Shown here: positions 1 to 64,000 of the stretch, in pieces
How positions within the stretch are numbered: position 1 is the first letter of the stretch
Layout of the letters: each line of letters starts with the position of its first letter
Source of the DNA: an uncultured bacterium
Lineage (GTDB): Bacteria > SAR324 > NAC60-12
Direction of reading: 5' to 3'
Length of the DNA: 64,000 nucleotides
Assembly (NCBI GenBank): GCA_965662845.1
Contig: CBFIJD010000007.1
Location: 15,904-79,903 of the forward strand
Notes under the pieces: model-generated
What the model was told of the DNA's origin: nothing
Databases searched by the model: none
What the model saw: only the letters and a program-made list of their open reading frames with translations
Position numbers and translations under genes: made by a program

Positions 1-503
1 GGGCCCAAGCGGTTGTTACCCCCATCCTAGATGTGATGCAGACCATCCCGAGCTTTGTGTATCTGATTCCGGTCGTGATGCTGTTGGGCATCGGTAAAGT
101 CCCTGGCATGCTCGCTGTGGTGATCTACGCGCTTCCACCCATGATTCGACTCACCAACCTTGGGATTCGCTTAGTTGACAAGCAAGTTTTGGAAGCTGCC
201 GACGCCTTCGGCTCTAGCGCATGGCAGCGGCTGCGCCATGTTCAGATTCCGCTCGCGCTACCTAACATTTTCGCAGGCGTGAACCAGACCATCATGATGT
301 CTCTCGCGATGGTCGTCATCGCCTCGATGATCGGAGTACGTGGGCTCGGGCAACCCGTATTGAAAGCAATCTCAAACCAATATTTGGCGTTAGGGCTCTT
401 CAACGGCATGGCCATCGTCGCGCTCGCCATCATCTTTGACCGCGTTACTCAGGCTTACGGTCAGCGCCTGCAACGCCACCGCGCAGGAGGTCACAGTGTC
501 TGA
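1..503 (+). CDS. proW: Glycine betaine/proline ABC transporter permease ProW/OpuAB family, 5'-partial. The frame is open to the window start and the track ORF begins at GTG 33.
   Basis: The translation reads PILDVMQTIPSFVYLIPVVMLLGIGKVPG...QPVLKAISNQYLALG, which matches the conserved ProW C-terminal region. No stop occurs upstream in frame. The downstream proV start overlaps this gene's stop. Confidence 0.75.
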   Translation, partial: AQAVVTPILDVMQTIPSFVYLIPVVMLLGIGKVPGMLAVVIYALPPMIRLTNLGIRLVDKQVLEAADAFGSSAWQRLRHVQIPLALPNIFAGVNQTIMMSLAMVVIASMIGVRGLGQPVLKAISNQYLALGLFNGMAIVALAIIFDRVTQAYGQRLQRHRAGGHSV

Positions 504-1533
504 TGAAATTTTGATCAAAATTGAGAATCTCTACAAAGTCTTCGGAAGTCGCCCCGCGTCTGTGATGCCGCTAGTGAAGGGCGGCATCGGCAAGCAAGAG
601 CTGCTAGAGCAGCACAATCACGTCCTCGGACTCAACGACATCAACCTCGACATCCCCACCAAGCACTTGCAAGTGGTCATGGGGCTCTCTGGCTCGGGCA
701 AATCCACCCTGATTCGCCACATCAACCGTTTGATTGAGCCGACGGCTGGGAAAATTCAGGTCGGTGGTGATGACGTTCTGACCATGAACCCCAAAGAGCT
801 GCGCGAGTTCCGACGTCACCGCATCTCGATGGTGTTCCAGCGCTTCGCTCTGCTCCCGCACCGCACCGTGCTAGAGAATGTGATGTATGGGGTGGACATT
901 ATGGGAGTCCCCAAGAAGGAAGCGAAGCAGCGCGCCGAGAGGTGGATCAATCGGGTTGGACTCGCCGGCTTTGAAGATCAATATCCCGCCAAGCTCTCCG
1001 GCGGGATGCAGCAACGAGTCGGGCTCGCCCGCGCGCTCACTACCGACGCAGACATTCTGTTGATGGACGAAGCCTTCAGCGCCTTAGACCCGCTGATCCG
1101 CACCGACATGCAGAACATTCTGTTGGATCTGCAGGCAGAGCTGCATAAGACCATCGTCTTCATTACGCACGACTTAGACGAGGCGCTTAAGCTCGGAGAC
1201 CAGATCGCGATCTTGCGTGACGGCGAGGTCGTGCAACAGGGGACTGCGCAACAGATCGTGATGCGCCCCGCGGACAAGTACATCATGGACTTTGTGCGTG
1301 ACATCAACCGTGCTCGCGTCTTGCGCGTACGCGCGGTGATGGATGCAGAGGTCAAACCGGAAAATCCAAGCGGTGGCATCCCTGCACACATCTCCTTGGA
1401 GAGCGCGCTGCACACAGTCGCAGCCGCAGGCAGCGCAGGAGTCCCGGTGCTAGACAAGAACAATCAAGTCATCGGGAGCCTCAACATCGAGTCTCTCATT
1501 CAAGCGATGGTTCCCCCCGAGCGCCCTAATTAA
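496..1533 (+). CDS. proV: Glycine betaine/proline ABC transporter ATP-binding protein with a C-terminal CBS-like region
   Basis: Walker A GLSGSGKST and the ABC signature LSGGMQQRVGLARAL are present. The N-terminus VSDEILIKIENLYKVFG matches the ProV family if GTG 496 is used, and that start overlaps the proW stop at 501-503. ATG 436 is the alternative start. Confidence 0.8.
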   Translation: MSDEILIKIENLYKVFGSRPASVMPLVKGGIGKQELLEQHNHVLGLNDINLDIPTKHLQVVMGLSGSGKSTLIRHINRLIEPTAGKIQVGGDDVLTMNPKELREFRRHRISMVFQRFALLPHRTVLENVMYGVDIMGVPKKEAKQRAERWINRVGLAGFEDQYPAKLSGGMQQRVGLARALTTDADILLMDEAFSALDPLIRTDMQNILLDLQAELHKTIVFITHDLDEALKLGDQIAILRDGEVVQQGTAQQIVMRPADKYIMDFVRDINRARVLRVRAVMDAEVKPENPSGGIPAHISLESALHTVAAAGSAGVPVLDKNNQVIGSLNIESLIQAMVPPERPN

Positions 1534-1536
1534 CCC

Positions 1537-1574
1537 GGCGAGGCACGCCCGTCCTCGCTTCGTCGGTTTCTTCT
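1537..1574 (+). terminator. Weak hairpin after proV: stem GGCGAGG/CCTCGCT with a 9-nt loop, and a T-rich tract that begins 6 nt after the stem
   Basis: The inverted repeat was read directly from the sequence. The U-tract is displaced from the stem, so this is only a possible intrinsic terminator. Confidence 0.25.
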
Positions 1575-1743
1575 AGGCTACTTCCTAACAGCCTCTCGCT
1601 GTTGTTCTCCCAAGGGAGCAGCCTATTTTCTTCCCTCCTCCCAGTGGCCCACGACGGATTTGTCTGGATTCTTCGCTAGAATCCGCGTTGCCTAGCGGCC
1701 TTTGTTTTGCGGAATCTTCCATCTATCTCACTGCTACCAACGC

Positions 1744-2562
1744 ATGCCAGAACTCCCTGAAGTGGAAACGGTCGCCCGTGGGCTCCACGAGCGCATTGCC
1801 GGACACACCATCGAACGCGTCGAAGTCTTCCGCGAGAAAGTGGTGCCCTTGGGCGACACAGACGCTTTTGCGGCCAGCGTCGAAAAGCATCGTGTTCTCA
1901 GCGTCGCGCGCCGGGCGAAGTATTTGATCTTCCAGCTGGAACCCGAGCTTGTCATGCTGGGGCACCTACGCATGACGGGGAAGTTTGTCGTCACCGCTCC
2001 AGTCCCAGAGCCCGCAAAGCATGATCGTGCATGGTTCTGGCTTTCCAACGGGCAGCTGTTGATTTTTACGGATCTGCGCTGTTTCGGCACGCTGGAGCTG
2101 TTTCCTTCAGTGGCTGACATCCCCAAATTGCGACAGCTCGGCCCCGAACCCCTCTCAGAGCATTTCAACGCCGCTTATCTACAGCCGCTGCTGCAGAAGA
2201 CGCCGCGCGCGATCAAACCGCTGTTGCTAGACCAGAGGCTGGTCGCGGGGCTTGGGAACATCTACGCTTCAGAAATTTTGTTTGCCGCTGGCATACATCC
2301 CGAACGTCGCGCCAACACGCTGCAAAAACAGGAGACCGAGCAAATGATCGCCCAGACGAAGCGCATCCTCGGCCTTGCGATTGACAAGAATGGGACATCG
2401 GTCTCTGATTTCCGCCAAGTAGATGAAAAGACAGGAGAATTTCAAAATTTTCTGCAAGTGTACGACAAAGCTGAGCAGCCCTGTGTCCGCTGTCAAACGC
2501 CGCTTCAACGTATTGTCCAAGCTCAACGCAGCACCTACTTTTGTATGAGTTGTCAGTCATGA
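1744..2562 (+). CDS. mutM: Formamidopyrimidine-DNA glycosylase (Fpg/MutM)
   Basis: The N-terminus MPELPEVETVARGL is the Fpg catalytic Pro2/Glu3 motif. The C-terminal zinc finger CVRCQTPLQRIVQAQRSTYFCMSCQ is present. ATG 1744 is in frame within track ORF 1702-2562. Confidence 0.9.
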   Translation: MPELPEVETVARGLHERIAGHTIERVEVFREKVVPLGDTDAFAASVEKHRVLSVARRAKYLIFQLEPELVMLGHLRMTGKFVVTAPVPEPAKHDRAWFWLSNGQLLIFTDLRCFGTLELFPSVADIPKLRQLGPEPLSEHFNAAYLQPLLQKTPRAIKPLLLDQRLVAGLGNIYASEILFAAGIHPERRANTLQKQETEQMIAQTKRILGLAIDKNGTSVSDFRQVDEKTGEFQNFLQVYDKAEQPCVRCQTPLQRIVQAQRSTYFCMSCQS

Positions 2563-3479
2563 ACCTGCCCCTGAAACTCGGCCTGCTCTCTTGCGCTCTC
2601 CTCTTGAGTTGGGGATCTCTCAGCAGCTTCGCCACCCCTTTACCCAGAGAGCAACAATACCTTGCGCTTGTTGGCGCGCAGCCCAGCGCCTCTAGTCAGT
2701 TCCTGCAAGATTTGTCAGAAATTTGGCGCATGCCTGGCGTGAGTGACGGCTCAACCTTGCAACCTGTGACGGTGCCGACCGGCAAAGAGCGGCTGGAGCG
2801 TATGCGCAACCGGCGGGGGCATTTGGCCATTCTCAGCGGGGAAGATGCTCATCTCTTGTTGCCGAAAGCGCCTCAACTACGCGTTGTGACAGTGCTCTGG
2901 CCGAACGTTTTGCATTTGATTGGCCGCAGCCAGAAGGTCGCGGCGCTGCCGGCGGCTTCTTCTCAAACGCTCCGTGCGCCTCTGGGGGCTTTCGAGGTGG
3001 TGAGGGCCTGGGATGCTCAATCGCCTCGACCGATGTTGCAAGAGACCACTTGGTTTCAACCTAACCAGACCCTCACCGCCCTAGAAGACTTTCGAGAAGA
3101 CGTGTTCTTGTTTTGGGGGGGATATCCCCTACGCGAGTTGCGCAAGTTATTGCAATTTCCTGAATTTCAACTCTTGAGCGCGGAGCCGAACCTCCAGCGG
3201 GCGTGGCGTGAGCAGCTACCTTGGACGCGCACCCTCACGCTGCCGCCCAACACCTATCCCCAGACTCCAGAGCTGGAACTCCTCGCAGCCTTTCCCGTGT
3301 TGGTCGCTCACGAAACAGTCCCCGATGCTTTGGTGCGGTCACTGATCCGAGAAATCTTCGACCACGCCCAGTCTTCCAATCCACGCGCGATGTTCCGCAA
3401 CATGTCGCCCCAGCACAACGCGCTCTTCCGGCGCGACCTCCCCTATCACCCTGCAGCGCGCCGTGCCTTCCGCTTCTGA
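2559..3479 (+). CDS. Secreted TAXI-family (TRAP-associated) periplasmic solute-binding protein. It is an orphan: no TRAP permease is adjacent.
   Basis: The signal peptide is MNLPLKLGLLSCALLLSWGSLSSFA. The C-terminal motif is ...TYPQTPELELLAAFPVLVAHETVPDALVRSLIREIFDH...LPYHPAARRAF, ending with HPAA; I read this as matching the TAXI family's HPGA terminal motif, which is my recollection of the consensus rather than a database check. ATG 2559 overlaps the mutM stop as ATGA. Confidence 0.5.
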   Translation: MNLPLKLGLLSCALLLSWGSLSSFATPLPREQQYLALVGAQPSASSQFLQDLSEIWRMPGVSDGSTLQPVTVPTGKERLERMRNRRGHLAILSGEDAHLLLPKAPQLRVVTVLWPNVLHLIGRSQKVAALPAASSQTLRAPLGAFEVVRAWDAQSPRPMLQETTWFQPNQTLTALEDFREDVFLFWGGYPLRELRKLLQFPEFQLLSAEPNLQRAWREQLPWTRTLTLPPNTYPQTPELELLAAFPVLVAHETVPDALVRSLIREIFDHAQSSNPRAMFRNMSPQHNALFRRDLPYHPAARRAFRF

Positions 3480-3480
3480 A

Positions 3481-4461
3481 ATGAACGAACCTGTCTTCCG
3501 GCACACGTCGGTGCTTCTCCGTGAAGTGCTGGAGGCCGCCCCAACTCAGCCGCGACGCCTGTTAGATTGCACGTTAGGGGGAGCCGGACACGCACGCGCG
3601 TTGCTGGAGCACTTTCCCAACGCTCACCTGCACGGCATTGACCGTGACGCGGTGGCCGTTACCGCCGCAACCCACCGCTTGGCGAGCTTCCAAGAGCGCT
3701 GCACCTTAGAACAGGCTTCTTTTGCAGACTTGCGTGGTTTGCTCTCGGATTGGAACCTCTCATTTGACTTTGTGCTCGCCGATATCGGCATGTCGTCAGA
3801 GCAGTTAGCTGACGCCGAGCGCGGCTTCTCGTTTTTGCTGGATGGCCCGTTAGACATGCGCATGGATCCTTCCTCCCCGCTGCCCAACGCCGCGCACATC
3901 GTGAATCAATGGAGTGAGTTCGACCTGCGTCGGCTGCTCCAAGTCTATGGCGAAGAGCGCTTTGCTCCCCAAATTGCGCGGGCGATAGGGCAACGTCGAG
4001 AAAAACAAGCCTTCTCACGGACGCTGGAGTTGGCAGAGTTCGTGGAACAAATCATTCCACGACGCTTTCACAAACCCCATTTTCATCCTGCGACCTTAAC
4101 ATTTCAGGCACTCCGCATTGAGGTCAACCAAGAGCTGGCACAGTTGGAAGCGCTGCTGCGGGAAGTCCCCGCGTATCTCAACCCTGCGGGACACCTCGCC
4201 ATCATCTCGTTTCATTCGCTAGAAGATCGTCTCGTCAAGCAGACGTTCCGGCGGTGGGAGTCTCCTTGCACTTGTCCTCCTGATATGCCGCATTGTGTCT
4301 GTGGAAACCAGCCGCTCGGACGCTCGCTACAGCGCAAACCGATCACCGCCACAGAAGCAGAAATTCGTGAGAACCCTCGCAGTCGCAGCGCCCGATTGCG
4401 TGTGTTTGTGCGTAACGATCAACCTTGGAACGCGAACATCGGAGTGGGGAAGCATGGCTAA
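3481..4461 (+). CDS. rsmH: 16S rRNA (cytosine1402-N4)-methyltransferase RsmH/MraW
   Basis: Contains FRHTSVLLREVLEA, DCTLGGAGHARALLE, GIDRD and ...LAIISFHSLEDRLVK, the typical RsmH SAM-methyltransferase motifs. ATG 3481 lies 2 nt after the upstream stop. Confidence 0.85.
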   Translation: MNEPVFRHTSVLLREVLEAAPTQPRRLLDCTLGGAGHARALLEHFPNAHLHGIDRDAVAVTAATHRLASFQERCTLEQASFADLRGLLSDWNLSFDFVLADIGMSSEQLADAERGFSFLLDGPLDMRMDPSSPLPNAAHIVNQWSEFDLRRLLQVYGEERFAPQIARAIGQRREKQAFSRTLELAEFVEQIIPRRFHKPHFHPATLTFQALRIEVNQELAQLEALLREVPAYLNPAGHLAIISFHSLEDRLVKQTFRRWESPCTCPPDMPHCVCGNQPLGRSLQRKPITATEAEIRENPRSRSARLRVFVRNDQPWNANIGVGKHG

Positions 4462-4753
4462 GGCACGCAAGGAAGAGCGCATTGACGTACTCGTGCAAGA
4501 CATGGCGAGGAATCCGCACCAGTGGAGGATGGATAGCTTTCGTCTTATGCACCGCAACGGCGTCAAAATCTGGATTGGCAACGGGCTCTTCGGCTATCAC
4601 GTAGAAAAACCACATTACTACGAACCCAACTTGCGCGAGAAATGGCGACTGCACAAAGCGATCAAGGCTTTACAAGAGCACATTGATCTCTACAAAACAG
4701 GAAAGCAGTCCAAACGCAAAAAGAAGAGCAAGAGAGGCGACGCAGAAGCCTGA
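4454..4753 (+). CDS. Hypothetical small basic protein (about 99 aa, Lys-rich C-terminal tail KQSKRKKKSKRGD)
   Basis: ATG 4454 overlaps the rsmH stop as ATGGCTAA, which suggests translational coupling. I recognise no domain. Confidence 0.45.
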   Translation: MAKARKEERIDVLVQDMARNPHQWRMDSFRLMHRNGVKIWIGNGLFGYHVEKPHYYEPNLREKWRLHKAIKALQEHIDLYKTGKQSKRKKKSKRGDAEA

Positions 4754-4782
4754 CTCGGAGGCCCTAAACCTTGCAGAAAGCC

Positions 4783-5127
4783 TCACGCAAACTGCACCCA
4801 CTCTTCAAACAGCTCTACATCTTCATAAGAACAAGCGCCGGGCTCGTCGGATTCCGACTGAAACCGAAAAATCACCATCGGTCCCCAAAAGCTTCGACCT
4901 GCGAGCTGCCATTCCGTTTGCCGCTCTTGCCATTCCCCTTCTCCGTCCACATAGCCCATAAACGGCTCTGCTAACTCCACGACCTCTGTCGCATCGCATC
5001 GCAGCAGCTCACAGAGGGTGTCAAGGTCTAACTCAGCTTCGATCAATTCGACGAGATCCTCATCAGGATCCACGTAAATCCAGTCGCCGCGATAGCTGGG
5101 CGAGCGAGGCACATCTTCGGGTTCCAT
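4783..5127 (-). CDS. Hypothetical acidic protein (114 aa, D/E-rich)
   Basis: A clean ORF immediately downstream of sbcC on the minus strand. It has no recognisable motif. Confidence 0.4.
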   Translation of the reverse strand: MEPEDVPRSPSYRGDWIYVDPDEDLVELIEAELDLDTLCELLRCDATEVVELAEPFMGYVDGEGEWQERQTEWQLAGRSFWGPMVIFRFQSESDEPGACSYEDVELFEEWVQFA

Positions 5128-5163
5128 GAGGACTCCAACGAGAGGAAAAAAACGGGGAGAGGG

Positions 5164-8100
5164 TTATGGAGTGGGGACAATGCGCAAGCGGCTGTTGCCG
5201 CTGTCGTGCTTTTGCACTTGAATTTGGGTTGTCAAGCGCTCTTTTAGCGCCTCGACATGCGAGATAATTCCGATGGTCTTGCCGTCTGCTTGTAAGGTTT
5301 CCAGCGCGGAGAGCGCCGTATCCAGCGTTTCTGTGTCCAAAGTGCCAAAGCCCTCATCAATGAACAGCGTCTCAATCGGGTGGTTTCTGCGCGCTAAGTC
5401 AGAGAGACCTAAGGCCAGAGCGAGGCTCACCAAAAACGTTTCTCCTCCAGACAAGCTCTCCAACGAACGGATCGTGTCTGCTTGGTAGCGATCGAGAATC
5501 TCCATCTCCACCACCGCGTCTTCTTTTTTGCGCAGACGATAGCGGTCGGTCAGCCGACGCAGATGCTGATTCGCCAGCTGAATCAGGTGCCGCAAGGTCA
5601 GGCTCTGCGCAAAGCGTGAAAACTTCGTTCCATCGGCCGAGCCGATCAAATCTGCGACGCTGCTCCAGCGCCGGACTTCCTGTTGTTGCTGTTGCACTTC
5701 TTCTGTGAGCGCCTGCTGGCTCTGCCGCATCGCCTCGTCTTGCGTGAGCTGCTGTCGGAGGCTGCCCACGCGCTCGTCCAGCTCACTTTGACGCCCGCGC
5801 ACTTCCGCTACTTTGGCTTGCAGCCCTTCTTCGGGCTCTGTGGTGAGTTGTTGTTCCCGCAGCGCCATTTGCTGCATTTGGATGTTTCCTAAAGCATGCC
5901 GTGTGTTCGAGAGCGCTCTCTGCAACGCTTCGGATTGCTGCCGCAATGTCTGCGCCTCGTGCTCGTTCAGATAGTGTGACTCAGCCTCTTCGTAGGAGGC
6001 GTACCCCAATGCCCGCAAAGAGAGAGACACGTTCATCCGTAGATCGGCATATTCTTGTTGCCAGCGACGATGCTCGTCTTGGAGCCACCGCAGCCGTTGC
6101 TGGACTTGTCCATGTTCGGCCAGCACGTTCTCACGACGCTGACGGGCCGTTTCATAGTGCGCTTGCAGGCGTTGTTTTTGTTGCCGCAGCTCGGCTTCTA
6201 GTTGCACCGGGTCGTCATGCTCTAAGATCTGTCGACGTTCGGTTTGCAAGGCGACAACGGCAGCTTGCTGCTGGGCGAGCTCTGCTTGCAGTTGCTGCAG
6301 CGCTTCTTGGGACTGCTTGGCTTGGGACTCATGATATTGGAGCAGCGCGCGGTGCTGCGATTGGCGCTGCCACGCTTGGTCACGTTGTTGAGCCCGTTCG
6401 CGAAACTCGTGGTGCAAGGACTGTAAGGTCTCTAAGGCAGACGACAAGTCGAGGAGTTCTTCCCCGACGTGATAGTGCTGTAATTTTTCGCGCAGCTCAT
6501 CGTGGAGCGCCGCTGCTTGATCACGATGTTCATCGCGTTGTCGCTGGCATTTGGACTGTTCTTGGGACTGTTGGCGCAAGCGTTCTTGTAGCGTGGCAGA
6601 CTGGGTTTGCAATTCTTGCAGCTGTTTGCGGATGTTGTCGAGCTCCTGTTGTGCCTGCTCACGTGTTTGAAAAAGTTCATTTGCTTGCTGGAGTAAGGTC
6701 TCCAACTCTGCGTACTCGGCAAGACGCTTCTTGTGGAAAGCCTCTAGAACTTCAGCCTGATCAATTCGACACGAAAACCCTTCGGCCAATTCGGCAAACT
6801 CGGTTTGGTACTGTTGTTCTTGCTCGCTGAGCTCTGCTTCTCGCTGTTGAAGTTGCTCGCGTTGAGACTGTAGGCGGGTTTCTGCGTGGGCGTGTTGGTT
6901 TTGCTCTGCTTCCATGGCCGCGCAACGCGCTTGTAGCTGATCTACCAGGGTTGAGTCAGCTTGTTGTGGCTGCGCAATTTTCAGCACATAAGGGTGCTCT
7001 AACGAGCCACAGAGTGGGCACGGGGCTCCTGGGTGCAGCTCTCTGCGTGCCTCTTCATAGTTCTGAATCAAACGGGCTTGGTCTAGGATCCGTTGTTTGT
7101 CGTGCAGGCGTTCTCGCGTTTGCTCCAGCTGCGACTGCAAAGACTCGATCTGCTGCTTGTGACGCTCCAGTGCGACCTCGTTCTGTTTGCGATCACGCTG
7201 ATTCTCTAGCAGTTTTTGGCGAGTGGCCTGGTGCTGCGTGGTGAGCTGCTGCAAACGCTCAATGCGATGCAGCATACGCATCAGCTCTGTTTGGCGCTGT
7301 TGGCAGTCTCCCAAAGAGCGCTCTCCTAACAAATCTTTTTCGCGTTGCTGCTGTTGGGAGTTCTGCTGCTGTCGTTGGAACAGCTCCTCTGCCTGATCGG
7401 CGTGTTGACGCTGTGCCTCGTGCAGCTGTCTGTCGGTGCGCTGTAGCTCCTGTGCTAGGTCGGCCAAGCGGGCGTCAAGTTCACGAATCTGCTGTTGATG
7501 GGATCGCCACACCTGACAGCGTTCTTGCAATTGGGGCAACTTCTCATCGAGTTGCTGGTGGGCTTCTCGGTTTTGCAGCCATTGTTCGTGCTGTTGGTGC
7601 TGGGCTTCGGCGTGTTGCAGGTTGGCTTGTTCTTGCGCGATCAACTCTTGTTGCGAGGCTAGCTCTTGTTGCCGCCGCTGGACATCCTGCTGACGCTGCG
7701 CGACTTGTTCGCGTTTGGGTTGCAGCCGCACGTCTAATTCTTGGGCTTTGCGAATCTGAGGTTCGAGCCGTTGCATTTGTTCAGAGTTGGCTGTCAGCGC
7801 GGCTTCGGCTTCTCGAAATGCTTTTCCAGAAGCGGTCAAGAGAGCTTGTTGCAGCGCGAGTTGGTTCTGCAACGTGCGTCGCTCGTGCTCGCGTTGTTCG
7901 GCAGTGGACTCCAGTTTTTGCAGTTTTTTCCACTCGGGGCGCAACGGCACTAGGAGGTTGTGCCGGTCCAAGCGCTGCTGTTGCTCGTGAAAGTTCTGCA
8001 CGGCACCTTCGGCCGCTTCATAGGCGTTTTTGTGCTCCACACACTCTTGGGCGACTTTTGCGCACTGTTTCAGCCAATCCAGTTGTGCTTGCAGCGTTTC

Positions 8101-8811
8101 GGCTTGCTTTAGCAAAAGAGGACGTTGCTGTTGCTGCTCTGCCAGTTGCCGCTCCAGCTCTTTGCGTTGCTCTGGTGGTAAGAGTGGGATGGCTCCGAGC
8201 TTGTCTTGTAGCTGCTGGAGTTTGTGTTCTTCGGCTTGTCGACACTGATAGGCGAACTGCCCCAACTCCGAGTAAATGTGTAGCCCAGTGAGTTCTTCAA
8301 GCAGCTCCCCACGCTCTCGTTCTGAAGCTCGCAAGAACGCGGCGAACTCGCCTTGCGGCAAAATCACAGAGCGCTGAAATTGCTCTAAATTGAGCCCAGT
8401 GAGCTCCTCGACTTTTCTTGGGACTTCGCTATTTCTCAGGTCTAGCGTGGTTCCCTGATCCAAGTTTTGCAGCTCGTGCCGCGGGGGCTGTAGGCGCCCT
8501 TCTGCTTTTCCACGGGCTCGTCGCAAGTTCCAGCGCGCGCGATAGCGGCCTTGCTCGACGGCGAAGTCGAGTTCAACCAAAGTCTCCCCCGTGTGACGAG
8601 TCATGAGGTCATTCGGTGTGCTGCTGCCATAGCGGGGCACACGACCGTAAAGGGCCACAATCATCGCGTCTAACAGCGAGCTTTTTCCTCCGCCGGTGGG
8701 GCCTGTGATCGCGAACAGCCCTGCGCTCTGTAGAGGCTCGGCATCAAATTGCAGCGTCCATTGATTGCGGAGGGCGTGCACATTTTGTAAGTGCAACCGG
8801 AGGATTCTCAT
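5164..8811 (-). CDS. sbcC: DNA double-strand break repair ATPase SbcC (Rad50-like)
   Basis: The N-terminus MRILRLHLQNV...ITGPTGGGKSSLLDAM carries Walker A. A long Q/E-rich coiled coil contains the zinc hook CPLCGS. The C-terminus has LSGGETFLVSLALALGL and LFIDEGFGTLD (ABC signature plus Walker B/D-loop). The start ATG 8811 overlaps the sbcD stop as ATGA, and the track ORF extends further upstream to 8970. Confidence 0.9.
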   Translation of the reverse strand: MRILRLHLQNVHALRNQWTLQFDAEPLQSAGLFAITGPTGGGKSSLLDAMIVALYGRVPRYGSSTPNDLMTRHTGETLVELDFAVEQGRYRARWNLRRARGKAEGRLQPPRHELQNLDQGTTLDLRNSEVPRKVEELTGLNLEQFQRSVILPQGEFAAFLRASERERGELLEELTGLHIYSELGQFAYQCRQAEEHKLQQLQDKLGAIPLLPPEQRKELERQLAEQQQQRPLLLKQAETLQAQLDWLKQCAKVAQECVEHKNAYEAAEGAVQNFHEQQQRLDRHNLLVPLRPEWKKLQKLESTAEQREHERRTLQNQLALQQALLTASGKAFREAEAALTANSEQMQRLEPQIRKAQELDVRLQPKREQVAQRQQDVQRRQQELASQQELIAQEQANLQHAEAQHQQHEQWLQNREAHQQLDEKLPQLQERCQVWRSHQQQIRELDARLADLAQELQRTDRQLHEAQRQHADQAEELFQRQQQNSQQQQREKDLLGERSLGDCQQRQTELMRMLHRIERLQQLTTQHQATRQKLLENQRDRKQNEVALERHKQQIESLQSQLEQTRERLHDKQRILDQARLIQNYEEARRELHPGAPCPLCGSLEHPYVLKIAQPQQADSTLVDQLQARCAAMEAEQNQHAHAETRLQSQREQLQQREAELSEQEQQYQTEFAELAEGFSCRIDQAEVLEAFHKKRLAEYAELETLLQQANELFQTREQAQQELDNIRKQLQELQTQSATLQERLRQQSQEQSKCQRQRDEHRDQAAALHDELREKLQHYHVGEELLDLSSALETLQSLHHEFRERAQQRDQAWQRQSQHRALLQYHESQAKQSQEALQQLQAELAQQQAAVVALQTERRQILEHDDPVQLEAELRQQKQRLQAHYETARQRRENVLAEHGQVQQRLRWLQDEHRRWQQEYADLRMNVSLSLRALGYASYEEAESHYLNEHEAQTLRQQSEALQRALSNTRHALGNIQMQQMALREQQLTTEPEEGLQAKVAEVRGRQSELDERVGSLRQQLTQDEAMRQSQQALTEEVQQQQQEVRRWSSVADLIGSADGTKFSRFAQSLTLRHLIQLANQHLRRLTDRYRLRKKEDAVVEMEILDRYQADTIRSLESLSGGETFLVSLALALGLSDLARRNHPIETLFIDEGFGTLDTETLDTALSALETLQADGKTIGIISHVEALKERLTTQIQVQKHDSGNSRLRIVPTP

Positions 8812-10031
8812 CGGGTGCTCTCCTCTTGAAAGCGATCTAGCATCTCGCGAAAGATCGCTTCGCGAGTGAGGATTTCGGCGTCGGGGAGATGCTCGGCGGC
8901 GCAGACTTCTCGAAAGACGTCCGTCGGCTGCAACTCGTCCAGATTTTGCGTAGGCGCTTGTTCTTCCCAATGCTTGGTGGCTTGGGTGTATTCCACGCGC
9001 ACTTGCAACAGACGCAGGTCGTCGCGCTGGTTCGCGGCTTCTTGCACTTGCTGGTCGACGTGCGGCTGCGGGTAGTCGAGTTCTACGCGCACCTCCACCC
9101 AGTCCTCAAATCCGGAGTCGGTTCCTTGATGCAAGTGTAACTTCGCGCAGACTTCTTCGAGGGTGCCGCGCAGCCGCGTCAATCTTCGGGGGGCTTGCAG
9201 TGGGACTTCTTCCACGCGTTGCAGTTGGCCTTGCTCGACATGCAGCAACAGCGCGACTTTTTGGTCGTCGCGCTCACTAAAACTCAACGGCAGCGGCGAC
9301 CCGGAATAGCGGATGTGTTCGGTTCCTCCGACGCGTTGGGGACGATGCAAGTGGCCTAACGCGACATAGTCAAACAATGCTGGGAAGTCAGAGGCTGGGA
9401 AGCGCTCTTGGAGCCCGAGGTGGATTTCTTTCTCGGAATCGGTCGACTCGGTGTTAGCTGCGAAGAGGTGACCTGTGGCGCCGACAAACTGTCCTCGTGC
9501 TTTCCACGGTTTGGCAAGCTCGGCCAACCTGGCGTAGTGCGCGCGGATGCCTTCTCGCAAGCGGTGCTGGCGATCGGTATGGCCTTCGCCGGCAACGGCA
9601 GAGCGCAAATCGGAGTCTCGCAGAAACGGAACTGCACAGATCAAGGCTTCTTCGCCGTGACGATCTTTCAGTTGGATAAGTTGTTGTTGAGGATCGGCAG
9701 GCGCGCCGCCAATGACGTGAATCTGTAGGGCTTCCAACAGGAGCTGGGGCGCTTGCAAGGTGGAGATGGAGTCATGATTGCCACCCACGAGGATCGCCTG
9801 CTGACAATTCGTCTCGGTGGTCAAGCGATATAGAAAGCGATAGTACTGACTCAGGGCAGAGTTGGGCGGGTTCGCGGAGTCGAAAATGTCACCGGCGTGC
9901 AGCAGGCAGTCCACTTCGTTCTCAGAGATCAAACGGAGCAAGTGCTCCAAAAAGAATTCGTGCTCTGCATGGCGGTCTAAATTGCAGAGTTTCTGGCCTA
10001 GGTGCCAGTCGGAGGTGTGGAGGATGCGCAT
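8808..10031 (-). CDS. sbcD: DNA repair exonuclease SbcD (Mre11-like metallophosphoesterase)
   Basis: The N-terminus MRILHTSDWHLG is present, along with calcineurin-like phosphoesterase motifs (GDIFD, GNHD, GHLH). Confidence 0.9.
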   Translation of the reverse strand: MRILHTSDWHLGQKLCNLDRHAEHEFFLEHLLRLISENEVDCLLHAGDIFDSANPPNSALSQYYRFLYRLTTETNCQQAILVGGNHDSISTLQAPQLLLEALQIHVIGGAPADPQQQLIQLKDRHGEEALICAVPFLRDSDLRSAVAGEGHTDRQHRLREGIRAHYARLAELAKPWKARGQFVGATGHLFAANTESTDSEKEIHLGLQERFPASDFPALFDYVALGHLHRPQRVGGTEHIRYSGSPLPLSFSERDDQKVALLLHVEQGQLQRVEEVPLQAPRRLTRLRGTLEEVCAKLHLHQGTDSGFEDWVEVRVELDYPQPHVDQQVQEAANQRDDLRLLQVRVEYTQATKHWEEQAPTQNLDELQPTDVFREVCAAEHLPDAEILTREAIFREMLDRFQEESTR

Positions 10032-10136
10032 GAGGCCTCGCCAAAGAGTACGACCGCGCTCAGGAGCCGCGAAGAGAAAACAAAGCTCAACACGTTCTTA
10101 CGGGCGCCCCAAACAATCAAGTAACAGGAGACAATT

Positions 10137-10592
10137 TTGTCAGATTCTTTGACTCACGTAGAAATTCACACGGATGGGGCTTGTTCTCCGAACCCTGGCA
10201 ACGGGGGCTGGGCTGCGGTTCTGCTAATGGGGGAACACCGCCGCGAAATCTCAGGAGCCGAGGCCAACACCACCAACAACCGCATGGAGTTGATCGCGGC
10301 CATCCGTGCGCTCCAAGCGCTGAAGCGCCCTTGCCAAGTCACCCTGTACACTGACTCCCAGTATCTCAAAAACGCGTTCACACAAAAGTGGCTGGAGAAC
10401 TGGCAACGCAATGGATGGCGCACAAAAGGCGGTAAGGGGAAGGTGCTCAACCAAGATTTGTGGCAGGAGCTGCTGCTGCTCACGGCAACGCACCACGTCG
10501 AGTGGAAGTGGGTAAAAGGGCACGCAGGGCACCCTGAAAACGAACGCTGCGACGAACTTGCCGTCGCCGCTCGGAAAACGTTGGTCGAGTGA
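10137..10592 (+). CDS. rnhA: Ribonuclease HI
   Basis: Contains [38 protein letters not shown] and TDSQYL...[15 protein letters not shown], consistent with the RNase H catalytic residues. The start codon is TTG 10137, with an AGGAGA Shine-Dalgarno sequence 5 nt upstream. Confidence 0.88.
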
Positions 10593-10594
10593 TG

Positions 10595-13357
10595 TCAGGA
10601 GGGGAGCACGTGCGAGGCCATCTCCTCGTGGCTCGTCACGACGCTGGCGATGGGCAAGCGAATCTCGAAGGTAGTGCCTTTGCCCACTTCGCTTTCACAA
10701 CGGATGGTGCCTTTGTGCTGCTTGAGAATGTTCAGGCTAATCGACATGCCTAAGCCGGTGCCTTTGCCCGGCGGCTTCGTTGTGAAGAACGACTCAAAAA
10801 TCTTCTCTCGCACTTCTGGAGGAATCCCGCTGCCCGTATCGGCAAACTGGACGACGACCCCGTCTGCTTCCACAAAAGTCCGCACGGTCAATTTTCGCAC
10901 AGAGCGCTCTTCCATTGCGTCGCGCGCGTTATTGCACAGGTTGGTGAAGACCTGTTCGAGCTGAATGTCGTTCCCCATCACCATGGGGAGTTCAGGGGTC
11001 AACTCACGCTGTAGCGCTGCGCTGATTTTTGTGAGTTGCGGCTCAATCAAGAGGAACGTGTTTTCCAGCAGCTGGTTGATGTTTTGCGGCTGGAGGTCGT
11101 TATTGTCACTGCGGCGACTGTAGTTACGCATGTGGTCGATAATTGCTGTGCAGCGCTGCACCATCAATTTGATGCGCTCGTAGGATTCCTCTGTGTTGAC
11201 TTCCCGCCCCAGTTTGCTGGCCATCTCTAGATTGCTGAGCGTCATGTTGATCCCACCCAACGGCGATTTGAGTTCGTGCGCAATCCCAGAGGTCATCTCG
11301 CCGACCACCGCAAGTTTTGCCGACTGCACCAACATGTTCTGGGTGTCTTGCAGCTCTTGGAGCACGTTGCGGAGATCTAAGGTCACGCGGGCCAGCTGCA
11401 GGTGAGACTGAATCCGCGCGAGCAGCTCTTGACGCGAAAACGGCTTTGTTAAGTAGTCATTGGCGCCGCAGCGGAAGCCTTCCACGATGTCTTCAGGGCG
11501 GTCTTTGGCGGTCAGCAAAATCACGGGTAAGTCGGTGGCGTTGTGCGTTTTGCGAATGTGGCTACAGACTTCATAGCCCGACAGGTGGGGCATCATCACG
11601 TCCAACAAAATCAGTTGCGGCTTTTGTCGCTCCAGCATCTCCAGCGCTTGCCTGCCGTCAATCGCTACCTGTATTCGATAGCCCTGCATGCTCAGCTGAT
11701 TCTTCAGAACTTGGCGATTGACGGGCTCATCGTCGACCACGAGGATCGTGACATCCCCGACGTCACTGAGTTCCACAGCGATCGCCTCCTCTGCGTTGTC
11801 TGCGGCAGTGCTCTTTGTGGGGAGAGAGACCGGCGTAGAGGGCTGGGCCCAGCCCTCTTCTGACATCGCTGGGGGCCCCATCGCCTCCTCGACGAGCCCC
11901 ACCCTGAGGTCGCTCTCTGTGGCCTCATGGGAAAAGGAGCGTGGCAACGTGAAGTAGAAGGAGGAGCCTTTGCCGACTTCTGACTCTACGCGCATGCTTC
12001 CCCCGTGAATTTCCACGAACTGCCGCGTTACGCTGAGCCCTAAGCCGGTGCCGCCGTACTGCCTCGACGTGGAGGCGTCTGCTTGCTGAAACTCTTCAAA
12101 AATCGACTCGAGCTTGTCGGCTGGGATGCCAATGCCGCTGTCATGCACGCCAAACTCAATCTCCTGCTCGTAAACGGTTGCGCTGAGCCGAACTTCGCCT
12201 TCTGCGGTGAACTTGACCGCGTTGCCCAACAAATTCAGTAAAATCTGCTGGATGCGGTTGTCGTCACCATCTACCAGCGGGAGCTCCTCGGGCAAGTCGT
12301 GACGCAGTGTCAGCTCTTTGCCTTCCAGCAGAGGGCGCAGCAGCGGCAGCACGGTGTTGGACAACTTACGCACATCGACGGGGCGGTGCGCGATCTCTAG
12401 GTTGCGATTCTGCAATTTGGAGAAGTCTAAGATGTCATTCACCAAGCTGGAGAGGCGCCGCCCGCTCGCGATGATCATCTGGAGGTTTTCTTTTGCTTCT
12501 GGTGTGACGGGGCCAGCCACGCCTGCGGTTAAGGATTCGGCGAGACCAATGATTCCATGCAGCGGTGTGCGCAATTCGTGAGAGGTGTTCGCCAAAAACT
12601 GACTTTTGGCGGCGCTAGCGGCTTCCGCTTGTTCCTTCGCTTCTCGCAGCGCTTCTTGGGTTGCCCGCTCTTGGGCCTGCATCGCTTGAATGTTCTCGGC
12701 CATCTGGTTGAAAGCGCGCGCCGTGTCTTGAAGCTCGTCTTTCTTTTCAGAGACGGGAATGCGGTGCGACCAGTCGCCTTCGGCAATTTTACCGGAGGCG
12801 TCCTGCAATTTGGTGAGGTGACGGGTGAGATATATGCCGAACAGCAAGGAGATGGTCGCCGACAACAGCAGCTCGACGAAAGCGATCACTAAGGTTCGGT
12901 CTCGAGCTTGAAGAATGGCAGCTTCAATTTTGGTGGTTGAGAAGCCCATCTCTACCCGCACGAGGGGAACCGCGCTCTCGTAGACGGTAGACTCGGTGTC
13001 AAAGACGCTGTCGGTCAACTCATTGAAACTCAGGCCGATGTCGCTGGAGAACGGCTTTTCGAGGCGCTGCACGTCTCCGCCCTCGGCGAGGGTTTCTCCG
13101 TGCGCAATCACGCGCGCATACACGACGCCTTCGTTGCGCAACACATCTTGCACCGCGCTCTCGAGGGTTGCGAGGTCAAATGAGAGCGCGGCGTCTTTCG
13201 TCATATTGGCGAACAGCTGGGCTGCGGTCTGGCTGCTACGCACGAGCTCCTGCTCGTGGGATGTCCGCAGCGAGTATAGGCTGTTCCAAATCAGCACAGA
13301 CAGCGTCAGCGTCTCAATCAGCGCAATACCAAGGATCGTCTTCAGTCGAAAGGACAT
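10595..13357 (-). CDS. Hybrid sensor histidine kinase (920 aa). Its architecture is TM-periplasmic-TM-HAMP-HisKA-HATPase-REC followed by a second HisKA-HATPase.
   Basis: First kinase core: H-box SHELRTPLHGI and a G-box GGTGLGLSVTRQF. Receiver domain: ILVVDDEPVNRQVL...LLDVMMP...ILLTAKD. Second kinase core: H-box AHELKSPLGGI, N-box NARDAMEE, and DTGSGIP...GKGTGLGMSIS. The whole stretch is a single ORF. Confidence 0.85.
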   Translation of the reverse strand: MSFRLKTILGIALIETLTLSVLIWNSLYSLRTSHEQELVRSSQTAAQLFANMTKDAALSFDLATLESAVQDVLRNEGVVYARVIAHGETLAEGGDVQRLEKPFSSDIGLSFNELTDSVFDTESTVYESAVPLVRVEMGFSTTKIEAAILQARDRTLVIAFVELLLSATISLLFGIYLTRHLTKLQDASGKIAEGDWSHRIPVSEKKDELQDTARAFNQMAENIQAMQAQERATQEALREAKEQAEAASAAKSQFLANTSHELRTPLHGIIGLAESLTAGVAGPVTPEAKENLQMIIASGRRLSSLVNDILDFSKLQNRNLEIAHRPVDVRKLSNTVLPLLRPLLEGKELTLRHDLPEELPLVDGDDNRIQQILLNLLGNAVKFTAEGEVRLSATVYEQEIEFGVHDSGIGIPADKLESIFEEFQQADASTSRQYGGTGLGLSVTRQFVEIHGGSMRVESEVGKGSSFYFTLPRSFSHEATESDLRVGLVEEAMGPPAMSEEGWAQPSTPVSLPTKSTAADNAEEAIAVELSDVGDVTILVVDDEPVNRQVLKNQLSMQGYRIQVAIDGRQALEMLERQKPQLILLDVMMPHLSGYEVCSHIRKTHNATDLPVILLTAKDRPEDIVEGFRCGANDYLTKPFSRQELLARIQSHLQLARVTLDLRNVLQELQDTQNMLVQSAKLAVVGEMTSGIAHELKSPLGGINMTLSNLEMASKLGREVNTEESYERIKLMVQRCTAIIDHMRNYSRRSDNNDLQPQNINQLLENTFLLIEPQLTKISAALQRELTPELPMVMGNDIQLEQVFTNLCNNARDAMEERSVRKLTVRTFVEADGVVVQFADTGSGIPPEVREKIFESFFTTKPPGKGTGLGMSISLNILKQHKGTIRCESEVGKGTTFEIRLPIASVVTSHEEMASHVLPS

Positions 13358-13366
13358 GCGAGCAAT

Positions 13367-14197
13367 CTATTTGAGGTATTTATCAAGCAAAGTGATGTTT
13401 AGTGCACGGACATCGTCCCAGTCGCGATCTTCCGCAAAGCGCAGGCCCTTCCCAAAATTGACTGCCTGCAAGACTTCTTTGCCCTCCGTGCTTTGCAGCA
13501 AGTTCCGCATCGCTTGCTGCAGTTGAGCAACATGCGCAGCAGGGATCCCTGGGCGAGCTGCGAACGCGTGGGGGGTGAACTCGGCCGTTGTCCAGAAGAC
13601 GCGCAAGTCTGCCTTCACATCCTCAGGCAGGTTGTTGAACGTGCGCAGAATGCCTCCTCCGGCAGGGAAGATCCCTTTGGCCACAGCGCGATAGACGGAG
13701 TCATGTGACGAGACATACTGGGGTGTGAAGTCAATCCCAGACTTGGTCAAGCTGGCCCGGGGCAACACACTCGCAGCGAAAGCCGCCGGCGACGGGAAGG
13801 CCAGTTTTTGGCCTTGCAGTTGCTCGATCGCCTCGACGCCCGCGTCTTTGCGCGTGACTAGAATCCCCTTGATCGTTTTGCCTTCTTCTCGGGCAAAGGC
13901 TCGATAGCCCGGCTTTTGGGAGAACACCACATAGTGATAGGGGTTCATATATGCAAAATCATATTGCTGATTGAACACACGGTCTTCAAACGTTGGAATG
14001 TTTTTCGCGGTGCTAAACTGCAGTTTGAAATCGGTCTGCTTTTCTAGCGCTTGCAGAATTGGAATCCAGAGCTTGGCGAGTCGGCTCGCCGACTGTTGTG
14101 GCACAATACCAACCGTGTAAGTCGGCTGTTGCGCCCAAAGCGTCCCCGTGCTCCAGATGAGCAGAGATATTGCTAAATAAACCCATAGTTTTCGCAT
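13367..14197 (-). CDS. Periplasmic phosphonate/sulfonate-type ABC substrate-binding protein (PhnD/SsuA-like). It is an orphan placed 9 nt upstream of the hybrid kinase.
   Basis: The signal peptide is MRKLWVYLAISLLIWSTGTLWA. YTVGIVPQQSASRL...FAYMNPYHYV...GILVTRKD is the type 2 PBP pattern of PhnD-like proteins. A GGGAGA Shine-Dalgarno sequence lies 6 nt upstream. Confidence 0.6.
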   Translation of the reverse strand: MRKLWVYLAISLLIWSTGTLWAQQPTYTVGIVPQQSASRLAKLWIPILQALEKQTDFKLQFSTAKNIPTFEDRVFNQQYDFAYMNPYHYVVFSQKPGYRAFAREEGKTIKGILVTRKDAGVEAIEQLQGQKLAFPSPAAFAASVLPRASLTKSGIDFTPQYVSSHDSVYRAVAKGIFPAGGGILRTFNNLPEDVKADLRVFWTTAEFTPHAFAARPGIPAAHVAQLQQAMRNLLQSTEGKEVLQAVNFGKGLRFAEDRDWDDVRALNITLLDKYLK

Positions 14198-14283
14198 GTT
14201 GTTCTCCCGAAGAATGCAAAGTCAAAAAGGATTGAAACGCTAACGAAGAGATGCGGAAACCTCCAGTCTTCTTTTCGCGCTTT

Positions 14284-15306
14284 TCAAGGTGTGGGCGATG
14301 GGAGTTCTTGCAGAAGTTGAGTGACTTCTGTGGGAGAGATCTCCTTCAAACAGCGATAGTGTCCAAAGCGGCAAGTCCGCGCAAAGCAAGGGGAGCAAGG
14401 CTCCTCTCGAGTGATCCAACGCGCGAGGGGATTGAGCGGCCGAGTCCATGTGGTCGAGGTCGAACCAAAAATGGCGACTTGGGGACGCTGCAAGGCGGCC
14501 ATGATGTGCATGCTGCCAGAATCGTTACTGAGGAGCCACTGAGCCCGTGAAAGAATCGCGACCAGCTGCGGTAAGTTAGAGCGACCACACCAGTTGTGGG
14601 CTCCCTCCAAATTGGCCGCAATCGACTCCCCAAGCGCTTGGTCGGTTGGGGTGCCTAAAATGAGCAATTCTAATTGAGGGTTGGCCTCTCGCAGCAGCCT
14701 CACCGTCTCATGGAAAGCCTCCGCAGGCCACTGTTTCGCGGGGCCATAGATCGCTCCTGGAGCGAGCGCGGCAAAGGGCTCTGGCAACTCTGGGAGCGCC
14801 TGTAGGTGCTGCGCGCACCACTCTTCGGTCAGAAGAAGACGCGGGAAAATGGGAGAGGGCGGCGTTTGCTCTCCCAACAAATCCAGATATTCCTCCACCA
14901 AATGACGCGAGCGCGGTTGCCAATCGCTCTGAAGAGCAGGGCGTAAGAGCGCTGAGCGCAGCTCGCCAGCATAGCCGATGCGCTCAGGGATTTGACTGCG
15001 CCATGCCATCCACGCCGACGAAAAGCTGGGAGGGAGCACATACATGCGGTCATAACCGCGCTCCCGCAGCTCAACTCCAAACCGCCCAGATTTCTGGCGA
15101 GCGCGGTTAAACGGTAAGATCTCTCCCCGATGTGGCAGAGGCAGGTTCTCAAATCCTTTTTTGACGATCAGATCCACCTGCGCCTTAGGGAACTGTTCGA
15201 TGACCGCCTGACAGAACGCGGTCGCCATCATCAAATCTCCTAGCCAATTCGGGGTTCGGATGAGGATTTTTTCGGGTGGTTGCTTCATGGGGAGAGGGGG
15301 CAACAA
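14284..15306 (-). CDS. ADP-heptose:LPS heptosyltransferase (glycosyltransferase family 9, WaaF/RfaF-like)
   Basis: Contains ILIRTPNWLGDLMMATAF...NDSGSMHIMAALQRPQVAIFGSTS, the GT9 motifs. Alternative starts are M 15306 and M 15288. Confidence 0.8.
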   Translation of the reverse strand: MLPPLPMKQPPEKILIRTPNWLGDLMMATAFCQAVIEQFPKAQVDLIVKKGFENLPLPHRGEILPFNRARQKSGRFGVELRERGYDRMYVLPPSFSSAWMAWRSQIPERIGYAGELRSALLRPALQSDWQPRSRHLVEEYLDLLGEQTPPSPIFPRLLLTEEWCAQHLQALPELPEPFAALAPGAIYGPAKQWPAEAFHETVRLLREANPQLELLILGTPTDQALGESIAANLEGAHNWCGRSNLPQLVAILSRAQWLLSNDSGSMHIMAALQRPQVAIFGSTSTTWTRPLNPLARWITREEPCSPCFARTCRFGHYRCLKEISPTEVTQLLQELPSPTP

Positions 15307-15322
15307 AAAAAAGTGGGAATGC

Positions 15323-15350
15323 TCGACAAATTTAAATTTTCATATATTCT
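15323..15350 (+). promoter_or_regulatory. Putative sigma70-like promoter: TCGACA, a 16-nt spacer, then TATTCT, in an AT-rich intergenic region
   Basis: Read from the sequence only. It sits upstream of a small ORF that has a strong Shine-Dalgarno sequence. Confidence 0.2.
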
Positions 15351-15383
15351 CATGTTCTTTTTTACTCATCACAGGAGGGCACA

Positions 15384-15470
15384 ATGGGGGAATGGGGAAT
15401 TGTTGGTTTTCTCGTAGTTTGGTTTGTTTTGCAGCGCTGGATCCTTCCCAAAATGGGAGTTCCCACCTGA
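15384..15470 (+). CDS. Possible 28-aa hydrophobic peptide MGEWGIVGFLVVWFVLQRWILPKMGVPT
   Basis: An AGGAGG Shine-Dalgarno sequence lies 5 nt upstream of the ATG. The peptide is a single predicted TM helix, in the AT-rich gap between purB and the heptosyltransferase gene. Confidence 0.25.
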   Translation: MGEWGIVGFLVVWFVLQRWILPKMGVPT

Positions 15471-15604
15471 ATGAGCCCAGATGCGTGTCGCGTGCCGACA
15501 CCAAAATCGGATGAAAAATCAGACCAGAAAGTCACAGAGGAAGGCGTCGAGGAGAAGAGAGAAGTGTGAGTGTTGATAAGCTCACTTTGCCTAAAGGGAG
15601 CGTC

Positions 15605-17035
15605 TTACATCAGCGGTTCTGGAGCCAGCGTTCGCGCTCTGGGGTACTGCACGACCCATTGCGCAACCTGCTTCAGAAACGTGTCTACTTGCTGAGGAGC
15701 AGAGCCCAAGAAGCGGGACGAGTTGTTGAGCAGCGCTTGGAGCTCTTCTTCATTGAGAGGAATTTGTGGATCGGCGGCTAGTCGCTCAACCAGGTTGTTG
15801 TCGGTTCGTTGCCCAGCGCGCAGTTCATGGGAGACCTCAACGGCGTGATGTTTGATGCGCTCGTGCGCCGCTTCGCGTCCCGCCCCACGTTTGACGGCTT
15901 CCATCAAGATTGTCGTTGTCGCTAAAAACGGGAGCTGCTGCTGCACTTCTTGCCGAATCATCGACTCATAAAAGCCCATCTCGTCCAAGATCGTGAGCAT
16001 GGTCTCAAGTTGCCCATCCATTGCCAAGAACGCTCCAGGAAGCGCGACTCTGCGCACTACAGAACAAGAGACATCTCCTTCGTTCCATTGGTCTCCGCTC
16101 AATCCCATCAGCATGTTGGCGAAGCCGTTCAGGATCTGATGCAGGCCATTGATCCGTTCTGCGTTGCGCGCGTTCATTTTGTGAGGCATCGCTGAAGACC
16201 CCACCTGTCCTTGCTGAAATCCTTCGGTAAACAATCCTTGGCCCGCCATCAAACGGAGCGTTTTTGCCAAGCTGCTGACGCCAGAGCTTGCTCCAAATAG
16301 AGCTTGCACGACTTCGGCGTCGAGGCTGCGTGGATAGATCTGACCCACTGCGTTCAGCTGAGCGGGGCAGTTCAAGAATTGCAGCACGCGACTGCTCAGT
16401 TGACGCACCTTCTCCGCGTCTTGTAGCAGCACGTGTTGGTCGAGCTGAGTGCCCACAGCTCCCTGCAGTCCCCGTACAGGATAGGAGTGACAGAGCGTGT
16501 CGAGACGACAGACCGCCTGTAGCATCTCCTCGCCGAACATGGCCAAGCGCTTGCCGACTGTCGTTGGCTGAGCTGGGACGTTGTGTGTCCGCCCGACGAG
16601 CATCAAATCGCGAGTTTTCTCTGCCCATTGAGCCAAGCGATACAAGACGGCAATCAACTTCTCTTGCACCAACGCCAACGCCCGCAGCACTTGCATCTGC
16701 TCCACATTGTCCGTCAAATCACGGCTCGTCATTCCTTTGTGAATCTGTTCGAAGCCGGCGAGTTCACAAAACTCTTCAATGCGCGCTTTCACGTCGTGAC
16801 GCAGCGTCCGCTCTCGTTCTGCGATGCGCTCTAAGTGAATTTGCCCGCGCACCTTCTCATACGCCTCAATCGCCTCATCAGGGATGTCAATGCCGACCTC
16901 TTGCTGCGCTTTCATCACAGCAATCCAAAATTCGCGCTCCAGGCTAACCTTGCCGGCTGTTGACCACAAATCGCACATGGTGGAGCTGGCGTAACGCTGG
17001 GCTAAAACGTCTGGAAGAACGGCTTTGTTGGACAT
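15605..17035 (-). CDS. purB: Adenylosuccinate lyase
   Basis: The fumarate-lyase signature GSSAMPHKMNARN is present, the N-terminus is MSNKAVLPDVLAQRYAS, and the length is about 476 aa. Confidence 0.88.
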   Translation of the reverse strand: MSNKAVLPDVLAQRYASSTMCDLWSTAGKVSLEREFWIAVMKAQQEVGIDIPDEAIEAYEKVRGQIHLERIAERERTLRHDVKARIEEFCELAGFEQIHKGMTSRDLTDNVEQMQVLRALALVQEKLIAVLYRLAQWAEKTRDLMLVGRTHNVPAQPTTVGKRLAMFGEEMLQAVCRLDTLCHSYPVRGLQGAVGTQLDQHVLLQDAEKVRQLSSRVLQFLNCPAQLNAVGQIYPRSLDAEVVQALFGASSGVSSLAKTLRLMAGQGLFTEGFQQGQVGSSAMPHKMNARNAERINGLHQILNGFANMLMGLSGDQWNEGDVSCSVVRRVALPGAFLAMDGQLETMLTILDEMGFYESMIRQEVQQQLPFLATTTILMEAVKRGAGREAAHERIKHHAVEVSHELRAGQRTDNNLVERLAADPQIPLNEEELQALLNNSSRFLGSAPQQVDTFLKQVAQWVVQYPRARTLAPEPLM

Positions 17036-17044
17036 AATTCCCTT

Positions 17045-18013
17045 TCAGAGTCCGACTTTTTGACGAACACGCGCGCGCACGGCGCTGGAGACGTGACGGG
17101 CTTTGTCGCGGCCCGCTTCTAAGATTCCATCCAACTGGTCTGTCTGTGAGCGCAGGGCAAAGAACTGATCTCGCGCGGCACCTAATTGCTCTTCTAACAC
17201 TTCGAACAGTGCTTGCTTCGCTTCTCCATATCCCATTCCGCCTGCTTGGTAGCGCTCTGCCAGCTCTTGCTGTCGTTCTGCGGTCGCGAAGAGTTTGTAA
17301 AGCGAGAACACGTTGCAGGTGTCAGGATCTTTGACATCTTCGACGGTCTTAGAGTCCGTTTGCATCTTCATCACGGCTTTGCGCAGCTGCTTCGAGGAGG
17401 CGAACAGCGGGATCACGTTGTTGTAGGACTTGCTCATCTTTTGGCCGTCGAGTCCCGGAATCGTCGCGACCTCGTCTCCGATCAGCGCTTCTGGAACAGT
17501 CAGAGTTTCGCCATAGATATGGTTGAAGCGCAGGGCGATGTCTCGGGTGATCTCAAGGTGCTGTTTTTGGTCTTTGCCCACCGGCACGAACTGCGCGTCA
17601 TACATCAAGATGTCCGCGGCTTGGAGCACCGGGTAGCAAAACAGGCCAAGGCTGACATCCTGCTGTTTGGCTTGCGCATCTTTGTAGGCGTGAGCGCGCT
17701 CCAACAGGCCTTTCGACGCGACACAAGAGAGAATCCAGCACAGCTCGGTGACTTCGGGGACGTCGGACTGGCGAAAAAATGTATGCTGCTCGAAATCCAT
17801 TCCCAACGCGGCAAAGATCGCGACTAGGTCGTGCGTGTGCTCGCGCAAGGACTCTGCGTCTCGGACGGTCGTTAAGGCGTGATAATCAGCAATGAAATAG
17901 AAGGTGTCGTGCGTGCGTTGGAGTTCAAGGGCGGGACGAAGCGCCCCCAGATAGTTCCCGAGGTGAGGAGTTCCGGAGGGCTTAATGCCAGTTAAGGCGC
18001 GGGGGCGGGTCAT
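17045..18013 (-). CDS. trpS: Tryptophan--tRNA ligase
   Basis: The HIGH-type motif is [16 protein letters not shown] and the KMSKS motif is present. Class I aaRS, 322 aa. Confidence 0.9.
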
Positions 18014-18306
18014 GCTTCAGTGGCAGCAGAGACTTCGTTGGTTGCCGTTTGGACGAGGGGCACAATGTTGATGAATTTGCGATTGTTGCGCTTTTTCGTG
18101 AATTGGACTGTGCCGTCGGTGAGCGCAAAGAGGGTGTAGTCTTTGCCTGTGCCCACGTTCTCACCTGCGTGGAAAGTGGATCCGACTTGTCGAACCAAGA
18201 TGTTTCCGGCCTTTACTTCTTGACCCCCAAAGCGCTTGACGCCTCGGCGCTTGCCAATTGAATCTCGTCCGTTACGGCTGCTGCCGCCTGCTTTTTTGTG
18301 TGCCAT
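18010..18306 (-). CDS. rpmA: 50S ribosomal protein L27
   Basis: [28 protein letters not shown]... is the canonical L27 N-terminus. A short C-terminal extension is present. Confidence 0.92.
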
Positions 18307-18351
18307 TGCGGTTCCTGCGGATAGCGAATGATAGAAGTGGAGTGAACAGTC

Positions 18352-18666
18352 TCAGGCGTTGATCGCTGAGATTTTGACTAACGTATATGGCTGACGGTGC
18401 CCGTTCTTGCGGCGGTATCCTTTGCGGCGTTTGCGCTTGAAGACGATGACTTTTCGATCTTTCATGTGCTCCACAACTTCGCCCTGTACTTTCGCGCCTT
18501 CTACCACGGGAGTCCCGATGCGGGCTTCGCCCTGCTCATTCTCAAAAAATAGTACCTGATCCGTCTCAAACGCATCTCCTGGCTCCGCCTGCATGAGGTC
18601 TAGGCGGACGACTTCTCCTGGTACGACCCGGTGCTGCTTTCCGCCGGATTTGATAATTGCGTACAT
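18352..18666 (-). CDS. rplU: 50S ribosomal protein L21
   Basis: MYAIIKSGGKQHRVVPGEVVRLD... is canonical L21. The track ORF begins 4 codons earlier at 18678. Confidence 0.9.
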   Translation of the reverse strand: MYAIIKSGGKQHRVVPGEVVRLDLMQAEPGDAFETDQVLFFENEQGEARIGTPVVEGAKVQGEVVEHMKDRKVIVFKRKRRKGYRRKNGHRQPYTLVKISAINA

Positions 18667-18745
18667 TCTGTTCCTCAAAGAGAAAGTTCAAAAACTTTGC
18701 AAGATAAGACAGTTCCTTAGGGATGACAAGCCTTTTTCTCTTTGG

Positions 18746-20035
18746 TTACTCGCTTGAAGCCCGCACATAGACAACTTGTCCGTCTCGCACATAGCTGATG
18801 ATCTGCGCAGACGCTTTTTTGAACAGCTCACCGGCCTCGAAGAAAACAACCTGAAACGGCAGCTCTTCTCCTTCGCGCAGGTCGCGGTTGATCTCGTTGC
18901 GGCCGTAGCGAGCTTTGTATTCCTCTTGAATGCTGCTCACGCTCCGCTCTGTCAGCTCTTGACGCGAGAGCACAACCCCCGCGTACACAATTTCGCTCTC
19001 CAGCATTTTTTGATTCTCATCAAACGCCAATCCTTTGAGCCGGATCGAGGAGAGATTGGCCGAGTCGGCAAAGTTGGAGCGTACGGTTCCCGTCATCACA
19101 TAAATCGCTTGCCTGCTGAAGCGGTTGCGGAGCTTTTCCACTTTGAGGGGCCCAACAAACTCGAACTGGTGCGACTGCACTCCAATCAGACGCGAGAGCA
19201 GGGGCGAGTCCACCATGTGCAGGTATCCTCCGGTCCATAAGATGAGCAGCACGCCCAAACTCGCGACGGTGCTCATCAGAGTCAGGCGCCCCCAAGGCAC
19301 TCGCTCCTCTTCAAGCGGGCTTTCGACGGCAGGAGTAGAGGTCTTGTTCCTTGACCCCGCCGCTTCTGCTGCTCTGACCGCGGCGCTCTTTTGAGGAGGT
19401 GGGGGGGCTGCCACAGCTTCGGTCATTGGGTTGAGGGCTGGGGGTTCTGTTGGCAGCGTTTCATCTTCTTTGAGCAACCCCGACAAGTCGGCTTTCGTGC
19501 CAGTTTCAAGGGGCTCTGGTGGCGAGTCGTTCAATACCCTCTCGAAGAAGCCGAGGCTCTCCGGTTCGTTCGGCAGAGAGGTTGAGGCAGGCAGAGCCGG
19601 CTCTTCGATTGGAGCGTCTGCGGCGGCATCAAGGGGCTGATCTTCGAGAGAAGGCGGCTGCGGTGGCATCACAAATTCACCGTTTGTCGTGTCTTTTCCG
19701 GGGGGCAAGGGAACTCCCAGCAGGGAGCGGAGCTCGGCGAGTTCTTCAGCAGAGGCTGGTTCTTCTGAGACGTCTTCGGCTTCTGCTGTGGGCTCGTGCG
19801 CCCGAGTGGAGCGTTGCGCCTTCGGCAGCTCGGTTGATTGCTGATATGCGGCTTCGCCTTCGGGGGATGTCAAGGTCTCCAGTGATTCGGTGCGGACACT
19901 CGCCGCGCGGTACGAGACTCCCCCTGGCAGGGGAATCGCCTGTTGACAGTGCAGACACGCGATCGACGTTTGATCTGGCGATGGGTCAGGCTGCAATTGA
20001 TAGCGACGATGACAGTCTGGACACTGAATCAGCAT
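18746..20035 (-). CDS. Zinc-ribbon membrane protein (N-terminal CPxCx(n)CxxC zinc ribbon, Pro/Glu-rich linker, one TM helix, C-terminal DUF3426-like domain)
   Basis: The N-terminus is MLIQCPDCHRRYQLQ...CLHCQQAIPLP. There is a long P/E/A-rich low-complexity stretch. The TM helix is LTLMSTVASLGVLLILWTGGY, followed by a C-terminal globular region. Confidence 0.5.
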   Translation of the reverse strand: MLIQCPDCHRRYQLQPDPSPDQTSIACLHCQQAIPLPGGVSYRAASVRTESLETLTSPEGEAAYQQSTELPKAQRSTRAHEPTAEAEDVSEEPASAEELAELRSLLGVPLPPGKDTTNGEFVMPPQPPSLEDQPLDAAADAPIEEPALPASTSLPNEPESLGFFERVLNDSPPEPLETGTKADLSGLLKEDETLPTEPPALNPMTEAVAAPPPPQKSAAVRAAEAAGSRNKTSTPAVESPLEEERVPWGRLTLMSTVASLGVLLILWTGGYLHMVDSPLLSRLIGVQSHQFEFVGPLKVEKLRNRFSRQAIYVMTGTVRSNFADSANLSSIRLKGLAFDENQKMLESEIVYAGVVLSRQELTERSVSSIQEEYKARYGRNEINRDLREGEELPFQVVFFEAGELFKKASAQIISYVRDGQVVYVRASSE

Positions 20036-20121
20036 GGCAGGATTTCACAGAAGGGCTGAGGGCAACGCAAAGGTAGATGACGCTAACGAAGGTCAACCAG
20101 AGATGCCAGTCTTTTCTTTGA

Positions 20122-20790
20122 CTACAAATGATTGCGATGTGACCACCACGTCACCAGCTCCGAGGGGTGGTCTATCAAATGCTGAGCGCCGTGTTCTCGT
20201 AGCTCAGCGGCGTCTCTGAATCCCCATGTTGCGCCCATCGGGAGACAGCCGGCGTTGCAGGCCGTCTGCATGTCGATCGAGGTGTCGCCCACAAAGCACA
20301 TTTCTGAAGGTTCCACGCCGAGCTGCTTCGCGATTTCATACACGCCGACGGGGTCTGGCTTGCGGGCAATCCCCTCACGCTGTCCGAACACGACCGCCCA
20401 AGGCCACTTCCCTAAGAACTCCGAGACACACTCTTGTGTGAAGGCGTCGGGCTTGTTGGAGAGCACGGTGATGGGGACTTGCCACTCCGCAAGTTGATCT
20501 AGCAGTTCTGCCACTCCGTCATACAGCGTTGTGCGCTGATTCCAACACTTGCTGTATTCAGCGTGAAACGCGTCTAACAAGGCCACTTGCCGCTCAGGAG
20601 TGCGCAGCTCGGCGGGCAAGACTTTTTCAATCAAGCGCGCAGCGCCTTCCCCCACAAATTGATTGTATGCTTCCACCGGATGGGTCGGGAGACGCTGCGC
20701 CTGCAACACCGTGTTAGTGGCGTGTGCCAAATCCTCCAGCGTATTGAGAAGCGTGCCGTCCAAATCAAAACAAATCGCCTGTAACTTCAT
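20122..20790 (-). CDS. HAD-superfamily phosphatase (phosphoglycolate phosphatase-like)
   Basis: MKLQAICFDLDGTLLNT is HAD motif I, and ...FVGDTSIDMQTACNAG is motif IV. The track ORF starts 6 codons earlier. Confidence 0.75.
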   Translation of the reverse strand: MKLQAICFDLDGTLLNTLEDLAHATNTVLQAQRLPTHPVEAYNQFVGEGAARLIEKVLPAELRTPERQVALLDAFHAEYSKCWNQRTTLYDGVAELLDQLAEWQVPITVLSNKPDAFTQECVSEFLGKWPWAVVFGQREGIARKPDPVGVYEIAKQLGVEPSEMCFVGDTSIDMQTACNAGCLPMGATWGFRDAAELREHGAQHLIDHPSELVTWWSHRNHL

Positions 20791-20914
20791 GCAACCTCTA
20801 AGAAACAATTTTGGGAAAAGTGGGCCCTCGCTGGGTCATGTGAGGGAGGTTTTCAGCTCAGAAGTACCTGAAAATAGAGACGATTGCACGGAATTGCACA
20901 TCGATCAACACCAC

Positions 20915-20930
20915 TTTTGTTCGAACAAAA
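20915..20930. promoter_or_regulatory. Perfect 16-bp palindrome TTTTGTTCGAACAAAA in the divergent promoter region between the HAD phosphatase gene and the atp operon. A direct repeat ATTGCAC(N3)ATTGCAC lies at 20883-20899.
   Basis: Read directly from the sequence. I consider it a candidate operator site. Confidence 0.3.
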
Positions 20931-21053
20931 AGGCGCTTGACCACCGTTAAGAAACTGTGATACCTAACCACCCGTTCGCTCACGAATATTTTCTCCAAAC
21001 GAGAAGTTTGTCACAAACCAAGATTTTTCTCACAGACCATTGACAGGGCAACG

Positions 21054-21533
21054 ATGGATTACAAAGAGGCGATACTAGAGAATGCGTGGGGCGGCGTTGC
21101 CATGGATTACGGCCTGCTCCACATCCAACTCGCAACCCCAATCATCACCTTAGTGATCATCTTCGTTGTTTACCGCGCGCTCAACGCCCTCTTGTTTCAG
21201 CCAGTGCTCCGCACGCTTGAGAATCGCGAACAGATTACGGCTAACAGCCGCAACAAAGTCGCTACACTGACGCAAGAGATGGCGCAGTTGTCAGCCGAAC
21301 TAGAAGCTAAAATCCACGACGCACGAGCCGAAGTCTCTCACGCAATGAACGAAGCGTACGAAGAAGGGCACCAAAAGCGTGAAGAGCGCATCATGATAGA
21401 ACGTCAGAAACTTACGGATGAACTGGCGAAAGCTCAGCAACAGCTGCAGAAAGAGACTGCGCAAGCACGTGTGACCCTGCAAAAGATGACGGAAGATCTC
21501 GCAGAGCAAACTACAGCCCGCCTACTCAGTTAA
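21054..21533 (+). CDS. atpF2: F0F1 ATP synthase subunit b' (b-like)
   Basis: A TM helix is followed by LNALLFQPVLRTLENRE, the b-subunit motif, and then a long charged helix. It is the first of two b-type genes. Confidence 0.7.
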   Translation: MDYKEAILENAWGGVAMDYGLLHIQLATPIITLVIIFVVYRALNALLFQPVLRTLENREQITANSRNKVATLTQEMAQLSAELEAKIHDARAEVSHAMNEAYEEGHQKREERIMIERQKLTDELAKAQQQLQKETAQARVTLQKMTEDLAEQTTARLLS

Positions 21534-21587
21534 CCCACCTACCATTCACCATCCGCCTATAACCCCTCAACCGAGAAAGGATTCATA

Positions 21588-22166
21588 ATGCGAAAGAGAG
21601 CCAAAATGTGTGGTTTTCTGACCGCCGCTCTCTGGTGGGCTCTCCCACTATGGGCAGCCGATGGCGGAGAAGCGCATGGCGGTTCCTCGATGGATTTCCT
21701 CTGGAAAATCGTCAACACCGCCATCCTCGTTGGGATTCTCTACTACTTCGCTCGCAAACCTGTCGCGCAAGCCATGGGCAAGTCCGCTGCCGACGCGAAG
21801 AAAACCATCGAAGAAGCTCAGGCCGCCGAGAAGCAGATTGAAGCAGAGCTCACCAACGCCAAAGAGCGCCTCGCCAACATGGAGAAAGAGGCTGAGGAGA
21901 TGGTCTCAAAAGCAAAGGAACGCGCTGAGCTTGAGAAGCAACGTCTGATCGAAGAAGGGGAAGAAGAAGTTCGGCGCATGACGGAGCACGCCCGCTTCAC
22001 CATTGACCAAGAATATCGTAAGGCAGAATACGAGCTGCGCCAGTGGGTCGCTGGGGCCACCGTTGAGCTGGCTGAGCAGAAGCTCAAGAGCAGCATCAAC
22101 GCAGAGCAGCAGAAGAAACTTGCCCAGAATTTCCTCCAAAACTTTCAAAATGGAGAAGTTTCATGA
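21588..22166 (+). CDS. atpF: F0F1 ATP synthase subunit b
   Basis: The TM segment FLWKIVNTAILVGILYYFARKPV is followed by a long E/K-rich helix. Confidence 0.8.
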   Translation: MRKRAKMCGFLTAALWWALPLWAADGGEAHGGSSMDFLWKIVNTAILVGILYYFARKPVAQAMGKSAADAKKTIEEAQAAEKQIEAELTNAKERLANMEKEAEEMVSKAKERAELEKQRLIEEGEEEVRRMTEHARFTIDQEYRKAEYELRQWVAGATVELAEQKLKSSINAEQQKKLAQNFLQNFQNGEVS

Positions 22167-22717
22167 GCCAGATGGTCATCGCCAAGCGCTATGCCAAGGC
22201 TCTCGCTGGGCTAGCCCAACAACAAAATCAACTTGAGCAAGTTGATACAGAACTGCAGGACTTTGCCGAAAGTTTTGCGCAAGCGCCAACCCTGCGCGAA
22301 AGCCTAACGGACAACCGTCTCCCCCTCCAAACTCGCACCCAACTCTTGGGAGAGGTCCTCACGCAAATGAAGGTCACTCCGCTGGTCTCTACCTTTCTGC
22401 GCTTCCTCCTCAACAAGCGCCGCATGGAGCTGGTACCAGACATCGCTAAGGCCTTCGCTGATTTCCGTCAGGAGCTGATGGGCATTGTGCAGGCCGAGGT
22501 GATCGTCGCCAAAGAACCGCGCAGCAAAGAGAGCAAAGACATCCTGCAGCAAATTCAGGATCAACTCTCAGCCTTCACGGGCAAAACTGTGAAAATCAAC
22601 GTCACTGTGGATCCTTCCATCATCGGCGGCATCGTGGCCCGCATCGGTTCGGTGATGATCGACGGAAGCATCCGCAACCAACTTGTTCAAGTCCGTCAAT
22701 CGATCATCAGAGGTTGA
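22163..22717 (+). CDS. atpH: F0F1 ATP synthase subunit delta (OSCP)
   Basis: MSQMVIAKRYAKALAGLAQQ is an OSCP-family N-terminus. The start overlaps the atpF stop by 4 nt. Confidence 0.85.
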   Translation: MSQMVIAKRYAKALAGLAQQQNQLEQVDTELQDFAESFAQAPTLRESLTDNRLPLQTRTQLLGEVLTQMKVTPLVSTFLRFLLNKRRMELVPDIAKAFADFRQELMGIVQAEVIVAKEPRSKESKDILQQIQDQLSAFTGKTVKINVTVDPSIIGGIVARIGSVMIDGSIRNQLVQVRQSIIRG

Positions 22718-24232
<1,515 letters not shown>

Positions 24233-24294
24233 ACTGATTCCAGCCATCTACTGCCCGGCTACTGTGGTTGGGCAGGTCTCCGAGTTAAAATCGA

Positions 24295-26596
<2,302 letters not shown>

Positions 26597-26625
26597 TGTT
26601 CACCATCTAACGAGAAAGCAACGTC

Positions 26626-27063
26626 ATGGCGACACCGCTCCAATTGGAGGTCCTCACTCCACGACGCCGTCTCATTCAAACGGAAGCCGAACAGGTGACG
26701 TTACCCGGCCAAGTTGGGGAACTCGGCGTGCTGCCACAGCACATCCCACTCGTCACTATGCTGAACAGTGGTGTCTTGAGCTACTCCACCAACCAGCAGC
26801 GCCACCACCTCGCGGTTCAAGGTGGATATGCCCAAGTCGAAGCCGACCAAGTCATCGTCTTGGTTGAACAAGCTGAGGCTGCAGAAGATATTGACCTGAG
26901 CGCAGCTCAAGAGTCGGAAAGAGACGCTCAGGAACACCTGAAACAGCTGATCAGCGCGCCTCCCGAAGACGGAGACTACGACGCGCAGCAGCGCCGTGTC
27001 AGCCAATACGAAACGCAGCTGATGTGGGCTCTGGCTCGTCAACAAGTCGGCAACCTCAAGTAA
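26626..27063 (+). CDS. atpC: F0F1 ATP synthase subunit epsilon
   Basis: MATPLQLEVLTPRRRL...VTLPGQVGELGVLPQHIPLVT is canonical epsilon. Confidence 0.9.
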   Translation: MATPLQLEVLTPRRRLIQTEAEQVTLPGQVGELGVLPQHIPLVTMLNSGVLSYSTNQQRHHLAVQGGYAQVEADQVIVLVEQAEAAEDIDLSAAQESERDAQEHLKQLISAPPEDGDYDAQQRRVSQYETQLMWALARQQVGNLK

Positions 27064-27072
27064 GTCTCCACG

Positions 27073-27091
27073 GCCCTGCTCTCTGCAGGGC
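27073..27091. terminator. GC-rich hairpin GCCCTGC-TCTCT-GCAGGGC between convergent atpC and rlmE. It could act as a bidirectional intrinsic terminator.
   Basis: A 7-bp perfect stem was read from the sequence. The T/C-rich tract follows on the plus strand. Confidence 0.4.
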
Positions 27092-27105
27092 TCTCCTCTC
27101 ATCGC

Positions 27106-27714
27106 TCAGTCAGCTTCCTCATCGACGGCCCTCATCTTCTCGCCAAGCAAAAAAATCTCTACGCTTTCATTCCGCGAACTCTTAGGTTTGCAGGTCTTCA
27201 CGTTCATGAACATGCGCCGAAAATCCGCTCTTAGCTTCTCGAAGGGAGCCCCTTGGAACGCCTTCACCAGCAACGATCCTCCTTGCTTGAGATGCTGTTG
27301 GGCCAGCCAGAGCACTTGCTGATTTAGAGCGTAAGAGCGATCGGCATCCGCAGCGCGTACACCACTCGTTTTCGGAGCCATATCGCTCAAAATTACATCA
27401 AATGGCTCCTGCCACCAGTGCTCGTCGCTGGTGTCGAGCGCAAAGACATCCGCTTGAACGACCTCCGCGTTTTGCGGCAGCGCCAATGTCACAGGTTGCA
27501 AATCCACTCCTAACAGGCGCCCGCGCTCTCCGATTTGCTTCAACGTGTATTGCATCCATGAGCCAGGACAGCACCCCACATCGAGCACCTTCTGACCGCT
27601 CCGCAACAGACCATGCTTGCGGTTGATCTCTTCGAGTTTGTAGGCAGAACGCGCAACATATCCGTCGCGCTTGGCTTGTTTGAAATAGTGATCCTGCACT
27701 TTTTTCATGGGCAT
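27106..27714 (-). CDS. rlmE: 23S rRNA (uridine2552-2'-O)-methyltransferase RlmE (FtsJ)
   Basis: Contains MPMKKVQDHYFKQAKRDGYVARSAYKLEEI...VLDVGCCPGSWMQY, the FtsJ-family SAM-binding motif. Confidence 0.88.
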   Translation of the reverse strand: MPMKKVQDHYFKQAKRDGYVARSAYKLEEINRKHGLLRSGQKVLDVGCCPGSWMQYTLKQIGERGRLLGVDLQPVTLALPQNAEVVQADVFALDTSDEHWWQEPFDVILSDMAPKTSGVRAADADRSYALNQQVLWLAQQHLKQGGSLLVKAFQGAPFEKLRADFRRMFMNVKTCKPKSSRNESVEIFLLGEKMRAVDEEAD

Positions 27715-27804
27715 GGCTGGGACAGAGGGTTGTTGATTTGCCTTTTCAAACGGATTTCCGTAGAAATTTGGTCTTTATTTGTTCCGCTCAACGAAAGGAG
27801 AGTT

Positions 27805-28176
27805 ATGGACTTCAAAGTTGCAGGTCTCACTCCGGCGAGTTTCTCTGATTATCTGGACACCAGCCGCTCCAACGGGATTTCTCCGATTTCCATGCAGGAG
27901 ATCCGAACCCTGCGCCAGAATTTTGAACGCGAGTGTGAGCCTCTACGAGCTGCGCTGGGGCCTGTAGAACACCAAACGATGCTGGTGACGATGTATGAAG
28001 GGACAGAAAAGCTCTTGAACCAACGACTGCCGACATTTGCCGTCCACGCTTTTTTGGAGGACTTGAAACTCAGCGCCCAAGAATTGCGACAACAAGGGAT
28101 CTCCGATCGCGAGTTTCGTCAACAGCTCATGCAAGACACCCAATCTAAGCTCCAAAGCCTCCTGAACAACGGCTAA
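27805..28176 (+). CDS. Hypothetical protein (123 aa)
   Basis: An AAAGGAGAG Shine-Dalgarno sequence lies 5 nt upstream of ATG 27805, within the longer track ORF 27613-28176. I recognise no domain. Confidence 0.5.
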   Translation: MDFKVAGLTPASFSDYLDTSRSNGISPISMQEIRTLRQNFERECEPLRAALGPVEHQTMLVTMYEGTEKLLNQRLPTFAVHAFLEDLKLSAQELRQQGISDREFRQQLMQDTQSKLQSLLNNG

Positions 28177-28256
28177 CTCTCTCCCGCTTCTGCTTGCATT
28201 CCCCTCCTGCCTCGCTATTCTTATTGGCTTTTTTGCCACACCTTCTCTAGCTAGCA

Positions 28257-28697
28257 ATGCACCTGCGCTTTTCTACGCCTGTTACGGCGCCTGTCTCGGC
28301 AGTCTGGGACGGCTTCACCAGAGAGCTTTTCCTCGCCTTATCTCCTCCCTTTCCTCCCGTTCGACTCTTGCGCTTTGACGGATGCAAGCAGGGAGACGAG
28401 GTTCATTTGGAGCTGCGCTTTGGCCTGCGCAACGAGCGCTGGGAGAGTCGCATCGTCGAAGAGTCCCACTCGCCAGAAGCCTCGCTCTTTGTGGACGAAG
28501 GAACCCGTCTGCCTTTCTTTCTCAAGACGTGGCGTCACGAACACCGGATCGAAGCGACGGAGACGGGGGCGTTGATCGTGGATCAGATTGAATATAGCGC
28601 CCCGTTTCATATGCTCGACTACCTGCTGTGGCCCACGCTTTGGCTGCAATTTCGCTATCGCCGTCCCATCTATCAACGCCACTTCGGCAAACCTTGA
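28257..28697 (+). CDS. Hypothetical protein, possibly with an SRPBCC (START/Bet v1-like) fold
   Basis: 146 aa. It has weak resemblance to polyketide-cyclase/SRPBCC proteins (...W...F....R...), and the fold assignment is speculative. Confidence 0.35.
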   Translation: MHLRFSTPVTAPVSAVWDGFTRELFLALSPPFPPVRLLRFDGCKQGDEVHLELRFGLRNERWESRIVEESHSPEASLFVDEGTRLPFFLKTWRHEHRIEATETGALIVDQIEYSAPFHMLDYLLWPTLWLQFRYRRPIYQRHFGKP

Positions 28698-28711
28698 CAG
28701 ATTGTTTGTTC

Positions 28712-29875
28712 ATGCTGCTGATTCGTTCTCTCACGGCGCTTTGCGGCGTGTTCTCAATTTTTGGATCTTTTGCTTGGGCGACTCAAGGAGTCACCGACCA
28801 AGAAATCCGCGTCGGTACACACACCGCGTTGAGCGGGCCAGCGGCGGCGTGGGGGCTTGGATCTGTCCGCGCGATCCGCTTTCACTTTGACGAAATCAAC
28901 GCCCAAGGAGGCGTGCACGGCAGAAAGCTGCGCCTCATCGCAGAAGATCATCAATACCAAGTCGTCCGCGCTCGTCAGGCCGCTAACAAACTCATCCGCA
29001 ACGACCAAGTCTTTGTGATGCTCTCCGCGCTGGGCACGAGCATGAACAACGTCGCGTGGCCGCTACAAGCGCAATACGAAGTGCCGAATTTGTTTCCATA
29101 TACGTCTGCGCGCTCGATGTCTGAACCGTTGCATCGACTGAAATTCACGGCAAGCGTTTCGTATTTTGCACAAGCGAGCGCGACCGTACGTTATTTTCAA
29201 CGGCAAGGCTATGAGCGCTTCTGTCTGATGCACCAAAACACCGACTATGGACGCGAGGCACTGGAGGGAGTGGAAGCAGAATTGCAGTCACAGGGGCTCT
29301 CGCTCACAGCAGTGGCCGCCCACAGCCCAACCGAGACCAACTTTCTCAACACGTTGCTTCGCCTCCGCGCACAACAATGTGAAGTCCTCTTGTTAGGAAC
29401 CATCCTCGGCGATACGATCCGGATTCTGAAAACGCGTCACCAGCTCCAGTGGGAACTCCCCACCGTTGGGAACGTCTCTGCCTACGATCAACTCATTGTG
29501 GAACAGGCGGGTGAGGCTGCCGAAGACTTTTATGCGACCGCTTCCATCGAGATGCTCTACGCAGATGCGCTGCCCACTCCAGAGAGCAAGCGCTTCTTTG
29601 CGAGCTATCGGCAGCAACATGGGGAGTCTCCAAACAACGCGGTGCAAATGGCCTATTTCTACGCTCGTATTTTCACTCACGCGCTGCGGCAGGTTGGCCC
29701 CACATTGACGACGGCAGCGCTCGTGCAAACCCTGGAATCCATGAACGACTATCGTGATCCGCTGGGAGGGCCAACGCTGCAATTTGGACCAAATGATCAC
29801 GCTGGCATCGAAGCGCCGCTGCTCGCCCAAATTCGCAACGGGCGCTGGATCACGGTCACGTCCACTCTGCCCTGA
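28712..29875 (+). CDS. Periplasmic binding protein, branched-chain amino acid/LivK family (type I PBP). It is an orphan.
   Basis: The signal peptide is MLLIRSLTALCGVFSIFGSFAWA. IRVGTHTALSGPAAAWG...INAQGGVHGRKLRLIAEDHQYQ is the hallmark LivJ/K-type N-terminal lobe. Confidence 0.7.
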   Translation: MLLIRSLTALCGVFSIFGSFAWATQGVTDQEIRVGTHTALSGPAAAWGLGSVRAIRFHFDEINAQGGVHGRKLRLIAEDHQYQVVRARQAANKLIRNDQVFVMLSALGTSMNNVAWPLQAQYEVPNLFPYTSARSMSEPLHRLKFTASVSYFAQASATVRYFQRQGYERFCLMHQNTDYGREALEGVEAELQSQGLSLTAVAAHSPTETNFLNTLLRLRAQQCEVLLLGTILGDTIRILKTRHQLQWELPTVGNVSAYDQLIVEQAGEAAEDFYATASIEMLYADALPTPESKRFFASYRQQHGESPNNAVQMAYFYARIFTHALRQVGPTLTTAALVQTLESMNDYRDPLGGPTLQFGPNDHAGIEAPLLAQIRNGRWITVTSTLP

Positions 29876-29881
29876 GCACTT

Positions 29882-30949
29882 ATGCAAACCTTACGCGTTC
29901 TCTTGACTGGCGGCGGGTCTGGCGGCCCAACCACTCCACTGATTGCTGTCGCTGAAGTCTTTCGACAAGACGACTCTGCGGAAGTCCGCTTTGTCGGTAC
30001 AAAAAATGGCCCTGAACGACAAATGGCAGAAGCCGCAGGGATTCCGTTTTGTGCCATTCCCTCTGGAAAACTCCGCCGCTATTTCAGCTGGCAGAACTTC
30101 ACCGACCCCTTTCGGATTCTGATGGGCGCAGGCTATGCGCTGGGACATCTGCGCGATTTTCAGCCGCATGTGATCGTCTCTGCGGGGAGCTTTGTGAGCG
30201 TCCCGGTGGCTGCGGTGGCCAAGCTGCTCAGAGTGCCGCACGTCTGTCTACAAATGGACGCGCTGCCGGGCTTGGCCAACCGCCTGATGGTGCCCTTCAC
30301 GACGGCGATGGCTTATTACTTCCCCACGTCTGAAGCTGCGTTTCAAAAAGTACCGCGCCGAGAGCACGTCGGGCCTGTGGTACGCAGCGCGATCATCCAG
30401 TCCAAAGCGGAACGCGCGAACGCGCGCTTCGGGCTCGATCCCCAGCGTCCTCTGCTCCTGGTTACTGGCGGCGGGCAGGGCTCTGCCGGCCTCAACCAAG
30501 CCGTCACATCGGTGCTCCCGTTGTTGCTGGAGCGCTTTCAGGTTGTGCACCTCACGGGCAAAGGGGGGGAAGCCGCGCCACCTCAGGCGGGCTATCAGGC
30601 TCTGGAGTTTGTGCACGAAGGCATGGGGGACTTACTGGCTCGTAGCCAACTGGTCGTCACCCGCGCGGGGCTCGGTATTTTGGGAGAGCTCGCGGCGTTG
30701 GGGAGAGATGTTGTGCTGGTTCCGCTGCCGAACAGCCATCAAGAGCAGAACGCCCGCGCGATTGTGGAGCAAAACGCGGCGACGCTGCTGCCGCAAGCGG
30801 AGTTTCAGGGCAATGGAAGCGCTTGGTGGCGTGCGTTTCTTGAGACCTACACTCCCCACGACACCGGACAACGCTTGCTCTCTTTCTGGCCTCCACAGGG
30901 TACGGAGGCTTTCGTCACTTTGATTCGCGATGTCGCGAAGACTCATTAA
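29882..30949 (+). CDS. MurG-like GT28 glycosyltransferase (UDP-GlcNAc transferase family)
   Basis: The N-terminal G-loop is LLTGGGSGGPTTPLIAVAE; the canonical MurG loop is GGTGGH, so the His is missing here. The C-terminal LVVTRAGLGILGELAALGRDVVLVPLPNSHQEQNARAI matches the MurG UDP-GlcNAc-binding region. The gene is not in a dcw cluster. Confidence 0.6.
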   Translation: MQTLRVLLTGGGSGGPTTPLIAVAEVFRQDDSAEVRFVGTKNGPERQMAEAAGIPFCAIPSGKLRRYFSWQNFTDPFRILMGAGYALGHLRDFQPHVIVSAGSFVSVPVAAVAKLLRVPHVCLQMDALPGLANRLMVPFTTAMAYYFPTSEAAFQKVPRREHVGPVVRSAIIQSKAERANARFGLDPQRPLLLVTGGGQGSAGLNQAVTSVLPLLLERFQVVHLTGKGGEAAPPQAGYQALEFVHEGMGDLLARSQLVVTRAGLGILGELAALGRDVVLVPLPNSHQEQNARAIVEQNAATLLPQAEFQGNGSAWWRAFLETYTPHDTGQRLLSFWPPQGTEAFVTLIRDVAKTH

Positions 30950-30966
30950 CTTTACAGGGGATCAAC

Positions 30967-32739
30967 ATGGAACTGCGCTATCAGAATCTGGTGGAAATGA
31001 TGGAGCGCTGCTGCGCGGAGTACGCCGACCGACCCATGTTCGGCACCAAAGAGAACGAGACGTATCAGTGGGTGTCGTTCAAGGAGTTTGGGGAAACCGT
31101 GACCGACTTACGAGGCGCGCTCACCAGTCTGGGGGTCGGGGAAGGCGACAGCGTGGGCGTGATCGCCGACAACATGATCCCTTGGGTGACGATGGCATAT
31201 GCGACCTACAGCGTCGGCGGGATCTATGTGCCCATGTACACAAAGCAACAAGTGGATGAGTGGAAGTACATTTTGCGGGACGCGAACTGCAAGATCCTGC
31301 TCGTTGCTACCGAGTCGCTCTACCGAGCCGCGGAGTCATGGAAAAGCGATCTGCCAGACTTAGAGCAGGTCATTTTGTTGACAGAACCCAAGTCCGATGA
31401 GCCCCTGCTGACTTACGCGCAGCTTCTCAAAAACGGAAAAGAGCACCCGTGGGTCGCGCCCGTGTACCCCGAACCAGACAAGCTGATGGGGATGATCTAC
31501 ACCTCGGGGACCACGGGGATGCCCAAAGGCGTGCAGATGAGCCACCGCACCGTCCTGCTTACGCTACAGGCGGGCCTAGAAGCGATCCCCGCAAACGCCG
31601 ATGACCGCACGCTCGCCTTCCTGCCGTGGGCGCACATCTTCGGGCAAATCTGCGAAGTGCATGGGCTCATCTGGGAAGGGTTCTCAGCCGCGATGCTGCA
31701 AAACCTCGGAAAACTGGTCGATGAGCTTGGCGAGGTTCGACCGACGATGCTGTTCGCGGTGCCGCGTGTTTACAACCGCATCCACGAGAAGTTGCACCTG
31801 CAGATCTACAGCAAGTCTCCGACGCTCTACGCCTTGTTTGAGAAGGGGCTGGTCTGTTCTTCAAAGCGCCGTCGTGGTGAGCGCTTGCTGCCGCATGAGT
31901 GGTTGATCTTCAAAATTTGCGACAAGCTGTTCTTCTCAAAAGTGCGCGCGAAGTTTGGCGGGCGGTTACGCTTTGCCTATAGCGGGGGGAGCGCCCTCAA
32001 TGCGGAAGTGATTGAGTTCATGCAGAACATGGGCATCAACCTGATGGAAGGCTACGGACTCAGCGAGGTCATCGCGGCAGTGAATCGTCCCGAACGCCAA
32101 AAGATTGGCGCCGTCGGGCAAGTGCTGTCAGACGTTCGCATCGAGATTGACCAGTCCGTCAGCTCGGGTGATAGCCGTGATGGGGAGATCGTCATTTACG
32201 GTCCGCTGGTCACCCCGGGCTATCACAACTTGCCGGAAGAAAACGCCAAGTCCTTCACGTCCGATGGCGGCTTCCGCACCGGTGATGTCGGACACTTTGA
32301 TGAAGAGGGCTACCTGCACATCACGGGGCGCGTGAAAGAGATCTACAAACTTGAGAATGGTAAATACATCGCGCCAGCGCTCTTAGAAGAAGCGATCAAG
32401 CTCAGCCCGTTTGTGAATCAGGTCATGATCTATGGCTTCCAGAAGGTCTACAACGTGGCGCTAGTGGTGGTGGAATTGGAGGCGATCCAGTCTTACGCAG
32501 AGCGCAACGACATGCAGGGAGAGGTCAGCGATTGGCTACGGTCGGAAGAAATTCAGGATTTGATGAAGAAAGAAATCCGCAAGCACACCAAAGATTTTCA
32601 AGATTATGAGCGCCCTAAGCGGTTTCACTTGCTCACAGAGGAGTGGACGGTCGAGAACAATCTGATCACTCCAACATTGAAGTTGAAGCGTAATTTGGTC
32701 GAGCAGCGCTTCCAGAAAGAGTTGGAAGCCATGTATTGA
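30967..32739 (+). CDS. Long-chain fatty acid--CoA ligase (AMP-dependent synthetase, FadD-like)
   Basis: The AMP-binding motif is IYTSGTTGMPKGVQMSHR, and the C-terminus carries GWFRTGD/GDVG plus a Lys motif. The protein is 590 aa. Confidence 0.85.
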   Translation: MELRYQNLVEMMERCCAEYADRPMFGTKENETYQWVSFKEFGETVTDLRGALTSLGVGEGDSVGVIADNMIPWVTMAYATYSVGGIYVPMYTKQQVDEWKYILRDANCKILLVATESLYRAAESWKSDLPDLEQVILLTEPKSDEPLLTYAQLLKNGKEHPWVAPVYPEPDKLMGMIYTSGTTGMPKGVQMSHRTVLLTLQAGLEAIPANADDRTLAFLPWAHIFGQICEVHGLIWEGFSAAMLQNLGKLVDELGEVRPTMLFAVPRVYNRIHEKLHLQIYSKSPTLYALFEKGLVCSSKRRRGERLLPHEWLIFKICDKLFFSKVRAKFGGRLRFAYSGGSALNAEVIEFMQNMGINLMEGYGLSEVIAAVNRPERQKIGAVGQVLSDVRIEIDQSVSSGDSRDGEIVIYGPLVTPGYHNLPEENAKSFTSDGGFRTGDVGHFDEEGYLHITGRVKEIYKLENGKYIAPALLEEAIKLSPFVNQVMIYGFQKVYNVALVVVELEAIQSYAERNDMQGEVSDWLRSEEIQDLMKKEIRKHTKDFQDYERPKRFHLLTEEWTVENNLITPTLKLKRNLVEQRFQKELEAMY

Positions 32740-33315
32740 TCAAAACCACTGCTGGAGGGCTCCCCAAATGGCGTCTTTTCCCATCTTTGCCAGCGAAGAG
32801 TGCGGCAAGGGATCAGACGCGAGCCCCAGCTCGTCACGCACGAGCTTCAGCTGCTTCTGATATTGCCCACGCTTCAGCTTATCCATCTTGTTCGCGATCA
32901 CCAGCACAGGCTTTTCATAATAATCTAGCCACTCTTTCATCTGCTTATCATTGTTGTTGGGCCCATGTCGCACATCAATGATCAACACGACCCCCTTCAG
33001 CACCGCTCGATCCGATAAATATCCTTCAATCATGGGTTGCCATTGGCGCTGCACCGCCGTGGGCACCTTGGCGTAGCCATATCCGGGCAAGTCGACTAAC
33101 TGAAAATCATCGTTGATGCGGAAGAAATTGATGAGTTGGGTTTTGCCCGGCGTGGAGCTGGTTTTGACGAGCCCCTTGCGGTTGAGCAGCGAGTTGATGA
33201 GGGTGGACTTGCCGACATTGGATTTGCCGGCGAAGGCGATCTCTGAGAGTTCTGGGGGAGGGTACTGATCGGAGTTCGCCGCGCTTTTCACAAACTCGGC
33301 GGTGTGAATTTTCAT
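32740..33315 (-). CDS. engB: Ribosome biogenesis GTPase YsxC/EngB
   Basis: Carries AFAGKSNVGKSTLINSL (G1), DLPGYGYA (G3) and NKMDK (G4). Confidence 0.9.
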   Translation of the reverse strand: MKIHTAEFVKSAANSDQYPPPELSEIAFAGKSNVGKSTLINSLLNRKGLVKTSSTPGKTQLINFFRINDDFQLVDLPGYGYAKVPTAVQRQWQPMIEGYLSDRAVLKGVVLIIDVRHGPNNNDKQMKEWLDYYEKPVLVIANKMDKLKRGQYQKQLKLVRDELGLASDPLPHSSLAKMGKDAIWGALQQWF

Positions 33316-34211
33316 GACTCATCTTCCGCGCGCTTGTTTTCCTGCAACGTGACACGATCGACATTTTCCTGTGCATCGGGATCGTCCACCATCTCGGCAG
33401 GGATTGCCAAGTAGCGCTGCGCTTGCTGTCGCAAGTGCTCTTCGCGACAAGCCGGTTCGTTGCGGGAGAGGTCCAAGTAGAGCAAAACTGTTACAATCGA
33501 GGCATAAGGATAGAACAAGAGCGCAGTCAGGTATTGCGCTTGCCGCAAGGCGGTCATGAACTCATCGCTGCCCAAAGTATCGCTGATTGCTTGATCAATT
33601 TCGCCCTCTGCAGAGAGCAAGGCACCAAAGTTGATTTCCGGCATAAAGAACTGCAACAGCAACACAAAGAGCGCGAATTGCAGAAGCGTTGTGAACACGA
33701 TCGTCCCAAACGTCCTGCCAAGACGACTCTTCGTCAGCTGAAAGCTCCGCACCAGCGCTTGCAATCCCCGCAAGTCTTCCAGAATGCAGACGGGCTGCGC
33801 GATCGCGAACACGAAAATACTGCCCAGCCACATCGCAACCAAGATCACGTTCATCGGCGGAGGGAACACCAGCCCAGTCATGCCAAAGATGAACAGCAAA
33901 TACTGCAAGATGCCCACGTGCAGGGGACGGAGGGCCGTGCGAGACAAAAACTGCTGCAAGATCGTGCCTGTCGGGAAAATGCCCGCAAATAAGATCGACA
34001 AGATGCCGAGCATCACGCCAGCTTCGAGCAGTCGCATCATCAAAAAGAGCACAACGCTCTCGGTTTCCATCAAGTCTGCGAGGCTCAAGCCCATCGCTGG
34101 CAACAACAAAACGAGCGTCAGGCTCAAGATCGGTACCAGATGTGCTCGATAAATCTGCCAACTCTGAACAAAAATAGAAAAGATCGAAGGAGACGGAGGA
34201 ATAACGCTCAT
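33312..34211 (-). CDS. Hypothetical polytopic membrane protein
   Basis: It has about six predicted TM helices. Its stop overlaps the engB start as ATGA. The start is ambiguous, either M 34211 or the upstream M 34334. Confidence 0.5.
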   Translation of the reverse strand: MSVIPPSPSIFSIFVQSWQIYRAHLVPILSLTLVLLLPAMGLSLADLMETESVVLFLMMRLLEAGVMLGILSILFAGIFPTGTILQQFLSRTALRPLHVGILQYLLFIFGMTGLVFPPPMNVILVAMWLGSIFVFAIAQPVCILEDLRGLQALVRSFQLTKSRLGRTFGTIVFTTLLQFALFVLLLQFFMPEINFGALLSAEGEIDQAISDTLGSDEFMTALRQAQYLTALLFYPYASIVTVLLYLDLSRNEPACREEHLRQQAQRYLAIPAEMVDDPDAQENVDRVTLQENKRAEDES

Positions 34212-34301
34212 GCAGTGCTTTGGTAAGACAAGTTGGAATGTTTGGGAAGTGGACGCAGAAGACGGTCGCCCAAAGTGGGGATTTTGTGGTGCAATGAGAA
34301 A

Positions 34302-35324
34302 ATGATGAAAGAAAAAAATATAACCCGAACACAAACGGCTTTACAAGTCGAAGCCTCGCAACAAACCTTGCCGGATGAGTCGGATCTCATCATCCACGAG
34401 TTGAATCAAAAACTCGCGGTGCTGCGGCAGCAACTGCTAAATTATGAGCACAAACGCTCCCGCAAGGCGGCTGCGGATCCGGAACATCAGCAAACCACGC
34501 AGCGCCTCCGCGAGCGCATCGCGCGGCAGGAAGAGCAAGTCCAACGCCTCCGCGAAGAAAAAGCCGCCGCGCAGTTCCAAGCGGAGATGCTGCCCCGTAC
34601 GGTCGACACCCTGCGCGAGCCTGTTACGCAGGTTCATGAACAGCTAGACCTGCTGCTTCAGAAAATTGAAGACCCAGAGGTGCGGCGAGCACTCCAGCAG
34701 TGTCAACAATTGGCGACACAAATGCTCGTCGACGCTGAGGCCCAATGTGCCTCCGCAGAAGAGATCAACAAGCACTACGAACCCCAAAAACGCGCCGTCG
34801 AATTGCTGCGATTTTTTCGCAATGTCGCGAGGAATTACACACAGAAAGAGGAATGTCCCCTGCGCCTTTTCGCTTCCCCCCGACTGCCCCAGCAAATGCT
34901 GGTTGACCCTGCCGGTCTCCGTAGAGCCTTGGGCGCTTTGATGCAAGAGGCGCATCGCCGCAATCCTGACAAGCAGCTCCAGCTGCTGCTGCAACCCAAA
35001 GAGGGGCAGGCCTCTTCCGAATTGCAGATCACCATCAAAGGCGGCTCTCCGTGGCAGATCCCCCCCGTGGAGAGCTGGGGGCGCTACCTTGAGCACGCCA
35101 TGACTGATGATCACAGCAACGATGAAGAAAAAGCTGAGTTGTTGGTGGGACGAAAGATTGTGCAGGCGCATCAGGGGAAAATCTCGTTGCGCCGCGAGGG
35201 GGGAGATGTCGTTGGGCTAGAGGTCAACTTGCCGCTAGCGGCTCCAAGCGCTCTGAACGGTCAGGCCTATCCAGCCAGCGCCCAGAGCAACCGCGATGCT
35301 TCTACCACCGCGACGAATCCTTAG
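34302..35324 (+). CDS. Coiled-coil protein with a degenerate histidine-kinase-like ATPase (HATPase_c-like) C-terminal domain
   Basis: The N-terminal 200 aa are Q/E/R-rich coiled coil. The C-terminus reads LGALMQEAHRRNP...ELLVGRKIVQAHQGKISLRREGGDVVGLEVNLPL, which follows the HATPase_c fold pattern, but the G1/G2 glycine boxes and the N-box Asn are absent. Confidence 0.45.
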   Translation: MMKEKNITRTQTALQVEASQQTLPDESDLIIHELNQKLAVLRQQLLNYEHKRSRKAAADPEHQQTTQRLRERIARQEEQVQRLREEKAAAQFQAEMLPRTVDTLREPVTQVHEQLDLLLQKIEDPEVRRALQQCQQLATQMLVDAEAQCASAEEINKHYEPQKRAVELLRFFRNVARNYTQKEECPLRLFASPRLPQQMLVDPAGLRRALGALMQEAHRRNPDKQLQLLLQPKEGQASSELQITIKGGSPWQIPPVESWGRYLEHAMTDDHSNDEEKAELLVGRKIVQAHQGKISLRREGGDVVGLEVNLPLAAPSALNGQAYPASAQSNRDASTTATNP

Positions 35325-35329
35325 TTTTG

Positions 35330-35734
35330 TTAGGCCGTGCCCGACTGGGAAGACGAAGCCTGAGCCTCTGCTTTTGTCGCCGCCTGATTCTGCTCTACGC
35401 GCTCTTGCATCTTATCTTGCCCTTTCTCAAAAGCGCTCGCTAGCGATTCCAGCTTTTCACCTGTGCTCATCTTCGATAAGTTCAGCGTTCCCATTTTGTT
35501 GGCCACCCCACCAAAGTCATTCTCGAACGATTGCTTGATCTCCTTGACCTCCAAATCCCGTTCGAGATTGTCCATTTCGGTCTGCACGGTGTTGCGCACC
35601 TCGTTGGTCGCCCGCTTGAACTCCACAAGTCCTTTGCCAACCGAACGCAACACTCCTGGCAGTTGCTTGGGGCCAATAAAAATCAGAGCCACGACAGTGA
35701 TCAGGATAAGCTCTGGAAGACCGATTCCGAACAT
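35330..35734 (-). CDS. tatA: Twin-arginine translocase subunit of the TatA/TatB family (134 aa, TatB-like length)
   Basis: MFGIGLPELILITVVALIFIGPKQLPGVLRSVGKGLVEFKRA is the canonical TatA/B N-terminus. An amphipathic helix and an acidic tail follow. Confidence 0.8.
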   Translation of the reverse strand: MFGIGLPELILITVVALIFIGPKQLPGVLRSVGKGLVEFKRATNEVRNTVQTEMDNLERDLEVKEIKQSFENDFGGVANKMGTLNLSKMSTGEKLESLASAFEKGQDKMQERVEQNQAATKAEAQASSSQSGTA

Positions 35735-35802
35735 GATTGCTCCTTTTTGACGAACACGTTGCAAAAGCCTGCACTTATATCCTTCCCGCCGAGGAAACGC
35801 AA

Positions 35803-37614
35803 ATGCCCGCTGACTTTATCGCTGTCTTAGATTTTGGTAGCCAATATGCCCACCTGATCGCCAAACGCATCCGCCACTTGGGGTTTTTCACAGAAATCTT
35901 TGCGCCATCTGTGGAGACCCAGCGCCTGCGCGACGCCAAAGGCATTATCTTGTCGGGTGGTCCAGCGTCTGTTTTTGACAACGCGGCGCCAGCGCTCAAC
36001 CCAGAGATCCTCACCCTGTCGCAGCCGATGCTAGGGCTTTGCTACGGTCATCAGCTGATTGCCCAGCACTTTGGTGGAACCGTCGCGAATACAGGACAAG
36101 GCGAGTTTGGGAAGGCGCAGCTGCGTCTGATAAAGACCTCTCCACTTTGGGAACAAGTGCCCGAAACCTCACAAGTCTGGATGAGCCATCAAGACAGCGT
36201 GACGCAGCCTCCGCCAGGCTTTGACGTGATCGCCGAGACTCTCCCCGGCTCCATCGCGGCGATGCAGCACCAGACGCGCCCGCTCTTCACATTGCAGTTT
36301 CACCCAGAAGTCACAGACTCCCAATGCGGCACCCAAATCCTGCACAACTTTGTGAAGCAGTGTAGCGCGAACAAGAGCTGGAGTATGGAGCGCTTCATCG
36401 AAGCGACGACGCAGCAGCTGCAAGCGGAGGTTGGCGAGCGCAATGTGTTGATGTTTCTCAGCGGCGGTGTGGACTCTTCCGTCGCATTTGCGCTGCTCAC
36501 CAAAGCGCTGGGCACGGAGCGGGTGCTCGGGCTGTTCATCGACAACGGCTTCTTGCGGAAAAACGAAGCCGCGCAGATCATGGAGCGCTACACAGCGCTA
36601 GGGCTCACGAACGTTCGCGCCCGCGACTGCGCTGAGCAATTTCTGCAGGCTATCGCTGGCGAGGTCGACCCACAGCGCAAACGTCAGTCTGTCGGCGCGA
36701 CGTTTATTCATCGGCTCAACGCGTTCTTGCAAGAACTCAATCTTGACCCAGAACGCTGGATGCTCGGGCAAGGTACGCTCTATCCTGATATCATCGAGTC
36801 AGGGGGAACCGAGCACGCCAACGTAATCAAATCGCATCACAACCGCGTGCAAGAAGTCCAAGACTTGATGGAGGCCGGACAGGTCGTGGAGCCGCTCAAA
36901 GAACTCTACAAAGACGAAGTGCGACAAGTTGGAGAGCTGCTCGGTCTACCGCGCGAGATCGTCTGGCGACAGCCGTTCCCCGGCCCTGGGCTCTCCATCA
37001 ACGTACTCTGCGATGATGGGAACACGCCGCTGCGACACGCTTCTCCCGAGACGCTACAAGCTCTGCAAACCTTCGCTTCTGCCACGACGGACCTCTCGTT
37101 GCTGCCTGTACGCTCGGTCGGCGTGCAAGGAGACCAGCGCACCTACACCCAGCCCGCTGTGATCCTCGGAGCGAACGACTGGGACTGGCTCGAAGAGACC
37201 TCGATTGCGATTACAAATCAAATCCGCGCTGTGAACCGCGTGGTGGCGTATTTGCCGCCAGAACCCGCGACACGGCTGCCTCATTGGAAGTCTCGCCGCG
37301 CTTTCTGCGACCAACCTCGCCTTGACCTACTGCGCGACGCGGAGGAGATCGTCAGCGCCACCTTTGCGCGTCATGGTTGGATGGAGCGCATCTTCCAGCT
37401 ACTTGTGATCCTCCTGCCAATCTCGCAAACTGGGACGCAAGACAGCGTCGTGCTCCGACCTGTGATCTCCGAAGATGTGATGACGGCCCGCTTTGCGCCG
37501 ATCGGCTGGGACGTCGTGCAAGAGACGCTCACCCAACTCTACGCCTTGAGCGGTATTGACTCGGTCTTTTTTGATGTGACGCACAAGCCACCAGCTACGT
37601 TTGGTTGGGAATAG
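35803..37614 (+). CDS. guaA: GMP synthase (glutamine-hydrolysing)
   Basis: The GATase domain has IAVLDFGSQYAHLIAKRIR and the Cys-containing GLCYGHQL. The ATP-PPase loop is SGGVDSSV, and the C-terminus is KPPATFGWE. ATG 35803 lies within the track ORF that starts at 35737. Confidence 0.9.
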   Translation: MPADFIAVLDFGSQYAHLIAKRIRHLGFFTEIFAPSVETQRLRDAKGIILSGGPASVFDNAAPALNPEILTLSQPMLGLCYGHQLIAQHFGGTVANTGQGEFGKAQLRLIKTSPLWEQVPETSQVWMSHQDSVTQPPPGFDVIAETLPGSIAAMQHQTRPLFTLQFHPEVTDSQCGTQILHNFVKQCSANKSWSMERFIEATTQQLQAEVGERNVLMFLSGGVDSSVAFALLTKALGTERVLGLFIDNGFLRKNEAAQIMERYTALGLTNVRARDCAEQFLQAIAGEVDPQRKRQSVGATFIHRLNAFLQELNLDPERWMLGQGTLYPDIIESGGTEHANVIKSHHNRVQEVQDLMEAGQVVEPLKELYKDEVRQVGELLGLPREIVWRQPFPGPGLSINVLCDDGNTPLRHASPETLQALQTFASATTDLSLLPVRSVGVQGDQRTYTQPAVILGANDWDWLEETSIAITNQIRAVNRVVAYLPPEPATRLPHWKSRRAFCDQPRLDLLRDAEEIVSATFARHGWMERIFQLLVILLPISQTGTQDSVVLRPVISEDVMTARFAPIGWDVVQETLTQLYALSGIDSVFFDVTHKPPATFGWE

Positions 37615-37654
37615 CAATCATCTGTGAATCATTCATGAAGAGAAGGTAGGCCTT

Positions 37655-38191
37655 ATGGTCATTTCCCGTCCACTCCAGCTTCCTCGCACCGAAGACATCC
37701 ACGAAGAGAACCTTGTGCCGGTGGTTCGCCAACTTGCCAGTGCGGTGAGTGAACTGACGGACGTACAGAACAGCCGCGACATGCAGCTCGTCAACGCGAT
37801 TGGCGACGTCAAAACAGAGGTGAAAGGCTTGCGCAAAGAGTTTGAAACTTCCCGCAAGGACTCGAACGCTCGCCTGGATCAAACGAACAGCCGCTTAGAT
37901 CAAACGAACAGCCGTCTGGAAGAGACGAACAGCCGCCTAGATCAAACCAACAGTCGTCTGGATCAAACGAACCAGCGCCTTGACAACCTGCATGACGACT
38001 TTGGTCAACTCCGCGCAGAGTTCGAAGGCTTTCGCTCCGACGCGAACCAGCGTCTGGATCAAACGAACCAGCGTCTGGACCAAACGAACAGCCGTCTGGA
38101 CCAAACGAACCAGCGTCTGGAGAACCTAGAGCACTCACAGTCCGAGATGGTCGAGTTGCTCAAAATGATCGCTCACAACACCTCGAAGTGA
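37655..38191 (+). CDS. Heptad-repeat (Lpp-like) coiled-coil protein with about 10 tandem xRLDQTN heptads. No signal peptide is evident.
   Basis: The protein contains ARLDQTN SRLDQTN SRLEETN SRLDQTN SRLDQTN QRLDNLH ... QRLDQTN QRLDQTN SRLDQTN QRLENLE. The QRLDN motif resembles the Braun lipoprotein heptads. Confidence 0.6.
   Translation: MVISRPLQLPRTEDIHEENLVPVVRQLASAVSELTDVQNSRDMQLVNAIGDVKTEVKGLRKEFETSRKDSNARLDQTNSRLDQTNSRLEETNSRLDQTNSRLDQTNQRLDNLHDDFGQLRAEFEGFRSDANQRLDQTNQRLDQTNSRLDQTNQRLENLEHSQSEMVELLKMIAHNTSK
37867..38130 (+). repeat. Imperfect in-frame 21-bp tandem repeats (consensus AGCCGTCTGGATCAAACGAAC) in two blocks, 5+1 and 3+1 units
   Basis: Read directly from the sequence. The units differ mainly at synonymous positions (ctg/tta/cta, acg/acc). 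Confidence 0.85.
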
Positions 38192-38206
38192 CCGCAATAG
38201 CCACAA

Positions 38207-38710
38207 ATGAATCCCCAAGATCCCCTCGCTGAGTTGCGTGAGATTGTCATCCCGCCTCCACCGTCGTTCTGGCCGCTGGCGCCGGGGTGGTGGCTCGCGC
38301 TCGCGTTGCTGCTCACCGTTCTGTTAGTCCTCAGTTGGCTGACGTGGCGCTGGTGGCGCCGTACGGCGCCGCGGCGGATGGCTCTGCGCCAGTTGCAAGC
38401 GCTGCGAACAGAGCTTCACGCTGCAGAGGACACGCTGCTGATAGTGCGGCGTTTGTCACAGCTGTTGCGTGAGACGGCGTTGCGCTGTCACCCGTGGGAA
38501 CGAGTTGCCGGATTGCACGGACAAGCGTGGTTGGAATTTCTCGACAGCACTGGTGGTGCGCAACAATTCACCCAAGGTGAGGGCAAAATCCTCGCAGAAG
38601 CTCCTTATCGCGCCGAAGTGCAAGATGTCGAGCCTGCGAGGCTGTTCCCCATTTGCCAAGCTTGGATTCGCCAACAACGGCTCCCTTCTTCCCGCAGTGC
38701 TCATGCTTGA
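38207..38710 (+). CDS. DUF4381-like membrane protein (Pro-rich N-terminus, single TM helix, Trp/Arg-rich juxtamembrane region)
   Basis: Contains IPPPPSFWPLAPGWWLALALLLTVLLVLSWLTWRWWRR. This family typically sits directly upstream of BatA-type VWA genes. Its stop overlaps the batA-like start as ATGCTTGA. Confidence 0.5.
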   Translation: MNPQDPLAELREIVIPPPPSFWPLAPGWWLALALLLTVLLVLSWLTWRWWRRTAPRRMALRQLQALRTELHAAEDTLLIVRRLSQLLRETALRCHPWERVAGLHGQAWLEFLDSTGGAQQFTQGEGKILAEAPYRAEVQDVEPARLFPICQAWIRQQRLPSSRSAHA

Positions 38711-39725
38711 ATTTCTCTGGCCTTGGCTCGCGCTCGCGTGGCCGCTTCCCTTGCTGATTCGGTGGTTTTGGTCGGCAGAGGCTACTCCTCCAGCGGCGCT
38801 GCGTGTTCCGTTCCTGCATCGCTTGCAGCAGCTCTCTGCGGCGCAAGAGTCGCCGTTGCCACGTCGTTCGTGGGCACCATTGGCGTTCGCGTTGTTGTTG
38901 TGGACGCTCCTCGTTATCGCGGCGCTGCGTCCGCAGTGGGTAGGTGATCCCATTGAGCTGCCGGTCTCTGGGCGCAGCTTGATGTTAGCGGTCGATTTGT
39001 CAGGTAGCATGAAAGAAGAAGATTTGCAGCTTCGCGGAGACTACGTCACGCGCTTGACGGTCGTGCAGTCGGTTTTGGAGGAGTTCATTGCGCGGCGGGA
39101 AGGCGATCGCCTCGGGCTGATTTTGTTCGGTGAGCAGGCGTACTTGCAGACGCCGCTGACTTTTGATCGCAACACGATTCAGCAAATGCTGCGCGAAGCC
39201 GTGATTGGACTGGCGGGGGAACGTACGGCCATCGGGAACGCGATTGGGCTCGGGGTGAAGCGCTTGCAAGAGCTGGAAGAGTCGGAGCGCGTGCTGATCT
39301 TGTTGACGGACGGGGCAAACACGGCGGGTGACATCTCCCCAGGACAAGCAGCGCGGCTCGCGGCGCAGGCAGGCATTCGCATCTATACGATTGGTGTCGG
39401 TGCTGATGAAATGCTGGTGCGCACCTTCTTCGGGACGCAACGGGTCAATCCTTCTCGTGACCTTGATGAGCAGCTGCTACAGAGCATCGCTGTTCAAACG
39501 GGAGGCCGCTACTTCCGCGCTCGCAGCACGCAAGAGCTGGCGCAAATTTATCAACTCCTCGATGAGTTGGAACCCGTCGAACGCGACGCCGAAGTCTTTC
39601 GCCCACTGCAACCGCTCTACCTCTATCCGCTGGGGCTCGCCTTGTTGTTGAGCGCGCTGTGGGTGCTTCGCGACCTCTGGCGACAAAACATCGCTCCTCG
39701 CCTCCGCAAGCCAGCGCATGGCTGA
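38703..39725 (+). CDS. VWA-domain membrane protein, BatA-like
   Basis: There are two N-terminal TM helices, then a VWA domain with MIDAS LMLAVDLSGSMKEED...ILLTDGANTAGD...YTIGVGAD, and a C-terminal TM helix. Confidence 0.75.
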   Translation: MLEFLWPWLALAWPLPLLIRWFWSAEATPPAALRVPFLHRLQQLSAAQESPLPRRSWAPLAFALLLWTLLVIAALRPQWVGDPIELPVSGRSLMLAVDLSGSMKEEDLQLRGDYVTRLTVVQSVLEEFIARREGDRLGLILFGEQAYLQTPLTFDRNTIQQMLREAVIGLAGERTAIGNAIGLGVKRLQELEESERVLILLTDGANTAGDISPGQAARLAAQAGIRIYTIGVGADEMLVRTFFGTQRVNPSRDLDEQLLQSIAVQTGGRYFRARSTQELAQIYQLLDELEPVERDAEVFRPLQPLYLYPLGLALLLSALWVLRDLWRQNIAPRLRKPAHG

Positions 39726-40674
39726 GTTCCCGCTCCCGGCCTCGCTGCTGCCTCTGCTGTTTGCGCAGAGTCCACACGGGCTGCTGCTGGTGCAACATGA
39801 CCAAATCCTCCGCGCTAACCCGGCGGCGCAGCGCTGGCTGTCCCTCTCGGTTTCTCTGCCGTGCGCGCTCCGCGACGTGTTGCCAGAGGTCGCCGGATCG
39901 TTCCAGACACAGCACCTGCGGTTGAGAGATCAACGGTCTGGGACGCTGCGTTGGTTCCCGTTAGAGCAAGATCATTGGCTCGCGCAACTGGAAGCCTCCG
40001 AGAGCTTGGAACCTCGCCACGCTCGCAAAGAAGGCATCGGAGATGCGACCTCGGCGCTGGCTCACGAGCTGCGCACACCACTCGCCACGATTCGGATGAT
40101 CACAGAGAATTTCCAGCTTCGCCAACAGCTTGGCAAAGAGCTAACGCTGGAGAACTTCGCCAAGTTGCCAGACATCGTCGAGCAGTGTGACCAGATTCTG
40201 GAGACGATGCTCGCGCTCGGGCGTAGCCCTGAGTTTGACCAGCCGGCAGTCCTGCCGCTCAACAAGCTGGTGAAGAGCGCTCTACTGCTGCAAAAGCGTT
40301 GGCTCTCTCGTCAGCAGGTGCAACTTCAGCGAGAGTTCTGTGACAGAGAGCCTGTTGTGCGCTGCAAACCATCGCAGTTTGAGCAAACTCTGGGAGCGCT
40401 CTGTCAATTTTTGATTTTACATACACCCTTTCATCAGAGAGAGCGGACGCTACAAACGAAGACGCTAGTAGCGGGAGAACAGGCGGAATTGGAGCTGCGC
40501 ACAGCGAGAGAGGGAGGCGAGGTGAGCTTGGCGGAAAAGTGGGCTCATTTGCGGGCAGCGCTCGCAGAACACGGAGGCGAGCTGCGTGATGAGAGCACCT
40601 CCGAGCAATTTTGTGTGCGGTGGCAGCTACCCTTGCTGGGGTTCGCCGACGAACTGCTGCACGACGGGACGTAA
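39718..40674 (+). CDS. Histidine-kinase-like protein with an intact HisKA H-box but a degenerate ATPase domain (a possible pseudokinase or phosphatase)
   Basis: The H-box is SALAHELRTPLATIRMITENF. The downstream region follows the HATPase_c topology (...LAEHGGELRDESTSEQFCVRWQLPL) but lacks the N, G1 and G2 boxes. Its start overlaps the batA-like stop as ATGGCTGA. Confidence 0.5.
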   Translation: MAEFPLPASLLPLLFAQSPHGLLLVQHDQILRANPAAQRWLSLSVSLPCALRDVLPEVAGSFQTQHLRLRDQRSGTLRWFPLEQDHWLAQLEASESLEPRHARKEGIGDATSALAHELRTPLATIRMITENFQLRQQLGKELTLENFAKLPDIVEQCDQILETMLALGRSPEFDQPAVLPLNKLVKSALLLQKRWLSRQQVQLQREFCDREPVVRCKPSQFEQTLGALCQFLILHTPFHQRERTLQTKTLVAGEQAELELRTAREGGEVSLAEKWAHLRAALAEHGGELRDESTSEQFCVRWQLPLLGFADELLHDGT

Positions 40675-41271
40675 GGTCTCTAGCACCGTGTCCGCCATGA
40701 TTTTGTGCCCTGCGGGGTTTGGGTGAATGCCATCTGGCAGGTTCAGCGAGCGCACGCCGCCGACATCTTGTAAGAGGAAGGGCACCATGGGGAGCTGGTA
40801 AGCTTCGGCGACTTCAAAGAAAGCTTGGCGGTAGGCGGTCGTGTATTCCTCGCCGTAGTTCATCGGCATCTGCATGCCTGTCATCACCACGCGGACATTC
40901 TCGGCTTGTGCCATCTCAATCGCTTTGGAGAGGTTCTCCTTCATGCTCCCCACGTCGAGCCCTCGGAGTCCGTCATTGGCGCCTAACGCCAACAACATGA
41001 TGTGCGGCTTCTGGCGCAGGTACCACTTCAGCCGACTGGGAGCGCTGGCGCTTGTGGCCCCACTGAAGCCACCGTTGATCATCTTTACGTCAAAGCCTTC
41101 GGTGCGTAACTGCTGTTCCACGATGTACGGAAACGCCTCATCTTCAGCGACGCCAAAGCCCTCGGTGAGGGAGTCACCCAACGCCAAAATTCTCACTTCC
41201 GCCATTGCTCCCAAGGGAAAAAAGCCGCACACTGTCAGCACCAAAATCACGAAGTAGCTGATTTTCTTCAT
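40627..41271 (-). CDS. SGNH/GDSL hydrolase (TesA-like arylesterase/lysophospholipase), secreted
   Basis: The signal peptide is followed by ILALGDSLTEGFG (the catalytic Ser block), GANDGL, and DGIHPN (the catalytic His block). Confidence 0.8.
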   Translation of the reverse strand: MKKISYFVILVLTVCGFFPLGAMAEVRILALGDSLTEGFGVAEDEAFPYIVEQQLRTEGFDVKMINGGFSGATSASAPSRLKWYLRQKPHIMLLALGANDGLRGLDVGSMKENLSKAIEMAQAENVRVVMTGMQMPMNYGEEYTTAYRQAFFEVAEAYQLPMVPFLLQDVGGVRSLNLPDGIHPNPAGHKIMADTVLETLRPVVQQFVGEPQQG

Positions 41272-41342
41272 CGTTCTCCTTTGCTCAAGAGTTCTTGAAA
41301 GACCTCTCTGAGTCTAACGACGCTTTGCCACGCTGACAACTC

Positions 41343-42428
41343 ATGACTGCATACATCCTCCGCCGCTTGCTGCTGATGGTCCCCACACTGATTGGAATCA
41401 TGACCATCAACTTTGTGATTGTGCAGATCGCGCCGGGCGGTCCCGTAGATCAGTTCATCGCGCGGATGCAAGGACACGGCGGCATGGACGCGACGGCACG
41501 CCTCACCAACACCGCGAACGAGAACGCTGGGAGCTCAAGCGCAGAATCCAAGACGCGCGGGGCACAAGGCATTGACCCCGACTTGTTACGTGAGATTGAG
41601 AAGTTGTATGGCTTCGACAAGCCGGCACATGAGCGATACGTCGACATGCTCGTCAACTATGCGGTGTTTGACTTTGGCGAGAGCTTTTATCGCGACCGCA
41701 CGGTGACGGAATTGATTCTGGAGAAGCTGCCGGTCTCGGCCTCGTTGGGCATCTGGAGCACGCTGCTGGTCTATCTGGTGTGCATCCCGCTGGGCATCCG
41801 AAAAGCGGTGCGTCACGGCTCGCGCTTTGACGTCTGGACCTCGACCACGATCATTATCGGCAACGCGATCCCCGTGTTTTTGTTTGCGATTCTGCTGATC
41901 ATTTTGTTTGCGGGAGGCAATTACCTCAACTGGTTCCCGCTGCGAGGACTGACGTCGGATCACTTCGCCGAGCTCAGCCTCTTCGGACAAATCCTCGACT
42001 ATTTCTGGCACCTCGCCTTGCCATTGACCGCGATTGTGATTGGCAGCTTCGCCACGTTGACCATGCTCACCAAGAACTCCTTCCTCGATGAAATCGGCAA
42101 GCAATACGTCGTGACCGCCCGCGCCAAAGGCTTGCCCGAACGCCGCGTGCTCTACGGACACGTCTTCCGCAACGCGATGCTGATCATCATCGCAGGGTTC
42201 CCAGCGGCGTTCATCAGCATGTTCTTCACGGGCTCGCTGTTGATTGAGGTGATCTTCTCCCTTGATGGGCTCGGTTTGCTCGGCTTTGAAGCGACGATCC
42301 AGCGTGACTATCCCGTTATGTTCGGTACGCTGTATATCTTCACGCTGCTCGGTCTCATCGTGAACCTCATCAGCGACGTGCTCTACACCGTGATTGATCC
42401 CCGCATCGACTTTGAAGCGCGGGGGTAG
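41343..42428 (+). CDS. ABC transporter permease, OppB/YejB family. It is solitary: no ATPase, second permease or binding-protein gene is adjacent.
   Basis: [34 protein letters not shown] is the OppB-type N-terminus. It has a large periplasmic loop, and the C-terminal EAA-like region is [21 protein letters not shown]. Confidence 0.75.
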
Positions 42429-42486
42429 CGTCCGCAAATGTCGTCGGACGCACGAGCGCACGTCGAAACACCCCACACAGGAACGC

Positions 42487-43314
42487 ATGTCCCGCTCTCG
42501 CTGGCTCGGATTTCTCATCTTTTGCGGATTTCTTGGATTATCCACCCAACTTCTGGCGGCTCCCTCTGCCGAGCTGTGGCCCCGCTGGGAGGCGCACAAT
42601 TCGAGCGCCTCAGCACAGATCGACCATACGCCTTGGGACGAGTTTCTGTCCCGCTTTCTGGACGCCAACACGGCCTCTGGCATTCACCTGATGCGCTACG
42701 CGCAAGTGGACGCAGCCTCGCGTCAGCGACTGCAACGCTACCTGCAACAGTTACAAAACACGCCGATTTCGCAGTTCAACCGCGACGAACAGATGGCGTT
42801 CTGGATCAATCTCTACAACGCCCGCACCGTCGAGTTGATTCTGCAGGAAGCTCCGGTTTCTTCGATTACCGACATTTCGTTTAGCCTCTTCAGCTTTGGG
42901 CCGTGGGGCGAAGAGCTGCTGACCGTCGAGAACGAAAGGCTCTCGCTAGACGACATCGAGCACCGCATCTTGCGCCCCATCTGGAGAGACCCACGCATTC
43001 ACTACGCGGTGAACTGCGCCAGCCTCGGGTGCCCCAACTTGCAACCCAAAGCCTTCACCGCGGCGACCTTAGAAGCGCAGCTCGAACAAGCCGCCCGCGA
43101 GTTTGTGAACCACCCCCGCGGGGTCCGCTTTGAAGGCGAAGCCTTAATCCTCTCCAAAATTTACGATTGGTTTCAGGAAGATTTTGGGGCTCACGAAGCG
43201 GACGTCCTCCGCCACCTGGTGCTCTATGCCGAACCAGAGTTGGCCGAACGCTTGCGGTCTTTCGAGGGAGAGATCGACTACGAATATGACTGGAATCTCA
43301 ACGAGGAGCGCTGA
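42487..43314 (+). CDS. DUF547 domain-containing secreted protein
   Basis: A signal peptide is followed by AFWINLYNARTVELIL...HYAVNCASLGCPNL, which I recognise as the DUF547 signature. Its TGA stop sits 1 nt before the next gene's ATG. Confidence 0.6.
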   Translation: MSRSRWLGFLIFCGFLGLSTQLLAAPSAELWPRWEAHNSSASAQIDHTPWDEFLSRFLDANTASGIHLMRYAQVDAASRQRLQRYLQQLQNTPISQFNRDEQMAFWINLYNARTVELILQEAPVSSITDISFSLFSFGPWGEELLTVENERLSLDDIEHRILRPIWRDPRIHYAVNCASLGCPNLQPKAFTAATLEAQLEQAAREFVNHPRGVRFEGEALILSKIYDWFQEDFGAHEADVLRHLVLYAEPELAERLRSFEGEIDYEYDWNLNEER

Positions 43315-43315
43315 C

Positions 43316-45508
43316 ATGAACCCCTTTCTGCAAGACCGCCAACGCTGGGTGCTGGGCCTCGTAGTGTTGCTCGTCGGGCTGTTTTTTGTGCTGGATCTGC
43401 CAAATGTGCTGACGTTGGAAAACCTCAAAGCCTCGCGGGAAGGCTTCCGAGAGTCTTATGCTGCGAATCCCTTTTGGTTTGGGATGCTCTACTTCGTGGG
43501 ATACGTGATCGTGACGGCGTCTTCGGTGCCGGGGGCTGCCGTGCTGACGCTCGCGGGAGGCGCGGTGTTTGGGCTGGTCGGCGGCACGCTGCTGGTCTCG
43601 TTCGCCAGCACGATCGGCGCAACGTTGGCGATGCTCGCGGCGCGATTTCTGTTATATCCCAGCGTAGAAAAACGCTTTGGGGACTCCTTGCGGCGCCTCA
43701 ACCGTGGCGTTGAGCGGGAGGGAGCCTTCTACTTGTTCACGTTGCGGTTGGTTCCGATTGTGCCGTTTTTCGTCATCAATTTGGGCATGGGGCTCACCAA
43801 AATGCCGGCTCGCACCTTTTATTGGGTCAGCCAGCTGGGCATGTTGCCCGGAACCATCGTCTATGTGAACGCTGGCGCTGAGCTTGGACAAATCGAATCG
43901 ATGGGCGACATCTTGTCTGGCAGCCTGCTGTTTTCCTTCGCCTTGTTGGGGATCTTCCCTCTTGTCGCTAAGAAAGGAGTGGAAGCCTATCGCAAGCGTC
44001 GCGCCCCGCAGCCTACGTCTACGACCTCAAGCAGCTCCGCCCAAGTGAACGCTGCGCCTGCCGTACACACACCGCGACCTTACGATTACAACCTCGTCGC
44101 GATTGGCGCGGGCGCGGCGGGTCTCGTCACGACGTACATGGGCGCCGCGTTGCAAGCTCGCGTGGCGTTGATCGAGAAGCACAAAATGGGCGGTGACTGC
44201 TTGAACACCGGCTGCGTGCCCAGCAAAGCGCTATTGAGCAGCGCCAAAGCCGCACAACAGATGCGAAACGCCGCGAAATACGGGCTCGAACCCGTCGAGG
44301 TGCAGGTGAACTTTGCGCAGGTGATGACGCAGGTGCAGCAAATCATTCAGCGCATCGAGCCGCACGACAGCGTCGAGCGTTACACGGCGCTTGGCGTGGA
44401 GTGTCTGCAAGGCGAGGCGTTCGTGCATTCGCCCAACGAGGTCGAAGTCTTTGGACAAAAGCTCACCACGAGTCGTCTCGTGATCGCGACCGGAGCACGT
44501 CCGTTTGTCCCGCCGATTGTCGGTCTGGAACGAGTCCCGTTCTCGCATTCGGACAACATCTGGGAGCTGCGTCAGCTGCCTCGGCGTTTGGTCGTGATCG
44601 GTGGTGGTCCGATCGGTTGCGAGCTAGCGCAGGCGTTTCAACGTCTTGGGTCACAGGTCACGTTGCTCGAGCGAGGCCCTGACATCCTGCCCAAAGAAGA
44701 CCGAGACATGGCGACCTTTGTTCAGCGCCGCATGGAAGCCGACGGCGTGCGCATTTTGACCGGTGTGACTCTGGAGAACGTCGCGCGCGTTGGCGACGTG
44801 ACGCACGTACACCTGCAGGGGCACGACGGGCAAGTGGTCGCCTGTGAGCACATCCTCGTGGCGGCGGGGCGCAAAGCCAACACAGACGGTTTTGGGCTGG
44901 AAGCGCTAGGCGTGGAGAAAAACCCAGACGGGACGCTGTGGGTGGACGCTCACTTACAGACAAGCGCGGCGGGGATCTATGCGTGTGGCGACGTGGCGGG
45001 ACCGTATCAGTTCACGCACATGGCCGGGCACCAAGGGTGGTATGCGTCGGTCAACGCTCTGTTCTCGCCGCTGAAGCAGTTCGCGGTGGACTACTCGGTC
45101 GTGCCTTGGTGCACCTACACCGATCCAGAGTTGGCGCATGTCGGCCTGAGCGAGACGATGGCGCAAGCGCAGAACATCCCCTACGAGGTCACGGTCTTCC
45201 CGCTGAACGACCTTGACCGCGCCATCACCGACCGCACAGATGAGGGCCAAATCAAAGTGTTGACGAAGCCCAACTCTGACAAAATCCTCGGCGCGACCAT
45301 CTGTGGGCATCACGCGGGAGACTTGCTGACGGAGTATATTCTGGCGATGAAGCACGGTCTCGGGCTCAACAAAATTCTCGGGACGATTCATCCGTACCCA
45401 ACGCTCGCGGAAGGCAACAAGTTGCTCGCTGGGGCGTGGCGTCGAAACCACAGCCCAGCGTGGCTGATGCCGTATCTCAAAGCCTTTCACACGTGGAAGC
45501 GGAGCTGA
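43316..45508 (+). CDS. Fusion of an N-terminal DedA/TVP38 (SNARE-associated) membrane domain with a C-terminal FAD-dependent pyridine nucleotide-disulfide oxidoreductase (mercuric reductase/dihydrolipoamide dehydrogenase-like)
   Basis: The DedA region is VPGAAVLTLAGGAVFGLVGGTLLVSFASTIGATLAML...RLVPIVPF. The FAD region is LVAIGAGAAGLVTTYMGA...GGDCLNTGCVPSKALL (a redox CxxxxC), the NAD-binding motif is VVIGGGPIGCELAQAF, and the C-terminus is ...HPYPTLAEG. Confidence 0.8.
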   Translation: MNPFLQDRQRWVLGLVVLLVGLFFVLDLPNVLTLENLKASREGFRESYAANPFWFGMLYFVGYVIVTASSVPGAAVLTLAGGAVFGLVGGTLLVSFASTIGATLAMLAARFLLYPSVEKRFGDSLRRLNRGVEREGAFYLFTLRLVPIVPFFVINLGMGLTKMPARTFYWVSQLGMLPGTIVYVNAGAELGQIESMGDILSGSLLFSFALLGIFPLVAKKGVEAYRKRRAPQPTSTTSSSSAQVNAAPAVHTPRPYDYNLVAIGAGAAGLVTTYMGAALQARVALIEKHKMGGDCLNTGCVPSKALLSSAKAAQQMRNAAKYGLEPVEVQVNFAQVMTQVQQIIQRIEPHDSVERYTALGVECLQGEAFVHSPNEVEVFGQKLTTSRLVIATGARPFVPPIVGLERVPFSHSDNIWELRQLPRRLVVIGGGPIGCELAQAFQRLGSQVTLLERGPDILPKEDRDMATFVQRRMEADGVRILTGVTLENVARVGDVTHVHLQGHDGQVVACEHILVAAGRKANTDGFGLEALGVEKNPDGTLWVDAHLQTSAAGIYACGDVAGPYQFTHMAGHQGWYASVNALFSPLKQFAVDYSVVPWCTYTDPELAHVGLSETMAQAQNIPYEVTVFPLNDLDRAITDRTDEGQIKVLTKPNSDKILGATICGHHAGDLLTEYILAMKHGLGLNKILGTIHPYPTLAEGNKLLAGAWRRNHSPAWLMPYLKAFHTWKRS

Positions 45509-45509
45509 C

Positions 45510-47129
45510 TCAACGCTGCGGAGCGGCGTATTTCGCAGCAAAGGGGGTCGCGCCGGCTTGCTTCTGCACGCGCTCGTTGGCAGCGAGATGCTCCAGCAGC
45601 TTGAAGAGCGTCTCGGTTTGTGAGGAGACGTCTAAGGCCGCAGCGAGTTCTTCTAACGAGCAGTAGCGCTGCGGCTCGGAGCGCAGCTGTGCCAGCAGCT
45701 TGGTTTGTAAGGCAAGCACGTCACCCGCCGCTTTTTTTCCCGCCTCAACTCCCGGCTGATGATAGGCGTTGATGCCAATGAGATGAGCGTAGATGCCCAC
45801 GGCCCGCTCAAAGAGCGCGACCAACGCGCCCACCGTCTGTGGCGAGACCTCGTCCAGGGTCAAGGTGATCGACTCCCGCTGCTGTTCGTGCAGCGCTTGG
45901 CGGGTTCCCAGCAAGAAGCCGAGCAAATAGTCACCCGAAGTGACGTCCTCTTCCACCTCTAGCGCCTCCCCTCGTCGATCTTTGAGCACTTCCAAAAACA
46001 CAACGAAGAAGTCATTTCGTCCATCGCGGAGCTGTTGCACGTAGGCGTGCTGGTCGGTGGAGCCTTTGTTGCCATACACCGACAGCCCTTGCTCGACGAG
46101 GTCACCGCTCAGGTTGTGGGCTTTGCCGATGGACTCCATCACGAGCTGTTGCAGGTAGCGGCTGAAGAGCAGCAAGCGGTCTTTGTACGGCAGTACGACC
46201 ATCGCCTTGTCGCCCCGACCGTTGCCCGCGTACCACCACATCAGAGCTAGCTGTGCGGCGGGGTTTTGCTTGGGGTTGGGGTTGCGCCCGTGCTCATCCA
46301 TTGCCTTGGCGCCGGCGAGCATCGCGTCGAGGTTCACGCCTTGGAGCGCGGCGGGGAGCAGCCCGACGGCTGAGAACTCGGACGTGCGCCCCCCGACCCA
46401 GTCCCACATTGGAAACGTCGCTAACCAAGCTTGCTCGGTCGCGAGCTGCTCCAGCTGGCTCCCTCCGCTCGTCACGGCGATGGCGTGGGACGCGAAGTTC
46501 AGCCCTGCCGCTTGGTAGATGTGCTGAGTTTCAAGCATCGCGTTGCGCGTTTCTGCGGTGCTCCCTGACTTGGAGATGACGATGCAAAGCGTGCGTGCCA
46601 GCTCATTGTGCAGCGCCGCGAAGACGCTCTCAAAGCCGTCGGGGTCGGTGTTGTCCAGAAAGTGTAGCTGAATTTTCGACAGCGGAGCGCGCATCGCCAA
46701 GTCCACGAATTGAGGCCCGAGCGCCGAACCCCCGATCCCGATCACGAGCACATGTCGGAAGGGTTCCCCCTGTTCGTTGGCGAGGTCACCTTTGCGAACC
46801 TTGGCCGCGAAGGTGTTCACCTGCTGTCGTGTCTGGTGGATCGCGTCTCGGAGCTCTGCGTTGGGCGCTCGCTCGGGGTCTCGCAGCCAATAGTGCCCGA
46901 CTCTACGCTGTTCGTCGGGGTTGGCGATCGCGCCGCCTTCGAGGTCTCGCATGTGCTGCAGAGCGTTCTCCAGCGCGGCAGCGTGGGTCTGCCAAAAGGA
47001 AGCTGGGAAGTTCATGCGGGAGATGTCCAGCGCGATGCCGGTGCCCGAGAGTGGCAAGTAATATTCCTGAAAGCGATCCCATCCGGTTGGTGATGTCATC
47101 GAGACCTCCATGAGAGTTAGAAAAAGCAA
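45510..47129 (-). CDS. pgi: Glucose-6-phosphate isomerase
   Basis: 539 aa. Contains GHYWLRDPERAP, the SIS-domain motif ...IGIGGSALGPQF, and the C-terminal PGI signature region. An alternative start is M 47099. Confidence 0.85.
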   Translation of the reverse strand: MLFLTLMEVSMTSPTGWDRFQEYYLPLSGTGIALDISRMNFPASFWQTHAAALENALQHMRDLEGGAIANPDEQRRVGHYWLRDPERAPNAELRDAIHQTRQQVNTFAAKVRKGDLANEQGEPFRHVLVIGIGGSALGPQFVDLAMRAPLSKIQLHFLDNTDPDGFESVFAALHNELARTLCIVISKSGSTAETRNAMLETQHIYQAAGLNFASHAIAVTSGGSQLEQLATEQAWLATFPMWDWVGGRTSEFSAVGLLPAALQGVNLDAMLAGAKAMDEHGRNPNPKQNPAAQLALMWWYAGNGRGDKAMVVLPYKDRLLLFSRYLQQLVMESIGKAHNLSGDLVEQGLSVYGNKGSTDQHAYVQQLRDGRNDFFVVFLEVLKDRRGEALEVEEDVTSGDYLLGFLLGTRQALHEQQRESITLTLDEVSPQTVGALVALFERAVGIYAHLIGINAYHQPGVEAGKKAAGDVLALQTKLLAQLRSEPQRYCSLEELAAALDVSSQTETLFKLLEHLAANERVQKQAGATPFAAKYAAPQR

Positions 47130-47159
47130 GACACAGAATTTGAGACGTAATTTGCGATT

Positions 47160-47194
47160 GACGCTGGTTTTTGTTAGCGTTCCTTTCTTTTTTC
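47160..47194 (+). promoter_or_regulatory. Hairpin (GACGCT / AGCGTT, 10-nt loop) followed by the run CCTTTCTTTTTTC in the hsp20 upstream region
   Basis: Read from the sequence. It has terminator-like geometry on the plus strand inside a divergent promoter region. It could be a 5' leader or attenuator element for hsp20. Confidence 0.25.
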
Positions 47195-47232
47195 ACCCCT
47201 GCAAAATCACACCCTTGCCCGCCTGATCTCGC

Positions 47233-47634
47233 ATGTCTGAAGAATTGGAAGCCCTACTCGAACGCCAGCAACGCCAACATGAACGTCTTGAAGAACTAAA
47301 GCAACGCACCCCACTGTCCACTTCTGGAGACGACGCTTTCCGCTATCAGGACGCCAGCTATGATCTTCACCAGCGAGACGACGAAGTGTTTCTCAGCATC
47401 GACGTTCCTGGGGTGTTGGAAGAATCGGTCGCTTTTGACTTTCAGGACGCCGCCTTCTTCGTGACGGGTGAGTTCCCCGCCTCTGAACCAGACCACGCGG
47501 TCTGTGTGCAACAAAACCGCCTACGGGGGCCGTTTCGGTATCAATTTTTGTTGCCTCGCCCGGCCCAGCGGTTTGAATCGTATCAAGAGAATGGTGTTTT
47601 GTATTTACGCATTCAGTTGCAGCCTGAGGAATGA
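47233..47634 (+). CDS. Hsp20/alpha-crystallin family small heat-shock protein
   Basis: The alpha-crystallin domain pattern is ...DEVFLSIDVPGVLEESVAFDFQDAAFFVTGE...RLRGPFRYQFLLPRPA...ENGVLYLRIQL. Confidence 0.7.
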   Translation: MSEELEALLERQQRQHERLEELKQRTPLSTSGDDAFRYQDASYDLHQRDDEVFLSIDVPGVLEESVAFDFQDAAFFVTGEFPASEPDHAVCVQQNRLRGPFRYQFLLPRPAQRFESYQENGVLYLRIQLQPEE

Positions 47635-47637
47635 CTT

Positions 47638-47784
47638 ATGCCCAGAATCTTACGTAACTACTTGATTAGTTTTTTGATTATCGGCACTTTGCTGGGCATC
47701 ATTCACGCGTTGGACTTGTATTTCAACCCTCGTGAAGCCACATCCCCAACTCCGGAACCAACGGCAACCGTCCCGCAAAATTAG
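47638..47784 (+). CDS. Possible 48-aa small membrane protein MPRILRNYLISFLIIGTLLGIIHALDLYFNPREATSPTPEPTATVPQN
   Basis: The ORF sits between hsp20 and fxsA, and its TAG stop directly abuts the fxsA ATG. It has a single predicted TM helix. It is below the 60-aa cutoff of the ORF track. Confidence 0.3.
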   Translation: MPRILRNYLISFLIIGTLLGIIHALDLYFNPREATSPTPEPTATVPQN

Positions 47785-48159
47785 ATGACAGCTATCGTTT
47801 GGATCGCGCTCAGTCTGCTCTTGCTGATCGAGACGCTGCTGCTGAGCGTCCTTGCGCGCTCTTTGGGCAACCTCAGCTTGTTTCTGTTGAGCGGAGTGAC
47901 GGCTGGAGCGGGCTTGTGGTTGATGAGAGGCGAGGATTTTTCGCTCTGGACTCTGGTCGAGACTGAACTTCAGCAGCGGCGGCTGCCGACTACAGAGCTC
48001 TGGGACGCTCTGGTGCTCTGGCTGGCTGGAGGTCTTCTGGTGGTGCCCGGCTTGCTCTCGGATGCCATCGGCATCGTGCTCACGCTTCCCGACATTCGCT
48101 CCACGTTGGTTGAGCGCTTGGAGCACTATTTTCGCCAACGCTGGCGGGCACCACTCTAA
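47785..48159 (+). CDS. fxsA: FxsA family cytoplasmic membrane protein
   Basis: MTAIVWIALSLLLLIETLLLSVLARSLG...LVVPGLLSDAIGIVLTLP is the characteristic FxsA sequence. Confidence 0.8.
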   Translation: MTAIVWIALSLLLLIETLLLSVLARSLGNLSLFLLSGVTAGAGLWLMRGEDFSLWTLVETELQQRRLPTTELWDALVLWLAGGLLVVPGLLSDAIGIVLTLPDIRSTLVERLEHYFRQRWRAPL

Positions 48160-48185
48160 CAAAACTCCCACCACAGGAACCTGAT

Positions 48186-49961
48186 TTGCGCAATCTATGG
48201 CTCTCTATAGCGTTCTGGGCAATCTGTGCGCTCTACAGCCCTGCCCTCGCTGCGACACCAGCTGCGGGAGAGGGACCCGACGGCGCCGAGGTCTTGCAGC
48301 AACTGGAAGAAGAGTTTTTGCGACAACAAGCGGCCGAAGCTGCCGCCGCGTTAGCACAAGCTCGTGCAGCAGCATCCGATGCAGAGGCAGTGCGTTTTTA
48401 CAAAGAGGCTGCTGAGAGAGGAAACGCTGAGGCTCAACTAGAGCTTGGTTTGCTCTATCGGCAACGTCGAGGCATTCAAGAAGAATTTCGTGGCAAAACC
48501 CGCTTTTCGATTGATCCCAAAGCGTTCGACTTTTTGTTCGCAAGCAAGATGGATCAACAAGCCTTTCGCTGGATCAAGGCCGCCGCCGACCAGGACATCG
48601 CCGCCGCTCAATATTATCTCGCACAGTTCTATCAACGCGGCATCGGCGCTCCCCGCGACAGCGAACGCGCCGAAGAGCTGTTTGCGCAGGCTGCAGCAAA
48701 GGGCTTTACCCCAGAAGACGCCGTTGATTTACTGAAAGTTGAGTATGATGGGGTGGTGCAAGTTATCTCCGAACCAGAATTGGAAGTCGCCGAACTCTCC
48801 GAAGTGGAGGCTGCCGAAGTGCAAATCATTAGCACCACTCCCGACAAAACAGAGATCGTCAGCGGCAACTTTACGGTCACCATTAGCGCGTTCAGCCCCC
48901 TCCGCTCCATCGTCATCAACGAACAAACGCAACCACTCGATAATGGCAGCTTCGATGTCACCTATTCTCTGCCCTACGAACTCGAGATTGGAGAAAACTA
49001 TTTTGACCTAGAAGTCGAGACCGAAGCCACCCGCATTGAGCGCGAAATTATTATCTTTCGCGAGACCGAAGCCATCAAAAAACCCACCCCCAAGCCCCCC
49101 TTTCAACTCATCACCATTGTGGGACACACCGAAGACACAAACAGCGGCAGCGCGCCCGACGGCGCAGAAAAAATTCGAGCGCTCAAAAGCAACATGGTGC
49201 TCGTGCCGAGCTACTCCCATTACATCAACTATCGCAACACGTTTGACATCAAAGGGCTCATCACCACAGATCGCCAGTGGATGGAGTCCCAGCGCAGCAA
49301 AGAGATCCTCTTGCGTCAGGTCTCTTTCGAGTGGGTGCGCAAGTATACCGCGCTGGGCGACCTCACGACTGGAGTGGGAACCAACCAACTGGGGCTCCGC
49401 GATGTGCCTGAGACCAGCCCCCTCCGTGACGGCTGGAGCTCAGACTTCCGCAAAGTCTCCGCAGACTCCTTTCTGTTCGGAAAATTCAAGCTCGAGACAG
49501 ACAACGAGGTGACTTGGCAAGGAAAACTAGAGCACAAGTGGAAAAACGCGGAAGGCTCCACAACGGACGATGGCGTGGCAGACAAACTCGAACTCGGGAG
49601 TGATTTCTCCATCAACGATTGGAAATACGGCGGGAAACTCAGCTATACGCTCACAGACATCCAAGATGACAGCAAAGACAAAACCGATCTCAAAGCCTCT
49701 TTCGAGGTGGGCGTCCCCACAAAACCCGTCGCCCTCAAAATCGGGCACGACTGGTCTCAATCTGAAAAACGTCTCGAAAATTCGGACGGTGTACGGCAGA
49801 AAGATCGCAAAAATGTCACGAGCTTAGGGTTCACTTATCCCTATGCCCCGTGGCTCATCATCAATTTTTCCCGCAAGTTAGAACAAGCAACTTCGAACCT
49901 AGCGAACAAAGATTACTGGAAATACCAAACTGCGCTACAGCTCACCGTCATCTACAAATAA
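48186..49961 (+). CDS. Secreted Sel1-repeat (TPR-like) protein with a large C-terminal domain
   Basis: A signal peptide is followed by the Sel1 repeats AAERGNAEAQLELGLLYRQRRG and AADQDIAAAQYYLAQFYQRGIGAPRD...AQAAAKG. The C-terminal roughly 380 aa are beta-rich (alternating hydrophobic positions, ends ...LQLTVIYK). Confidence 0.6.
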   Translation: MRNLWLSIAFWAICALYSPALAATPAAGEGPDGAEVLQQLEEEFLRQQAAEAAAALAQARAAASDAEAVRFYKEAAERGNAEAQLELGLLYRQRRGIQEEFRGKTRFSIDPKAFDFLFASKMDQQAFRWIKAAADQDIAAAQYYLAQFYQRGIGAPRDSERAEELFAQAAAKGFTPEDAVDLLKVEYDGVVQVISEPELEVAELSEVEAAEVQIISTTPDKTEIVSGNFTVTISAFSPLRSIVINEQTQPLDNGSFDVTYSLPYELEIGENYFDLEVETEATRIEREIIIFRETEAIKKPTPKPPFQLITIVGHTEDTNSGSAPDGAEKIRALKSNMVLVPSYSHYINYRNTFDIKGLITTDRQWMESQRSKEILLRQVSFEWVRKYTALGDLTTGVGTNQLGLRDVPETSPLRDGWSSDFRKVSADSFLFGKFKLETDNEVTWQGKLEHKWKNAEGSTTDDGVADKLELGSDFSINDWKYGGKLSYTLTDIQDDSKDKTDLKASFEVGVPTKPVALKIGHDWSQSEKRLENSDGVRQKDRKNVTSLGFTYPYAPWLIINFSRKLEQATSNLANKDYWKYQTALQLTVIYK

Positions 49962-49980
49962 AGTTTCCACAGGACTCCCT

Positions 49981-51012
49981 ATGCCGTTTTTTCAAAACAC
50001 ACAGACTTGGTTCTTCACGCTGCTCTTCAGTCTGGTGTTCTGCTCCATGCTCGCCCCCGCGCAAGCGCAGCAGCGCGGACAACTCGTCCTCGACCAAGGG
50101 CTCGTGAAAGTCAGCAACGGCAGCCGCGTTCGCATCTACAACGAACCAGGCACCACCGTGCTCATCGAAGTGGGAGATCAAATTCACACGGCTCGCGACT
50201 CGCAAGTGCGACTGGTCCTTAGCAGCGGAGATGAAATTGTGAGCTTGGGAGCCAACACGGTCTTTCAAGTGGACGCAGCAACCGCAGAGGATAGCAGCAC
50301 CCGCCTGCTAACAGGCGATCTTAAATTTGAAATCAACCCCAATCGCCCACTCGTGAATGGCAAAAAGCGCCAGTTTAAGATCCGCACCGTCACCGCCGTT
50401 GTAGGGGTCCGAGGCTCCGAAGGCGATGTCGGGTTCGATCCCTCCACAGGAGAGACCTCCGTCGTAGCGGCCGCTGGAGACATTTATGTGGTTCCCCCCG
50501 AACTGGAAGGAGACACGCTCGCCGAAATTTCGATTCCACCTGGGCAAGACGTGAGCTTGACCCAAGAATCGATCAAGCTACCCGGCGCTGACAAACCCGT
50601 CTCTAAAGAGGAAGCCGTCGCTCAGACACGCGAATCGAACAAACAAAAACAAGAAGAACCGCAACCGCAAAGCGAACCACAAGCCGGCGATGGCGCGCAA
50701 GCTCAACCGCAGCAAGAGAGCGGTGGAGAATCATCAGCGCCTCCCGCTGAAGGGAGTGGAGAGGCCGCCCCAGCATCAGATGAAGCCCCAGCTGCAGATG
50801 CTCCGGCCCCGATCGAAGAACCAGAAGCGGTCGAGGTCGAAGCCGTCGAAATCGAAGAAGTCGAACTCCCCGACCTCACCGAGATTGAAGAACTGGCTGC
50901 AGAAGCTGAAGAGGCCGCCGACGAAGCTCTCGACGCCGTAGAAGAGGCCATCGACGAAGACCTCATCGAGAGTATCCGCGAGATCAACATCGAGCTGAAC
51001 TATACGGAGTAG
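49981..51012 (+). CDS. Secreted FecR-domain protein with an acidic low-complexity C-terminal tail
   Basis: A signal peptide is followed by the FecR-like beta-sandwich pattern GQLVLDQGLVKVSNGSRVRIYNEPGTTVLIEVGD...VFQV...LTGDLKFEINP...KIRTVTAVVGVRGSEGDV. The last roughly 130 aa are E/A/P-rich (EEPEAVEVEAVEIEEVELP...). Confidence 0.55.
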   Translation: MPFFQNTQTWFFTLLFSLVFCSMLAPAQAQQRGQLVLDQGLVKVSNGSRVRIYNEPGTTVLIEVGDQIHTARDSQVRLVLSSGDEIVSLGANTVFQVDAATAEDSSTRLLTGDLKFEINPNRPLVNGKKRQFKIRTVTAVVGVRGSEGDVGFDPSTGETSVVAAAGDIYVVPPELEGDTLAEISIPPGQDVSLTQESIKLPGADKPVSKEEAVAQTRESNKQKQEEPQPQSEPQAGDGAQAQPQQESGGESSAPPAEGSGEAAPASDEAPAADAPAPIEEPEAVEVEAVEIEEVELPDLTEIEELAAEAEEAADEALDAVEEAIDEDLIESIREINIELNYTE

Positions 51013-51013
51013 C

Positions 51014-52213
51014 TTGGACCCTGCCTCTATTCCGCTCTCCAGCGAGAGTGTCGAGAGACTGCTGGAGAGCAAATTGCGCTCAGAGCTCGCCTCCTTACGG
51101 CGGTCTTCTCCTCTCGACCTCCCTGATTTGCACATGGAAGAATCCTTCCACGACTCCTCTTGGCAAGTCACGATCACCGAAATGGCGGAGTTGCTGCGGC
51201 GGCTGCATCTGATGTTTTCTCTCTCCTCAGAAGTGATCGCCCAGATGGCCGCTTATCCCTTTTTGCGTTTTTGGACGCAATCGGTTCGAGAACAGCTTCA
51301 CGCGACGCGAGACTTACAGTTCCAAACCTCTGGCAGCACCGGACACCCTAAGTTTCAGCAGCACACGTGGGCTGCGCTAGGGCAAGAAGTTGACTTTCTC
51401 ACCACGTTGTTTCCTGCCACCAAACGCATTGTGCGAGCGGTGCCTTGTCACCACATCTATGGGTTCCTCTTCACCCTGTTGCTGCCACAACGGCTGGCGG
51501 TGCCGACCGTCGAAGCGCGAACATGGAGCCCCAGCAAGCTGCAGCAAGCCCTTCAGCCAGGCGATCTGCTCGTTTCACATCCTCTGCACTGGCAGAGTTT
51601 CCAGCGCTCGGTGATGACCGTACCCGCTGGGGTCACCGGAGTGACCTCGACCGCGCCCTTTTCCTCTGCAACTTGGCAGCAACTTCAGCAACAAGGTCTG
51701 CAGCAAATCGTGGAAGTGTATGGCTCCACGGAGACCGCCGGCGTCGCGTGGCGGGAACAACCTGAGGACTGGTTCACGCTCTTTCCCTACTGGAATTGGG
51801 ATCCTTCTGCTAACGTGCCGACGTTGCGTCGCGCGGAGGAAGCCGCTGCGTTTCCGTTGATGGACCAAATCGAGCTGCACCCGCAGGACCACCGCCGCTT
51901 TCGTCCGCTCCGGCGCAGAGATGAAGCTGTGCAGGTCGCTGGACACAACGTCTTTCCGAGTCACATCGCGGATCGTCTCAGAGAGCATTCACTGGTGGAA
52001 GACTGCGCCGTCCGCTTGATGCGCCCAGACGAAGGCAGCCGCCTCAAAGCGTTTGTCGTCGGCACCGGCAATCGCGTCTTGGAACCTGCCGAGCAGCAGT
52101 CTCTGCGCGCGTGGATCGCGTCTCAACTCCCAGCCCCGCAACAACCCAAATCCCTGCGTTTTGGCTCGGAACTTCCCCGCAACGACGCCGGCAAACTCAC
52201 CGACTGGACATGA
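51014..52213 (+). CDS. Compact adenylate-forming enzyme (AMP-dependent CoA ligase, about 399 aa, p-coumaroyl-CoA ligase-like)
   Basis: The AMP-binding core is FQTSGSTGHPKFQQHTW, followed by YGSTETAG and a C-terminal ...ELPRNDAGKLTDW Lys motif. It lacks the roughly 150-aa N-terminal extension of FadD-type ligases. It begins 2 nt after the FecR-like gene's stop. Confidence 0.65.
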   Translation: MDPASIPLSSESVERLLESKLRSELASLRRSSPLDLPDLHMEESFHDSSWQVTITEMAELLRRLHLMFSLSSEVIAQMAAYPFLRFWTQSVREQLHATRDLQFQTSGSTGHPKFQQHTWAALGQEVDFLTTLFPATKRIVRAVPCHHIYGFLFTLLLPQRLAVPTVEARTWSPSKLQQALQPGDLLVSHPLHWQSFQRSVMTVPAGVTGVTSTAPFSSATWQQLQQQGLQQIVEVYGSTETAGVAWREQPEDWFTLFPYWNWDPSANVPTLRRAEEAAAFPLMDQIELHPQDHRRFRPLRRRDEAVQVAGHNVFPSHIADRLREHSLVEDCAVRLMRPDEGSRLKAFVVGTGNRVLEPAEQQSLRAWIASQLPAPQQPKSLRFGSELPRNDAGKLTDWT

Positions 52214-53790
52214 CCCCCATCTCTCTTCAAATCGCCGACCAGCTGCCCATCGCGCAAGTGCGGAATTGGCTCTGGAACCCGCCACAACTGCAACTCTCTG
52301 CTGAAGCGGCCGACCAACTCCGTCAGGCTGAAGCCTTTCTGAACCGACAAATTCAGGCCCGCAAGCTGATTTATGGGGTGACGACCGGCTACGGCCCGCT
52401 GGCCTCCGAATATCTGGAGCCCGCGCTCAGCACCGAGTTGCAACGACGCCTGATCTACCACCTCGCGAGTGGCGTCGGAGAGCCCTTCTCACCAGAAGAA
52501 TCCCGCGCCATTTTGTTGGCCCGCTTGCAAAACTTGTTGCAAGGGCACTCCGCCGTGCGTGTGGAGGTCGTGGAGCAAATGATCGCCTGCTGGAACCAAG
52601 GCCTGCTGCCGGTCATGCCAGAGCTAGGAACCGTCGGGGCGAGCGGAGACCTCACCCCGCTGGCCCACTTGGCGCTGGCGTTGATGGGCGAAGGCGAGTT
52701 TTGGGAGAACGCCCACCGCATCTCTGCGCGGGAAGCGCTCGCCGACTACGGTCGCACCCCGCTGGAACTCCACGCTAAAGACGGACTGGCGCTGGTGAAT
52801 GGTACTTCCGCGATGACGGGTCTCTCCCTATGGAACTCGGCTTGGTTCCATCGGGCGCTGGATTGGGCGCTACGGCTCTCGTTTGCCTATGCAGAGATCT
52901 ATCGCGCTCGCCGCGAAGCCTTCTCGCCGCGTGTCGGGGAAGCCCGCCGGCACCCAGGACAAGTGGCGATCCATCAGCAGCTATGGAGCTGGGCCCAGCA
53001 GAGCCAGCGACTGCAACCATACGCCGGAAAGGTCGCCAACCTGCCGCGCGCAGACACTCCGACAGATGGCATCTGGCACGCACAAGCGCTCCTGCAAGAT
53101 CCCTATTCGATTCGCTGCTTGCCGCAAATTTTTGGCGCCATCACAGATGTGCTGGCGTTTCACGACACGACAGTAGAGCGCGAGTTCAACGCGACGACAG
53201 ACAACCCGCTGGTTTTTGCGGAAGGCGAAGAGATCTTGCACGCGGGCAACTTTTACGGACAACACGTCGCGTTTGCCGCAGATGCGCTCTGCAACGCGGT
53301 GCTGAAGTTGGCAATTCTGGCCGAACGACAAGTCGCTCGCATCACAGATGTCCAGCTCAGCCCGCCCGAGCTACCAGCTTTCTTGCAACCACATCGGCTG
53401 GGATTGAACAGCGGCTTTATGGGCGCGCAAGTCACGGCGACGGCGTTGGTCGCGGAGCTGCGCACGCACGCGATCCCAGCGTCCGTCCAAAGTGTCGCGA
53501 CCAACGCGAACAATCAGGACGTCGTGAGTATGGGGACGATCGCCGCGCGCAAGGTCGCGCGGTTGCGTCCACGGGTCTTTGAGCTGCTGGCGGTGGAAGC
53601 GCTCGTGCTGGCGCAAGCCTTAGAGTTGTGCGGGGTTGAGAAAACGTCGGCGGGCTTCAGCCCTGTGAGTCAGCAGATTTGGGAGGTGGTGCGTCAAGAG
53701 TCGGAGTTTCTGAGGGAAGATCGCCCGCTAGCGCCGGATCTCCAACGCGTTGCGGGGCGATTACAAAACACTGCTGCGAGTGAGGCGTAG
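52210..53790 (+). CDS. Aromatic amino-acid ammonia-lyase (MIO-dependent, HAL/PAL/TAL family), with the tyrosine ammonia-lyase-type His-Leu selectivity switch
   Basis: The MIO-forming triad sits in GTVGASGDLTPLAHLA (Ala-Ser-Gly). The selectivity position reads RLIYHLASGVGEP, i.e. H-L before the xSGVG block; my recollection is that HAL has S-H and PAL has F-L there. The start overlaps the ligase stop as ATGA. 526 aa. Confidence 0.7.
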   Translation: MTPISLQIADQLPIAQVRNWLWNPPQLQLSAEAADQLRQAEAFLNRQIQARKLIYGVTTGYGPLASEYLEPALSTELQRRLIYHLASGVGEPFSPEESRAILLARLQNLLQGHSAVRVEVVEQMIACWNQGLLPVMPELGTVGASGDLTPLAHLALALMGEGEFWENAHRISAREALADYGRTPLELHAKDGLALVNGTSAMTGLSLWNSAWFHRALDWALRLSFAYAEIYRARREAFSPRVGEARRHPGQVAIHQQLWSWAQQSQRLQPYAGKVANLPRADTPTDGIWHAQALLQDPYSIRCLPQIFGAITDVLAFHDTTVEREFNATTDNPLVFAEGEEILHAGNFYGQHVAFAADALCNAVLKLAILAERQVARITDVQLSPPELPAFLQPHRLGLNSGFMGAQVTATALVAELRTHAIPASVQSVATNANNQDVVSMGTIAARKVARLRPRVFELLAVEALVLAQALELCGVEKTSAGFSPVSQQIWEVVRQESEFLREDRPLAPDLQRVAGRLQNTAASEA

Positions 53791-53800
53791 CGGGGAGACG

Positions 53801-54436
53801 TTAGCGATTCGGCTGCGGAGTAAAACGTAAGTACGGTTTGATCTCCGTGAAACCTTTGGGGAATTTGTCAGCGGCTTCGCTGTTGCTCAAGGACGGAACA
53901 ACGATGCAGTCATCGCCATTTTGCCAGTCTGCTGGAGTCGCGACCGCGTGTTGATCTGTGAGCTGTAGCGAGTCGATTACGCGTAAGATCTCGGCGAAGT
54001 TGCGCCCTGTAGAAGCCGGGTATGTCATCGTCAGACGCACTTTCTTCGCTGGGTCAATGATGAAAACGGAGCGAACGGTCAGTGTGCTGTTGGCGTTCGG
54101 ATGAATCATGCTATACAAATTCGCGATGTGCCGGTCAGGGTCGGCGATGATGGGATAGTTCATCTCTGTCGCCTGCGTTTCGTTGATGTCTTTGACCCAG
54201 CCTTCGTGTTCATCTAAAGAATCCACGCTAATCGCAAGCATCTTCACATTCCGCTGTTCAAACTCTCTCCGCAGCTTTGCGGCTGTACCCAATTCGGTGG
54301 TGCAAACCGGTGTGTAGTCTTTGGGGTGCGAAAATAAAATTCCCCAGCTGTTCCCCAGCCACTCGTGAAATCTCAATTCTCCGAAGGTTGTCTGCGCGCT
54401 AAAGTCGGGGGCTGTGTCGCCAAGTTGCATCGTCAT
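53801..54436 (-). CDS. 1-Cys peroxiredoxin (Prx6-like)
   Basis: Contains LGDTAPDFSAQTTFGELRFHEWLGNSWGILFSHPKDYTPVCTTELG, the PVCTTE peroxidatic Cys motif. The track ORF starts at 54472. Confidence 0.85.
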   Translation of the reverse strand: MTMQLGDTAPDFSAQTTFGELRFHEWLGNSWGILFSHPKDYTPVCTTELGTAAKLRREFEQRNVKMLAISVDSLDEHEGWVKDINETQATEMNYPIIADPDRHIANLYSMIHPNANSTLTVRSVFIIDPAKKVRLTMTYPASTGRNFAEILRVIDSLQLTDQHAVATPADWQNGDDCIVVPSLSNSEAADKFPKGFTEIKPYLRFTPQPNR

Positions 54437-54535
54437 TCCTGCTCCTGAGTGGTTGGGGTTGGTGTGGCTCATGCTCTGCTGAGCCGAGGGATAGTCTGCA
54501 TGATCAAGGGAACGCGAGCCGGCGATGGCAGGCTG

Positions 54536-55300
54536 TCATGTCGCCTGAATTTTGATCAACGCGTGGCTTCGAGGCTCTCTGCCCAAGTGATAACGCAGAT
54601 AGATTAACATGGCTTTGTGCAGCTCGCGCAAGTTCAAAAGCGTCGGCGTGAGTGAGAGTTCGGGGCGCTCTGCGAGTTGGCGCAACAATGCGACAGAGCC
54701 GGCCGAGAGCCAAGAGGCATCGTTGTGCGGCTCCGTGTGTTGGGGGCTGCGCACTCCGCCCAAGCGGGCATCCAGTTGATAAAATGTCTTTTCGGGGACG
54801 TTCACTTCTGGTGGCAGCGCTTGACCGCTGATGAGGCACTGCCTCACGTCAGGCTGCACTCCCAAGATCTCTAAGAATTCCCACTCGTAGCGCAGCTTCT
54901 GCGCTGGGTCGGCGGGGTGTTTTTGCAACGCGCGCAAGATGTTGAGTAACCAGTCAAAACACCGCTGCGCGTCGTCGGGTGGGATCTCTGCCAGCAGGAG
55001 CAGCTCGGCGAAGTAGCTAGCGTGTAGAAACCGCGGATACTCGCGCCGAATCGCAGGGAAGGCTTCTAGGCTCTCGCAGTGTTGCACGCGCACCATCTCA
55101 CTCTGGCGGCGTTCTGTGAACTCGACTCGCGCGAGAATCAGAGGTTCAGAGCCGGCGCGGCTGGCGGATTTCAAGCTCTTCGCGCCGTGGACAATGCCGG
55201 AGCGTTTGCCGTAAGTCTGCGTTAGAAACGTGAGGATGCGGTCGCGCTCGCGATAGTCGACGGGGCGTAAAATGAGGGCTTCTTCGCTGAAGGATGACAC
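54536..55300 (-). CDS. recO: DNA repair protein RecO
   Basis: The N-terminal OB-fold pattern is EALILRPVDYRERDRILTFLTQTYGKRSGIVHGAKS. The protein is 254 aa. Confidence 0.75.
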   Translation of the reverse strand: MSSFSEEALILRPVDYRERDRILTFLTQTYGKRSGIVHGAKSLKSASRAGSEPLILARVEFTERRQSEMVRVQHCESLEAFPAIRREYPRFLHASYFAELLLLAEIPPDDAQRCFDWLLNILRALQKHPADPAQKLRYEWEFLEILGVQPDVRQCLISGQALPPEVNVPEKTFYQLDARLGGVRSPQHTEPHNDASWLSAGSVALLRQLAERPELSLTPTLLNLRELHKAMLIYLRYHLGREPRSHALIKIQAT

Positions 55301-55302
55301 GC

Positions 55303-56319
55303 TCAGTTGCGGCTGATCGCGACTGGCTCTGTTCGCACTTTCAGACCATTCGCAGCGCCTTTGAGGGGAGATACAATCAGGCGCTCTCCCTCTTCTAAGC
55401 CTGCGGCCAGAAAGACTTCGTCATCTTCCACTCGCAACACATCCACTGGGCGAATCTCCAAAAGGTCTTGTTGTGCGACCCAAACAGTGTTGGCGTCGCG
55501 CAAAGCCGTCGCTGGAATCACAATCACATTTTCCAGTCGTCGCGCTGGAATCAAGACATCGACAAAGGTCCCCATAAAGAGCGGCAGAGCGCCGTTGTCT
55601 CCAAAACGGTTCAAATGAAAGGGATCGTTCACGGTCAACACAAGCTGCGTCATCAGCCCCTGCGGGGTCACTTCAGGCAGAAAGCGCTGCACAGAGGCAT
55701 CCCAAATGCCGATCCGCTCGCCATACCGGAGCCGAACGGTCGCGGACATGCGCAGGCTGTCTGCGTTCGGATCAAACCCCAACCACTCCAAATCCTGCAT
55801 AGGCAAATCGACCACCACCTCGGCTTGGTCGCTGCCAACCAGCACTCCTAATTGGGCGCCTGGCGACACAAATTGCCCCAGGTCCACGGCTCGCTCTTGC
55901 AAGACGGCATGGAAGGGGGCTCGCAGCGCGGTGTAGTCCAGATTGCCGCCATTCATTGGTTGCAGCGTCACGAGCAAATCGCCTTCTTTGACAAAAGCGC
56001 CTTCGCGGAGTTGGGGGCTAATCCAGTTCACAATTCCGGAGATTTGCGGTGTGAGCAGCACTCGCTGCGCCGGTTGCACCCGGCCGTTTAGCTCCAGTTG
56101 AACTTGTCGCGTCGTGCGCATCACCGTGACGGTCTCGACAAGTTTGCCTTCGTAGGGCTGGGCTTTCTTCTCAGCTTCAGGGCTTGTGAAGACCAGCCCC
56201 GCCGTCGCCGCGCTGCCGAGCAATAAAATGAAAATGGGGAGCCAGAGTTTCAGGTTCGTCAGCCACGACCAGCGAGTCGGACGACGAAGGAGGTTTTGAG
56301 GGCGCATCAGTCGGGACAA
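55303..56319 (-). CDS. Efflux transporter periplasmic adaptor (membrane-fusion protein, HlyD/RND-MFP family). It is solitary: no pump gene is adjacent.
   Basis: An N-terminal TM anchor is followed by the biotinyl/lipoyl-like hairpin region ...LTPQISGIVNWISPQLREGAFVKEGDLLVTLQP and beta-barrel domain patterns. Confidence 0.6.
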   Translation of the reverse strand: MSRLMRPQNLLRRPTRWSWLTNLKLWLPIFILLLGSAATAGLVFTSPEAEKKAQPYEGKLVETVTVMRTTRQVQLELNGRVQPAQRVLLTPQISGIVNWISPQLREGAFVKEGDLLVTLQPMNGGNLDYTALRAPFHAVLQERAVDLGQFVSPGAQLGVLVGSDQAEVVVDLPMQDLEWLGFDPNADSLRMSATVRLRYGERIGIWDASVQRFLPEVTPQGLMTQLVLTVNDPFHLNRFGDNGALPLFMGTFVDVLIPARRLENVIVIPATALRDANTVWVAQQDLLEIRPVDVLRVEDDEVFLAAGLEEGERLIVSPLKGAANGLKVRTEPVAISRN

Positions 56320-56825
56320 TAATACTGGTGGATCGGTTGGTCGTCAGGCAGGGCTTGCAACGGAATCCATTCGCGGCGCGTGTCCCGCAGAAACTCGACG
56401 AGGGTTTCGGGCATTTTTTCATTGCGTCCAATCAGCGTCAATGTCTGATCTGAACAATTATACAGTCGCAGTTGATGGTTCCATCCATCGTCGATTTGAA
56501 TGGTGCTCAGCCCCGCGAGGACAATCTTGGGGGCATTCGCTGGGGTGGGAAACGTTCGCGTGAGGGCCGACTGATCATACACCAGCAGGGTCGTCGGAGG
56601 TGCAAGCCAGTGAGCAGGGTTGTAAAAGTCTCCATCTCGGACAGAGTAGATCTCGACCAAAGTCGCGGGGCCGTTCTGCCCCTGTCGCACCTGCTCCCGA
56701 ATGCGGTCAGCCCACTGGTATCCTGTGGCGATAGTGTACGTCCATCCAAGGATAATCAGAAGCAGTATGACCCACGCGGTCGTGCGGGTGTTGAGACGGT
56801 GTAACCAGTGGATGAAAGAAGACAT
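56307..56825 (-). CDS. Hypothetical membrane-anchored protein (172 aa)
   Basis: It has an N-terminal TM helix (AWVILLLIILGWTYTIA). It overlaps the MFP gene start by 13 nt. I recognise no domain. Confidence 0.4.
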   Translation of the reverse strand: MSSFIHWLHRLNTRTTAWVILLLIILGWTYTIATGYQWADRIREQVRQGQNGPATLVEIYSVRDGDFYNPAHWLAPPTTLLVYDQSALTRTFPTPANAPKIVLAGLSTIQIDDGWNHQLRLYNCSDQTLTLIGRNEKMPETLVEFLRDTRREWIPLQALPDDQPIHQYYCPD

Positions 56826-56900
56826 CGTTCGCGCGCTAAAAAATCACTTGGGAAACGCGCGAGGATAGCGGCGCTGGCTGGGAAGGCAAGGGGAATTTGT

Positions 56901-57680
56901 TCAGAAGCGGTAAGTCACGAAGAGATTGAGGGTTTGGCTCAGGCGTGCTTTGCCTGTTGTGCTTGGATAGCGGATGTCAATCCCGCTCTCCGGAAAGCCG
57001 AATAAGGAGAGGTCATACCAGCCGAGCTCGCCGCCCACAAAAAGCTCTTCGCTGATCAAGAACGAGACGGGGATTTCTAGGCCGTTCAGCGATGGCTGCG
57101 CGCTCACGCTGTCAACTTGATCGGACAGGTGGCCGGTTCCCCAAATGCCCAGCACCAGCTCGGGAGTCAATTGTAACGTCGGTGAGTCAATGAGCAGCCA
57201 CCCCGCCGTGATCGCGAGAGACTGCTGGGTGTAGCGAATTTCGTCTGCGGCATTGTAAGAGCCAGCCATGTCGGCGAACAGCCATTCGGCTCCCAAGGTA
57301 TAGCCTGCGTATTCGACCCAATGGTAGTGCACAACAAGCGACGATCCGCTCAAATCAAACGTGTTCCCGTGCTTCTCATAGCTCCCGGCAGCCGCGCCGA
57401 CGCCAACACTCACCTGCTGTCGGAAGCCGAGTTCTGCTGTTGGCGCGCTTGCGATGACCTCCGCTTCGTCAGCGCCGACTTCCTCTGCGAACGTCTCCGG
57501 TTCTGGGGCAGGGGGGGCTTCTGGCAACAGCTCGCTCTCTTCGCACGTGTAAGCAATGACATCGTCCGCCAGACCCAGCCGTTCCATCTCGGCGATCTCT
57601 TCTGACGTACAGGCGCCCCATGTGCTCCCAGCCCACAACATTGCGGTCAACACCGCGCTCCATCGCTTCCAGTGCTTCAT
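56901..57680 (-). CDS. Outer-membrane beta-barrel protein
   Basis: The signal peptide MKHWKRWSAVLTAMLWAGSTWGA is followed by alternating amphipathic beta-strands. The C-terminus is ...LNLFVTYRF, ending in the aromatic residue typical of outer-membrane beta-barrels. Confidence 0.6.
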   Translation of the reverse strand: MKHWKRWSAVLTAMLWAGSTWGACTSEEIAEMERLGLADDVIAYTCEESELLPEAPPAPEPETFAEEVGADEAEVIASAPTAELGFRQQVSVGVGAAAGSYEKHGNTFDLSGSSLVVHYHWVEYAGYTLGAEWLFADMAGSYNAADEIRYTQQSLAITAGWLLIDSPTLQLTPELVLGIWGTGHLSDQVDSVSAQPSLNGLEIPVSFLISEELFVGGELGWYDLSLFGFPESGIDIRYPSTTGKARLSQTLNLFVTYRF

Positions 57681-57835
57681 ACCCTGATCTGTTCGAGGTT
57701 GACGAAAAACCACCTGCCCGATGCAACAATCATGACACTCCTTCAGGCCTGTGTGACGATTTGCTACGCTCTTTGCATCCCTCCGACAACCTCAATTTCC
57801 CAACCTTTGCCGAAGTTTTTCAGAGACGAGCGAAC

Positions 57836-59311
57836 ATGCCAAAATGGATGATGTGGATGGGGATGGCCCTGCTCAGCAGCGCGACGTTCTACGCTTGCGC
57901 CGAACCAGAAGAAGCGACCGAGTCGGGCAGCGCTCCCGTCGAAAGTGTGAGTCTGCAGCTAGTTAGGTCGACTCCGAGTTTTGTAGAGAAAGACACGAGC
58001 TTCCCTTACACCCGTGACTTAGAGGTCACCTTCAACAGCGCGTTGGCCGAGAGCTCGATCCTAATGTCGCCGAATGCGACTTGTGAGGCTAGCAGTGTGC
58101 GGCTCTATCGCAGCGACGATTCCGAAAATTGCCTCTCCCTCACTTATCAACTCGCGGCAGAAGTCCTGACGATTCGACCGCTCGCGCCTCTCCGGGCGGA
58201 CAGCGACTACGAGCTGCTGCTGACGACGGCGTTGCGAAGTGGCACGAGCCGGCTCAATGACAATGTCAGCGTCTCTTTCACGACCTTGTTTCCTTACGAC
58301 GGCTCTTTCCAGAACCCTCTCAACCTCAACGTGAACGCTCTGGAAGTTGAGATGACTGGGGAAACGACAGCAGGCCTGAACAACGATGACGGCCTCGAAC
58401 AGTTTCATCGTCCACGAGACCTCGCCACGAACGGCACCGACTTGTTCATTGCAGACACGCGCAACGGCGTGATTCGACAACAAAACCTCGCCACGGGGCG
58501 CGTCAGCACGCTCGACCTCTCCGGCTATTCCCGCGTCAATCTCTCCGCCAACGAAGAACTCTTCTCGGCTCCTGTCGACCTCACTCTGAATGAAGATACC
58601 CTCTTCGTGCTAGATCAAGATTTTCACCGCGTGCTGAGCATCAGCTTGGGAGGAAGCCAGCAAGTCCGCTTGATCGCAGGTGGAAGCCGGGGTTTCAGCG
58701 ACGGGAACGGAATTGCAGCGCAGTTCAACCAGCCTCAAGGGATCACAAACACCCCAGACGCGCTATATGTAGCCGACACCTGCAATCACAACATCCGACG
58801 GATTGACCTCGCCACTTATGCCGTCACGTCCCTCTTAGACAACGTCACGCCTGGTTGTGGGAATGGAGTCGACAACACGCTAGAGAGTCCGGTGGCCTTA
58901 ACCGTGGTTGCGAACGAAGACAGCAGCGAGACGCTCTATGTTGCAGATAGCGCAGATCAACAAATTTACTCGCTGAACACAGACTGTGATCAGAGTGAAA
59001 CTTACGACCCTGACCAGTTGGATTCTCAAAGTGGCCGTTGCGCCGTCAGCGCTCCATTTGGGAATTTGGTGTTCACGCCTGCGACAGGTTCGTCTGCAGA
59101 GAACGCGTCTCTGATTCCAAGCAGCGTCGCCACCGACGGCGCCTATCTCTACGTCGGGGGGCAGCAAGGGTTGATCAGAATAGATCGGCGCACCGGAGAA
59201 GGGAGGGAGACACTGCCAGTTCGTGTCTATGATGTAACGGGACTCACAACGGACGGGGAGGCATTGTATTTCACGGACGAGGTGCGGAACCAAATCGGGA
59301 AGATCCGTTGA
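57836..59311 (+). CDS. Secreted/lipoprotein NHL-repeat beta-propeller protein
   Basis: An N-terminal hydrophobic leader carries Cys (LLSSATFYAC). The NHL-like repeats are LFIADTRNGVIRQ, LFVLDQDFHRVLSI, LYVADTCNHNIRRID and LYVADSADQQIYSL. Confidence 0.6.
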   Translation: MPKWMMWMGMALLSSATFYACAEPEEATESGSAPVESVSLQLVRSTPSFVEKDTSFPYTRDLEVTFNSALAESSILMSPNATCEASSVRLYRSDDSENCLSLTYQLAAEVLTIRPLAPLRADSDYELLLTTALRSGTSRLNDNVSVSFTTLFPYDGSFQNPLNLNVNALEVEMTGETTAGLNNDDGLEQFHRPRDLATNGTDLFIADTRNGVIRQQNLATGRVSTLDLSGYSRVNLSANEELFSAPVDLTLNEDTLFVLDQDFHRVLSISLGGSQQVRLIAGGSRGFSDGNGIAAQFNQPQGITNTPDALYVADTCNHNIRRIDLATYAVTSLLDNVTPGCGNGVDNTLESPVALTVVANEDSSETLYVADSADQQIYSLNTDCDQSETYDPDQLDSQSGRCAVSAPFGNLVFTPATGSSAENASLIPSSVATDGAYLYVGGQQGLIRIDRRTGEGRETLPVRVYDVTGLTTDGEALYFTDEVRNQIGKIR

Positions 59312-59340
59312 TGTCGCCCGCAAGGCAGGAGAGGACGCTG

Positions 59341-60702
59341 TCAGCGCGGCTGTAGTCGATCGCCGAAGATTTGCTGCAAGCGCTGGACGGAGTCTTGGAG
59401 GTTGGTGTTTTCGCTCATCCCTTGCCGGGCAAACTCCATCATCAGAGGATACTTCTGGACAGCATAGTCAATGTCAGGGTTGCTGCCGCGCACATACGCG
59501 CCAATGTTGATGAGATCTTCGGCTTCCCGATACGTTGCCAAAGTGCTGCGATAAATTTGTGCAAGCTGCTGGTGTACGTCAGACGTCACATCCGGCATCA
59601 CGCGGCTCGCCGAGACAAGCAGATCGACCGCAGGGTAGGTGCCTTTGGCAGCGATGTCGCGGTTTAACACAATGTGACCGTCCACAATCGCCCGAGCAGC
59701 GTCGCCAATCGGGTCGTTCGTATCATCCCCTTCAATCAAGACCGTGTAAAAGCCGGTGATGGATCCCTTCTCTCCGCTGGTTCCGGCGCGCTCTAACAAG
59801 CCTGGCATCGTGGCAAACACAGAGGGCGGATAGCCCTTGGTCGTTGGCGGTTCTCCTGCGGCCAAGCCAATCTCCCGTTGCGCCATCGCGAAACGAGTCA
59901 GCGAGTCCATCGTCAGCAACACGTCCATGCCTTGAGCACGAAAAAATTCTGCAATCGAGGTAGCGACATAGGCTCCGCGCATTCTCAACAGCGCTGGTTG
60001 GTCGGAGGTCGCGACCACCACCACAGAGCGCGCCATACCTCCTGGCCCTAAGATTCCTTCAATAAAGTCTTTCACCTCGCGACCGCGCTCACCAATCAAA
60101 GCAATCACGTTGACATCGGCGTTGGTAAAGCGCGCCATCATGCCTAGCAACACGGACTTCCCGACGCCGGAGCCGGCCAAGATCCCAATGCGCTGACCGC
60201 GTCCACAAGTCAGCACACCATTGAGCACGCGGACTCCTACATCCAGCGGTTCAAACACGCGCGGGCGATTGAGCGGATTGATTGAAGGTGGATAAAGCGG
60301 CGTTTCGGTGTGTGTAAAAAGTTCCCCTTGGCCATCAATCGGGCGCATCAAAGGGTCAAGCACGCGGCCCAGAAGCCCCTCGCCCACGCGCACCATTGGG
60401 TCGCGATGATTGTAGAGAATCCGACACTGCGGGCCGACGTTGTTCATTTGCTCCAGCAGCATCACCAAGATTTTATCCTCACGGAAGCCAACCACTTCGG
60501 CAGGGACGGAGACTTGGGTCTGTGGATCGAAGACGTAGCACATGCTGCCTTTCGAGCAGCCTGGGTTGGTCGCTTCTAGCAAGTGACCGATCATGTGCGT
60601 GACACGACCTTCGGGGCGCAACGCGCGGTAGCGCTGCATGTGCTTGAGATAGGGATCAAGGTGAGAATAGGGCGGTAAGTGGGTCGGGCTCTCCAGAGAC
60701 AT
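59341..60702 (-). CDS. fliI: Flagellum-specific ATPase FliI (T3SS ATPase family)
   Basis: Walker A is GSGVGKSVLLGMMAR and Walker B is ...VLLTMDSLTRFA. The protein is 453 aa. Its start shares 1 nt with the fliH stop. Confidence 0.88.
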   Translation of the reverse strand: MSLESPTHLPPYSHLDPYLKHMQRYRALRPEGRVTHMIGHLLEATNPGCSKGSMCYVFDPQTQVSVPAEVVGFREDKILVMLLEQMNNVGPQCRILYNHRDPMVRVGEGLLGRVLDPLMRPIDGQGELFTHTETPLYPPSINPLNRPRVFEPLDVGVRVLNGVLTCGRGQRIGILAGSGVGKSVLLGMMARFTNADVNVIALIGERGREVKDFIEGILGPGGMARSVVVVATSDQPALLRMRGAYVATSIAEFFRAQGMDVLLTMDSLTRFAMAQREIGLAAGEPPTTKGYPPSVFATMPGLLERAGTSGEKGSITGFYTVLIEGDDTNDPIGDAARAIVDGHIVLNRDIAAKGTYPAVDLLVSASRVMPDVTSDVHQQLAQIYRSTLATYREAEDLINIGAYVRGSNPDIDYAVQKYPLMMEFARQGMSENTNLQDSVQRLQQIFGDRLQPR

Positions 60703-61886
60703 CAGTGGTCTCCATTGAGCAAGTCGAGCGGATCGATCATCTCATCTACAGCAGGCTCCTTGTCCTGAGGCGAGGGATCGCTCTCGGGAGCGGAGTCCAT
60801 TTCTACCGGCTCCGGGCGAGGTGCGCCGGGGCTGAAATCATGCGCGTCCATGTCTACGGTGTGCAGCTGGACTTGGCGTTGGGCGAGCTTTTGGCTGAGT
60901 TCTTCTTCGACCTGCTCAAACTGTTGCTGCAACGTGAAGTTCAACGCGTTGTCGTCGGTTTCAATATAAATCGAGCCGGGCTCGGCGTCAGGATTGACCT
61001 TAATGCTCAGGGTCTGGTCTTCATCCATATATTGCTCCAGATCAACGCCCGTGTTCTGAATGAACTCGAAGTCTTCAGGATGCAGGAAGACTTGGATGCG
61101 CCCCATGGTCTCAATTTCTTTGAGCGCCTTACGCAGAATGTTCTGCAGCATCTCTGGGTTGAGCTCGAGTTCCTGAATGATCACGCGTTTTGCGATCAGC
61201 ACTGAGAGTTGCACCAGCTCTTGTTCTGCCTGAAAGCGGACGACTTGGCGCAAGCTGGCCAGCTGCTCAATTACGGCAGACATTTGATGCGCTAGATATT
61301 CAGACTCCTGAAATCGCTGCTGCATCCCCTCTTGGCGCCCCGCTTCAAACCCCTCTTGATAGCCCTGCTCTTTGATCTGCTCGGCTTCTGTGTAAGCGTT
61401 CTGGAGGACGTCTTGGCGCTCATCTTCCATCGCCTGCTTCAGCGCTTGGGTCTCGCGCTTGAGCTGTTCTGCCTCTGCGTGAGCGTCTTCCGTTTTGCTC
61501 AACAGCTGACGTTTGTAGAGCTCGGCGCCTTCCCGAATGGAGCGCGCGTAGGCCTCGGCGTCCGTCAACAAAGAGTTTTCGCGATTAAACTTATCACTCT
61601 CAAACTCACTGGCCAGCGCGAGCTTTTCTTCTTCGCTTTTTGAATATTCGCCTGTGTCGAGCTGTCCATAGTCGGCGTCACTGGCAAAGGCCTCGGCCCC
61701 AGCATCGTAGCCCTCATGGAAATGAATCGTTTCGAACGCCTCCGACTTTTCCAGATGCTCTGGAAGGGCTTGTTCGGTCTTGGCCACAGGGGTAGCTTCT
61801 GCGCGCAAACGAGGGGAGCCTTCCGCTTCAGAATCTACAGAGTCGTCAAAGCTCGGTAAGACAAATTCTTGAAATTCGTCGCTCAT
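60702..61886 (-). CDS. fliH: Flagellar assembly protein FliH (long form with an acidic N-terminal extension)
   Basis: The FliH motifs are AYTEAEQIKEQGYQEGFEAGRQEG and LVQLSVLIAKRVIIQELELNPEMLQNILRKAL. I do not see a FliG torque-helix signature in it. Confidence 0.7.
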   Translation of the reverse strand: MSDEFQEFVLPSFDDSVDSEAEGSPRLRAEATPVAKTEQALPEHLEKSEAFETIHFHEGYDAGAEAFASDADYGQLDTGEYSKSEEEKLALASEFESDKFNRENSLLTDAEAYARSIREGAELYKRQLLSKTEDAHAEAEQLKRETQALKQAMEDERQDVLQNAYTEAEQIKEQGYQEGFEAGRQEGMQQRFQESEYLAHQMSAVIEQLASLRQVVRFQAEQELVQLSVLIAKRVIIQELELNPEMLQNILRKALKEIETMGRIQVFLHPEDFEFIQNTGVDLEQYMDEDQTLSIKVNPDAEPGSIYIETDDNALNFTLQQQFEQVEEELSQKLAQRQVQLHTVDMDAHDFSPGAPRPEPVEMDSAPESDPSPQDKEPAVDEMIDPLDLLNGDH

Positions 61887-61964
61887 AAGAAAATTGCGGT
61901 GTGAGGAGAGGAGGACGGAAACAGGCAGGGAAGCGGTGGGAGCCGACGAGGCGACTCCTGCACA

Positions 61965-63578
61965 TTACTTCTTGTCGCGCAACCAGGTCCGTACCAAGTT
62001 GGCGGTCTTGAGCGGATCTGCCTTGGCCATTTCCAGAATCTTGTCGCGCGGCGGCAGGCCAGATTCGCGTTCGGTCGGAATTTCGAGTTCTTCGCCTTCG
62101 AGCTCGCCAATCGTCGCTGGTAGCCCCATGAGGAGGTCGAGATCTGCCGGCTTCGTGCTGAGTCGCTGCACCATCGGGCGAATCACCAACATGATCAAAG
62201 CGAGCACCGCGGCGCCCAGCGCTACGTAGCGAATGACGTCCAGAATGAACTGGTTGCGGACGCGCGTCGCCTCTAGCTCGGCGGCTTTGTCTTCTTCCAA
62301 GGCCTTCCCAAACGGCATGTTGACGACGGTCACACTGTCGCCTCTCTCCGCGCTGAAGCCAATCGCGCTCTGCACCAGAGAGACGATCTCTTCCTTCTCA
62401 TTCTCTGACCAAGGGATGTTGTCGCGGCCTAGATAGTTGCCGCTTTCGTCAAGAATTTGTGGGCGCTTGTTGTCTAAGAGCACGGAGACGGTGAGGCGAG
62501 TGACTTGGCCTGTCGCGGTCTCTTTGACGACCTCGCGGCGTGAGGTTTCAAAGTTGCGGGTTGAGTTCTTCTTAGAGAATTCGGAGACCGTCGCGGCTTC
62601 TCTGCCGGTCGCTTCTGGGAGGTTGGTGGTCACGCCAGCCGGGCCAACGGGGATCGAGCGTGTTCCTGTTGAGGCTTCATCAACCAGTTGCTCGCTCACA
62701 ATGCTGGTCTGGTCGGGGTCGATCAACTCTTCGCGGATGGTCTCGCGATCAAATCGTAGGAGCGCGTTCACGTTCACACGCACGCGATCTTGTCCCACGA
62801 CCTCTTCCAGTTGCGTGACAATCTTTTGCTCCAATTCCATCTCGAAGCGGCGCTTGTAAGCATAGTGTTCGTCGAGGCGACCGCTCACGGTGGTGTCATC
62901 CATTCCCTCAGTCAGGAGGCGACCTCGCTGGTCGGTCACTCGGACTCTCCCCGGTTGGAGTCCTTCGACGGCGCCAGCGACCAAGTGGACGACTGTCTCA
63001 ACTTGCGGCTTGCTGATGCCATTTCCGTTGACTGTCAGGGCTACGGAAGCGGACGCTTCTTCTGCTGCATCGGCGAAGAGCGTCTTCTGCGGCACAGCTA
63101 AGGAGACACGAGCGCTCGTGATGTTTTGAATCGTGCTGATCAACCGAGCGAGCTCTCCTTCTTGCGCCACGCGATACTTCACTTGCTGCTGAAATTCGGT
63201 TTCTCCGAGCGCGGGCTGCGCGAACAAGTCTAGGAAGCCAACCCCGCTGTTGGGGAGCACTTTTTCGCTGGCGAGGGTTAGCCTTGCTTGGTCTACCAGC
63301 TCAGGTGGGACCATGACGCCGCTGCCTCCAGGGGCGAGCATGTAAGGCACCTGATTTTCTTGTAATTTTTGAACGATCTTGGCGGCGTCTTCGGGAGCGA
63401 GGTTAGAGTAGAGGGGGGCCCAACTATCTTGGTTCGAGATCACGATGATAGACACCATCCCTACCAGTACAATCAGGAGAGAGACCAGTACGGTGATGCG
63501 TTTTCCGAGGCTTAGAGAGCCAAAGAAATCTTGGAACTGAAGTCGTACGTCAGAGAGAGCGTTGGCTTGTTCTGCCAT
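61965..63578 (-). CDS. fliF: Flagellar M-ring protein FliF
   Basis: 537 aa. The N-terminal TM region is followed by the conserved ...LYSNLAPEDAAKIVQKLQENQVPY...ARVSLAVP...; a second TM helix lies near the C-terminus. Confidence 0.85.
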   Translation of the reverse strand: MAEQANALSDVRLQFQDFFGSLSLGKRITVLVSLLIVLVGMVSIIVISNQDSWAPLYSNLAPEDAAKIVQKLQENQVPYMLAPGGSGVMVPPELVDQARLTLASEKVLPNSGVGFLDLFAQPALGETEFQQQVKYRVAQEGELARLISTIQNITSARVSLAVPQKTLFADAAEEASASVALTVNGNGISKPQVETVVHLVAGAVEGLQPGRVRVTDQRGRLLTEGMDDTTVSGRLDEHYAYKRRFEMELEQKIVTQLEEVVGQDRVRVNVNALLRFDRETIREELIDPDQTSIVSEQLVDEASTGTRSIPVGPAGVTTNLPEATGREAATVSEFSKKNSTRNFETSRREVVKETATGQVTRLTVSVLLDNKRPQILDESGNYLGRDNIPWSENEKEEIVSLVQSAIGFSAERGDSVTVVNMPFGKALEEDKAAELEATRVRNQFILDVIRYVALGAAVLALIMLVIRPMVQRLSTKPADLDLLMGLPATIGELEGEELEIPTERESGLPPRDKILEMAKADPLKTANLVRTWLRDKK

Positions 63579-63679
63579 CTACGAACCTTAGAATCAGCGA
63601 CTGGAGGTGACTCGCGCCGCTATTACGGAGTATAGAGCGATATGTGTATCTTTGGTTGGTGCTGCGACACGGTGTAGGG

Positions 63680-63695
63680 CGCGCTTTGCGTTCCA
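63680..63695 (-). promoter_or_regulatory. Sigma54-like promoter candidate TGGAAC-N5-AGCGC (-24 GG / -12 GC spacing) about 100 nt upstream of fliF
   Basis: The minus strand reads TGGAACGCAAAGCGCG. The GG and GC are separated by 10 nt, as in the TGGCAC-N5-TTGCA consensus. Confidence 0.3.
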
Positions 63696-63756
63696 GCGCA
63701 TCGCAGTCAGCAAGATTGATTCCATGCAGCGAAAGTGAATGCAGACTATCACCGAA

Positions 63757-64000
63757 CTAGACTTGCATGCGCATCACTTCTTCGTAAGCCGTGGTGATTT
63801 TGTTACGAACCTGGAGCAACAAGCGAAGAGAGACCTCCGCCTTCTCCATCGCGATCATCGTGCCGTGAATGTCCTTTTCTTTAGAGGTCAACAGCTCCAC
63901 TTTCTTCTGATCTGCGTGCTCTTGGAGTTGGTTTGCTTCCATCAGCATGTTCTCAAACGTCTGGCCGATGCTCGCGCCGCTCTCTGCGACACTGGGACGA
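63757..64000 (-). CDS. fliE: Flagellar hook-basal body protein FliE, 5'-partial (the N-terminus lies beyond the window end)
   Basis: The C-terminus ...MLMEANQLQEHADQ...IAMEKAEVSLRLLLQVRNKITTAYEEVMRMQV matches the conserved FliE C-terminal helix. The frame stays open to position 64000. Confidence 0.75.
   Translation of the reverse strand, partial: RPSVAESGASIGQTFENMLMEANQLQEHADQKKVELLTSKEKDIHGTMIAMEKAEVSLRLLLQVRNKITTAYEEVMRMQV

Follow-up and report, generated by a model that had tools for sequence, protein, structure and literature searches.

Organization of the Locus

Two adjacent genes on the reverse strand of the 64-kb stretch of DNA analyzed here (the window) were identified from open reading frame calls and translations. 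The first (13367-14197) encodes a secreted solute-binding protein (SBP) of 276 amino acids with the PF12974 fold, as judged by Pfam and AF2/Foldseek analysis, and has no transporter partner. The second (10595-13357) encodes a 920-amino acid sensor in which hydropathy, Pfam, and motif analysis place, in order, a transmembrane (TM) helix, an sCache domain, a second TM helix, a HAMP domain, a histidine kinase core (HK1), a receiver (REC), and a second kinase core (HK2). A spacer of 9 nt (13358-13366) separates the SBP stop codon from the sensor start, and the genes are co-operonic and probably translationally coupled. All features within the two genes are on the reverse strand.

The pair occupies a slot between housekeeping genes. 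The upstream boundary is waaF (heptosyltransferase II; 14284-15306, reverse strand; TIGR02195, 217.6 bits against a cutoff of 134.6), with purB and trpS beyond it. The downstream boundary is rnhA (10137-10592, forward strand; Pfam RNase_H, E = 1e-47), which is convergent to the sensor gene, ends 2 nt from its stop codon, and is followed by sbcD and sbcC. The waaF boundary is also found in the related loci L003, L087, L088, L089, and L093, and the rnhA boundary in L003, L087, and L088.

ABC genes occur at just one place in the window, 33-1533 on the forward strand, where a permease fragment and a ProV-family ATPase are encoded 9 kb from the sensor gene and on the opposite strand, with five unrelated genes between. 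With the TIGR01186 model the ATPase reaches 352 bits (cutoff 326.6), but with PhnC only 172 (cutoff 266). A first-pass annotation of this DNA had described a PhnD/SsuA-type binding protein with a signal peptide 9 nt upstream of a 920-residue sensor, with no accompanying ABC permease or ATPase. Both statements hold, and the genes beyond the sensor are rnhA, sbcD, and sbcC with no phnC/phnE-type genes. No response regulator gene is encoded within the 64-kb window. Neither a regulator gene nor arsenic genes were found near the locus, and there is no LvrB-like second gene or LvrC-like partner near the sensor.

Domain Structure of the Sensor

Hydropathy analysis places TM helix 1 at approximately residues 5-27 (13277-13345), within a long N-terminal helix (residues 3-58) in the AF2 model. 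The periplasmic region (approximately residues 28-153; 12899-13276), first read as a small loop, is in fact a folded domain of ∼125 residues with a PDC/sCache fold (pLDDT 94.5), and is the proposed docking site of the SBP. TM helix 2 (approximately residues 154-178) and the HAMP domain (residues 177-225; Pfam, E = 1e-11) follow at 12683-12898.

Core 1 comprises a DHp/HisKA domain (residues 250-317; 12407-12610) with the H-box SHELRTPL and phospho-acceptor His-260 (12578-12580), and a catalytic HATPase_c domain (residues 364-473; 11939-12268). The receiver (residues 538-650; 11408-11746; Pfam Response_reg, E = 9e-34) carries the phospho-acceptor Asp-586 (11600-11602) together with Asp-542/Asp-543, Thr-616, and Lys-638; the codons of Lys-638 and Asp-542 were checked. 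A linker collinear with LvrB α-S, and presumably helical, spans approximately residues 651-685 (11303-11407). Core 2 consists of a second HisKA stretch (approximately residues 686-750; 11108-11302) with the H-box AHELKSPL and His-694 (11276-11278), and a second HATPase_c domain (approximately residues 798-905; 10643-10966; HATPase_c_5 at 798-890). Complete N, G1, and G2 boxes are present separately in each core. The layout first proposed, a HAMP domain and two complete HisKA plus HATPase cores with a receiver between them, is thus correct, including the catalytic histidine of the second core.

In sequence, core 1 is TorS/LuxQ-like, and the sensor scores 382 with the TorS model (cutoff 676) and 312 with the LuxQ model (cutoff 1200). 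The NCBIfam LvrA model covers residues 210-902 in one stretch. In Leptospira LvrA the order is PAS-DHp-CA-REC-DHp-CA, and the aspartate and the two histidines are all present (PMC5863495). The HK-REC-HK layout is also common to the best ∼100 database matches (56-58% identity), and two HisKA and two HATPase stretches were found in all seven matches checked (one HNOBA-type and six more distant), which have differing inputs. The layout is therefore not as uncommon as had been supposed. Where labeled, the best ∼100 matches are from SAR324, Deltaproteobacteria, or unclassified MAGs.

Relation of the Two Kinase Cores

Phosphorylation of the receiver of LvrB leads to formation of an α-S coiled coil, release of the catalytic domain, and autophosphorylation of the histidine (PMC13269768). 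Residues 540-904 of the sensor align with LvrB 13-377 (E = 2e-34) with the Asp and His in register: LILLDVMMP aligns with LILSDFSLP, which contains Asp-56, and AHELKSPL aligns with AHEINNPL, which contains His-161. The spacing between Asp-586 and His-694 is 108 residues, compared with 105 in LvrB. Because the alignment runs end to end, receiver-mediated gating of one kinase by the other appears to be the best supported mechanism, at ∼25-30% identity to LvrB. Of the two mechanisms first suggested, internal phosphorelay and kinase-to-kinase gating, it is thus the second that the alignment favors.

We consider two alternatives unlikely: a His-Asp-His-Asp relay without gating, in which the second DHp domain is mainly an HPt-like station that takes the phosphoryl group back from Asp-586 and hands it on, and a core 2 that acts mainly as a phosphatase for a downstream regulator and has no autokinase activity that the receiver turns on. 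By Pfam the sensor has no HPt domain, whereas such a domain was found in 10 of the 73 partners scanned, and a histidine-containing DHp domain directly behind the receiver could in principle take phosphate by reverse transfer. The symmetric unphosphorylated state of LvrB has been proposed as a possible phosphatase form (PMC13269768). Against this, the ATP-binding domain of core 2 is complete and core 2 is kept at ∼60% identity across HNOBA-type relatives, while LvrB, the solved homologue, autophosphorylates the equivalent histidine once its receiver is phosphorylated. In L004, moreover, core 2 is the only kinase, directly behind the HAMP domain, and must therefore be a competent autokinase.

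Origin of the Sensor

In sibling genomes the waaF-rnhA slot holds an SBP gene and an sCache-HAMP-MCP chemoreceptor gene, followed by genes for an H-NOX protein and an HNOBA-HK-REC-HK kinase. The slot is the same, bounded at one end by trpS-purB-waaF and at the other by rnhA-sbcD-sbcC, and the flanks are 64-81% identical. Residues 1-229 of the window sensor are 65-69% identical to the chemoreceptors of L093 and L089, and the HNOBA kinase matches residues 218-905 at 58% identity. BLASTP and multi-way alignments locate the junction at Gln-218-Met-Ala-Glu-221 (12695-12706), with chemoreceptor-like sequence upstream and HNOBA kinase-like sequence downstream. The motif Q(M/F)AE occurs just after the HAMP domain and is common to both parent genes. 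L003 and L002 have exactly the junction seen in the window, which retains no trace of H-NOX, HNOBA, or MCPsignal sequence.

These comparisons with sibling genomes identify the window sensor as a deletion-fusion chimera, which is new here. An in-frame deletion of ∼1.9 kb in an ancestral tandem would have fused the chemoreceptor input to the neighboring kinase output, and a further deletion would have given a single-core descendant. The direction, from tandem to fused gene, is argued from parsimony rather than from a rooted phylogeny.

Alternatively, the shared modules could have come together by independent domain shuffling or horizontal transfer, the sibling tandem being a coincidence at a signaling hot spot. 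Domain shuffling is common among two-component genes. In L002 and L004 the fused gene lies elsewhere, next to crcB and at 60-63% GC, so relocation or transfer also occurred. As an account of the origin of the gene, we nevertheless find shuffling rather improbable: all pieces of the sensor have their closest full-length counterparts in the two adjacent sibling genes, in the same slot and order; their divergences match those of the flanking housekeeping genes; the crossover lies inside a tetrapeptide common to both parents; and in L088 and L087 this slot holds decay intermediates.

The Binding Protein and Its Conserved Partner

Residues 29-260 of the SBP match PF12974 (Phosphonate-bd; E = 2e-56), and residues 1-22 (14132-14197) are a predicted Sec signal peptide (MRK, a hydrophobic stretch, then LWA followed by QQ), which would place cleavage after residue 22. 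Residues 2-17 are helical in the AF2 model. The model (pLDDT 94) has a PhnD-family fold, with Foldseek matches to PtxB, ArrX, HtxB, XAC2383, and AioX. The SBP scores under the PhnD equivalog cutoff and weakly matches the NCBIfam TtrS model (E = 3e-4). By sequence its closest solved relatives are PtxB and PhnD, which are true transporter SBPs.

The ligand pocket motif of PtxB is STS-H (PMC5700983). HMMER alignment to PtxB (5o2j; 24% identity) places Ala-139-Phe-140-Ala-141 (13775-13783) at PtxB Ser-124/Thr-125/Ser-126, the oxyanion-binding triad of PtxB and PhnD, whereas PtxB His-155 is kept as His-165. The Ala-Phe-Ala sequence is invariant in 26 of 26 members of the SBP subfamily. Because of this replacement phosphonate and phosphite, both proposed as candidates in the first-pass annotation, are unlikely ligands.

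The SBP subfamily is present in at least 480 species genomes and forms 313 clusters at 50% identity (E ≤ 1e-30). In ∼76 of 80 loci, sampled from 80 species genomes, the product of the next same-strand gene is homologous at its N terminus to residues 1-175 of the sensor (E = 1e-20 to 1e-48), and in most cases a gap of ∼0-40 nt precedes that gene. Outputs vary among the 73 partners scanned: HAMP was found in 71, HATPase in 67, REC in 16, HPt in 10, GGDEF-EAL in two, and SpoIIE in two, and the partner has an MCPsignal output in L089 and L093. The SBP and the sensor N terminus co-diverge (r = 0.82, against a shuffled maximum of 0.21). In L088 the SBP gene is a pseudogene, and its partner has likewise lost the sCache-HAMP part; the L088 assembly is imperfect, with frameshifts in trpS and sbcD. 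An ABC-ATPase-like ORF lies within 6 kb in only three of the 80 loci. The SBP and the sCache-HAMP input are a conserved, transporter-less cassette with interchangeable outputs.

It is very unlikely that the main role of the SBP is in transport, for an importer (ABC or other) whose genes lie elsewhere, and that it sits beside the sensor through dual use or simple co-regulation. That possibility would fit the transport function of PtxB and PhnD, the documented existence of dual-use SBPs (PMC8050422), and the ABC-ATPase-like ORF directly upstream in one locus of the 80 (L023). It is countered by the 77 loci that have no nearby ABC ATPase, the prevalence of the cognate partner, the family-wide loss of the phosph(on)ate-binding triad, the joint decay of SBP and partner input in L088, and the ProV type and unlinked position of the ABC genes in the window. 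Parallels for dual use are chitin-binding protein with ChiS and maltose-binding protein with Tar. Quite improbable, too, is that the sCache domain itself binds the ligand, with the SBP an accessory acting as chaperone, ligand scavenger, or negative regulator.

Comparison with Known Systems

Precedents involving PhnD-family binding proteins, for which the first-pass annotation had suggested a search, are AioX/AioS, ArxX, ArrX, and XAC2383-XAC2382, all in the same Pfam family. Signaling by AioX, ArxX, and ArrX through kinases is already known, and the periplasmic domain of AioS-type kinases is listed as sCache-like (PMC5908839, PMC8050422). AioX/AioS, ArxX/ArxS, and ArrX/ArrS resemble the window pair in having a dedicated PF12974 (PhnD-fold) signaling protein and a co-transcribed membrane histidine kinase. 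ArrX and AioX rank with the solved structures closest to the SBP but share only ∼18-23% identity with it, and the AioX pocket has Cys-106 and a Ser/Ser/His/Tyr set where the SBP has Ala-Phe-Ala. In contrast to the dual-kinase output here, AioS has the usual single kinase core, and a regulator and target operon lie next to it.

XAC2383-XAC2382 (PDB 5ub3; 2018, J Biol Chem 293:10767) likewise pairs a PF12974-fold periplasmic protein with a membrane signal transducer. XAC2383 matches the SBP structurally (TM 0.72-0.73) but is marginal by sequence (profile E = 0.038, 15-16% identity) and belongs to a different subfamily; the output of that pair is GGDEF rather than HK-REC-HK. The partner of XAC2383 reportedly carries a Cache domain in the periplasm, and outputs are said to vary among the homologous pairs.

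TorT/TorS and LuxP/LuxQ resemble the window pair in that a hybrid sensor kinase is controlled by a periplasmic binding protein that has no transporter. TorT and LuxP are of a different binding-protein family from the SBP, and TorS carries an HPt domain. The likeness first drawn to these systems is only an analogy. TtrS/ThsS, which respond to tetrathionate and thiosulfate, are histidine kinases under the control of a PhnD-like sensing module in the periplasm (PMC5408782); there the domain is fused into the kinase, whereas the SBP is separate and is proposed to dock on the sCache domain.

The window sensor shares the HK-REC-HK order of LvrA but, scoring 244 bits where the cutoff is 1200, is not its orthologue, and the input of LvrA is a cytoplasmic PAS domain rather than a periplasmic SBP/sCache/HAMP module. 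The H-NOX-associated kinases of the siblings, encoded in the same slot, have the same HK1-REC-HK2 output (58-61% identity), and there too a separate gene for a small sensor protein comes first. Their input is a cytoplasmic H-NOX protein and an HNOBA N terminus, in contrast to the periplasmic SBP and TM-sCache-TM-HAMP input here.

Proposed Mechanism

We consider it fairly likely that the locus encodes a bipartite, SBP-dependent sensor with a receiver-gated kinase cascade in one polypeptide, a chimera that arose by deletion fusion. The SBP would bind a periplasmic small molecule, serve no transporter, and dock on the sCache/PDC domain. The signal would pass through TM helix 2 and the HAMP domain to core 1, which would autophosphorylate on His-260 and, as the hybrid-kinase architecture suggests, pass the phosphoryl group to Asp-586 of its own receiver. 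Phosphorylation of the receiver would zip the α-S helices into a coiled coil and free the second catalytic domain, as in LvrB. Core 2 would then autophosphorylate His-694 and, by homology, phosphorylate a response regulator encoded elsewhere. The observations of the first-pass annotation are confirmed, and its interpretation is partly supported. Our literature search found no experimental study of any member of this SBP/sensor subfamily.

Both halves of the system are of known kinds. What sets it apart is the in-frame deletion that would have fused a chemoreceptor input to a kinase output. The signal of a periplasmic solute would thereby be fed into the pathway that in the siblings is driven by an H-NOX gas sensor.

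Organization of the SBP and sensor genes

The secreted binding protein (SBP, 276 aa) is encoded at 13367-14197 on the minus strand and its neighbor, a 920-aa sensor kinase, at 10595-13357 on the same strand; the ORFs and the sequence place the two genes 9 nt apart. The surroundings are housekeeping in character, with waaF, purB, and trpS upstream of the pair, the convergent rnhA followed by sbcD and sbcC downstream, and housekeeping genes in all six closest ORFs on either side. The sensor stop codon and the end of rnhA are 2 nt apart (10592-10597), which leaves no room for a terminator between them. The corresponding gap is ∼115 nt in L003, a related SBP-type locus, and several extra genes, including one for a WD40/Big_5/RCC1-like protein, lie at the downstream edge of the slot between waaF and rnhA in L087 and L088, two relatives with a different kinase there; this edge thus varies among relatives too. 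A promoter and terminator scan gave nothing exceeding shuffled expectation, and searches of the window for Rfam families and tRNA genes had no matches. A gene conserved upstream of rplU-rpmA-trpS in the window, L003, and L087 (18746-20035, minus strand) encodes a 429-aa protein whose sole domain match is a weak one to the zinc ribbon Zn_ribbon_4 at its N terminus. An AT skew of -0.32 at 6001-8000, across the minus-strand sbcC coding region, probably reflects sbcC coding composition.

No phnC/phnE-type ATPase and permease genes stand beside the SBP gene. Specifically, the place immediately beyond the sensor, where such genes would have spoken against the first-pass annotation, is taken by rnhA, sbcD, and sbcC. 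The only ABC genes of the window, a permease fragment and a ProV-family ATPase at 33-1533 on the plus strand, were rejected as partners of the SBP on account of their family, their opposite strand, and their distance of 9 kb; the ATPase exceeds the TIGR01186 cutoff and falls under the PhnC cutoff. Behind them come fpg, a TAXI-like gene, rsmH, and sbcCD. The stretch 33-4461 (plus strand) oddly combines a compatible-solute-type transporter with housekeeping genes: it holds the truncated BPD_transp_1 permease, the ATPase, fpg, and rsmH, and between the last two an ORF that weakly matches TAXI/NMT1-like binding proteins, under cutoff.

Architecture of the sensor

Hydropathy analysis of the sensor gives two membrane segments (∼5-27 and 154-178), and Pfam assigns a HAMP domain (177-225), two HisKA and two HATPase_c domains, and a receiver (538-650). 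The region between the membrane segments had been taken for a small periplasmic loop. Nevertheless, the AlphaFold2 model of residues 1-235 (pLDDT 94.5) predicts a folded sensor domain of the sCache/PDC type, in which two helices, a long N-terminal one and a short one, precede four strands; a further long helix then extends across the second membrane segment into HAMP.

Motif scans located an H-box in each kinase core, SHELRTPL with His-260 in core 1 (HK1) and AHELKSPL with His-694 in core 2 (HK2), and each core has N, G1, and G2 boxes of its own. The catalytic histidine of core 2, on which the first-pass annotation depended, is therefore present, and the possibility that one core is degenerate was discarded. 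With the receiver (Asp-542/Asp-543, acceptor Asp-586, Thr-616, and Lys-638) between two DHp and two CA domains, the sensor is an HK-REC-HK protein. Pfam matched no Hpt domain in it, such as ends the tripartite TorS/BarA/ArcB-type kinases, and it scored under all of the equivalog cutoffs for that type.

Residues 540-904 can be aligned along their whole length with residues 13-377 of Leptospira LvrB (REC-DHp-CA; PDB 8vc9), with an E value of 2e-34. LILLDVMMP lies opposite LILSDFSLP of LvrB (Asp-56) and AHELKSPL opposite AHEINNPL (His-161), and the Asp-to-His spacing is 108 residues in the sensor versus 105 in LvrB; the collinear alignment joins the receiver directly to DHp-CA via a putative helical alpha-S linker. 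[quoted passage not shown] LvrA itself is PAS-DHp-CA-REC-DHp-CA with His-218, Asp-524, and His-616 (PMC5863495). The NCBIfam LvrA model (NF047465) aligns with sensor residues 210-902 in one stretch but at 244 bits versus a cutoff of 1200, so that LvrA has the same architecture and is a different protein family member.

By homology, HK1 would transfer phosphate from His-260 to Asp-586, and the receiver would gate HK2 (His-694), which would then signal to an unlinked regulator. Apart from the receiver of the sensor itself, the 64-kb window contains no receiver ORF that could be a cognate response regulator. Only one further ORF of two-component type was detected in the window; it lies at 39718-40674 on the plus strand and encodes 318 aa with a HisKA match (E value of 2e-8) and similarity to core 2 (E value of 7e-17). 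It has no HATPase_c match at the threshold used, and its product is possibly a cytoplasmic histidine kinase, either short or degenerate.

The HK-REC-HK layout is not rare in the database, contrary to the initial impression. The top ∼100 matches are proteins of ∼826 aa with the order HNOBA-HK-REC-HK and 56-58% identity over both cores, and all seven matches that were checked (one HNOBA-type and six more distant) have two HisKA and two HATPase stretches. The inputs of these seven are HNOBA, sCache_3_3, dCache_3, dCache_1, Y_Y_Y, 7TMR-DISM, or HAMP-only.

Fold and pocket of the SBP

The SBP belongs to the Phosphonate-bd fold family PF12974 (191 bits; cutoff 27), and its AlphaFold2 model (pLDDT 94) matches PtxB, ArrX, HtxB, XAC2383, and AioX with TM scores of 0.65-0.78 (0.70-0.78 for PtxB, ArrX, and HtxB). 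The solved proteins nearest in sequence are PtxB and ArrX, at ∼22-24% identity. XAC2383 (PDB 5ub3) is matched structurally, and its sequence match to the family profile is marginal (E value of 0.038), which sets the subfamily of the SBP apart. Neither the PhnD equivalog TIGR03431 (70.6 bits; cutoff 261.1) nor TIGR01098 (90.1 bits; cutoff 112) was reached.

The ligand site of PtxB consists of an STS-H motif (Ser-124, Thr-125, Ser-126, and His-155) with Tyr-94 and Asp-16 (PMC5700983). In the HMMER alignment only the histidine of the oxyanion motif is retained, as His-165; Ser-124/Thr-125/Ser-126 are replaced by Ala-139/Phe-140/Ala-141, Tyr-94 by Ile-109, and Asp-16 by Gln-34. The A-F-A triplet is invariant in all 26 aligned members of the subfamily, as are a distinct set of polar residues (Gln-34, Gln-35, Tyr-83, Asn-85, Tyr-87, His-88, Tyr-98, Ser-164, His-165, Asp-166, Tyr-169, Arg-185, Thr-186, and His-210). 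The SBP is PhnD-like in fold and not in pocket. Because of the invariant A-F-A and this polar set, its ligand is probably neither phosphonate nor phosphite, and the earlier suggestion of these two needs correction. The subfamily may sense a ligand class new for PhnD-fold proteins.

An SBP and sCache-HAMP input cassette

One genome per species was scanned for the SBP subfamily, and at least 480 genomes were positive; among representatives clustered at 50% identity, all of which were searched, 313 clusters matched at E ≤ 1e-30. The hosts include Vibrio, Neptuniibacter, Marinomonas, Roseibium, sulfur-oxidizing symbionts, and metagenome-assembled genomes that are "SAR324-like" solely by the names attached to some relatives. 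We found no literature on any member of the SBP/sensor subfamily.

Locus statistics were taken from the best 80 loci in these genomes. In ∼76 of the 80 the SBP gene is followed by a same-strand gene, usually starting ∼0-40 nt past the SBP stop codon, whose product is homologous to the sensor N terminus over its first ∼175 residues (E values of 1e-20 to 1e-48), always at positions 1-175. Beyond that point the partners diverge: among 73 of them we counted HAMP in 71, HATPase in 67, PAS in ∼20, REC in 16, HPt in 10, and, more rarely, GGDEF-EAL (2) or SpoIIE (2), and the partners in L089 and L093 have a chemoreceptor output. Two kinase cores were found in none of the partners at the 80 loci. Pairwise divergence of the SBP correlates with that of the partner N terminus with r = 0.82, a value that includes shared phylogeny, versus a label-shuffled maximum of 0.21. 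This shows that the two are inherited as a unit. SBP and sCache-HAMP together form a conserved input cassette whose outputs are interchangeable. Vibrio coralliilyticus and Neptuniibacter are tractable relatives in which this cassette is present.

An ABC-ATPase-like ORF lies within 6 kb at only 3 of the 80 loci. A secreted SBP conserved without a transporter beside a Cache/PDC membrane transducer is the arrangement of a bipartite sensor, and this pairing, together with the co-divergence, is the pattern expected of a dedicated signaling protein and not of a transport protein; we read the SBP as such.

A separate receiver-containing ORF, often of ∼425-434 aa, occurs within 1.5 kb at 37 of 76 related loci; the lineage of the window has no neighboring regulator. 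In Vibrio hepatarius (L005:7001-14485) the cassette, there with a HAMP-kinase, adjoins genes for REC-HD_5, a second kinase, CheX, REC, and REC-HDOD proteins, an arrangement repeated in L006; L007 is from the same species. The 434-aa regulator of L005 is REC plus HD_5, the domain scan having covered the L005/L006 protein only. If the other ∼425-434-aa neighbors are likewise of the HD-GYP type, the common output of the cassette would be c-di-GMP turnover.

Probable origin of the sensor by deletion fusion

HNOBA-type kinases occupy the same chromosomal slot as the pair in the window. In L087 and L088 the gene order is rplU-rpmA-trpS-purB-waaF, then an H-NOX gene and the HNOBA-HK-REC-HK gene, and then, after further genes, rnhA-sbcD-sbcC. 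The flanking proteins of these HNOBA-type relatives are about as similar to those of the window as are their counterparts in the SBP-type L003 (TrpS, 76 versus 78% identity; PurB, 74 versus 72%; WaaF, 67 versus 66%; RnhA, 81 versus 79%; SbcD, 64 versus 68%).

Both inputs stand in tandem on the sibling contigs L089-L093, where waaF is followed by an intact SBP gene (66-70% identity to that of the window), a chemoreceptor gene, the H-NOX gene, and the start of the HNOBA kinase gene. The chemoreceptor is a 503-aa HAMP-MCPsignal protein whose residues 1-229 are 65-69% identical to residues 1-229 of the sensor. The sensor tracks the chemoreceptor until AFNQMAE (215-221) and from there the HNOBA kinase (VQFAEELQ... 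in that protein). The crossover lies within a shared Q(M/F)AE tetrapeptide and is identical in the window, L003, and the further relative L002, a pattern in favor of one event only. In the numbering of L093, the missing segment begins at codon 222 of the chemoreceptor gene, spans the H-NOX gene, and ends at codon 152 of the HNOBA kinase gene; it measures ∼1.9 kb, and no trace of it was found in the window or L003. The comparison is unrooted, and the passage from tandem to fused is the parsimonious direction because, for the reverse, three gene parts would have to enter the middle of a gene in frame. The most parsimonious reading of these sequences is that the sensor arose by deletion fusion, caught with its INTERMEDIATES.

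A further reduction is seen in L004, a close relative with a single-core sensor of 486 aa. This protein keeps the segment downstream of the fusion junction (ELQQLQVQQKATEDDLRRA), after which its sequence resumes within the alpha-S helix of core 2 (YDELRNAQSMLVQSAKL...). Since the HNOBA-derived segment is kept, it descends from the dual-core form, apparently by a second in-frame deletion of ∼420 residues that removed HK1-REC and would leave HAMP to drive core 2 directly. L004 also suggests that core 2, placed behind HAMP, can work as an autokinase on its own. The states would then run from the SBP and sCache-HAMP chemoreceptor beside H-NOX and HNOBA-HK-REC-HK (state A) to the window (state D) and on to L004, and we lean towards reading the locus across sibling genomes as a stepwise record of new sensor kinases made by in-frame deletions at signaling-helix joints.

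Decayed genes in the same slot

L088 carries an SBP pseudogene (L088:3536-3991) between waaF and the H-NOX cassette, with 58% identity to residues 2-155 of the SBP of the window, at least six in-frame stop codons, and a truncation near residue 155. The L088 assembly is imperfect, with trpS and sbcD frameshifted; the SBP defects are in-frame stops, and homology continues in the same frame. The pseudogene resembles a relic of the SBP-type input, left in a genome whose present input is H-NOX. The sCache-HAMP part of the chemoreceptor has been lost from L088, and only the last 35 chemoreceptor codons are left in L087.

Two other oddities were seen in these relatives. At L088:4070-5373 a 75-aa ORF duplicates the HNOBA kinase N terminus (79% to residues 3-65 of P0043) and overlaps a 364-aa ORF of a different frame, which has a pair of predicted membrane segments and an MCPsignal part (83% to residues 233-503 of the L093 chemoreceptor); this could be a frameshifted HNOBA-MCP hybrid, that is, an H-NOX-coupled chemoreceptor, or debris. 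In L087 the H-NOX gene that precedes the HNOBA kinase gene (L087:5030-5590) contains an in-frame TAG (PSFQC*ELD, against PSFQCQELD in L088), and its called product has 120 aa only; the gene is either a pseudogene or a strain or assembly variant.

Discussion

Comparative evidence supports the proposal of a binding-protein-dependent sensor with a putative internal kinase-to-kinase step. The TorT/TorS and LuxP/LuxQ arrangements to which it was first likened hold as functional analogies only, and there are precedents within PF12974 itself. The XAC2383-XAC2382 pair is reportedly a signaling pair of this family. AioX/AioS, ArxX, and ArrX are others (PMC5908839; review PMC8050422). AioX/AioS and XAC2383/XAC2382 resemble the system of the window on the input side, and LvrA/LvrB on the output side; the system is under all cutoffs for these and thus not an orthologue of any. 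The linkage to aioSR/arrSR and arsenic oxidoreductase genes that marks the arsenic-type systems is likewise lacking around the pair: the window has no regulator, and the six closest ORFs on each side of the pair are housekeeping genes.

PhnD-fold proteins that signal and receiver-gated second kinases are already known, and each half of the system is ordinary. What is added is a large unannotated SBP/sCache-HAMP subfamily, a likely mis-annotation of its SBP, and an unusually clear deletion-fusion series. The sCache-HAMP module occurs in kinases and hybrid kinases as well as in chemoreceptors, c-di-GMP enzymes, and PP2C phosphatases. Because the ligand of the SBP is probably not phosph(on)ate, the automatically assigned label "phosphonate ABC transporter substrate-binding protein" would mislead phosphorus-cycle inferences from marine metagenomes. 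A membrane-anchored HK-REC-HK protein with a defined extracellular input could complement LvrA/LvrB on the question of how one kinase gates another.

The locus offers a sequence-resolved case of the natural birth of a sensor, apparently by deletion fusion of adjacent signaling genes, with parental, decayed, and further-reduced states in relatives, and its junctions, already tested by evolution, would serve protein engineers who rewire sensors. Should all three products be functional, the HAMP-DHp1, HNOBA-DHp1, REC-alpha-S-DHp2, and HAMP-DHp2 joints would be interchangeable, and a periplasmic chemoeffector signal would have been diverted from chemotaxis to a pathway that a gas sensor otherwise controls.

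Follow-up and report, generated by a model that had tools for sequence, protein, structure and literature searches.

A MoxR-less DUF4381-BatA gene pair with two lineage-specific neighbours in a SAR324 bacterium

The locus described here lies in a 64-kb stretch of DNA (64,000 nucleotides, hereafter the window) and is best explained, with somewhat better than even confidence, as a conserved two-gene remnant, DUF4381-BatA, with two lineage-specific neighbours, one of them a kinase relic of phosphotransfer- or phosphatase-like character. The pair would be what remains of a MoxR-DUF58-DUF4381-BatA-BatB-BatD operon, kept throughout a clade of SAR324-type genomes, and the coiled-coil gene upstream and the kinase-like gene downstream of it would be specific to the lineage of the window. 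The juxtaposition of the four genes would then be a local accident of gene gain and not a conserved functional coupling, and the locus looks like ordinary gene-neighbourhood turnover rather than a new signalling system.

Gene layout and the coiled-coil, DUF4381 and BatA proteins

Four genes on the plus strand occupy positions 37655-40674 and encode, in order, a coiled-coil protein, a DUF4381 protein, a BatA-type VWA protein and a histidine-kinase homologue. These and the adjoining features are:

35803..37614, plus strand: guaA (GMP synthase); Pfam GATase, NAD_synthase and GMP_synt_C
37655..38191, plus strand: coiled-coil gene, 178 aa; ORF with generic or sub-threshold coiled-coil family matches
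37863..37980, plus strand: 21-bp tandem repeat block 1, 5.6 copies, in the coiled-coil gene; Tandem Repeats Finder
38043..38121, plus strand: 21-bp tandem repeat block 2, 3.8 copies, in the coiled-coil gene; Tandem Repeats Finder
38207..38710, plus strand: DUF4381 gene, 167 aa; PF14316, E=9e-41
38703..39725, plus strand: BatA-type VWA gene, 340 aa, ATG start; Pfam VWA/VWA_2
39718..40674, plus strand: kinase-like gene, 318 aa; Pfam HisKA only, plus a weak PAS_8
40627..41271, minus strand: convergent GDSL-family lipase/acylhydrolase; Pfam Lipase_GDSL_2, E=1e-26

The probable start of guaA is the ATG at 35803, within an ORF that opens at 35737, and the coiled-coil gene lies 41 nt beyond its end. 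Same-strand neighbours were separated by gaps of 15-41 nt, no plus-strand terminator-like site was found in the intergenic gaps of the four-gene run, and guaA and the four genes are probably co-transcribed. An earlier interpretation of this DNA (the sequence-only reading) had described four tightly packed genes with 8-nt overlaps at two junctions, and both overlaps were seen in the ORFs and the sequence: one between DUF4381 and BatA (ATGCTTGA, 38703-38710) and one between BatA and the kinase-like gene (ATGGCTGA, 39718-39725). The DUF4381/BatA start-stop overlap is a family trait, since it is also present at loci L002, L008 and L010. The BatA/kinase-like overlap of ATG and TGA is of a kind found in co-evolved operons, which speaks against a view of the locus as turnover. 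At their 3' ends, the kinase-like gene and the GDSL lipase gene overlap by 48 nt. A longer BatA ORF starting from GTG 38469 was considered and set aside, as homologues gave it no support.

Both identities proposed for the central pair were upheld. The DUF4381 protein, encoded immediately upstream of BatA, matched PF14316 with 140 bits (cut-off 27.2) and is 53-56% identical to its orthologues at SAR324-type loci. A single hydrophobic window marks one transmembrane helix (approximately residues 21-49), and an Arg-rich stretch comes next; by the positive-inside rule, the C-terminal domain is probably cytoplasmic. The BatA protein carries N-terminal hydrophobic helices, a VWA domain (Pfam VWA, E=3e-19) and a C-terminal transmembrane helix; residues 55-80 and 304-323 form hydrophobic segments, and there is an N-terminal helix rich in Trp and Pro. 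Its MIDAS motif is intact (DLSGS...T...D), and DLSGS, GERTAIG and LLTDG were conserved in the alignment. The best NCBIfam match, VWA_BatA_Lepto, reached 144 bits, under its cut-off of 380, and the protein is approximately 60% identical to gammaproteobacterial BatA. The membrane topology of the pair is predicted: by analogy with Borrelia BB0173 (PMC5700661), BatA would be a three-helix inner-membrane protein presenting its MIDAS-containing VWA domain to the periplasm, and DUF4381 would cross the membrane once, its translation being coupled to that of BatA.

The coiled-coil protein is soluble and lineage-specific. It is built of LDQTNSR-type heptads, LDQTNSR itself being encoded by the two blocks of 21-bp repeats, and has no hydrophobic segment, signal peptide or lipobox, and its gene shows a coding-type GC1/GC2/GC3 pattern. 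The copy number of repeat block 2 differs between strains: two in-frame units (42 nt) are missing from strain contig L001, which ends inside this block. The best database matches were 43% identical over 56% of the protein, and homologues were found in unrelated gene contexts. A non-secreted coiled coil of Lpp-like heptads had been proposed; the heptads and the missing hydrophobic segment agree with this, whereas the likeness to Lpp is weak, scoring 18.6 bits where the NCBIfam Lpp/OprI model NF040598 requires 43. Like the Lpp/OprI alanine-zipper lipoproteins, the protein is a short heptad-repeat coiled coil, and we take its 'NQRLDN' segment to resemble the Lpp C-terminal region. Unlike them, it has no signal peptide or lipobox, falls below the family HMM cut-off and owes its repeats to recent 21-bp DNA tandem repeats.

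Missing partners and gene order among relatives

Pfam searches covered nearly all non-shadow ORFs of at least 180 aa in the 64-kb window (precomputed results from the near-identical strain contig L001 were used for the four genes at 41343-47129), and no AAA_3/MoxR, DUF58, BatB or BatD was detected among them. The only PF01882 signal was a weak secondary match inside the VWA domain of BatA. In tblastn searches, neither the window nor the SAR324-type loci matched the MoxR of L010, and DUF58 and the BatB and BatD of L010 likewise gave no match. The absence of MoxR, DUF58 and BatB in the sequence-only reading was thus borne out within the window, and the same was found for BatD. Downstream of BatA, the kinase-like gene and then the convergent GDSL lipase gene stand in place of BatB/BatD.

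The pair shares with the Bat/MoxR-VWA operon (MoxR-DUF58-DUF4381-BatA-BatB-BatD) clear homology of both proteins, BatA being approximately 60-64% identical to the canonical-operon proteins of L010 and L014, as well as the MIDAS motif, the transmembrane layout and the DUF4381/BatA start-stop coupling. It differs in having none of the four other genes at the locus or in 64 kb, and in its setting between guaA and a GDSL lipase gene of opposite orientation, which SAR324-type genomes conserve. BatA loci without MoxR are not rare: 19 of the 63 sampled had no adjacent MoxR. Because a SAR324 genome paper describes SAR324 bins whose Bat cluster includes a MoxR-like ATPase (PMC4782131), the MoxR/Bat partners may lie elsewhere in the genome of this organism, a circumstance of the kind that the sequence-only reading had itself named as weakening its case. 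Deletion of batABD in Leptospira gave no oxidative-stress phenotype (PMC3557215).

The nearest relatives are SAR324-type genomes, in which BatA is 74-77% identical, and the identity matrix places the lineage of the window as the deepest branch of this clade. The gene order was guaA-DUF4381-BatA-GDSL(-) in L002 (where the guaA orthologue has 603 aa, is 73% identical and is followed after 28 nt by DUF4381), acetyltransferase/DUF4381/BatA/GDSL(-) in L005-7 and L011-12, and DUF4381-BatA in L013. Throughout these syntenic relatives (L002-L007, L011-L013), the convergent GDSL lipase gene directly follows BatA, except that the contig of L013 stops right after BatA. None of them carries the kinase-like or the coiled-coil gene, and no MoxR, DUF58, BatB or BatD was found within up to 10 kb at their loci. 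The next-nearest BatA relatives, L010 and L014, have the canonical operon. By tblastn, neither extra gene was detected in any of approximately 170 other loci, approximately 160 of them other Bat/MoxR loci; the set lacking both included 77 further loci with BatA and 80 with MoxR. Since the relatives all keep the pair and none has the extra genes, the conserved unit is, as judged from gene order, the MoxR-less DUF4381-BatA pair. Between the deeper lineages of the clade, BatA is 74-82% and DUF4381 53-72% identical, and the pair appears to be under purifying selection across the clade with no MoxR, DUF58, BatB or BatD adjoining. Placing a single gain in the lineage of the window saves just one step over an earlier gain, in the ancestor of the clade, followed by one loss.

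The kinase-like protein

The kinase-like protein is soluble, with a short PAS-like remnant ahead of a DHp domain (approximately 39964-40221) and a lidless CA-like domain (approximately 40246-40632). A Pfam scan at E<=0.1 yielded HisKA (E=2e-8) and a weak PAS_8 only, with no match to HATPase_c. The protein was aligned with 77 histidine kinases (78 sequences) and checked box by box. H116 (codon at 40063-40065), which was invariant in the alignment, was kept together with E117, T120 and P121 (H-E-x-x-T-P), and the H-box AHELRTPLA is a near-perfect consensus. The N box is lost, its two nearly invariant Asn columns being A227 and F231; the G1 box (DxGxG) reads T262, R264 and G266, with the last Gly alone kept; and the F/G2 ATP lid is deleted, leaving an 18-column gap opposite IFePFFTTKpvGkGTGLG. 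This deletion is clean and in-frame, and the flanking strand and helix stay in register. A retained H-box and lost ATP-binding boxes had already been read from the sequence, and no intact G1 or G2 box emerged from the alignment. The protein is a histidine-kinase derivative that, by these motifs, should be unable to bind ATP or autophosphorylate. The E/D-x-x-T/N motif directly after the His is the phosphatase-competence motif of HisKA-family DHp domains, and the stretch H116-E117-L-R-T120 conforms to it.

The AlphaFold2 model had a pLDDT of 80.8, exceeding 90 in the CA-like domain, where the high confidence partly reflects the supplied alignment of true kinases. In the model, strand 255-263 and helix 271-283 are joined by a loop of 7 residues in place of the ATP lid; the PAS-like N-terminus is short and partly of low confidence (pLDDT <50 for residues 59-84). 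Foldseek matched the model to class I histidine kinases, including the non-canonical DivL and RetS.

No full-length relative was found among 1.84 billion representative proteins, where the best other match (E=5e-13) covered residues 97-227 only, and a word-index search of 5.8 billion protein clusters returned the protein itself only. It is at most 31% identical to any kinase. Its best sequence and fold matches are ordinary cytoplasmic PAS-HisKA-HATPase_c kinases (AtoS/ZraS/NtrB-like HisKA subfamily), with which it has the H-box, the DHp and the first half of the CA domain in common, but it lacks both N-box Asn, the Asp and first Gly of G1 and the F/G2 lid. The ORF is intact over 318 codons, with GC3 of 0.67 and GC2 of 0.41, similar to neighbouring genes. 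A second strain, 0.25% divergent elsewhere, carries exactly the same DNA here, and F231L is the sole difference in a third variant; two identical strains and this variant give no divergence from which selection could be measured. A second degenerate kinase relic, with Asp replacing His, lies 4 kb upstream, which suggests that this lineage tolerates or exploits degenerate kinases.

By analogy with ChpT, Spo0B and PhyT-type proteins, the kinase-like protein is most likely a phosphotransfer or phosphatase protein, or is decaying. As a DHp dimer, it would take up phosphoryl groups from receiver domains phosphorylated by other kinases, hand them on or remove them. ChpT sets a precedent for a phosphotransferase made of a DHp and a degenerate CA domain (PMC3433190), and PhyT, which is described as having evolved from a kinase and as having a degenerated ATPase domain, and Spo0B are precedents of the same class (PMC5898713). 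As in ChpT (Caulobacter), Spo0B (Bacillus) and PhyT/PhyP (Sphingomonas), a DHp with a conserved His is joined to a C-terminal alpha/beta CA-like domain predicted to be unable to hold ATP, here with the lid deleted. A sequence-family relationship to this class was not detected (Pfam gives HisKA and a weak PAS_8 only), the nearest sequences are ordinary PAS-HisKA-HATPase kinases, and the protein differs in having an N-terminal PAS-like remnant and no receiver partner nearby. No receiver-domain gene lies beside it; the sole REC domain in 64 kb is inside a hybrid kinase (10595-13357) 27 kb away, so that naming this kinase as a candidate partner is a guess. The second kinase module of the same hybrid kinase is the nearest in-genome relative (28% identity over 183 residues, pairwise E=3e-19) and shares a subfamily-specific LGxE insertion and a conserved Cys in DHp helix 2.

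Competing explanations and meaning

The sequence-only reading took the four genes for a repurposed module wired to a pseudokinase. In such a module, the kinase homologue would replace MoxR and DUF58 and the coiled-coil protein would be a scaffold. We consider this unlikely. The genes share a strand, 15-41 nt gaps and 8-nt overlaps with no terminator-like site between them, the 64 kb hold no MoxR, DUF58 or BatB, and two strains showed no SNPs over BatA and the kinase-like gene, against approximately 5 expected; the probably cytoplasmic DUF4381 C-terminal domain and BatA tail might also allow contact with a soluble protein. However, the association is known from a single species-level lineage, both extra genes were absent in all five sister lineages as well as in the approximately 160 Bat/MoxR loci, and coiled-coil homologues occur in unrelated neighbourhoods. 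The pair can do without the kinase-like gene, since it persists, MoxR-less, in sister lineages that have no such gene. A DHp protein would also have to stand in for an AAA+ remodelling ATPase, and we know of no way in which it could. We regard as very improbable an extension in which periplasmic binding at the VWA/MIDAS would be relayed into a phosphorelay via the DUF4381 domain or the BatA tail, with the ATP-blind DHp protein coupled to it and the coiled coil as an adjustable spacer or scaffold; if true, it would be a previously undescribed VWA-to-two-component link in one SAR324 lineage.

A possible, though not probable, alternative is that a kinase gene, or a fragment of one, came to lie between the BatA and lipase genes, lost its catalytic boxes and now survives as a functionless ORF heading for deletion, with the coiled-coil ORF a fast-evolving repeat gene unlinked to it. 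The protein is an orphan among 15 billion proteins, it is not in relatives, it has lost all ATP-binding boxes and has no cognate regulator nearby; its PAS-like N-terminus is short and poorly modelled at residues 59-84, and the ORF reaches its stop 48 nt into the lipase gene in antisense, the last approximately 13 residues lying beyond the predicted fold. Nevertheless, a 957-nt ORF at approximately 60% GC would hardly stay open by chance after divergence to <=31% identity, its codon-position GC is typical of expressed genes in the window, the lid was removed cleanly and in-frame with its flanks in register, and the H-box is near-perfect, though nothing else catalytic is kept. It is quite unlikely that the protein is instead a RetS-like or DivL-like regulator whose DHp binds another kinase, for example the hybrid-kinase second module, and modulates it without passing phosphate. 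The in-genome relationship to that module, with the LGxE insertion and Cys, and the Foldseek matches to DivL, reportedly a repurposed pseudokinase (PMC4211667), and RetS are in line with such a role, but 28% identity gives no sign that the two could form heterodimers, 27 kb separate the genes and the CA domain is more complete in RetS and DivL.

The favoured explanation, a conserved pair with two lineage-specific neighbours, is of modest practical value and opens no long-standing question. The kinase-like protein would add one more example, an orphan, of a histidine kinase that has lost its ATP pocket and kept the DHp motif, in the class of ChpT, Spo0B and PhyT. The clade-wide MoxR-less pair is relevant to the question of whether BatA-type VWA proteins depend on a MoxR chaperone of their own in cis.

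Gene layout of the locus

Four ORFs, all on the plus strand, were found at 37655-40674 between guaA and a convergent lipase gene. The assignments by Pfam and alignment were as follows.

Directly 5' of the locus, 41-nt gap: guaA (GMP synthase; Pfam GATase/NAD_synthase/GMP_synt_C)
37655-38191, plus strand: gene 1, coiled-coil protein of 178 aa with heptad repeats
38207-38710, plus strand: gene 2, DUF4381 (PF14316, E=9e-41), one transmembrane helix
From the ATG at 38703, plus strand: gene 3, BatA-type membrane VWA protein (Pfam VWA, E=3e-19)
39718-40674, plus strand: gene 4, kinase-like protein of 318 aa (HisKA, E=2e-8; PAS_8 weak; HATPase_c unmatched)
40627-41271, convergent: GDSL lipase, whose 3' end shares 48 nt with the 3' end of gene 4

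The start of gene 3 was placed at ATG 38703 because its homologues point to that start, and the MIDAS residues of BatA (DLSGS, T and D) were all intact in the alignment. The start/stop overlaps described in the sequence-only reading were read in the sequence at both junctions, as ATGCTTGA (38703-38710) and ATGGCTGA (39718-39725). The DUF4381/BatA overlap was also present in a syntenic SAR324-type relative (L002), in a locus without neighboring MoxR (L008) and in a canonical operon (L010), and is therefore a trait of the family and no peculiarity of this locus. Promoter and terminator scans gave counts no higher than shuffled controls, and Rfam had zero matches across the window. A search for mobile-element signatures flanking the coiled-coil and kinase-like genes yielded just short repeats at chance level, and no GC anomaly was detected around these genes. 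A defense-system reading was rejected, as the PADLOC output consisted of coiled-coil noise only.

Missing Bat partners and BatA neighborhoods

Pfam was run on nearly all window ORFs of at least 180 aa that did not shadow another gene; the four genes at 41343-47129 were covered by Pfam families already assigned to the corresponding genes of a near-identical strain contig (L001). The families recovered belonged to, among others, housekeeping and flagellar genes, an operon for ATP synthase and a hybrid histidine kinase, with no AAA_3, DUF58 or VWA-TPR protein in this ORF set, and tblastn of the MoxR, DUF58, BatB and BatD proteins of L010 against the window was negative. Both searches agree with the earlier claim that the usual Bat partners are absent from the module, and extend this to the window for MoxR, DUF58, BatB and BatD; the locus departs from the Bat/MoxR operon in four of its six features. 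When metagenomes were scanned with the L010 MoxR, all matches were relatives of at most 68% identity and no contig from source sample 3300038702 came up, and the best BatA match among the genome contigs searched was 76%. The partners may lie at a second locus of the same genome, since a Bat cluster with a MoxR-like ATPase has been reported in SAR324 (PMC4782131). The genes flanking L010 and L014, two canonical operons labelled Deltaproteobacteria, had none in common with the window.

Ordinary genes for flagellar export and the basal body (FliI, FliH, FliF) and for F-type ATP synthase, the latter in an operon, were located at 59341-63578 (minus strand) and 21588-26596 (plus strand); the organism is motile and, going by its nearest BatA relatives, SAR324-type, with a GC content of 57% versus 46-55% in sister lineages. 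Four ORFs of 187-429 aa, at 18746-20035 (minus), 27613-28176 (plus), 33312-34334 (minus) and 56901-57713 (minus), gave no Pfam match or a weak zinc-ribbon match; the one at 33312-34334 encodes a multi-pass membrane protein, with a faint DUF7847 match in its L002 orthologue.

The window BatA shared about 60% identity with gammaproteobacterial BatA, and its closest relatives (74-77%) came from SAR324 or 'Deltaproteobacteria' genomes and marine metagenome contigs. Wherever the contig of a relative extended beyond BatA, the convergent GDSL lipase gene again came immediately after the DUF4381-BatA pair; the L013 contig stops right after BatA.

Gene order in the SAR324-type relatives
L002-L004: guaA, DUF4381, BatA, GDSL lipase (minus strand)
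L005-L007, L011 and L012: acetyltransferase, DUF4381, BatA, GDSL lipase (minus strand)

The DUF4381 gene of L002-L004 was missed by the gene finder and is present at 54% identity. No coiled-coil, kinase-like, MoxR, DUF58, BatB or BatD gene was found in the SAR324-type loci over up to 10 kb, and L002 cannot conceal a remnant of the kinase-like gene because a single nucleotide parts the BatA and lipase stops. In the identity matrices the window branched deepest within the SAR324-type clade. For this reason a single gain of the extra genes in the window lineage is favored as the most parsimonious history; the alternative is that the clade ancestor gained them and one loss followed.

A wider comparison covered 77 other BatA loci, 63 with enough upstream and 69 with enough downstream sequence. 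MoxR was found within 3.5 kb in 44 of the 63 and an adjacent MoxR was missing in 19, while BatB was adjacent in 57 of the 69. Homologues of the kinase-like or coiled-coil protein occurred in none of the 77 loci and in none of 80 MoxR-centered metagenome loci. The four-gene observation of the sequence-only reading therefore stands; its interpretation as a repurposed VWA membrane module wired to a pseudokinase is not supported by conservation, as both extra genes are missing from the relatives and from both of these sets.

DUF4381-BatA-BatB without neighboring MoxR or DUF58 was seen in several gammaproteobacterial loci, namely in L008, L016-L018, L021 and L044 (Methylococcales) and in L009/L031 (Thiomargarita). 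On the Thiomargarita contig, DUF4381 is set apart from BatA by genes encoding a CAP-domain protein and a Flg_new_2 protein of 1024 aa, and in another BatA locus (L072) MoxR-DUF58 is on the opposite strand, about 8 kb upstream.

The coiled-coil and kinase-like proteins

The coiled-coil protein had zero hydrophobic segments, and its gene carried 21-bp tandem repeats in two blocks (37863-37980 and 38043-38121) encoding LDQTNSR-type heptads. Its family matches were all diffuse coiled-coil; DUF5798 and UPF0184 barely exceeded their cut-offs, consistent with the repeat composition, and the Lpp/OprI model, whose cut-off is 43 bits, gave a score of 18.6. Database matches were partial, composition-driven and to small coiled-coil proteins, and the two homologues inspected lay in unrelated neighborhoods (one in a sugar-nucleotide cluster, the other among clustered hypothetical genes). 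The gene is lineage-specific. Between the window and the L001 strain, 99.75% identical overall, the repeat block at 38043-38121 and its counterpart at L001:1-99 differ in length by 42 nt, an in-frame indel of two units. Because the JGI contig (L001) terminates within this repeat, assemblies probably break there.

The kinase-like protein was aligned with 77 of its best matches in a representative library. H116, E117, T120 and P121 (AHELRTPLA) were kept, whereas three of the four kinase boxes were lost: the two near-invariant Asn of the N box were replaced by A227 and F231, the Asp and first Gly of G1 by T262 and R264, and the 18 residues carrying the F and G2 boxes were removed by an in-frame deletion. 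In the AlphaFold2 model (mean pLDDT 80.8), a short PAS-like N-terminus of partly low confidence precedes a long DHp hairpin at residues 83-168. The alpha/beta CA-like domain (residues 177-305) is modelled with confidence, and in it a 7-residue loop takes the position of the ATP lid. Foldseek matched the model to class I kinase cores (HK853, YycG and LOV-kinase chimeras) and also to DivL and RetS. Alignment and model together bear out the earlier description of gene 4 as kinase-dead, and the protein is predicted to be incapable of binding ATP or autophosphorylating.

A word-index search with this protein returned its self-match only. Full HMMER against 1.84 billion representatives gave, beyond the protein itself, only generic kinases aligned at residues ~90-230, the best of them at E=5e-13 and spanning residues 97-227 only. 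Within the genome the nearest relative, at 28% identity and a pairwise E=3e-19, was the second kinase module of a hybrid kinase encoded at 10595-13357. Judged by these searches, the gene is lineage-specific and an orphan. BatA and the kinase-like gene were without a single difference between the window and L001; a third variant of the protein had one residue changed. The interval 38696-40767 held 0 SNPs in 2,072 nt, where about 5 would be expected from the 12.6-kb average, and nine SNPs were concentrated in the adjoining GDSL lipase gene. A recent sweep, a recombination tract or mere uneven SNP density could account for this tract.

The hybrid kinase (minus strand, 920 aa; HAMP-HisKA-HATPase_c-REC-HisKA-HATPase) has two complete modules flanking its receiver. 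A second degenerate kinase-like protein (34233-35324, plus strand, 363 aa) was unmatched in Pfam and NCBIfam; a profile comparison with hhalign placed it on the DHp and CA parts of the kinase alignment (probability 88.6%, E=2.6e-6). Its phospho-acceptor His position is occupied by Asp (VDTLREPVT versus AHELxxPLx), and it lacks all N, G1 and G2 residues; in contrast to gene 4, it is kept and syntenic in L002 (48% identity).

Proposed roles

DUF4381 and BatA are read as a minimal, conserved pair of membrane proteins. If Borrelia BB0173 is taken as the precedent for topology (PMC5700661), BatA would sit in the inner membrane with its VWA/MIDAS domain towards the periplasm; the Arg-rich stretch that follows the DUF4381 helix, and the basic tail of BatA, would probably be exposed to the cytoplasm. 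What Bat proteins do in the cell is itself not settled: deletion of batABD in Leptospira gave no oxidative-stress phenotype (PMC3557215).

For the kinase-like protein, precedents exist in ChpT, in which the ATP lid is replaced, ATP is unbound and phosphotransferase activity is present (PMC3433190), and in PhyT, a phosphotransferase or phosphatase with a degenerated ATPase domain (PMC5898713). With its intact H-E-x-x-T-P DHp motif and lidless CA-like domain, the protein falls in the same class as ChpT, Spo0B and PhyT by architecture, but not by sequence family. Gene decay has to be taken seriously as a rival reading, given the orphan status of the protein, an ORF that extends into the lipase gene antisense, and the lack of a partner nearby, as no cognate response regulator was found in the window and the sole REC domain detected there is that inside the hybrid kinase. 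However, the ORF is intact over 318 codons, its codon-position GC is of the coding type and the lid deletion is clean, and for these reasons a phosphotransfer or phosphatase role appears somewhat more likely than decay. What lies side by side in this one lineage is a reduced form of a known operon and an orphan member of a known degenerate-kinase class.

Follow-up and report, generated by a model that had tools for sequence, protein, structure and literature searches.

A putative coiled-coil rod protein with threonine-lined heptad repeats and apparent variation in repeat number in SAR324-related bacteria

Lpp (PDB 1EQ7) is a short, heptad-built rod that trimerises and serves as an envelope tether. 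In E. coli, Lpp can be lengthened by three engineered heptads (Lpp+21), at the price that other envelope tethers become essential (PMC8824477). A second group of coiled coils, exemplified by coronin-1, ccbeta and FapF (Kammerer et al. 2005), carries the trimerisation motif Arg(g)-h(a)-x-x-h(d)-Glu(e), abbreviated R-hxxhE, in which h(a) is I, L, V or M and h(d) is L, I or V (PMC3653964). The FapF trimer is destabilised when this motif is mutated (PMC6173795). The N@d stalks of trimeric autotransporter adhesins contain extended heptad stretches in which position a is hydrophobic and position d polar (Hartmann et al. 2009; PMC13580157), and R(g)-x-D(b) acts as an interchain salt-bridge motif in adhesin-derived designs (PMC13580157). 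In addition, the heptad xRLDQTN occurs in DUF5798 and in small proteins of Myxococcota, Acidobacteria and Chromatiales.

Here we describe a 178-aa protein, encoded in a window of 64 kb (the whole stretch of DNA that was analysed), that can be likened to Lpp, to R-hxxhE coiled coils and to adhesin stalks, and is a member of none of these groups. Like Lpp, it is built of heptads and contains NQRLDN; it differs in having Thr at d, where Lpp has Leu, Met or Ala, in being three times longer with conserved terminal modules foreign to Lpp, and presumably in being located in the cytoplasm. Its final heptad matches R-hxxhE exactly, and its internal units retain Arg at g and Leu at a but differ by Thr at d and Asn at e. 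With the N@d stalks it shares long heptad runs, hydrophobic a, polar d, the R(g)-x-D(b) motif and the ease with which both are mistaken for disorder. The adhesins are secreted proteins with a beta-barrel anchor, and their unit is typically [I/V]xxNTxx; here it is LxxTNxx, which puts Thr at d and Asn at e. The arrays are also much shorter, and the protein has no anchor domain or secretion signal. The unit xRLDQTN is common to this protein and the DUF5798 group, and proteins of that group such as P0074 and P0095 likewise place an R-L-E-x-h-E cap before an amphipathic helix. The likeness to DUF5798 extends over 44 of 89 profile positions, and the N- and C-terminal modules differ.

The gene opens with an ATG codon, and its features are collected in Table 1. 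An earlier note, made from the DNA letters, had described ten in-frame 21-bp tandem units as one array at 37867-38130. Tandem Repeats Finder detects a period of 21 at 37863-37980 (5.6 copies, score 127) and again at 38043-38121 (3.8 copies, score 135). Thus the periodicity and the count of ten stand, but the units form two blocks, of six and four, and the coordinates were one base out of frame, the correct start being 37868 and the correct end 38131. Across the 64 kb, a degenerate 21-mer consensus has six matches, every one of them within this gene, compared with 0.01 expected by chance; none of 100 shuffled controls reached six.

Table 1. Positions of the gene, its repeat blocks and its sequence motifs in the window
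Feature	Position	Strand	Evidence
Shine-Dalgarno-like GAGAAGG	37640..37646	+	8 nt before ATG; read from sequence
CDS, 178-aa all-helical coiled-coil protein (predicted)	37655..38191 (incl. stop)	+	ORF list, orthologues, AlphaFold2, pN/pS
Conserved N-terminal module, aa 7-31, LQLPRTEDIHEENLVPVVRQLASAV	37673..37747	+	Family alignments
First putative 11-residue stutter segment FETSRKDSNAR, aa 63-73, leading into block 1	37841..37873	+	Sequence
Block 1: five xRL(D/E)(Q/E)TN heptads and cap QRLDNLH	37868..37993	+	Tandem Repeats Finder, in-frame reading, consensus matches
54-bp spacer DDFGQLRAEFEGFRSDAN between blocks	37994..38047	+	Predicted helical
Block 2: three xRLDQTN heptads and cap QRLENLE	38048..38131	+	Tandem Repeats Finder, in-frame reading, consensus matches
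42 bp (two block 2 units) missing from contig L008/L013	38069..38110	+	DNA alignment; placement among units 7-9 ambiguous
Trimerisation motif R154-L-E-N-L-E159	38114..38131	+	Exact R(g)-h(a)-x-x-h(d)-E(e)
Conserved C-terminal module HSQSEMVELLKMIAHNTSK	38132..38188	+	Family alignments

The units of block 1 read, in order, ARLDQTN, SRLDQTN, SRLEETN, SRLDQTN, SRLDQTN and QRLDNLH, and those of block 2 QRLDQTN, QRLDQTN, SRLDQTN and QRLENLE. The spacer between them measures 2 x 21 + 12 bp, which shifts block 2 by four codons from the 21-bp phase and leaves it in the reading frame. Eleven residues separate F63 from L74 ahead of block 1 (segment FETSRKDSNAR), and a matching 11-residue segment, FEGFRSDANQR, precedes block 2; their spacing suggests that both are coiled-coil stutters. 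As a similar segment lies ahead of each block, the gene displays a higher-order two-fold repeat. On the opposite strand, a 109-aa open reading frame (37809-38138, minus strand) with a GSFGPD-like repeat mirrors the coding repeat and was judged a repeat artefact rather than a gene. The unit also yields terminator-like hairpins with G-T pairs on the minus strand (37912-37928, 37954-37970 and 38092-38108), which are probably a by-product of the unit sequence and could aid slippage.

The register of the repeats can be read from the heptads that close each block. Both of these, QRLDNLH and QRLENLE, carry Leu at unit positions 3 and 6, which makes position 3 a and position 6 d. With the register set by these Leu-x-x-Leu caps, the internal heptads read R(g) L(a) D(b) Q(c) T(d) N(e) x(f). 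Hence the claim that internal heptads have Leu at a and Thr at d, with Leu at both positions in the two terminal heptads, is borne out. The spacer maintains the a/d pattern with F, L, F and F and holds the second of the two putative stutters. At the position of the final cap, most family members keep RLE[NH]LE or R-h-x-x-h-E. Judged by its letters, the internal unit reads as a polar derivative of R-hxxhE, in which Leu is replaced by Thr at d and Glu by Asn at e.

We examined the fold by AlphaFold2, predicting the monomer only. With a 40-sequence alignment, residues 17-177 form one unbroken helix (mean pLDDT 94.1); likewise, an alignment of 16 true family members gives one helix over residues 17-176 (mean pLDDT 92.2). 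In both runs the helix passes through the spacer uninterrupted at pLDDT 98. The earlier note had named a disordered region as the outcome that would speak against a coiled coil; the two runs returned a single helix at pLDDT 92-94, indicating that disorder and a hairpin are both unlikely. About 16 N-terminal residues stand outside the long helix of about 160 residues. At a helix rise of about 0.15 nm per residue, the rod would measure ~24 nm.

With moderate confidence, we propose that the protein is a cytoplasmic, probably trimeric spacer rod of polymorphic length with parallel chains. Each 21-bp unit would supply one coiled-coil heptad of the central rod, and each block would close with a Leu-a/Leu-d heptad, the last of which (RLENLE) corresponds to the canonical trimerisation motif. 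Chains would assemble in parallel, most likely as a homotrimer; the hydrophobic caps, together with the hydrophobic helix at the C-terminus, would nucleate assembly, and from these sites the Thr-lined segments could zip up. The rod would then hold the conserved N-terminal peptide module and the C-terminal helix apart at a variable distance. Slippage or unequal recombination may add or remove 21-bp units in frame, changing the length of the rod and preserving the protein. We infer the role of a length-variable spacer or scaffold from the architecture of the protein, and the oligomeric state and cytoplasmic location from its sequence.

The same helical rod could instead form parallel dimers, tetramers or antiparallel oligomers, a possibility that we consider doubtful but serious. 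The C-terminal helix is also hydrophobic at e and g (V166, L168, A173), and such residues can favour a larger bundle; moreover, chains of the SNARE four-helix bundle are found among the weak PDB matches. Work on GCN4-pLI reportedly indicates that tetramers, too, may be compatible with Leu at a and a beta-branched residue at d. Against these points, parallel trimers make up the majority of the nearest solved sequences (Lpp, influenza HA2, SynGAP), and the conserved cap reproduces the trimerisation motif exactly, at a site that is invariant across the family. A Foldseek search of the single-helix model against the PDB was uninformative (best E = 8), and the idealised array, searched against PDB sequences, retrieved no solved structure in which an array has Thr at d.

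We compared the units with one another for signs of selection. Among the eight internal units, the six codons of RLDQTN display pS of 0.49 and pN of 0.036 (Nei-Gojobori counts), and the resulting pN/pS of 0.07 shows that the heptad peptide is under purifying selection. The first codon of the unit (A/S/Q) varies freely. All synonymous variants listed previously were found, namely CTG/TTA/CTA/CTT, ACG/ACC, GAT/GAC and CGC/CGT. The mean nucleotide identity between internal units is 78% in block 1 and 87% in block 2; block 1 thus looks older, and block 2 looks the more recently expanded of the two. Therefore the proposal that selection maintains the heptad holds for the peptide, whereas the accompanying proposal of reduced homogenisation suits block 1 better than the polymorphic block 2. 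The GC content of the gene is 0.535, compared with 0.57-0.62 in the flanks; recent transfer was considered as an explanation and rejected, because amino-acid composition accounts for the value.

The earlier note suggested that the number of repeats could vary between strains, and one metagenome contig agrees with this suggestion. Contig L008/L013 (JGI 3300038702) matches the window at 99.57% identity over 5.1 kb and lacks exactly two units of block 2 (Table 1). It starts inside the gene, at 37981, and identity over its first 99 nt is only 93.9%. Because the 42-bp difference is known from this single contig that begins within the gene, it could conceivably stem from assembly. Of 25 mismatches between the window and L008 over 5.2 kb, 12 fall within about 256 nt (37988-38236). 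A second cluster, of nine mismatches, lies at 40768-41200 in a minus-strand GDSL-type lipase gene.

Assemblies of near-identical strains also break here. This 537-bp gene is where six contigs from four independent samples stop or start, with ends at 37641, 37679 and 37750 and starts at 37981 and 38162. Outside it, these contigs match the window at 99.4-99.98% identity, and none of the six contains window positions 37751-37980. The longest exact internal repeat in the gene is 23 nt, which is below usual assembly k-mers, and this suggests that coexisting alleles, rather than the repeat itself, may cause the breaks. In a population that is near-clonal elsewhere, apparent length polymorphism and assembly breaks concentrate at this gene.

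On sequence grounds, the protein is a member of a small family of 102-192 aa, without previous description, in SAR324-related bacteria. Members combine an N-terminal module of the pattern h-x-LP-x4-I-[NH]-E-x-N-h-V-x2-V-x-Q with a C-terminal module of the pattern MV-x-LL-[KR]-M-I-A-x-N-T, and the window protein carries both, with the heptad rod in between. Across 16 members, N19 is nearly invariant and L169 is invariant. The rod between the modules differs among members, as illustrated by DQRLLSV x4, RLENLETSQKETNQ x3, RFEKMDQ and ERLDATN x5. True relatives recovered by the first homology search were P0021 and P0057, and P0121 was found later; a profile search of 1.84 billion representatives added about 10-13 further full-length members. 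Two members, P0121 (106 aa) and P0173 (102 aa), possess a single short block. Named relatives belong to a SAR324 cluster MAG and to 'Deltaproteobacteria bacterium TL4'. A search with the short 106-aa paralogue retrieved only itself and P0021, and neither the exact 178-aa sequence nor four versions with alternative starts occur in a collection of 15 billion proteins. Scanning metagenomes for the family patterns returned a single locus, which is no orthologue but the coiled-coil part of an exonuclease VII large subunit.

Pfam, NCBIfam, PHROGs and PADLOC, searched with the protein and the 16 members, returned generic coiled-coil matches (SMC/Rad50 arms, tropomyosin, tape-measure, JetC/LmuB) and no family-specific model. 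Pfam DUF5798 (PF19111) scores 29.0 bits against a cut-off of 27 over profile positions 22-65 of 89, and one of the 16 members matches; most likely this match reflects coiled-coil composition. Likewise, Pfam UPF0184 (PF03670) scores 28.5 bits against 21.5 over a 28-residue stretch inside the repeats, again with one of 16 members matching, and we treat it as probably compositional. A literature search for 'RLDQTN' retrieved one irrelevant paper, and one for DUF5798/DUF7310 nothing useful. As far as these searches reach, the family and its Thr-at-d/Asn-at-e unit are without description or database model; a small protein family that so far lacks such a model is thereby defined.

The gene starts 40 nt past the guaA stop codon and ends 15 nt ahead of a DUF4381 gene, which is followed by a VWA (BatA-like) gene and a HisKA gene. 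Promoter-like sites and plus-strand terminator-like sites flanking the gene were not found; co-transcription with the neighbours is therefore plausible. We looked for a conserved neighbourhood at 10 loci and found none, since the context differs in every lineage examined. The gene thus looks like a stand-alone gene, and its context gives no functional clue for the window copy. The window GuaA is 60-65% identical to the SAR324 and TL4 sequences, which places the window in a SAR324-related lineage. In a relative with 74% GuaA identity, synteny extends up to guaA, and the coiled-coil gene is then missing; on that 959-kb contig, 1.8 kb without convincing open reading frames (L019:5813-7606) stands where the window has its coiled-coil, DUF4381, VWA and HisKA genes.

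Some features of the flanking genes deserve mention for their own sake. The genes downstream in the window (38207-40674) encode a DUF4381 membrane protein, the VWA (BatA-like) protein and then a 318-aa HisKA protein without a Pfam ATPase domain. MoxR ATPase and DUF58 genes usually accompany Bat-type operons, and neither was seen among the flanking genes at 34233-40674. Upstream, a 363-aa open reading frame (34233-35324; 340 aa in related contigs) has no match in Pfam, and its position beside tatA/B is kept in the relative with 74% GuaA identity (L019:2456-3484).

Family paralogues in another genome occur in a different setting. SAR324 MAG GCA_028282505.1 carries at least four, each with a small HTH gene ~100 nt upstream (loci L001:7264-10049, L006:5528-6884 and L021:3686-5141). 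A downstream gene of 95-107 aa is common to two of the paralogue loci (51% identical), a pentapeptide-TIR gene lies in between at one locus, and toxin-antitoxin genes (DUF433/PIN-like, PIN_3/HicB) are found nearby.

We consider it unlikely, though worth stating, that xRLDQTN capped by R-hxxhE constitutes a distinct, previously undescribed polar-core motif that bacteria employ widely, much as N@d layers serve in adhesin stalks, and that in this lineage it forms the hypervariable centre of a cytoplasmic protein under diversifying selection, possibly linked to the HTH/TIR modules of SAR324. If so, the Thr/Asn core layers might hold water or ions, or keep the rod metastable. Improbable, too, is that the protein is a component of a mobile or defence module, whose variability would arise by diversifying selection rather than by neutral slippage. 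The HTH, TIR and toxin-antitoxin neighbours of the MAG paralogues are in line with such a module, as are the clustering of strain differences and the contig breaks at this gene. The window copy, however, lies between guaA and the DUF4381/VWA pair without HTH, TIR or toxin-antitoxin neighbours; PADLOC yields generic SMC-arm coiled-coil matches only; a scan of viral contigs found no relative; and the variable context across lineages likewise argues against it.

Returning to the spacer rod that we favour, the chain might alternatively fold back on itself as an intramolecular helical hairpin, with block 1 pairing with block 2 and the spacer as the loop. The two blocks of similar units and two glycines in the spacer would fit, but the helix predicted straight through the spacer in both runs, the a/d hydrophobic pattern within it and the existence of members with a single short block make a hairpin very improbable.

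An Lpp-like envelope tether, that is, a lipoprotein trimer joining the outer membrane to peptidoglycan, is more improbable still. No PDB sequence matches better than the Lpp trimer (E = 0.0035), with the a/d register aligned over six heptads; NAKIDQL and NAKVDQL pair with NSRLDQT, and the single gap, of three residues, falls at the stutter. The idealised array also aligns with Lpp, gapless and in the same register, at an E value of ~0.08, which is not significant. The heptad pattern N(e)-x-[KR](g)-h(a)-D(b)-Q(c) is common to both proteins, and ours ends in Lys (K178). Nevertheless, the 178-aa sequence contains no cysteine and no lipobox, and its N-terminus MVISRPLQLPRTEDIHEE is acidic without the hydrophobic core of a signal sequence. 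The NF040598 model for the Lpp/OprI alanine zipper gives 18.6 bits, below its cut-off of 43. Family members end variously in -KSL, -PRD, -KKD, -PTG and so on, so that a final Lys is not a shared trait. The missing cysteine and signal peptide and the low model score refute membership of Lpp/OprI, and they agree with the initial remark that the motif echoes Lpp in a protein without signal peptide or lipobox.

That the repeats are a disordered low-complexity region, or a non-coding tandem repeat in a spurious open reading frame, can practically be dismissed: half of the core positions in the repeats are polar and predictors often flag such sequences (PMC13580157), but the low pN/pS, orthologues with conserved termini, a helix predicted with high confidence and a strict register with hydrophobic caps all speak against it.

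If the spacer rod is real, it would be a natural coiled coil with Thr at half of its core positions over many consecutive heptads, and its Thr-core array would be nucleated by a canonical trimerisation motif. It would then bear on current work on how polar coiled-coil cores can be and on sequences mislabelled as disordered (PMC13580157). Variable heptad number in coiled-coil rods is already familiar; the protein is otherwise a fairly ordinary structural protein, and it has no bearing on any long-standing open question.

The unit itself is more widespread than the family. The first homology search yielded 389 small proteins that have the heptad in common and mostly not the termini, from Myxococcota, Acidobacteria, Chromatiales and other groups. 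Two or more tandem xRh[DEG]xTN heptads are present in 120 of 264 retrieved proteins, in arrays of 2-9 units. An xRhxxhE heptad directly follows the array in 46 of 134 cases, indicating that the arrangement of a polar array with a hydrophobic cap is recurrent. Lastly, three giant proteins of 2716-3986 aa (P0122, P0132 and P0137) match the family profile in 12-16 separate stretches and are presumably very long arrays of similar heptads.

Follow-up and report, generated by a model that had tools for sequence, protein, structure and literature searches.

A pcl-tal gene pair of the photoactive yellow protein chromophore-supply type adjoining a conserved Sel1-FecR block in an uncultured SAR324-like bacterium

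The pcl and tal genes found in the 64,000-nt stretch of DNA analysed here (the window) are unremarkable examples of the gene pair known from the supply of the photoactive yellow protein (PYP) chromophore, and they stand beside unrelated genes for predicted exported proteins. The pair corresponds to the pcl and tal members of the classic pyp-pcl-tal cassette and probably acts as a chromophore-supply pair whose acceptor, with PYP or a PYP-domain sensor as the best candidate, is encoded elsewhere in the genome. In the proposed route, the tyrosine ammonia-lyase (TAL) would deaminate L-tyrosine to p-coumaric acid, which the compact ligase would adenylate and convert into p-coumaroyl-CoA. The thioester would then be passed to the distant acceptor, most probably to the conserved cysteine of the PYP or PYP-domain sensor. 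Immediately upstream of the two genes is a conserved envelope gene pair, Sel1-FecR, from which they are probably read through. This adjacency is peculiar to the host lineage and implies no shared function; the tight spacing is best regarded as a lineage-specific accident of genome packing and not as a new system.

The four genes are all located on the forward strand. The gene for the Sel1-repeat protein (48186..49961, 591 aa, TTG start) is followed by that of the FecR-domain protein (49981..51012, 343 aa), by pcl, coding for a compact 4-coumarate-CoA ligase of the PYP-activation type (51014..52213, 399 aa, TTG start), and by tal, coding for a putative MIO-dependent tyrosine ammonia-lyase (52210..53790, 526 aa counted from the ATG). 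These open reading frames and their domain calls (Sel1, FecR, compact ANL ligase, MIO lyase) had been proposed in a first-pass annotation of the sequence and agree with Pfam. The 4-nt ATGA overlap of the pcl stop and tal start, which points to translational coupling, was also described correctly; the two preceding gaps, then given as 20 and 2 nt, are actually 19 nt (Sel1/FecR) and 1 nt (FecR/pcl). Tight packing extends upstream of the four genes, as the Sel1 start lies 26 nt from the end of FxsA in a forward-strand block made of HSP20, a 48-aa ORF and FxsA (47233..48159; Pfam HSP20 and FxsA, L001). Downstream, a 1-Cys peroxiredoxin gene on the reverse strand (53801..54472; Pfam AhpC-TSA and 1-cysPrx_C, JGI contig) is convergent with tal. 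An assembly chimera is excluded because the same four-gene arrangement recurs, with about 100% identity, on a Logan contig and on JGI contigs of two samples. A scan for internal promoters and terminators gave no convincing candidate, and shuffled sequence yielded at least as many hits. The third-position GC content (GC3) of pcl (z = 0.1) and tal (z = 1.1) is typical of the genome, and no mobile-element signature was found around the 3.5-kb stretch covering pcl, tal and the peroxiredoxin gene, neither as notable flanking direct or inverted repeats nor as atypical GC3. The 1-nt FecR/pcl junction is unusually tight for a chance juxtaposition; this spacing and the genome-typical GC3 of both genes were counted against the preferred reading.

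The two upstream proteins were assigned to their families by Pfam, the Sel1 protein reaching 31.8 bits against Pfam Sel1 (just over the cutoff of 30.7) and the FecR protein 37.4 bits against Pfam FecR. Both are predicted to be exported: as first proposed, each displays a hydrophobic N-terminus ending in an AxA motif (ALA|ATP and AQA|QQR, read from the sequence), and the FecR tail is indeed acidic and of low complexity. A beta-rich C-terminal domain had also been proposed for the Sel1 protein. A middle beta-sandwich and long antiparallel strands over the C-terminal 160 residues are predicted, but the model, built from a 9-sequence alignment, is a poor one (mean pLDDT 52). The Sel1 protein shares its repeats with Sel1-repeat envelope proteins, and the FecR protein resembles signal-peptide FecR-domain surface proteins in possessing a FecR-fold domain without an anti-sigma N-terminus; membership is claimed in neither case. 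A weak match of the FecR protein to Leptospira Lsa33 (E = 1e-4) is far below the cutoff and is likewise not taken as membership.

Homologues of the Sel1 protein were grouped in eight clusters at 61-70% identity, one of which has 342 member sequences, and all those examined are preceded by HSP20, a small ORF and FxsA. The HSP20-48-aa ORF-FxsA order is kept in six of the related loci (L082-L085, L087 and L089). In a sister clade (L086, L088, L089 and L090), the conservation covers the entire block of HSP20, small ORF, FxsA, Sel1 and FecR. The FecR N-domain is 55-79% identical in relatives and its C-terminus, ...IREINIELNYTE, corresponds to ...IRSIQIQLNYQE in L089. The 3.5-kb stretch is absent between FecR and recO in all four members of the sister clade: in L086 and L089 the FecR stop is only 32 nt away from the convergent recO stop, and L088 and L090 display the same gene order with neither pcl nor tal between the two genes. 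A gain in the present lineage and a loss in the other are equally parsimonious because all relatives whose downstream sequence is available belong to a single clade, their RecO proteins being 92-98% identical to each other and 63-64% identical to that of the window. The peroxiredoxin gene also lies within the stretch missing from relatives, and no functional link is claimed for it. From this synteny, the Sel1 and FecR genes are assigned to an HSP20-FxsA-Sel1-FecR block and not to the pcl-tal module.

The functional unit of four genes put forward in the first-pass annotation is therefore unsupported, as the genes are not co-conserved in relatives. In such a unit, the exported Sel1 and FecR proteins, or some other target in the envelope, would be decorated or loaded by means of p-coumaroyl-CoA or would transmit a signal from it. 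The two gaps and the overlap make co-transcription likely, no convincing promoter or terminator interrupts the four genes, and no other acceptor is encoded within about 80 kb. However, relatives keep Sel1-FecR without pcl-tal, and neither Sel1 nor FecR homologues were found near ligase homologues at any of the 80 genomic loci inspected (0/80). The families also differ in how close their homologues are, with Sel1 at 61-70% identity against best non-self matches of 44% for the ligase and 55% for the lyase. CoA thioesters are cytoplasmic, whereas both the Sel1 and the FecR proteins carry predicted export signals. Spacing alone is uninformative, since FxsA and HSP20 are packed equally tightly upstream. 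A common system of the four genes is consequently considered highly improbable.

The ligase was confirmed as a compact enzyme of the PYP type. Its match to TIGR02372 (PYP-activation 4-coumarate-CoA ligase) scores 276.2 bits (E = 3.4e-82) and spans profile positions 4-385 of 386, and the next-best family only reaches 67.5 bits (E = 7e-19), a difference on which a PaaK-type identity was rejected. The score is nevertheless below the TIGR02372 cutoff of 334.7 and the protein is, as judged from its sequence, a divergent relative of this family rather than a certified equivalog. The Pfam AMP-binding and AMP-binding_C domains are both present, and the architecture is compact ANL with an intact adenylation core (TSGSTG loop, YGxTE, catalytic Lys near the C-terminus). 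All 55 columns invariant in a 25-sequence family alignment are preserved (55/55), including the TSGSTG loop and residues T105, S106, G107, S108, Y236, G237, E240, T241 and K394. Identity to known members ranges from 36 to 48%, with a best non-self match of 44%.

The lyase matches Pfam Lyase_aromatic with E = 3.8e-149, and its closest solved structure is the Rhodobacter sphaeroides TAL 2o6y (E = 1.2e-103). Selectivity was read at the switch position, where His-Leu denotes a TAL, Phe-Leu a PAL and Ser-His a HAL. The YHLASGVG segment of the window lyase aligns with HHLASGVG of 2o6y (His89-Leu90) and with HFLASGVG of its H89F mutant 2o78. The TAL-type call made at first reading was thereby upheld, and a histidase was rejected as the switch is His-Leu and not Ser-His. 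The Ala-Ser-Gly triad is intact, with GTVGASGDLTPLAH aligning with the MIO position of 2o6y, and the motifs NGTSAMTG, YSIRC and NANNQDVVS are conserved in the alignment with solved relatives. With the triad, the switch and the substrate-binding motifs all shared with the R. sphaeroides enzyme, the lyase is assigned as TAL-type by its predicted active-site residues, and the same activity is predicted. The protein scores higher against generic NCBIfam histidine ammonia-lyase models (459 and 447 bits, neither reaching the cutoff), a behaviour common among TALs of its group. Two further models were also below cutoff (FlxA-type TAL, 384 bits for a cutoff of 700; tyrosine 2,3-aminomutase, 395.6 bits for a cutoff of 501) and, among solved structures, the lyase matches RsTAL better than SgTAM (351 vs 307 bits). 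The best non-self match is 55% identical; the closest homologues fall at 50-55%, and the lyase of Persicimonas caeni (P0170) is at 52%.

The genomic context of homologues points to PYP. A pyp gene is present within 10 kb, and is mostly adjacent, at 67-68 of the 80 loci harboring a ligase homologue, and at all of those that also carry a lyase homologue (9/9). The closest lyase homologues belong to pyp-tal or pyp-pcl-tal operons, such as L094 (PAS126-TAL) and L096 (PAS128-PCL398-TAL531), where the order of pcl and tal is that of the window. In the Halorhodospira halophila pyp-pcl-tal operon and its relatives, as in L096 and L060 (Marinospirillum celere), pcl precedes tal with tight coupling just as in the window, and both enzymes are of the families found here. 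Further shared features are the TAL-type His-Leu switch and a compact ligase (about 400 aa) that TIGR02372 covers over its whole length. Unlike these operons, the window pair has no pyp within about 80 kb and abuts an unrelated FecR-domain gene; its proteins also differ from operon members by the lower identity (36-48% for the ligase, up to 55% for the lyase) and by the ligase score below the family cutoff. A survey of 113 pyp operons found tal in only 5% and pcl in 32% (PMC12826048), so that pcl and tal encoded apart from pyp represent a layout already documented as common.

A second context was observed for the ligase family. At six Desulfovibrionales loci without pyp, an aryl-polyene cluster takes its place, and a TIGR02372-like ligase closes a series of genes for a B12-radical SAM protein, GT2-DUF2062, an LpxL-type acyltransferase, ACP, KS and CLF; a subclade of the compact ligase family is thus embedded in these clusters. 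The window pair might by analogy feed a p-coumaroyl (or 4-hydroxyaryl) starter to an aryl-polyene or flexirubin-type pigment, with the KS/ACP cluster elsewhere in the genome. The predicted chemistry (tyrosine to p-coumarate to p-coumaroyl-CoA) is the same as that of the flexirubin starter enzymes, TAL FlxA and 4-coumarate-CoA ligase, with which Chitinophaga flexirubin synthesis starts (PMC3992019). The window ligase joins the aryl-polyene-linked clade in a midpoint-rooted tree. By neighbour-joining with 100 bootstraps, it was placed with PYP-linked ligases in 60 replicates, with the aryl-polyene-linked clade in 25 and in a mixed position in 15. However, no lyase homologue is found within 10 kb of the aryl-polyene-linked ligase loci, the nearest relatives of the window lyase are PYP-linked, and its score is far below the FlxA cutoff. 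The KS, CLF, ACP, acyltransferase, GT2-DUF2062 and radical SAM proteins of L073 gave no tblastn match with E < 0.5 in the window and 7.7 kb downstream of it (L091), so that, unlike in the pigment clusters, no ketosynthase, ACP or acyltransferase adjoins the pair. A role in pigment synthesis is hence regarded as unlikely.

The search for an acceptor was extended to about 80 kb around pcl-tal. A profile built from 68 PYP sequences was run against six-frame ORFs of the window with filters off and returned a best E-value of only 2.2, on which a PYP domain hidden in a multidomain sensor of the window was rejected; the flanks (8.3 kb upstream and 7.7 kb downstream) contain no PYP either, and no ACP or ketosynthase was found over the same 80 kb. 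The first-pass statement that no PYP or PKS gene lies nearby is in agreement with the analysis. Points counted against PYP supply include the lack of pyp in this region, the ligase score below cutoff and the mixed bootstraps. A pyp remnant between FecR and pcl was rejected, the gap being 1 nt and the FecR C-terminus conserved up to the stop.

The pair could also be an orphan left from an acquired pyp-pcl-tal cassette whose pyp was lost or never transferred. The enzymes would then merely release p-coumarate or p-coumaroyl-CoA for want of a dedicated acceptor, or would feed a different acyltransferase, for example a p-coumaroyl-homoserine-lactone synthase. The gene order is that of the L096 cassette minus its first third, the 1-nt gap ahead of pcl leaves no space for pyp, and pyp fragments do occur beside related tal genes, a PYP-like fragment being located 2 kb upstream in L098. 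Against this possibility, neither ORF is truncated and every family-invariant residue is present, both genes are identical across independent assemblies, and their codon composition is ameliorated to that of the genome, which suggests maintenance; the annotated parts of the window showed no LuxI-type gene. Such a remnant is therefore judged doubtful, and supply of a chromophore to a PYP-type acceptor encoded elsewhere is preferred.

The analysis places two genes from an uncultured, flagellated bacterium in a well-known p-coumaroyl-CoA supply route for PYP, which adds little beyond annotation. The 'PYP activation' label itself should not be applied automatically, because the aryl-polyene context recurs for TIGR02372-like ligases in Desulfovibrionales. 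The pair also hints that the host lineage may possess a blue-light PYP sensor; a literature search combining SAR324 with PYP returned no report of such a sensor in SAR324-like bacteria. It is considered very unlikely that pcl-tal was captured into the Sel1/FecR transcription unit and serves a purpose other than PYP (such as an envelope-associated or secreted p-coumaroyl product), or that it reveals a first PYP-type photoreceptor system of the SAR324-like group expressed with envelope and stress genes. The relatives of the host are labelled either SAR324 or Deltaproteobacteria.

The four plus-strand genes reported in the first-pass annotation are borne out by open reading frames and Pfam matches: a Sel1-repeat protein (48186-49961; Sel1, marginal at 31.8 bits), a FecR-domain protein (49981-51012; FecR, 37.4 bits), the compact ligase pcl (51014-52213, TTG start; AMP-binding plus AMP-binding_C) and the lyase tal (52210-53790; Lyase_aromatic, E = 3.8e-149). 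The Sel1/FecR and FecR/ligase gaps measure 19 nt and 1 nt, and the ATGA overlap said to couple ligase and lyase is present in the sequence. The same four-gene sequence recurs on one Logan contig and on contigs of two JGI samples, and the arrangement is therefore not an assembly artefact. Tight packing extends in the 5' direction, as FxsA ends 26 nt upstream of Sel1 and is itself preceded by a 48-aa ORF and HSP20. A scan returned no promoter or terminator signals above background; because intergenic space is absent, pcl-tal is probably transcribed by read-through from its two upstream neighbours.

As far as sequence and motifs go, the enzyme assignments of ligase and lyase are confirmed. The sole strong NCBIfam match of the ligase is TIGR02372 (4-coumarate-CoA ligase, photoactive yellow protein (PYP) activation family), with a score of 276 bits and a match spanning profile positions 4-385 of 386; the runner-up family reaches 67 bits, and a PaaK-like ligase was rejected on this basis. 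As the curated cutoff is 334.7, the protein is a divergent relative; in an alignment of 25 family members it shares all the invariant columns. No solved structure was found for any member of this compact ligase family. The best solved relative of the lyase is the Rhodobacter sphaeroides TAL (2o6y, E = 1.2e-103). The query lyase has YHLASGVG where the wild-type enzyme has HHLASGVG and its H89F mutant (2o78) HFLASGVG, indicating a His-Leu selectivity switch of the TAL type and ruling out Ser-His or Phe-Leu. Also conserved are the ASG triad of the MIO cofactor and the remaining substrate-binding motifs.

The proposal that the four genes form a functional unit did not survive comparison with relatives. 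Eight homologue clusters of the Sel1 protein (61-70% identity) were retrieved; the source MAGs bear the labels Deltaproteobacteria, SAR324 cluster or just 'bacterium', and every contig examined carries HSP20, a small ORF and FxsA upstream and a FecR-domain gene next downstream. All relatives found (L082-L085, L087 and L089) keep Sel1 and FecR in one conserved block with HSP20, an ORF of 48-52 aa and FxsA on the upstream side (47233-48159 in the window). A second FxsA paralogue is encoded some 5 kb before the window begins (3347-3748 of L099, the contig extending the window 5'). Many relatives' contigs break within the low-complexity FecR tail, and four metagenome loci run past it. In the sister-clade loci L086 and L089, FecR (170-1714 and 9968-11437) is followed by convergent recO (1747-2502 and 11470-12225), with 32 nt between stop codons in both, and the FecR C-terminus is conserved right up to its end (L089, ...IRSIQIQLNYQE; window, ...IREINIELNYTE). 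Synteny is otherwise intact, running from VWA, lipase, PGI, HSP20, FxsA, Sel1 and FecR to recO, a 270-aa OMP-like gene, an NHL protein, FliI, FliH and FliF; the window has an extra 3.5 kb, absent from these relatives, that holds pcl and tal together with a 1-Cys peroxiredoxin gene convergent to them. Since Sel1, FecR, RecO and FliF are 63-86% identical, a pcl orthologue would be expected far closer than the 44% of the best non-self match, which fits its absence from relatives. The relatives with downstream sequence constitute one clade (RecO 92-98% identical mutually, 63-64% to the window), pcl and tal have GC3 values usual for this genome and no repeats were found flanking the stretch; whether by gain or by loss, co-conservation of the four genes does not hold. 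Between recO and the OMP-like gene (55303-56825, minus strand) lies another extra pair: two overlapping genes of 338 aa and 172 aa with no Pfam match in the JGI annotation, missing from L089 and sister-clade locus L090, and forming a lineage-specific stretch near pcl-tal.

The company of the ligase family was surveyed in 80 loci, using one genome per species (homologues 36-47% identical). By tblastn 67 loci, and by profile search 68, have a pyp gene no more than 10 kb away, usually adjacent; all nine that also contain a lyase homologue are among them. Sel1 or FecR homologues occur in none of the 80, even at E = 1. The envelope-decoration system suggested earlier for the closely packed genes is accordingly very improbable, and the proposed novelty is not supported. 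Among the 12 loci lacking pyp, three are short contigs and six, all Desulfovibrionales (L011, L017, L057, L073, L079 and L080, about 4000-11200 in each), have the ligase as the terminal gene of an aryl-polyene-type cluster (B12-radical SAM, GT2-DUF2062, LpxL-type acyltransferase, ACP, KS, CLF, then ligase), with neither PYP nor TAL within 10 kb. The name 'PYP-activation' is misleading for this subclade of TIGR02372-like ligases. Supply of starter units to an aryl-polyene cluster elsewhere is an unlikely role for pcl-tal, no aryl-polyene component having been found in the window or 7.7 kb downstream. The tree position of the ligase varied: in 100 bootstraps it grouped 60 times with PYP-linked sequences, 25 times with the aryl-polyene clade and 15 times in mixed positions. 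The nearest lyase homologues in a 5.8-billion-protein collection are 50-55% identical (Persicimonas caeni, 52%). Those with readable surroundings show PAS126-TAL (L094, L095) and PAS128-PCL398-TAL531 (L096), the latter a pyp-pcl-tal cassette with the pcl-then-tal order of the window; a profile verified that the small PAS genes encode PYPs. In L097, pcl-TAL lies at a contig end that stops before the upstream region. L098 presents a PYP-like fragment 2 kb upstream of TAL (54% identity). This 84-aa ORF, in the stretch 3548-4000, matches the PYP C-terminal half only and may represent a pyp gene that has decayed or been split; next to it comes a gene of 496 aa that weakly matches CheW.

The acceptor was sought with a profile built from 68 PYPs against six-frame translations, all filters off. 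No PYP was found in the window (best E = 2.2), in 7.7 kb on the 3' side (L091) or in 8.3 kb on the 5' side (L099), and Pfam annotation assigned the remaining window genes to housekeeping, transport and repair functions only. The earlier statement that no PYP lies nearby thus holds over these spans, and the acceptor is encoded elsewhere or absent. Separation from pyp is normal for a PYP system: among 113 predicted pyp operons, just 5% include tal and 32% pcl, and both were concluded to lie usually elsewhere in the genome (Dohmen et al. 2025, PMC12826048). The PYP catalogue of that study has entries from 'Deltaproteobacteria bacterium' MAGs, from Bdellovibrio and from Persicimonas caeni, and none from SAR324. 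An orphan pair left by a truncated cassette, or serving another acyltransferase, would also account for the missing pyp and the cassette-like order, and is improbable to us. The pair is best described as divergent chromophore-supply genes of known type, the envelope genes next door being unrelated and the juxtaposition lineage-specific. We consider it reasonably probable that, transcribed by read-through from Sel1-FecR, TAL would convert tyrosine to p-coumarate and the ligase would form p-coumaroyl-CoA, the thioester then acylating the chromophore cysteine in a PYP, or in a sensor with a PYP domain, whose gene lies elsewhere.

The Sel1 protein gave a poor AlphaFold model (mean pLDDT 52), which suggests N-terminal helical repeats, then a small beta-sandwich around residues 212-292 and, at the C-terminus, nine long antiparallel strands. 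FecR is hypervariable: between L086 and L089 the N-domain shares only 73% identity against 98% for the adjacent RecO, the Q/E/P-rich linker length differs (343 aa in the window vs 489-514 aa in relatives), and several metagenome contigs break inside the gene. Such divergence and linker variability are typical of a fast-evolving exposed protein. Elsewhere in the window, a 178-aa protein (37655-38191) consists almost wholly of tandem RLDQTNSRL-type repeats and is probably a coiled coil, and a 774-aa protein (43184-45508) fuses a VTT/DedA membrane domain to a mercuric-reductase-like pyridine-nucleotide disulfide oxidoreductase domain.
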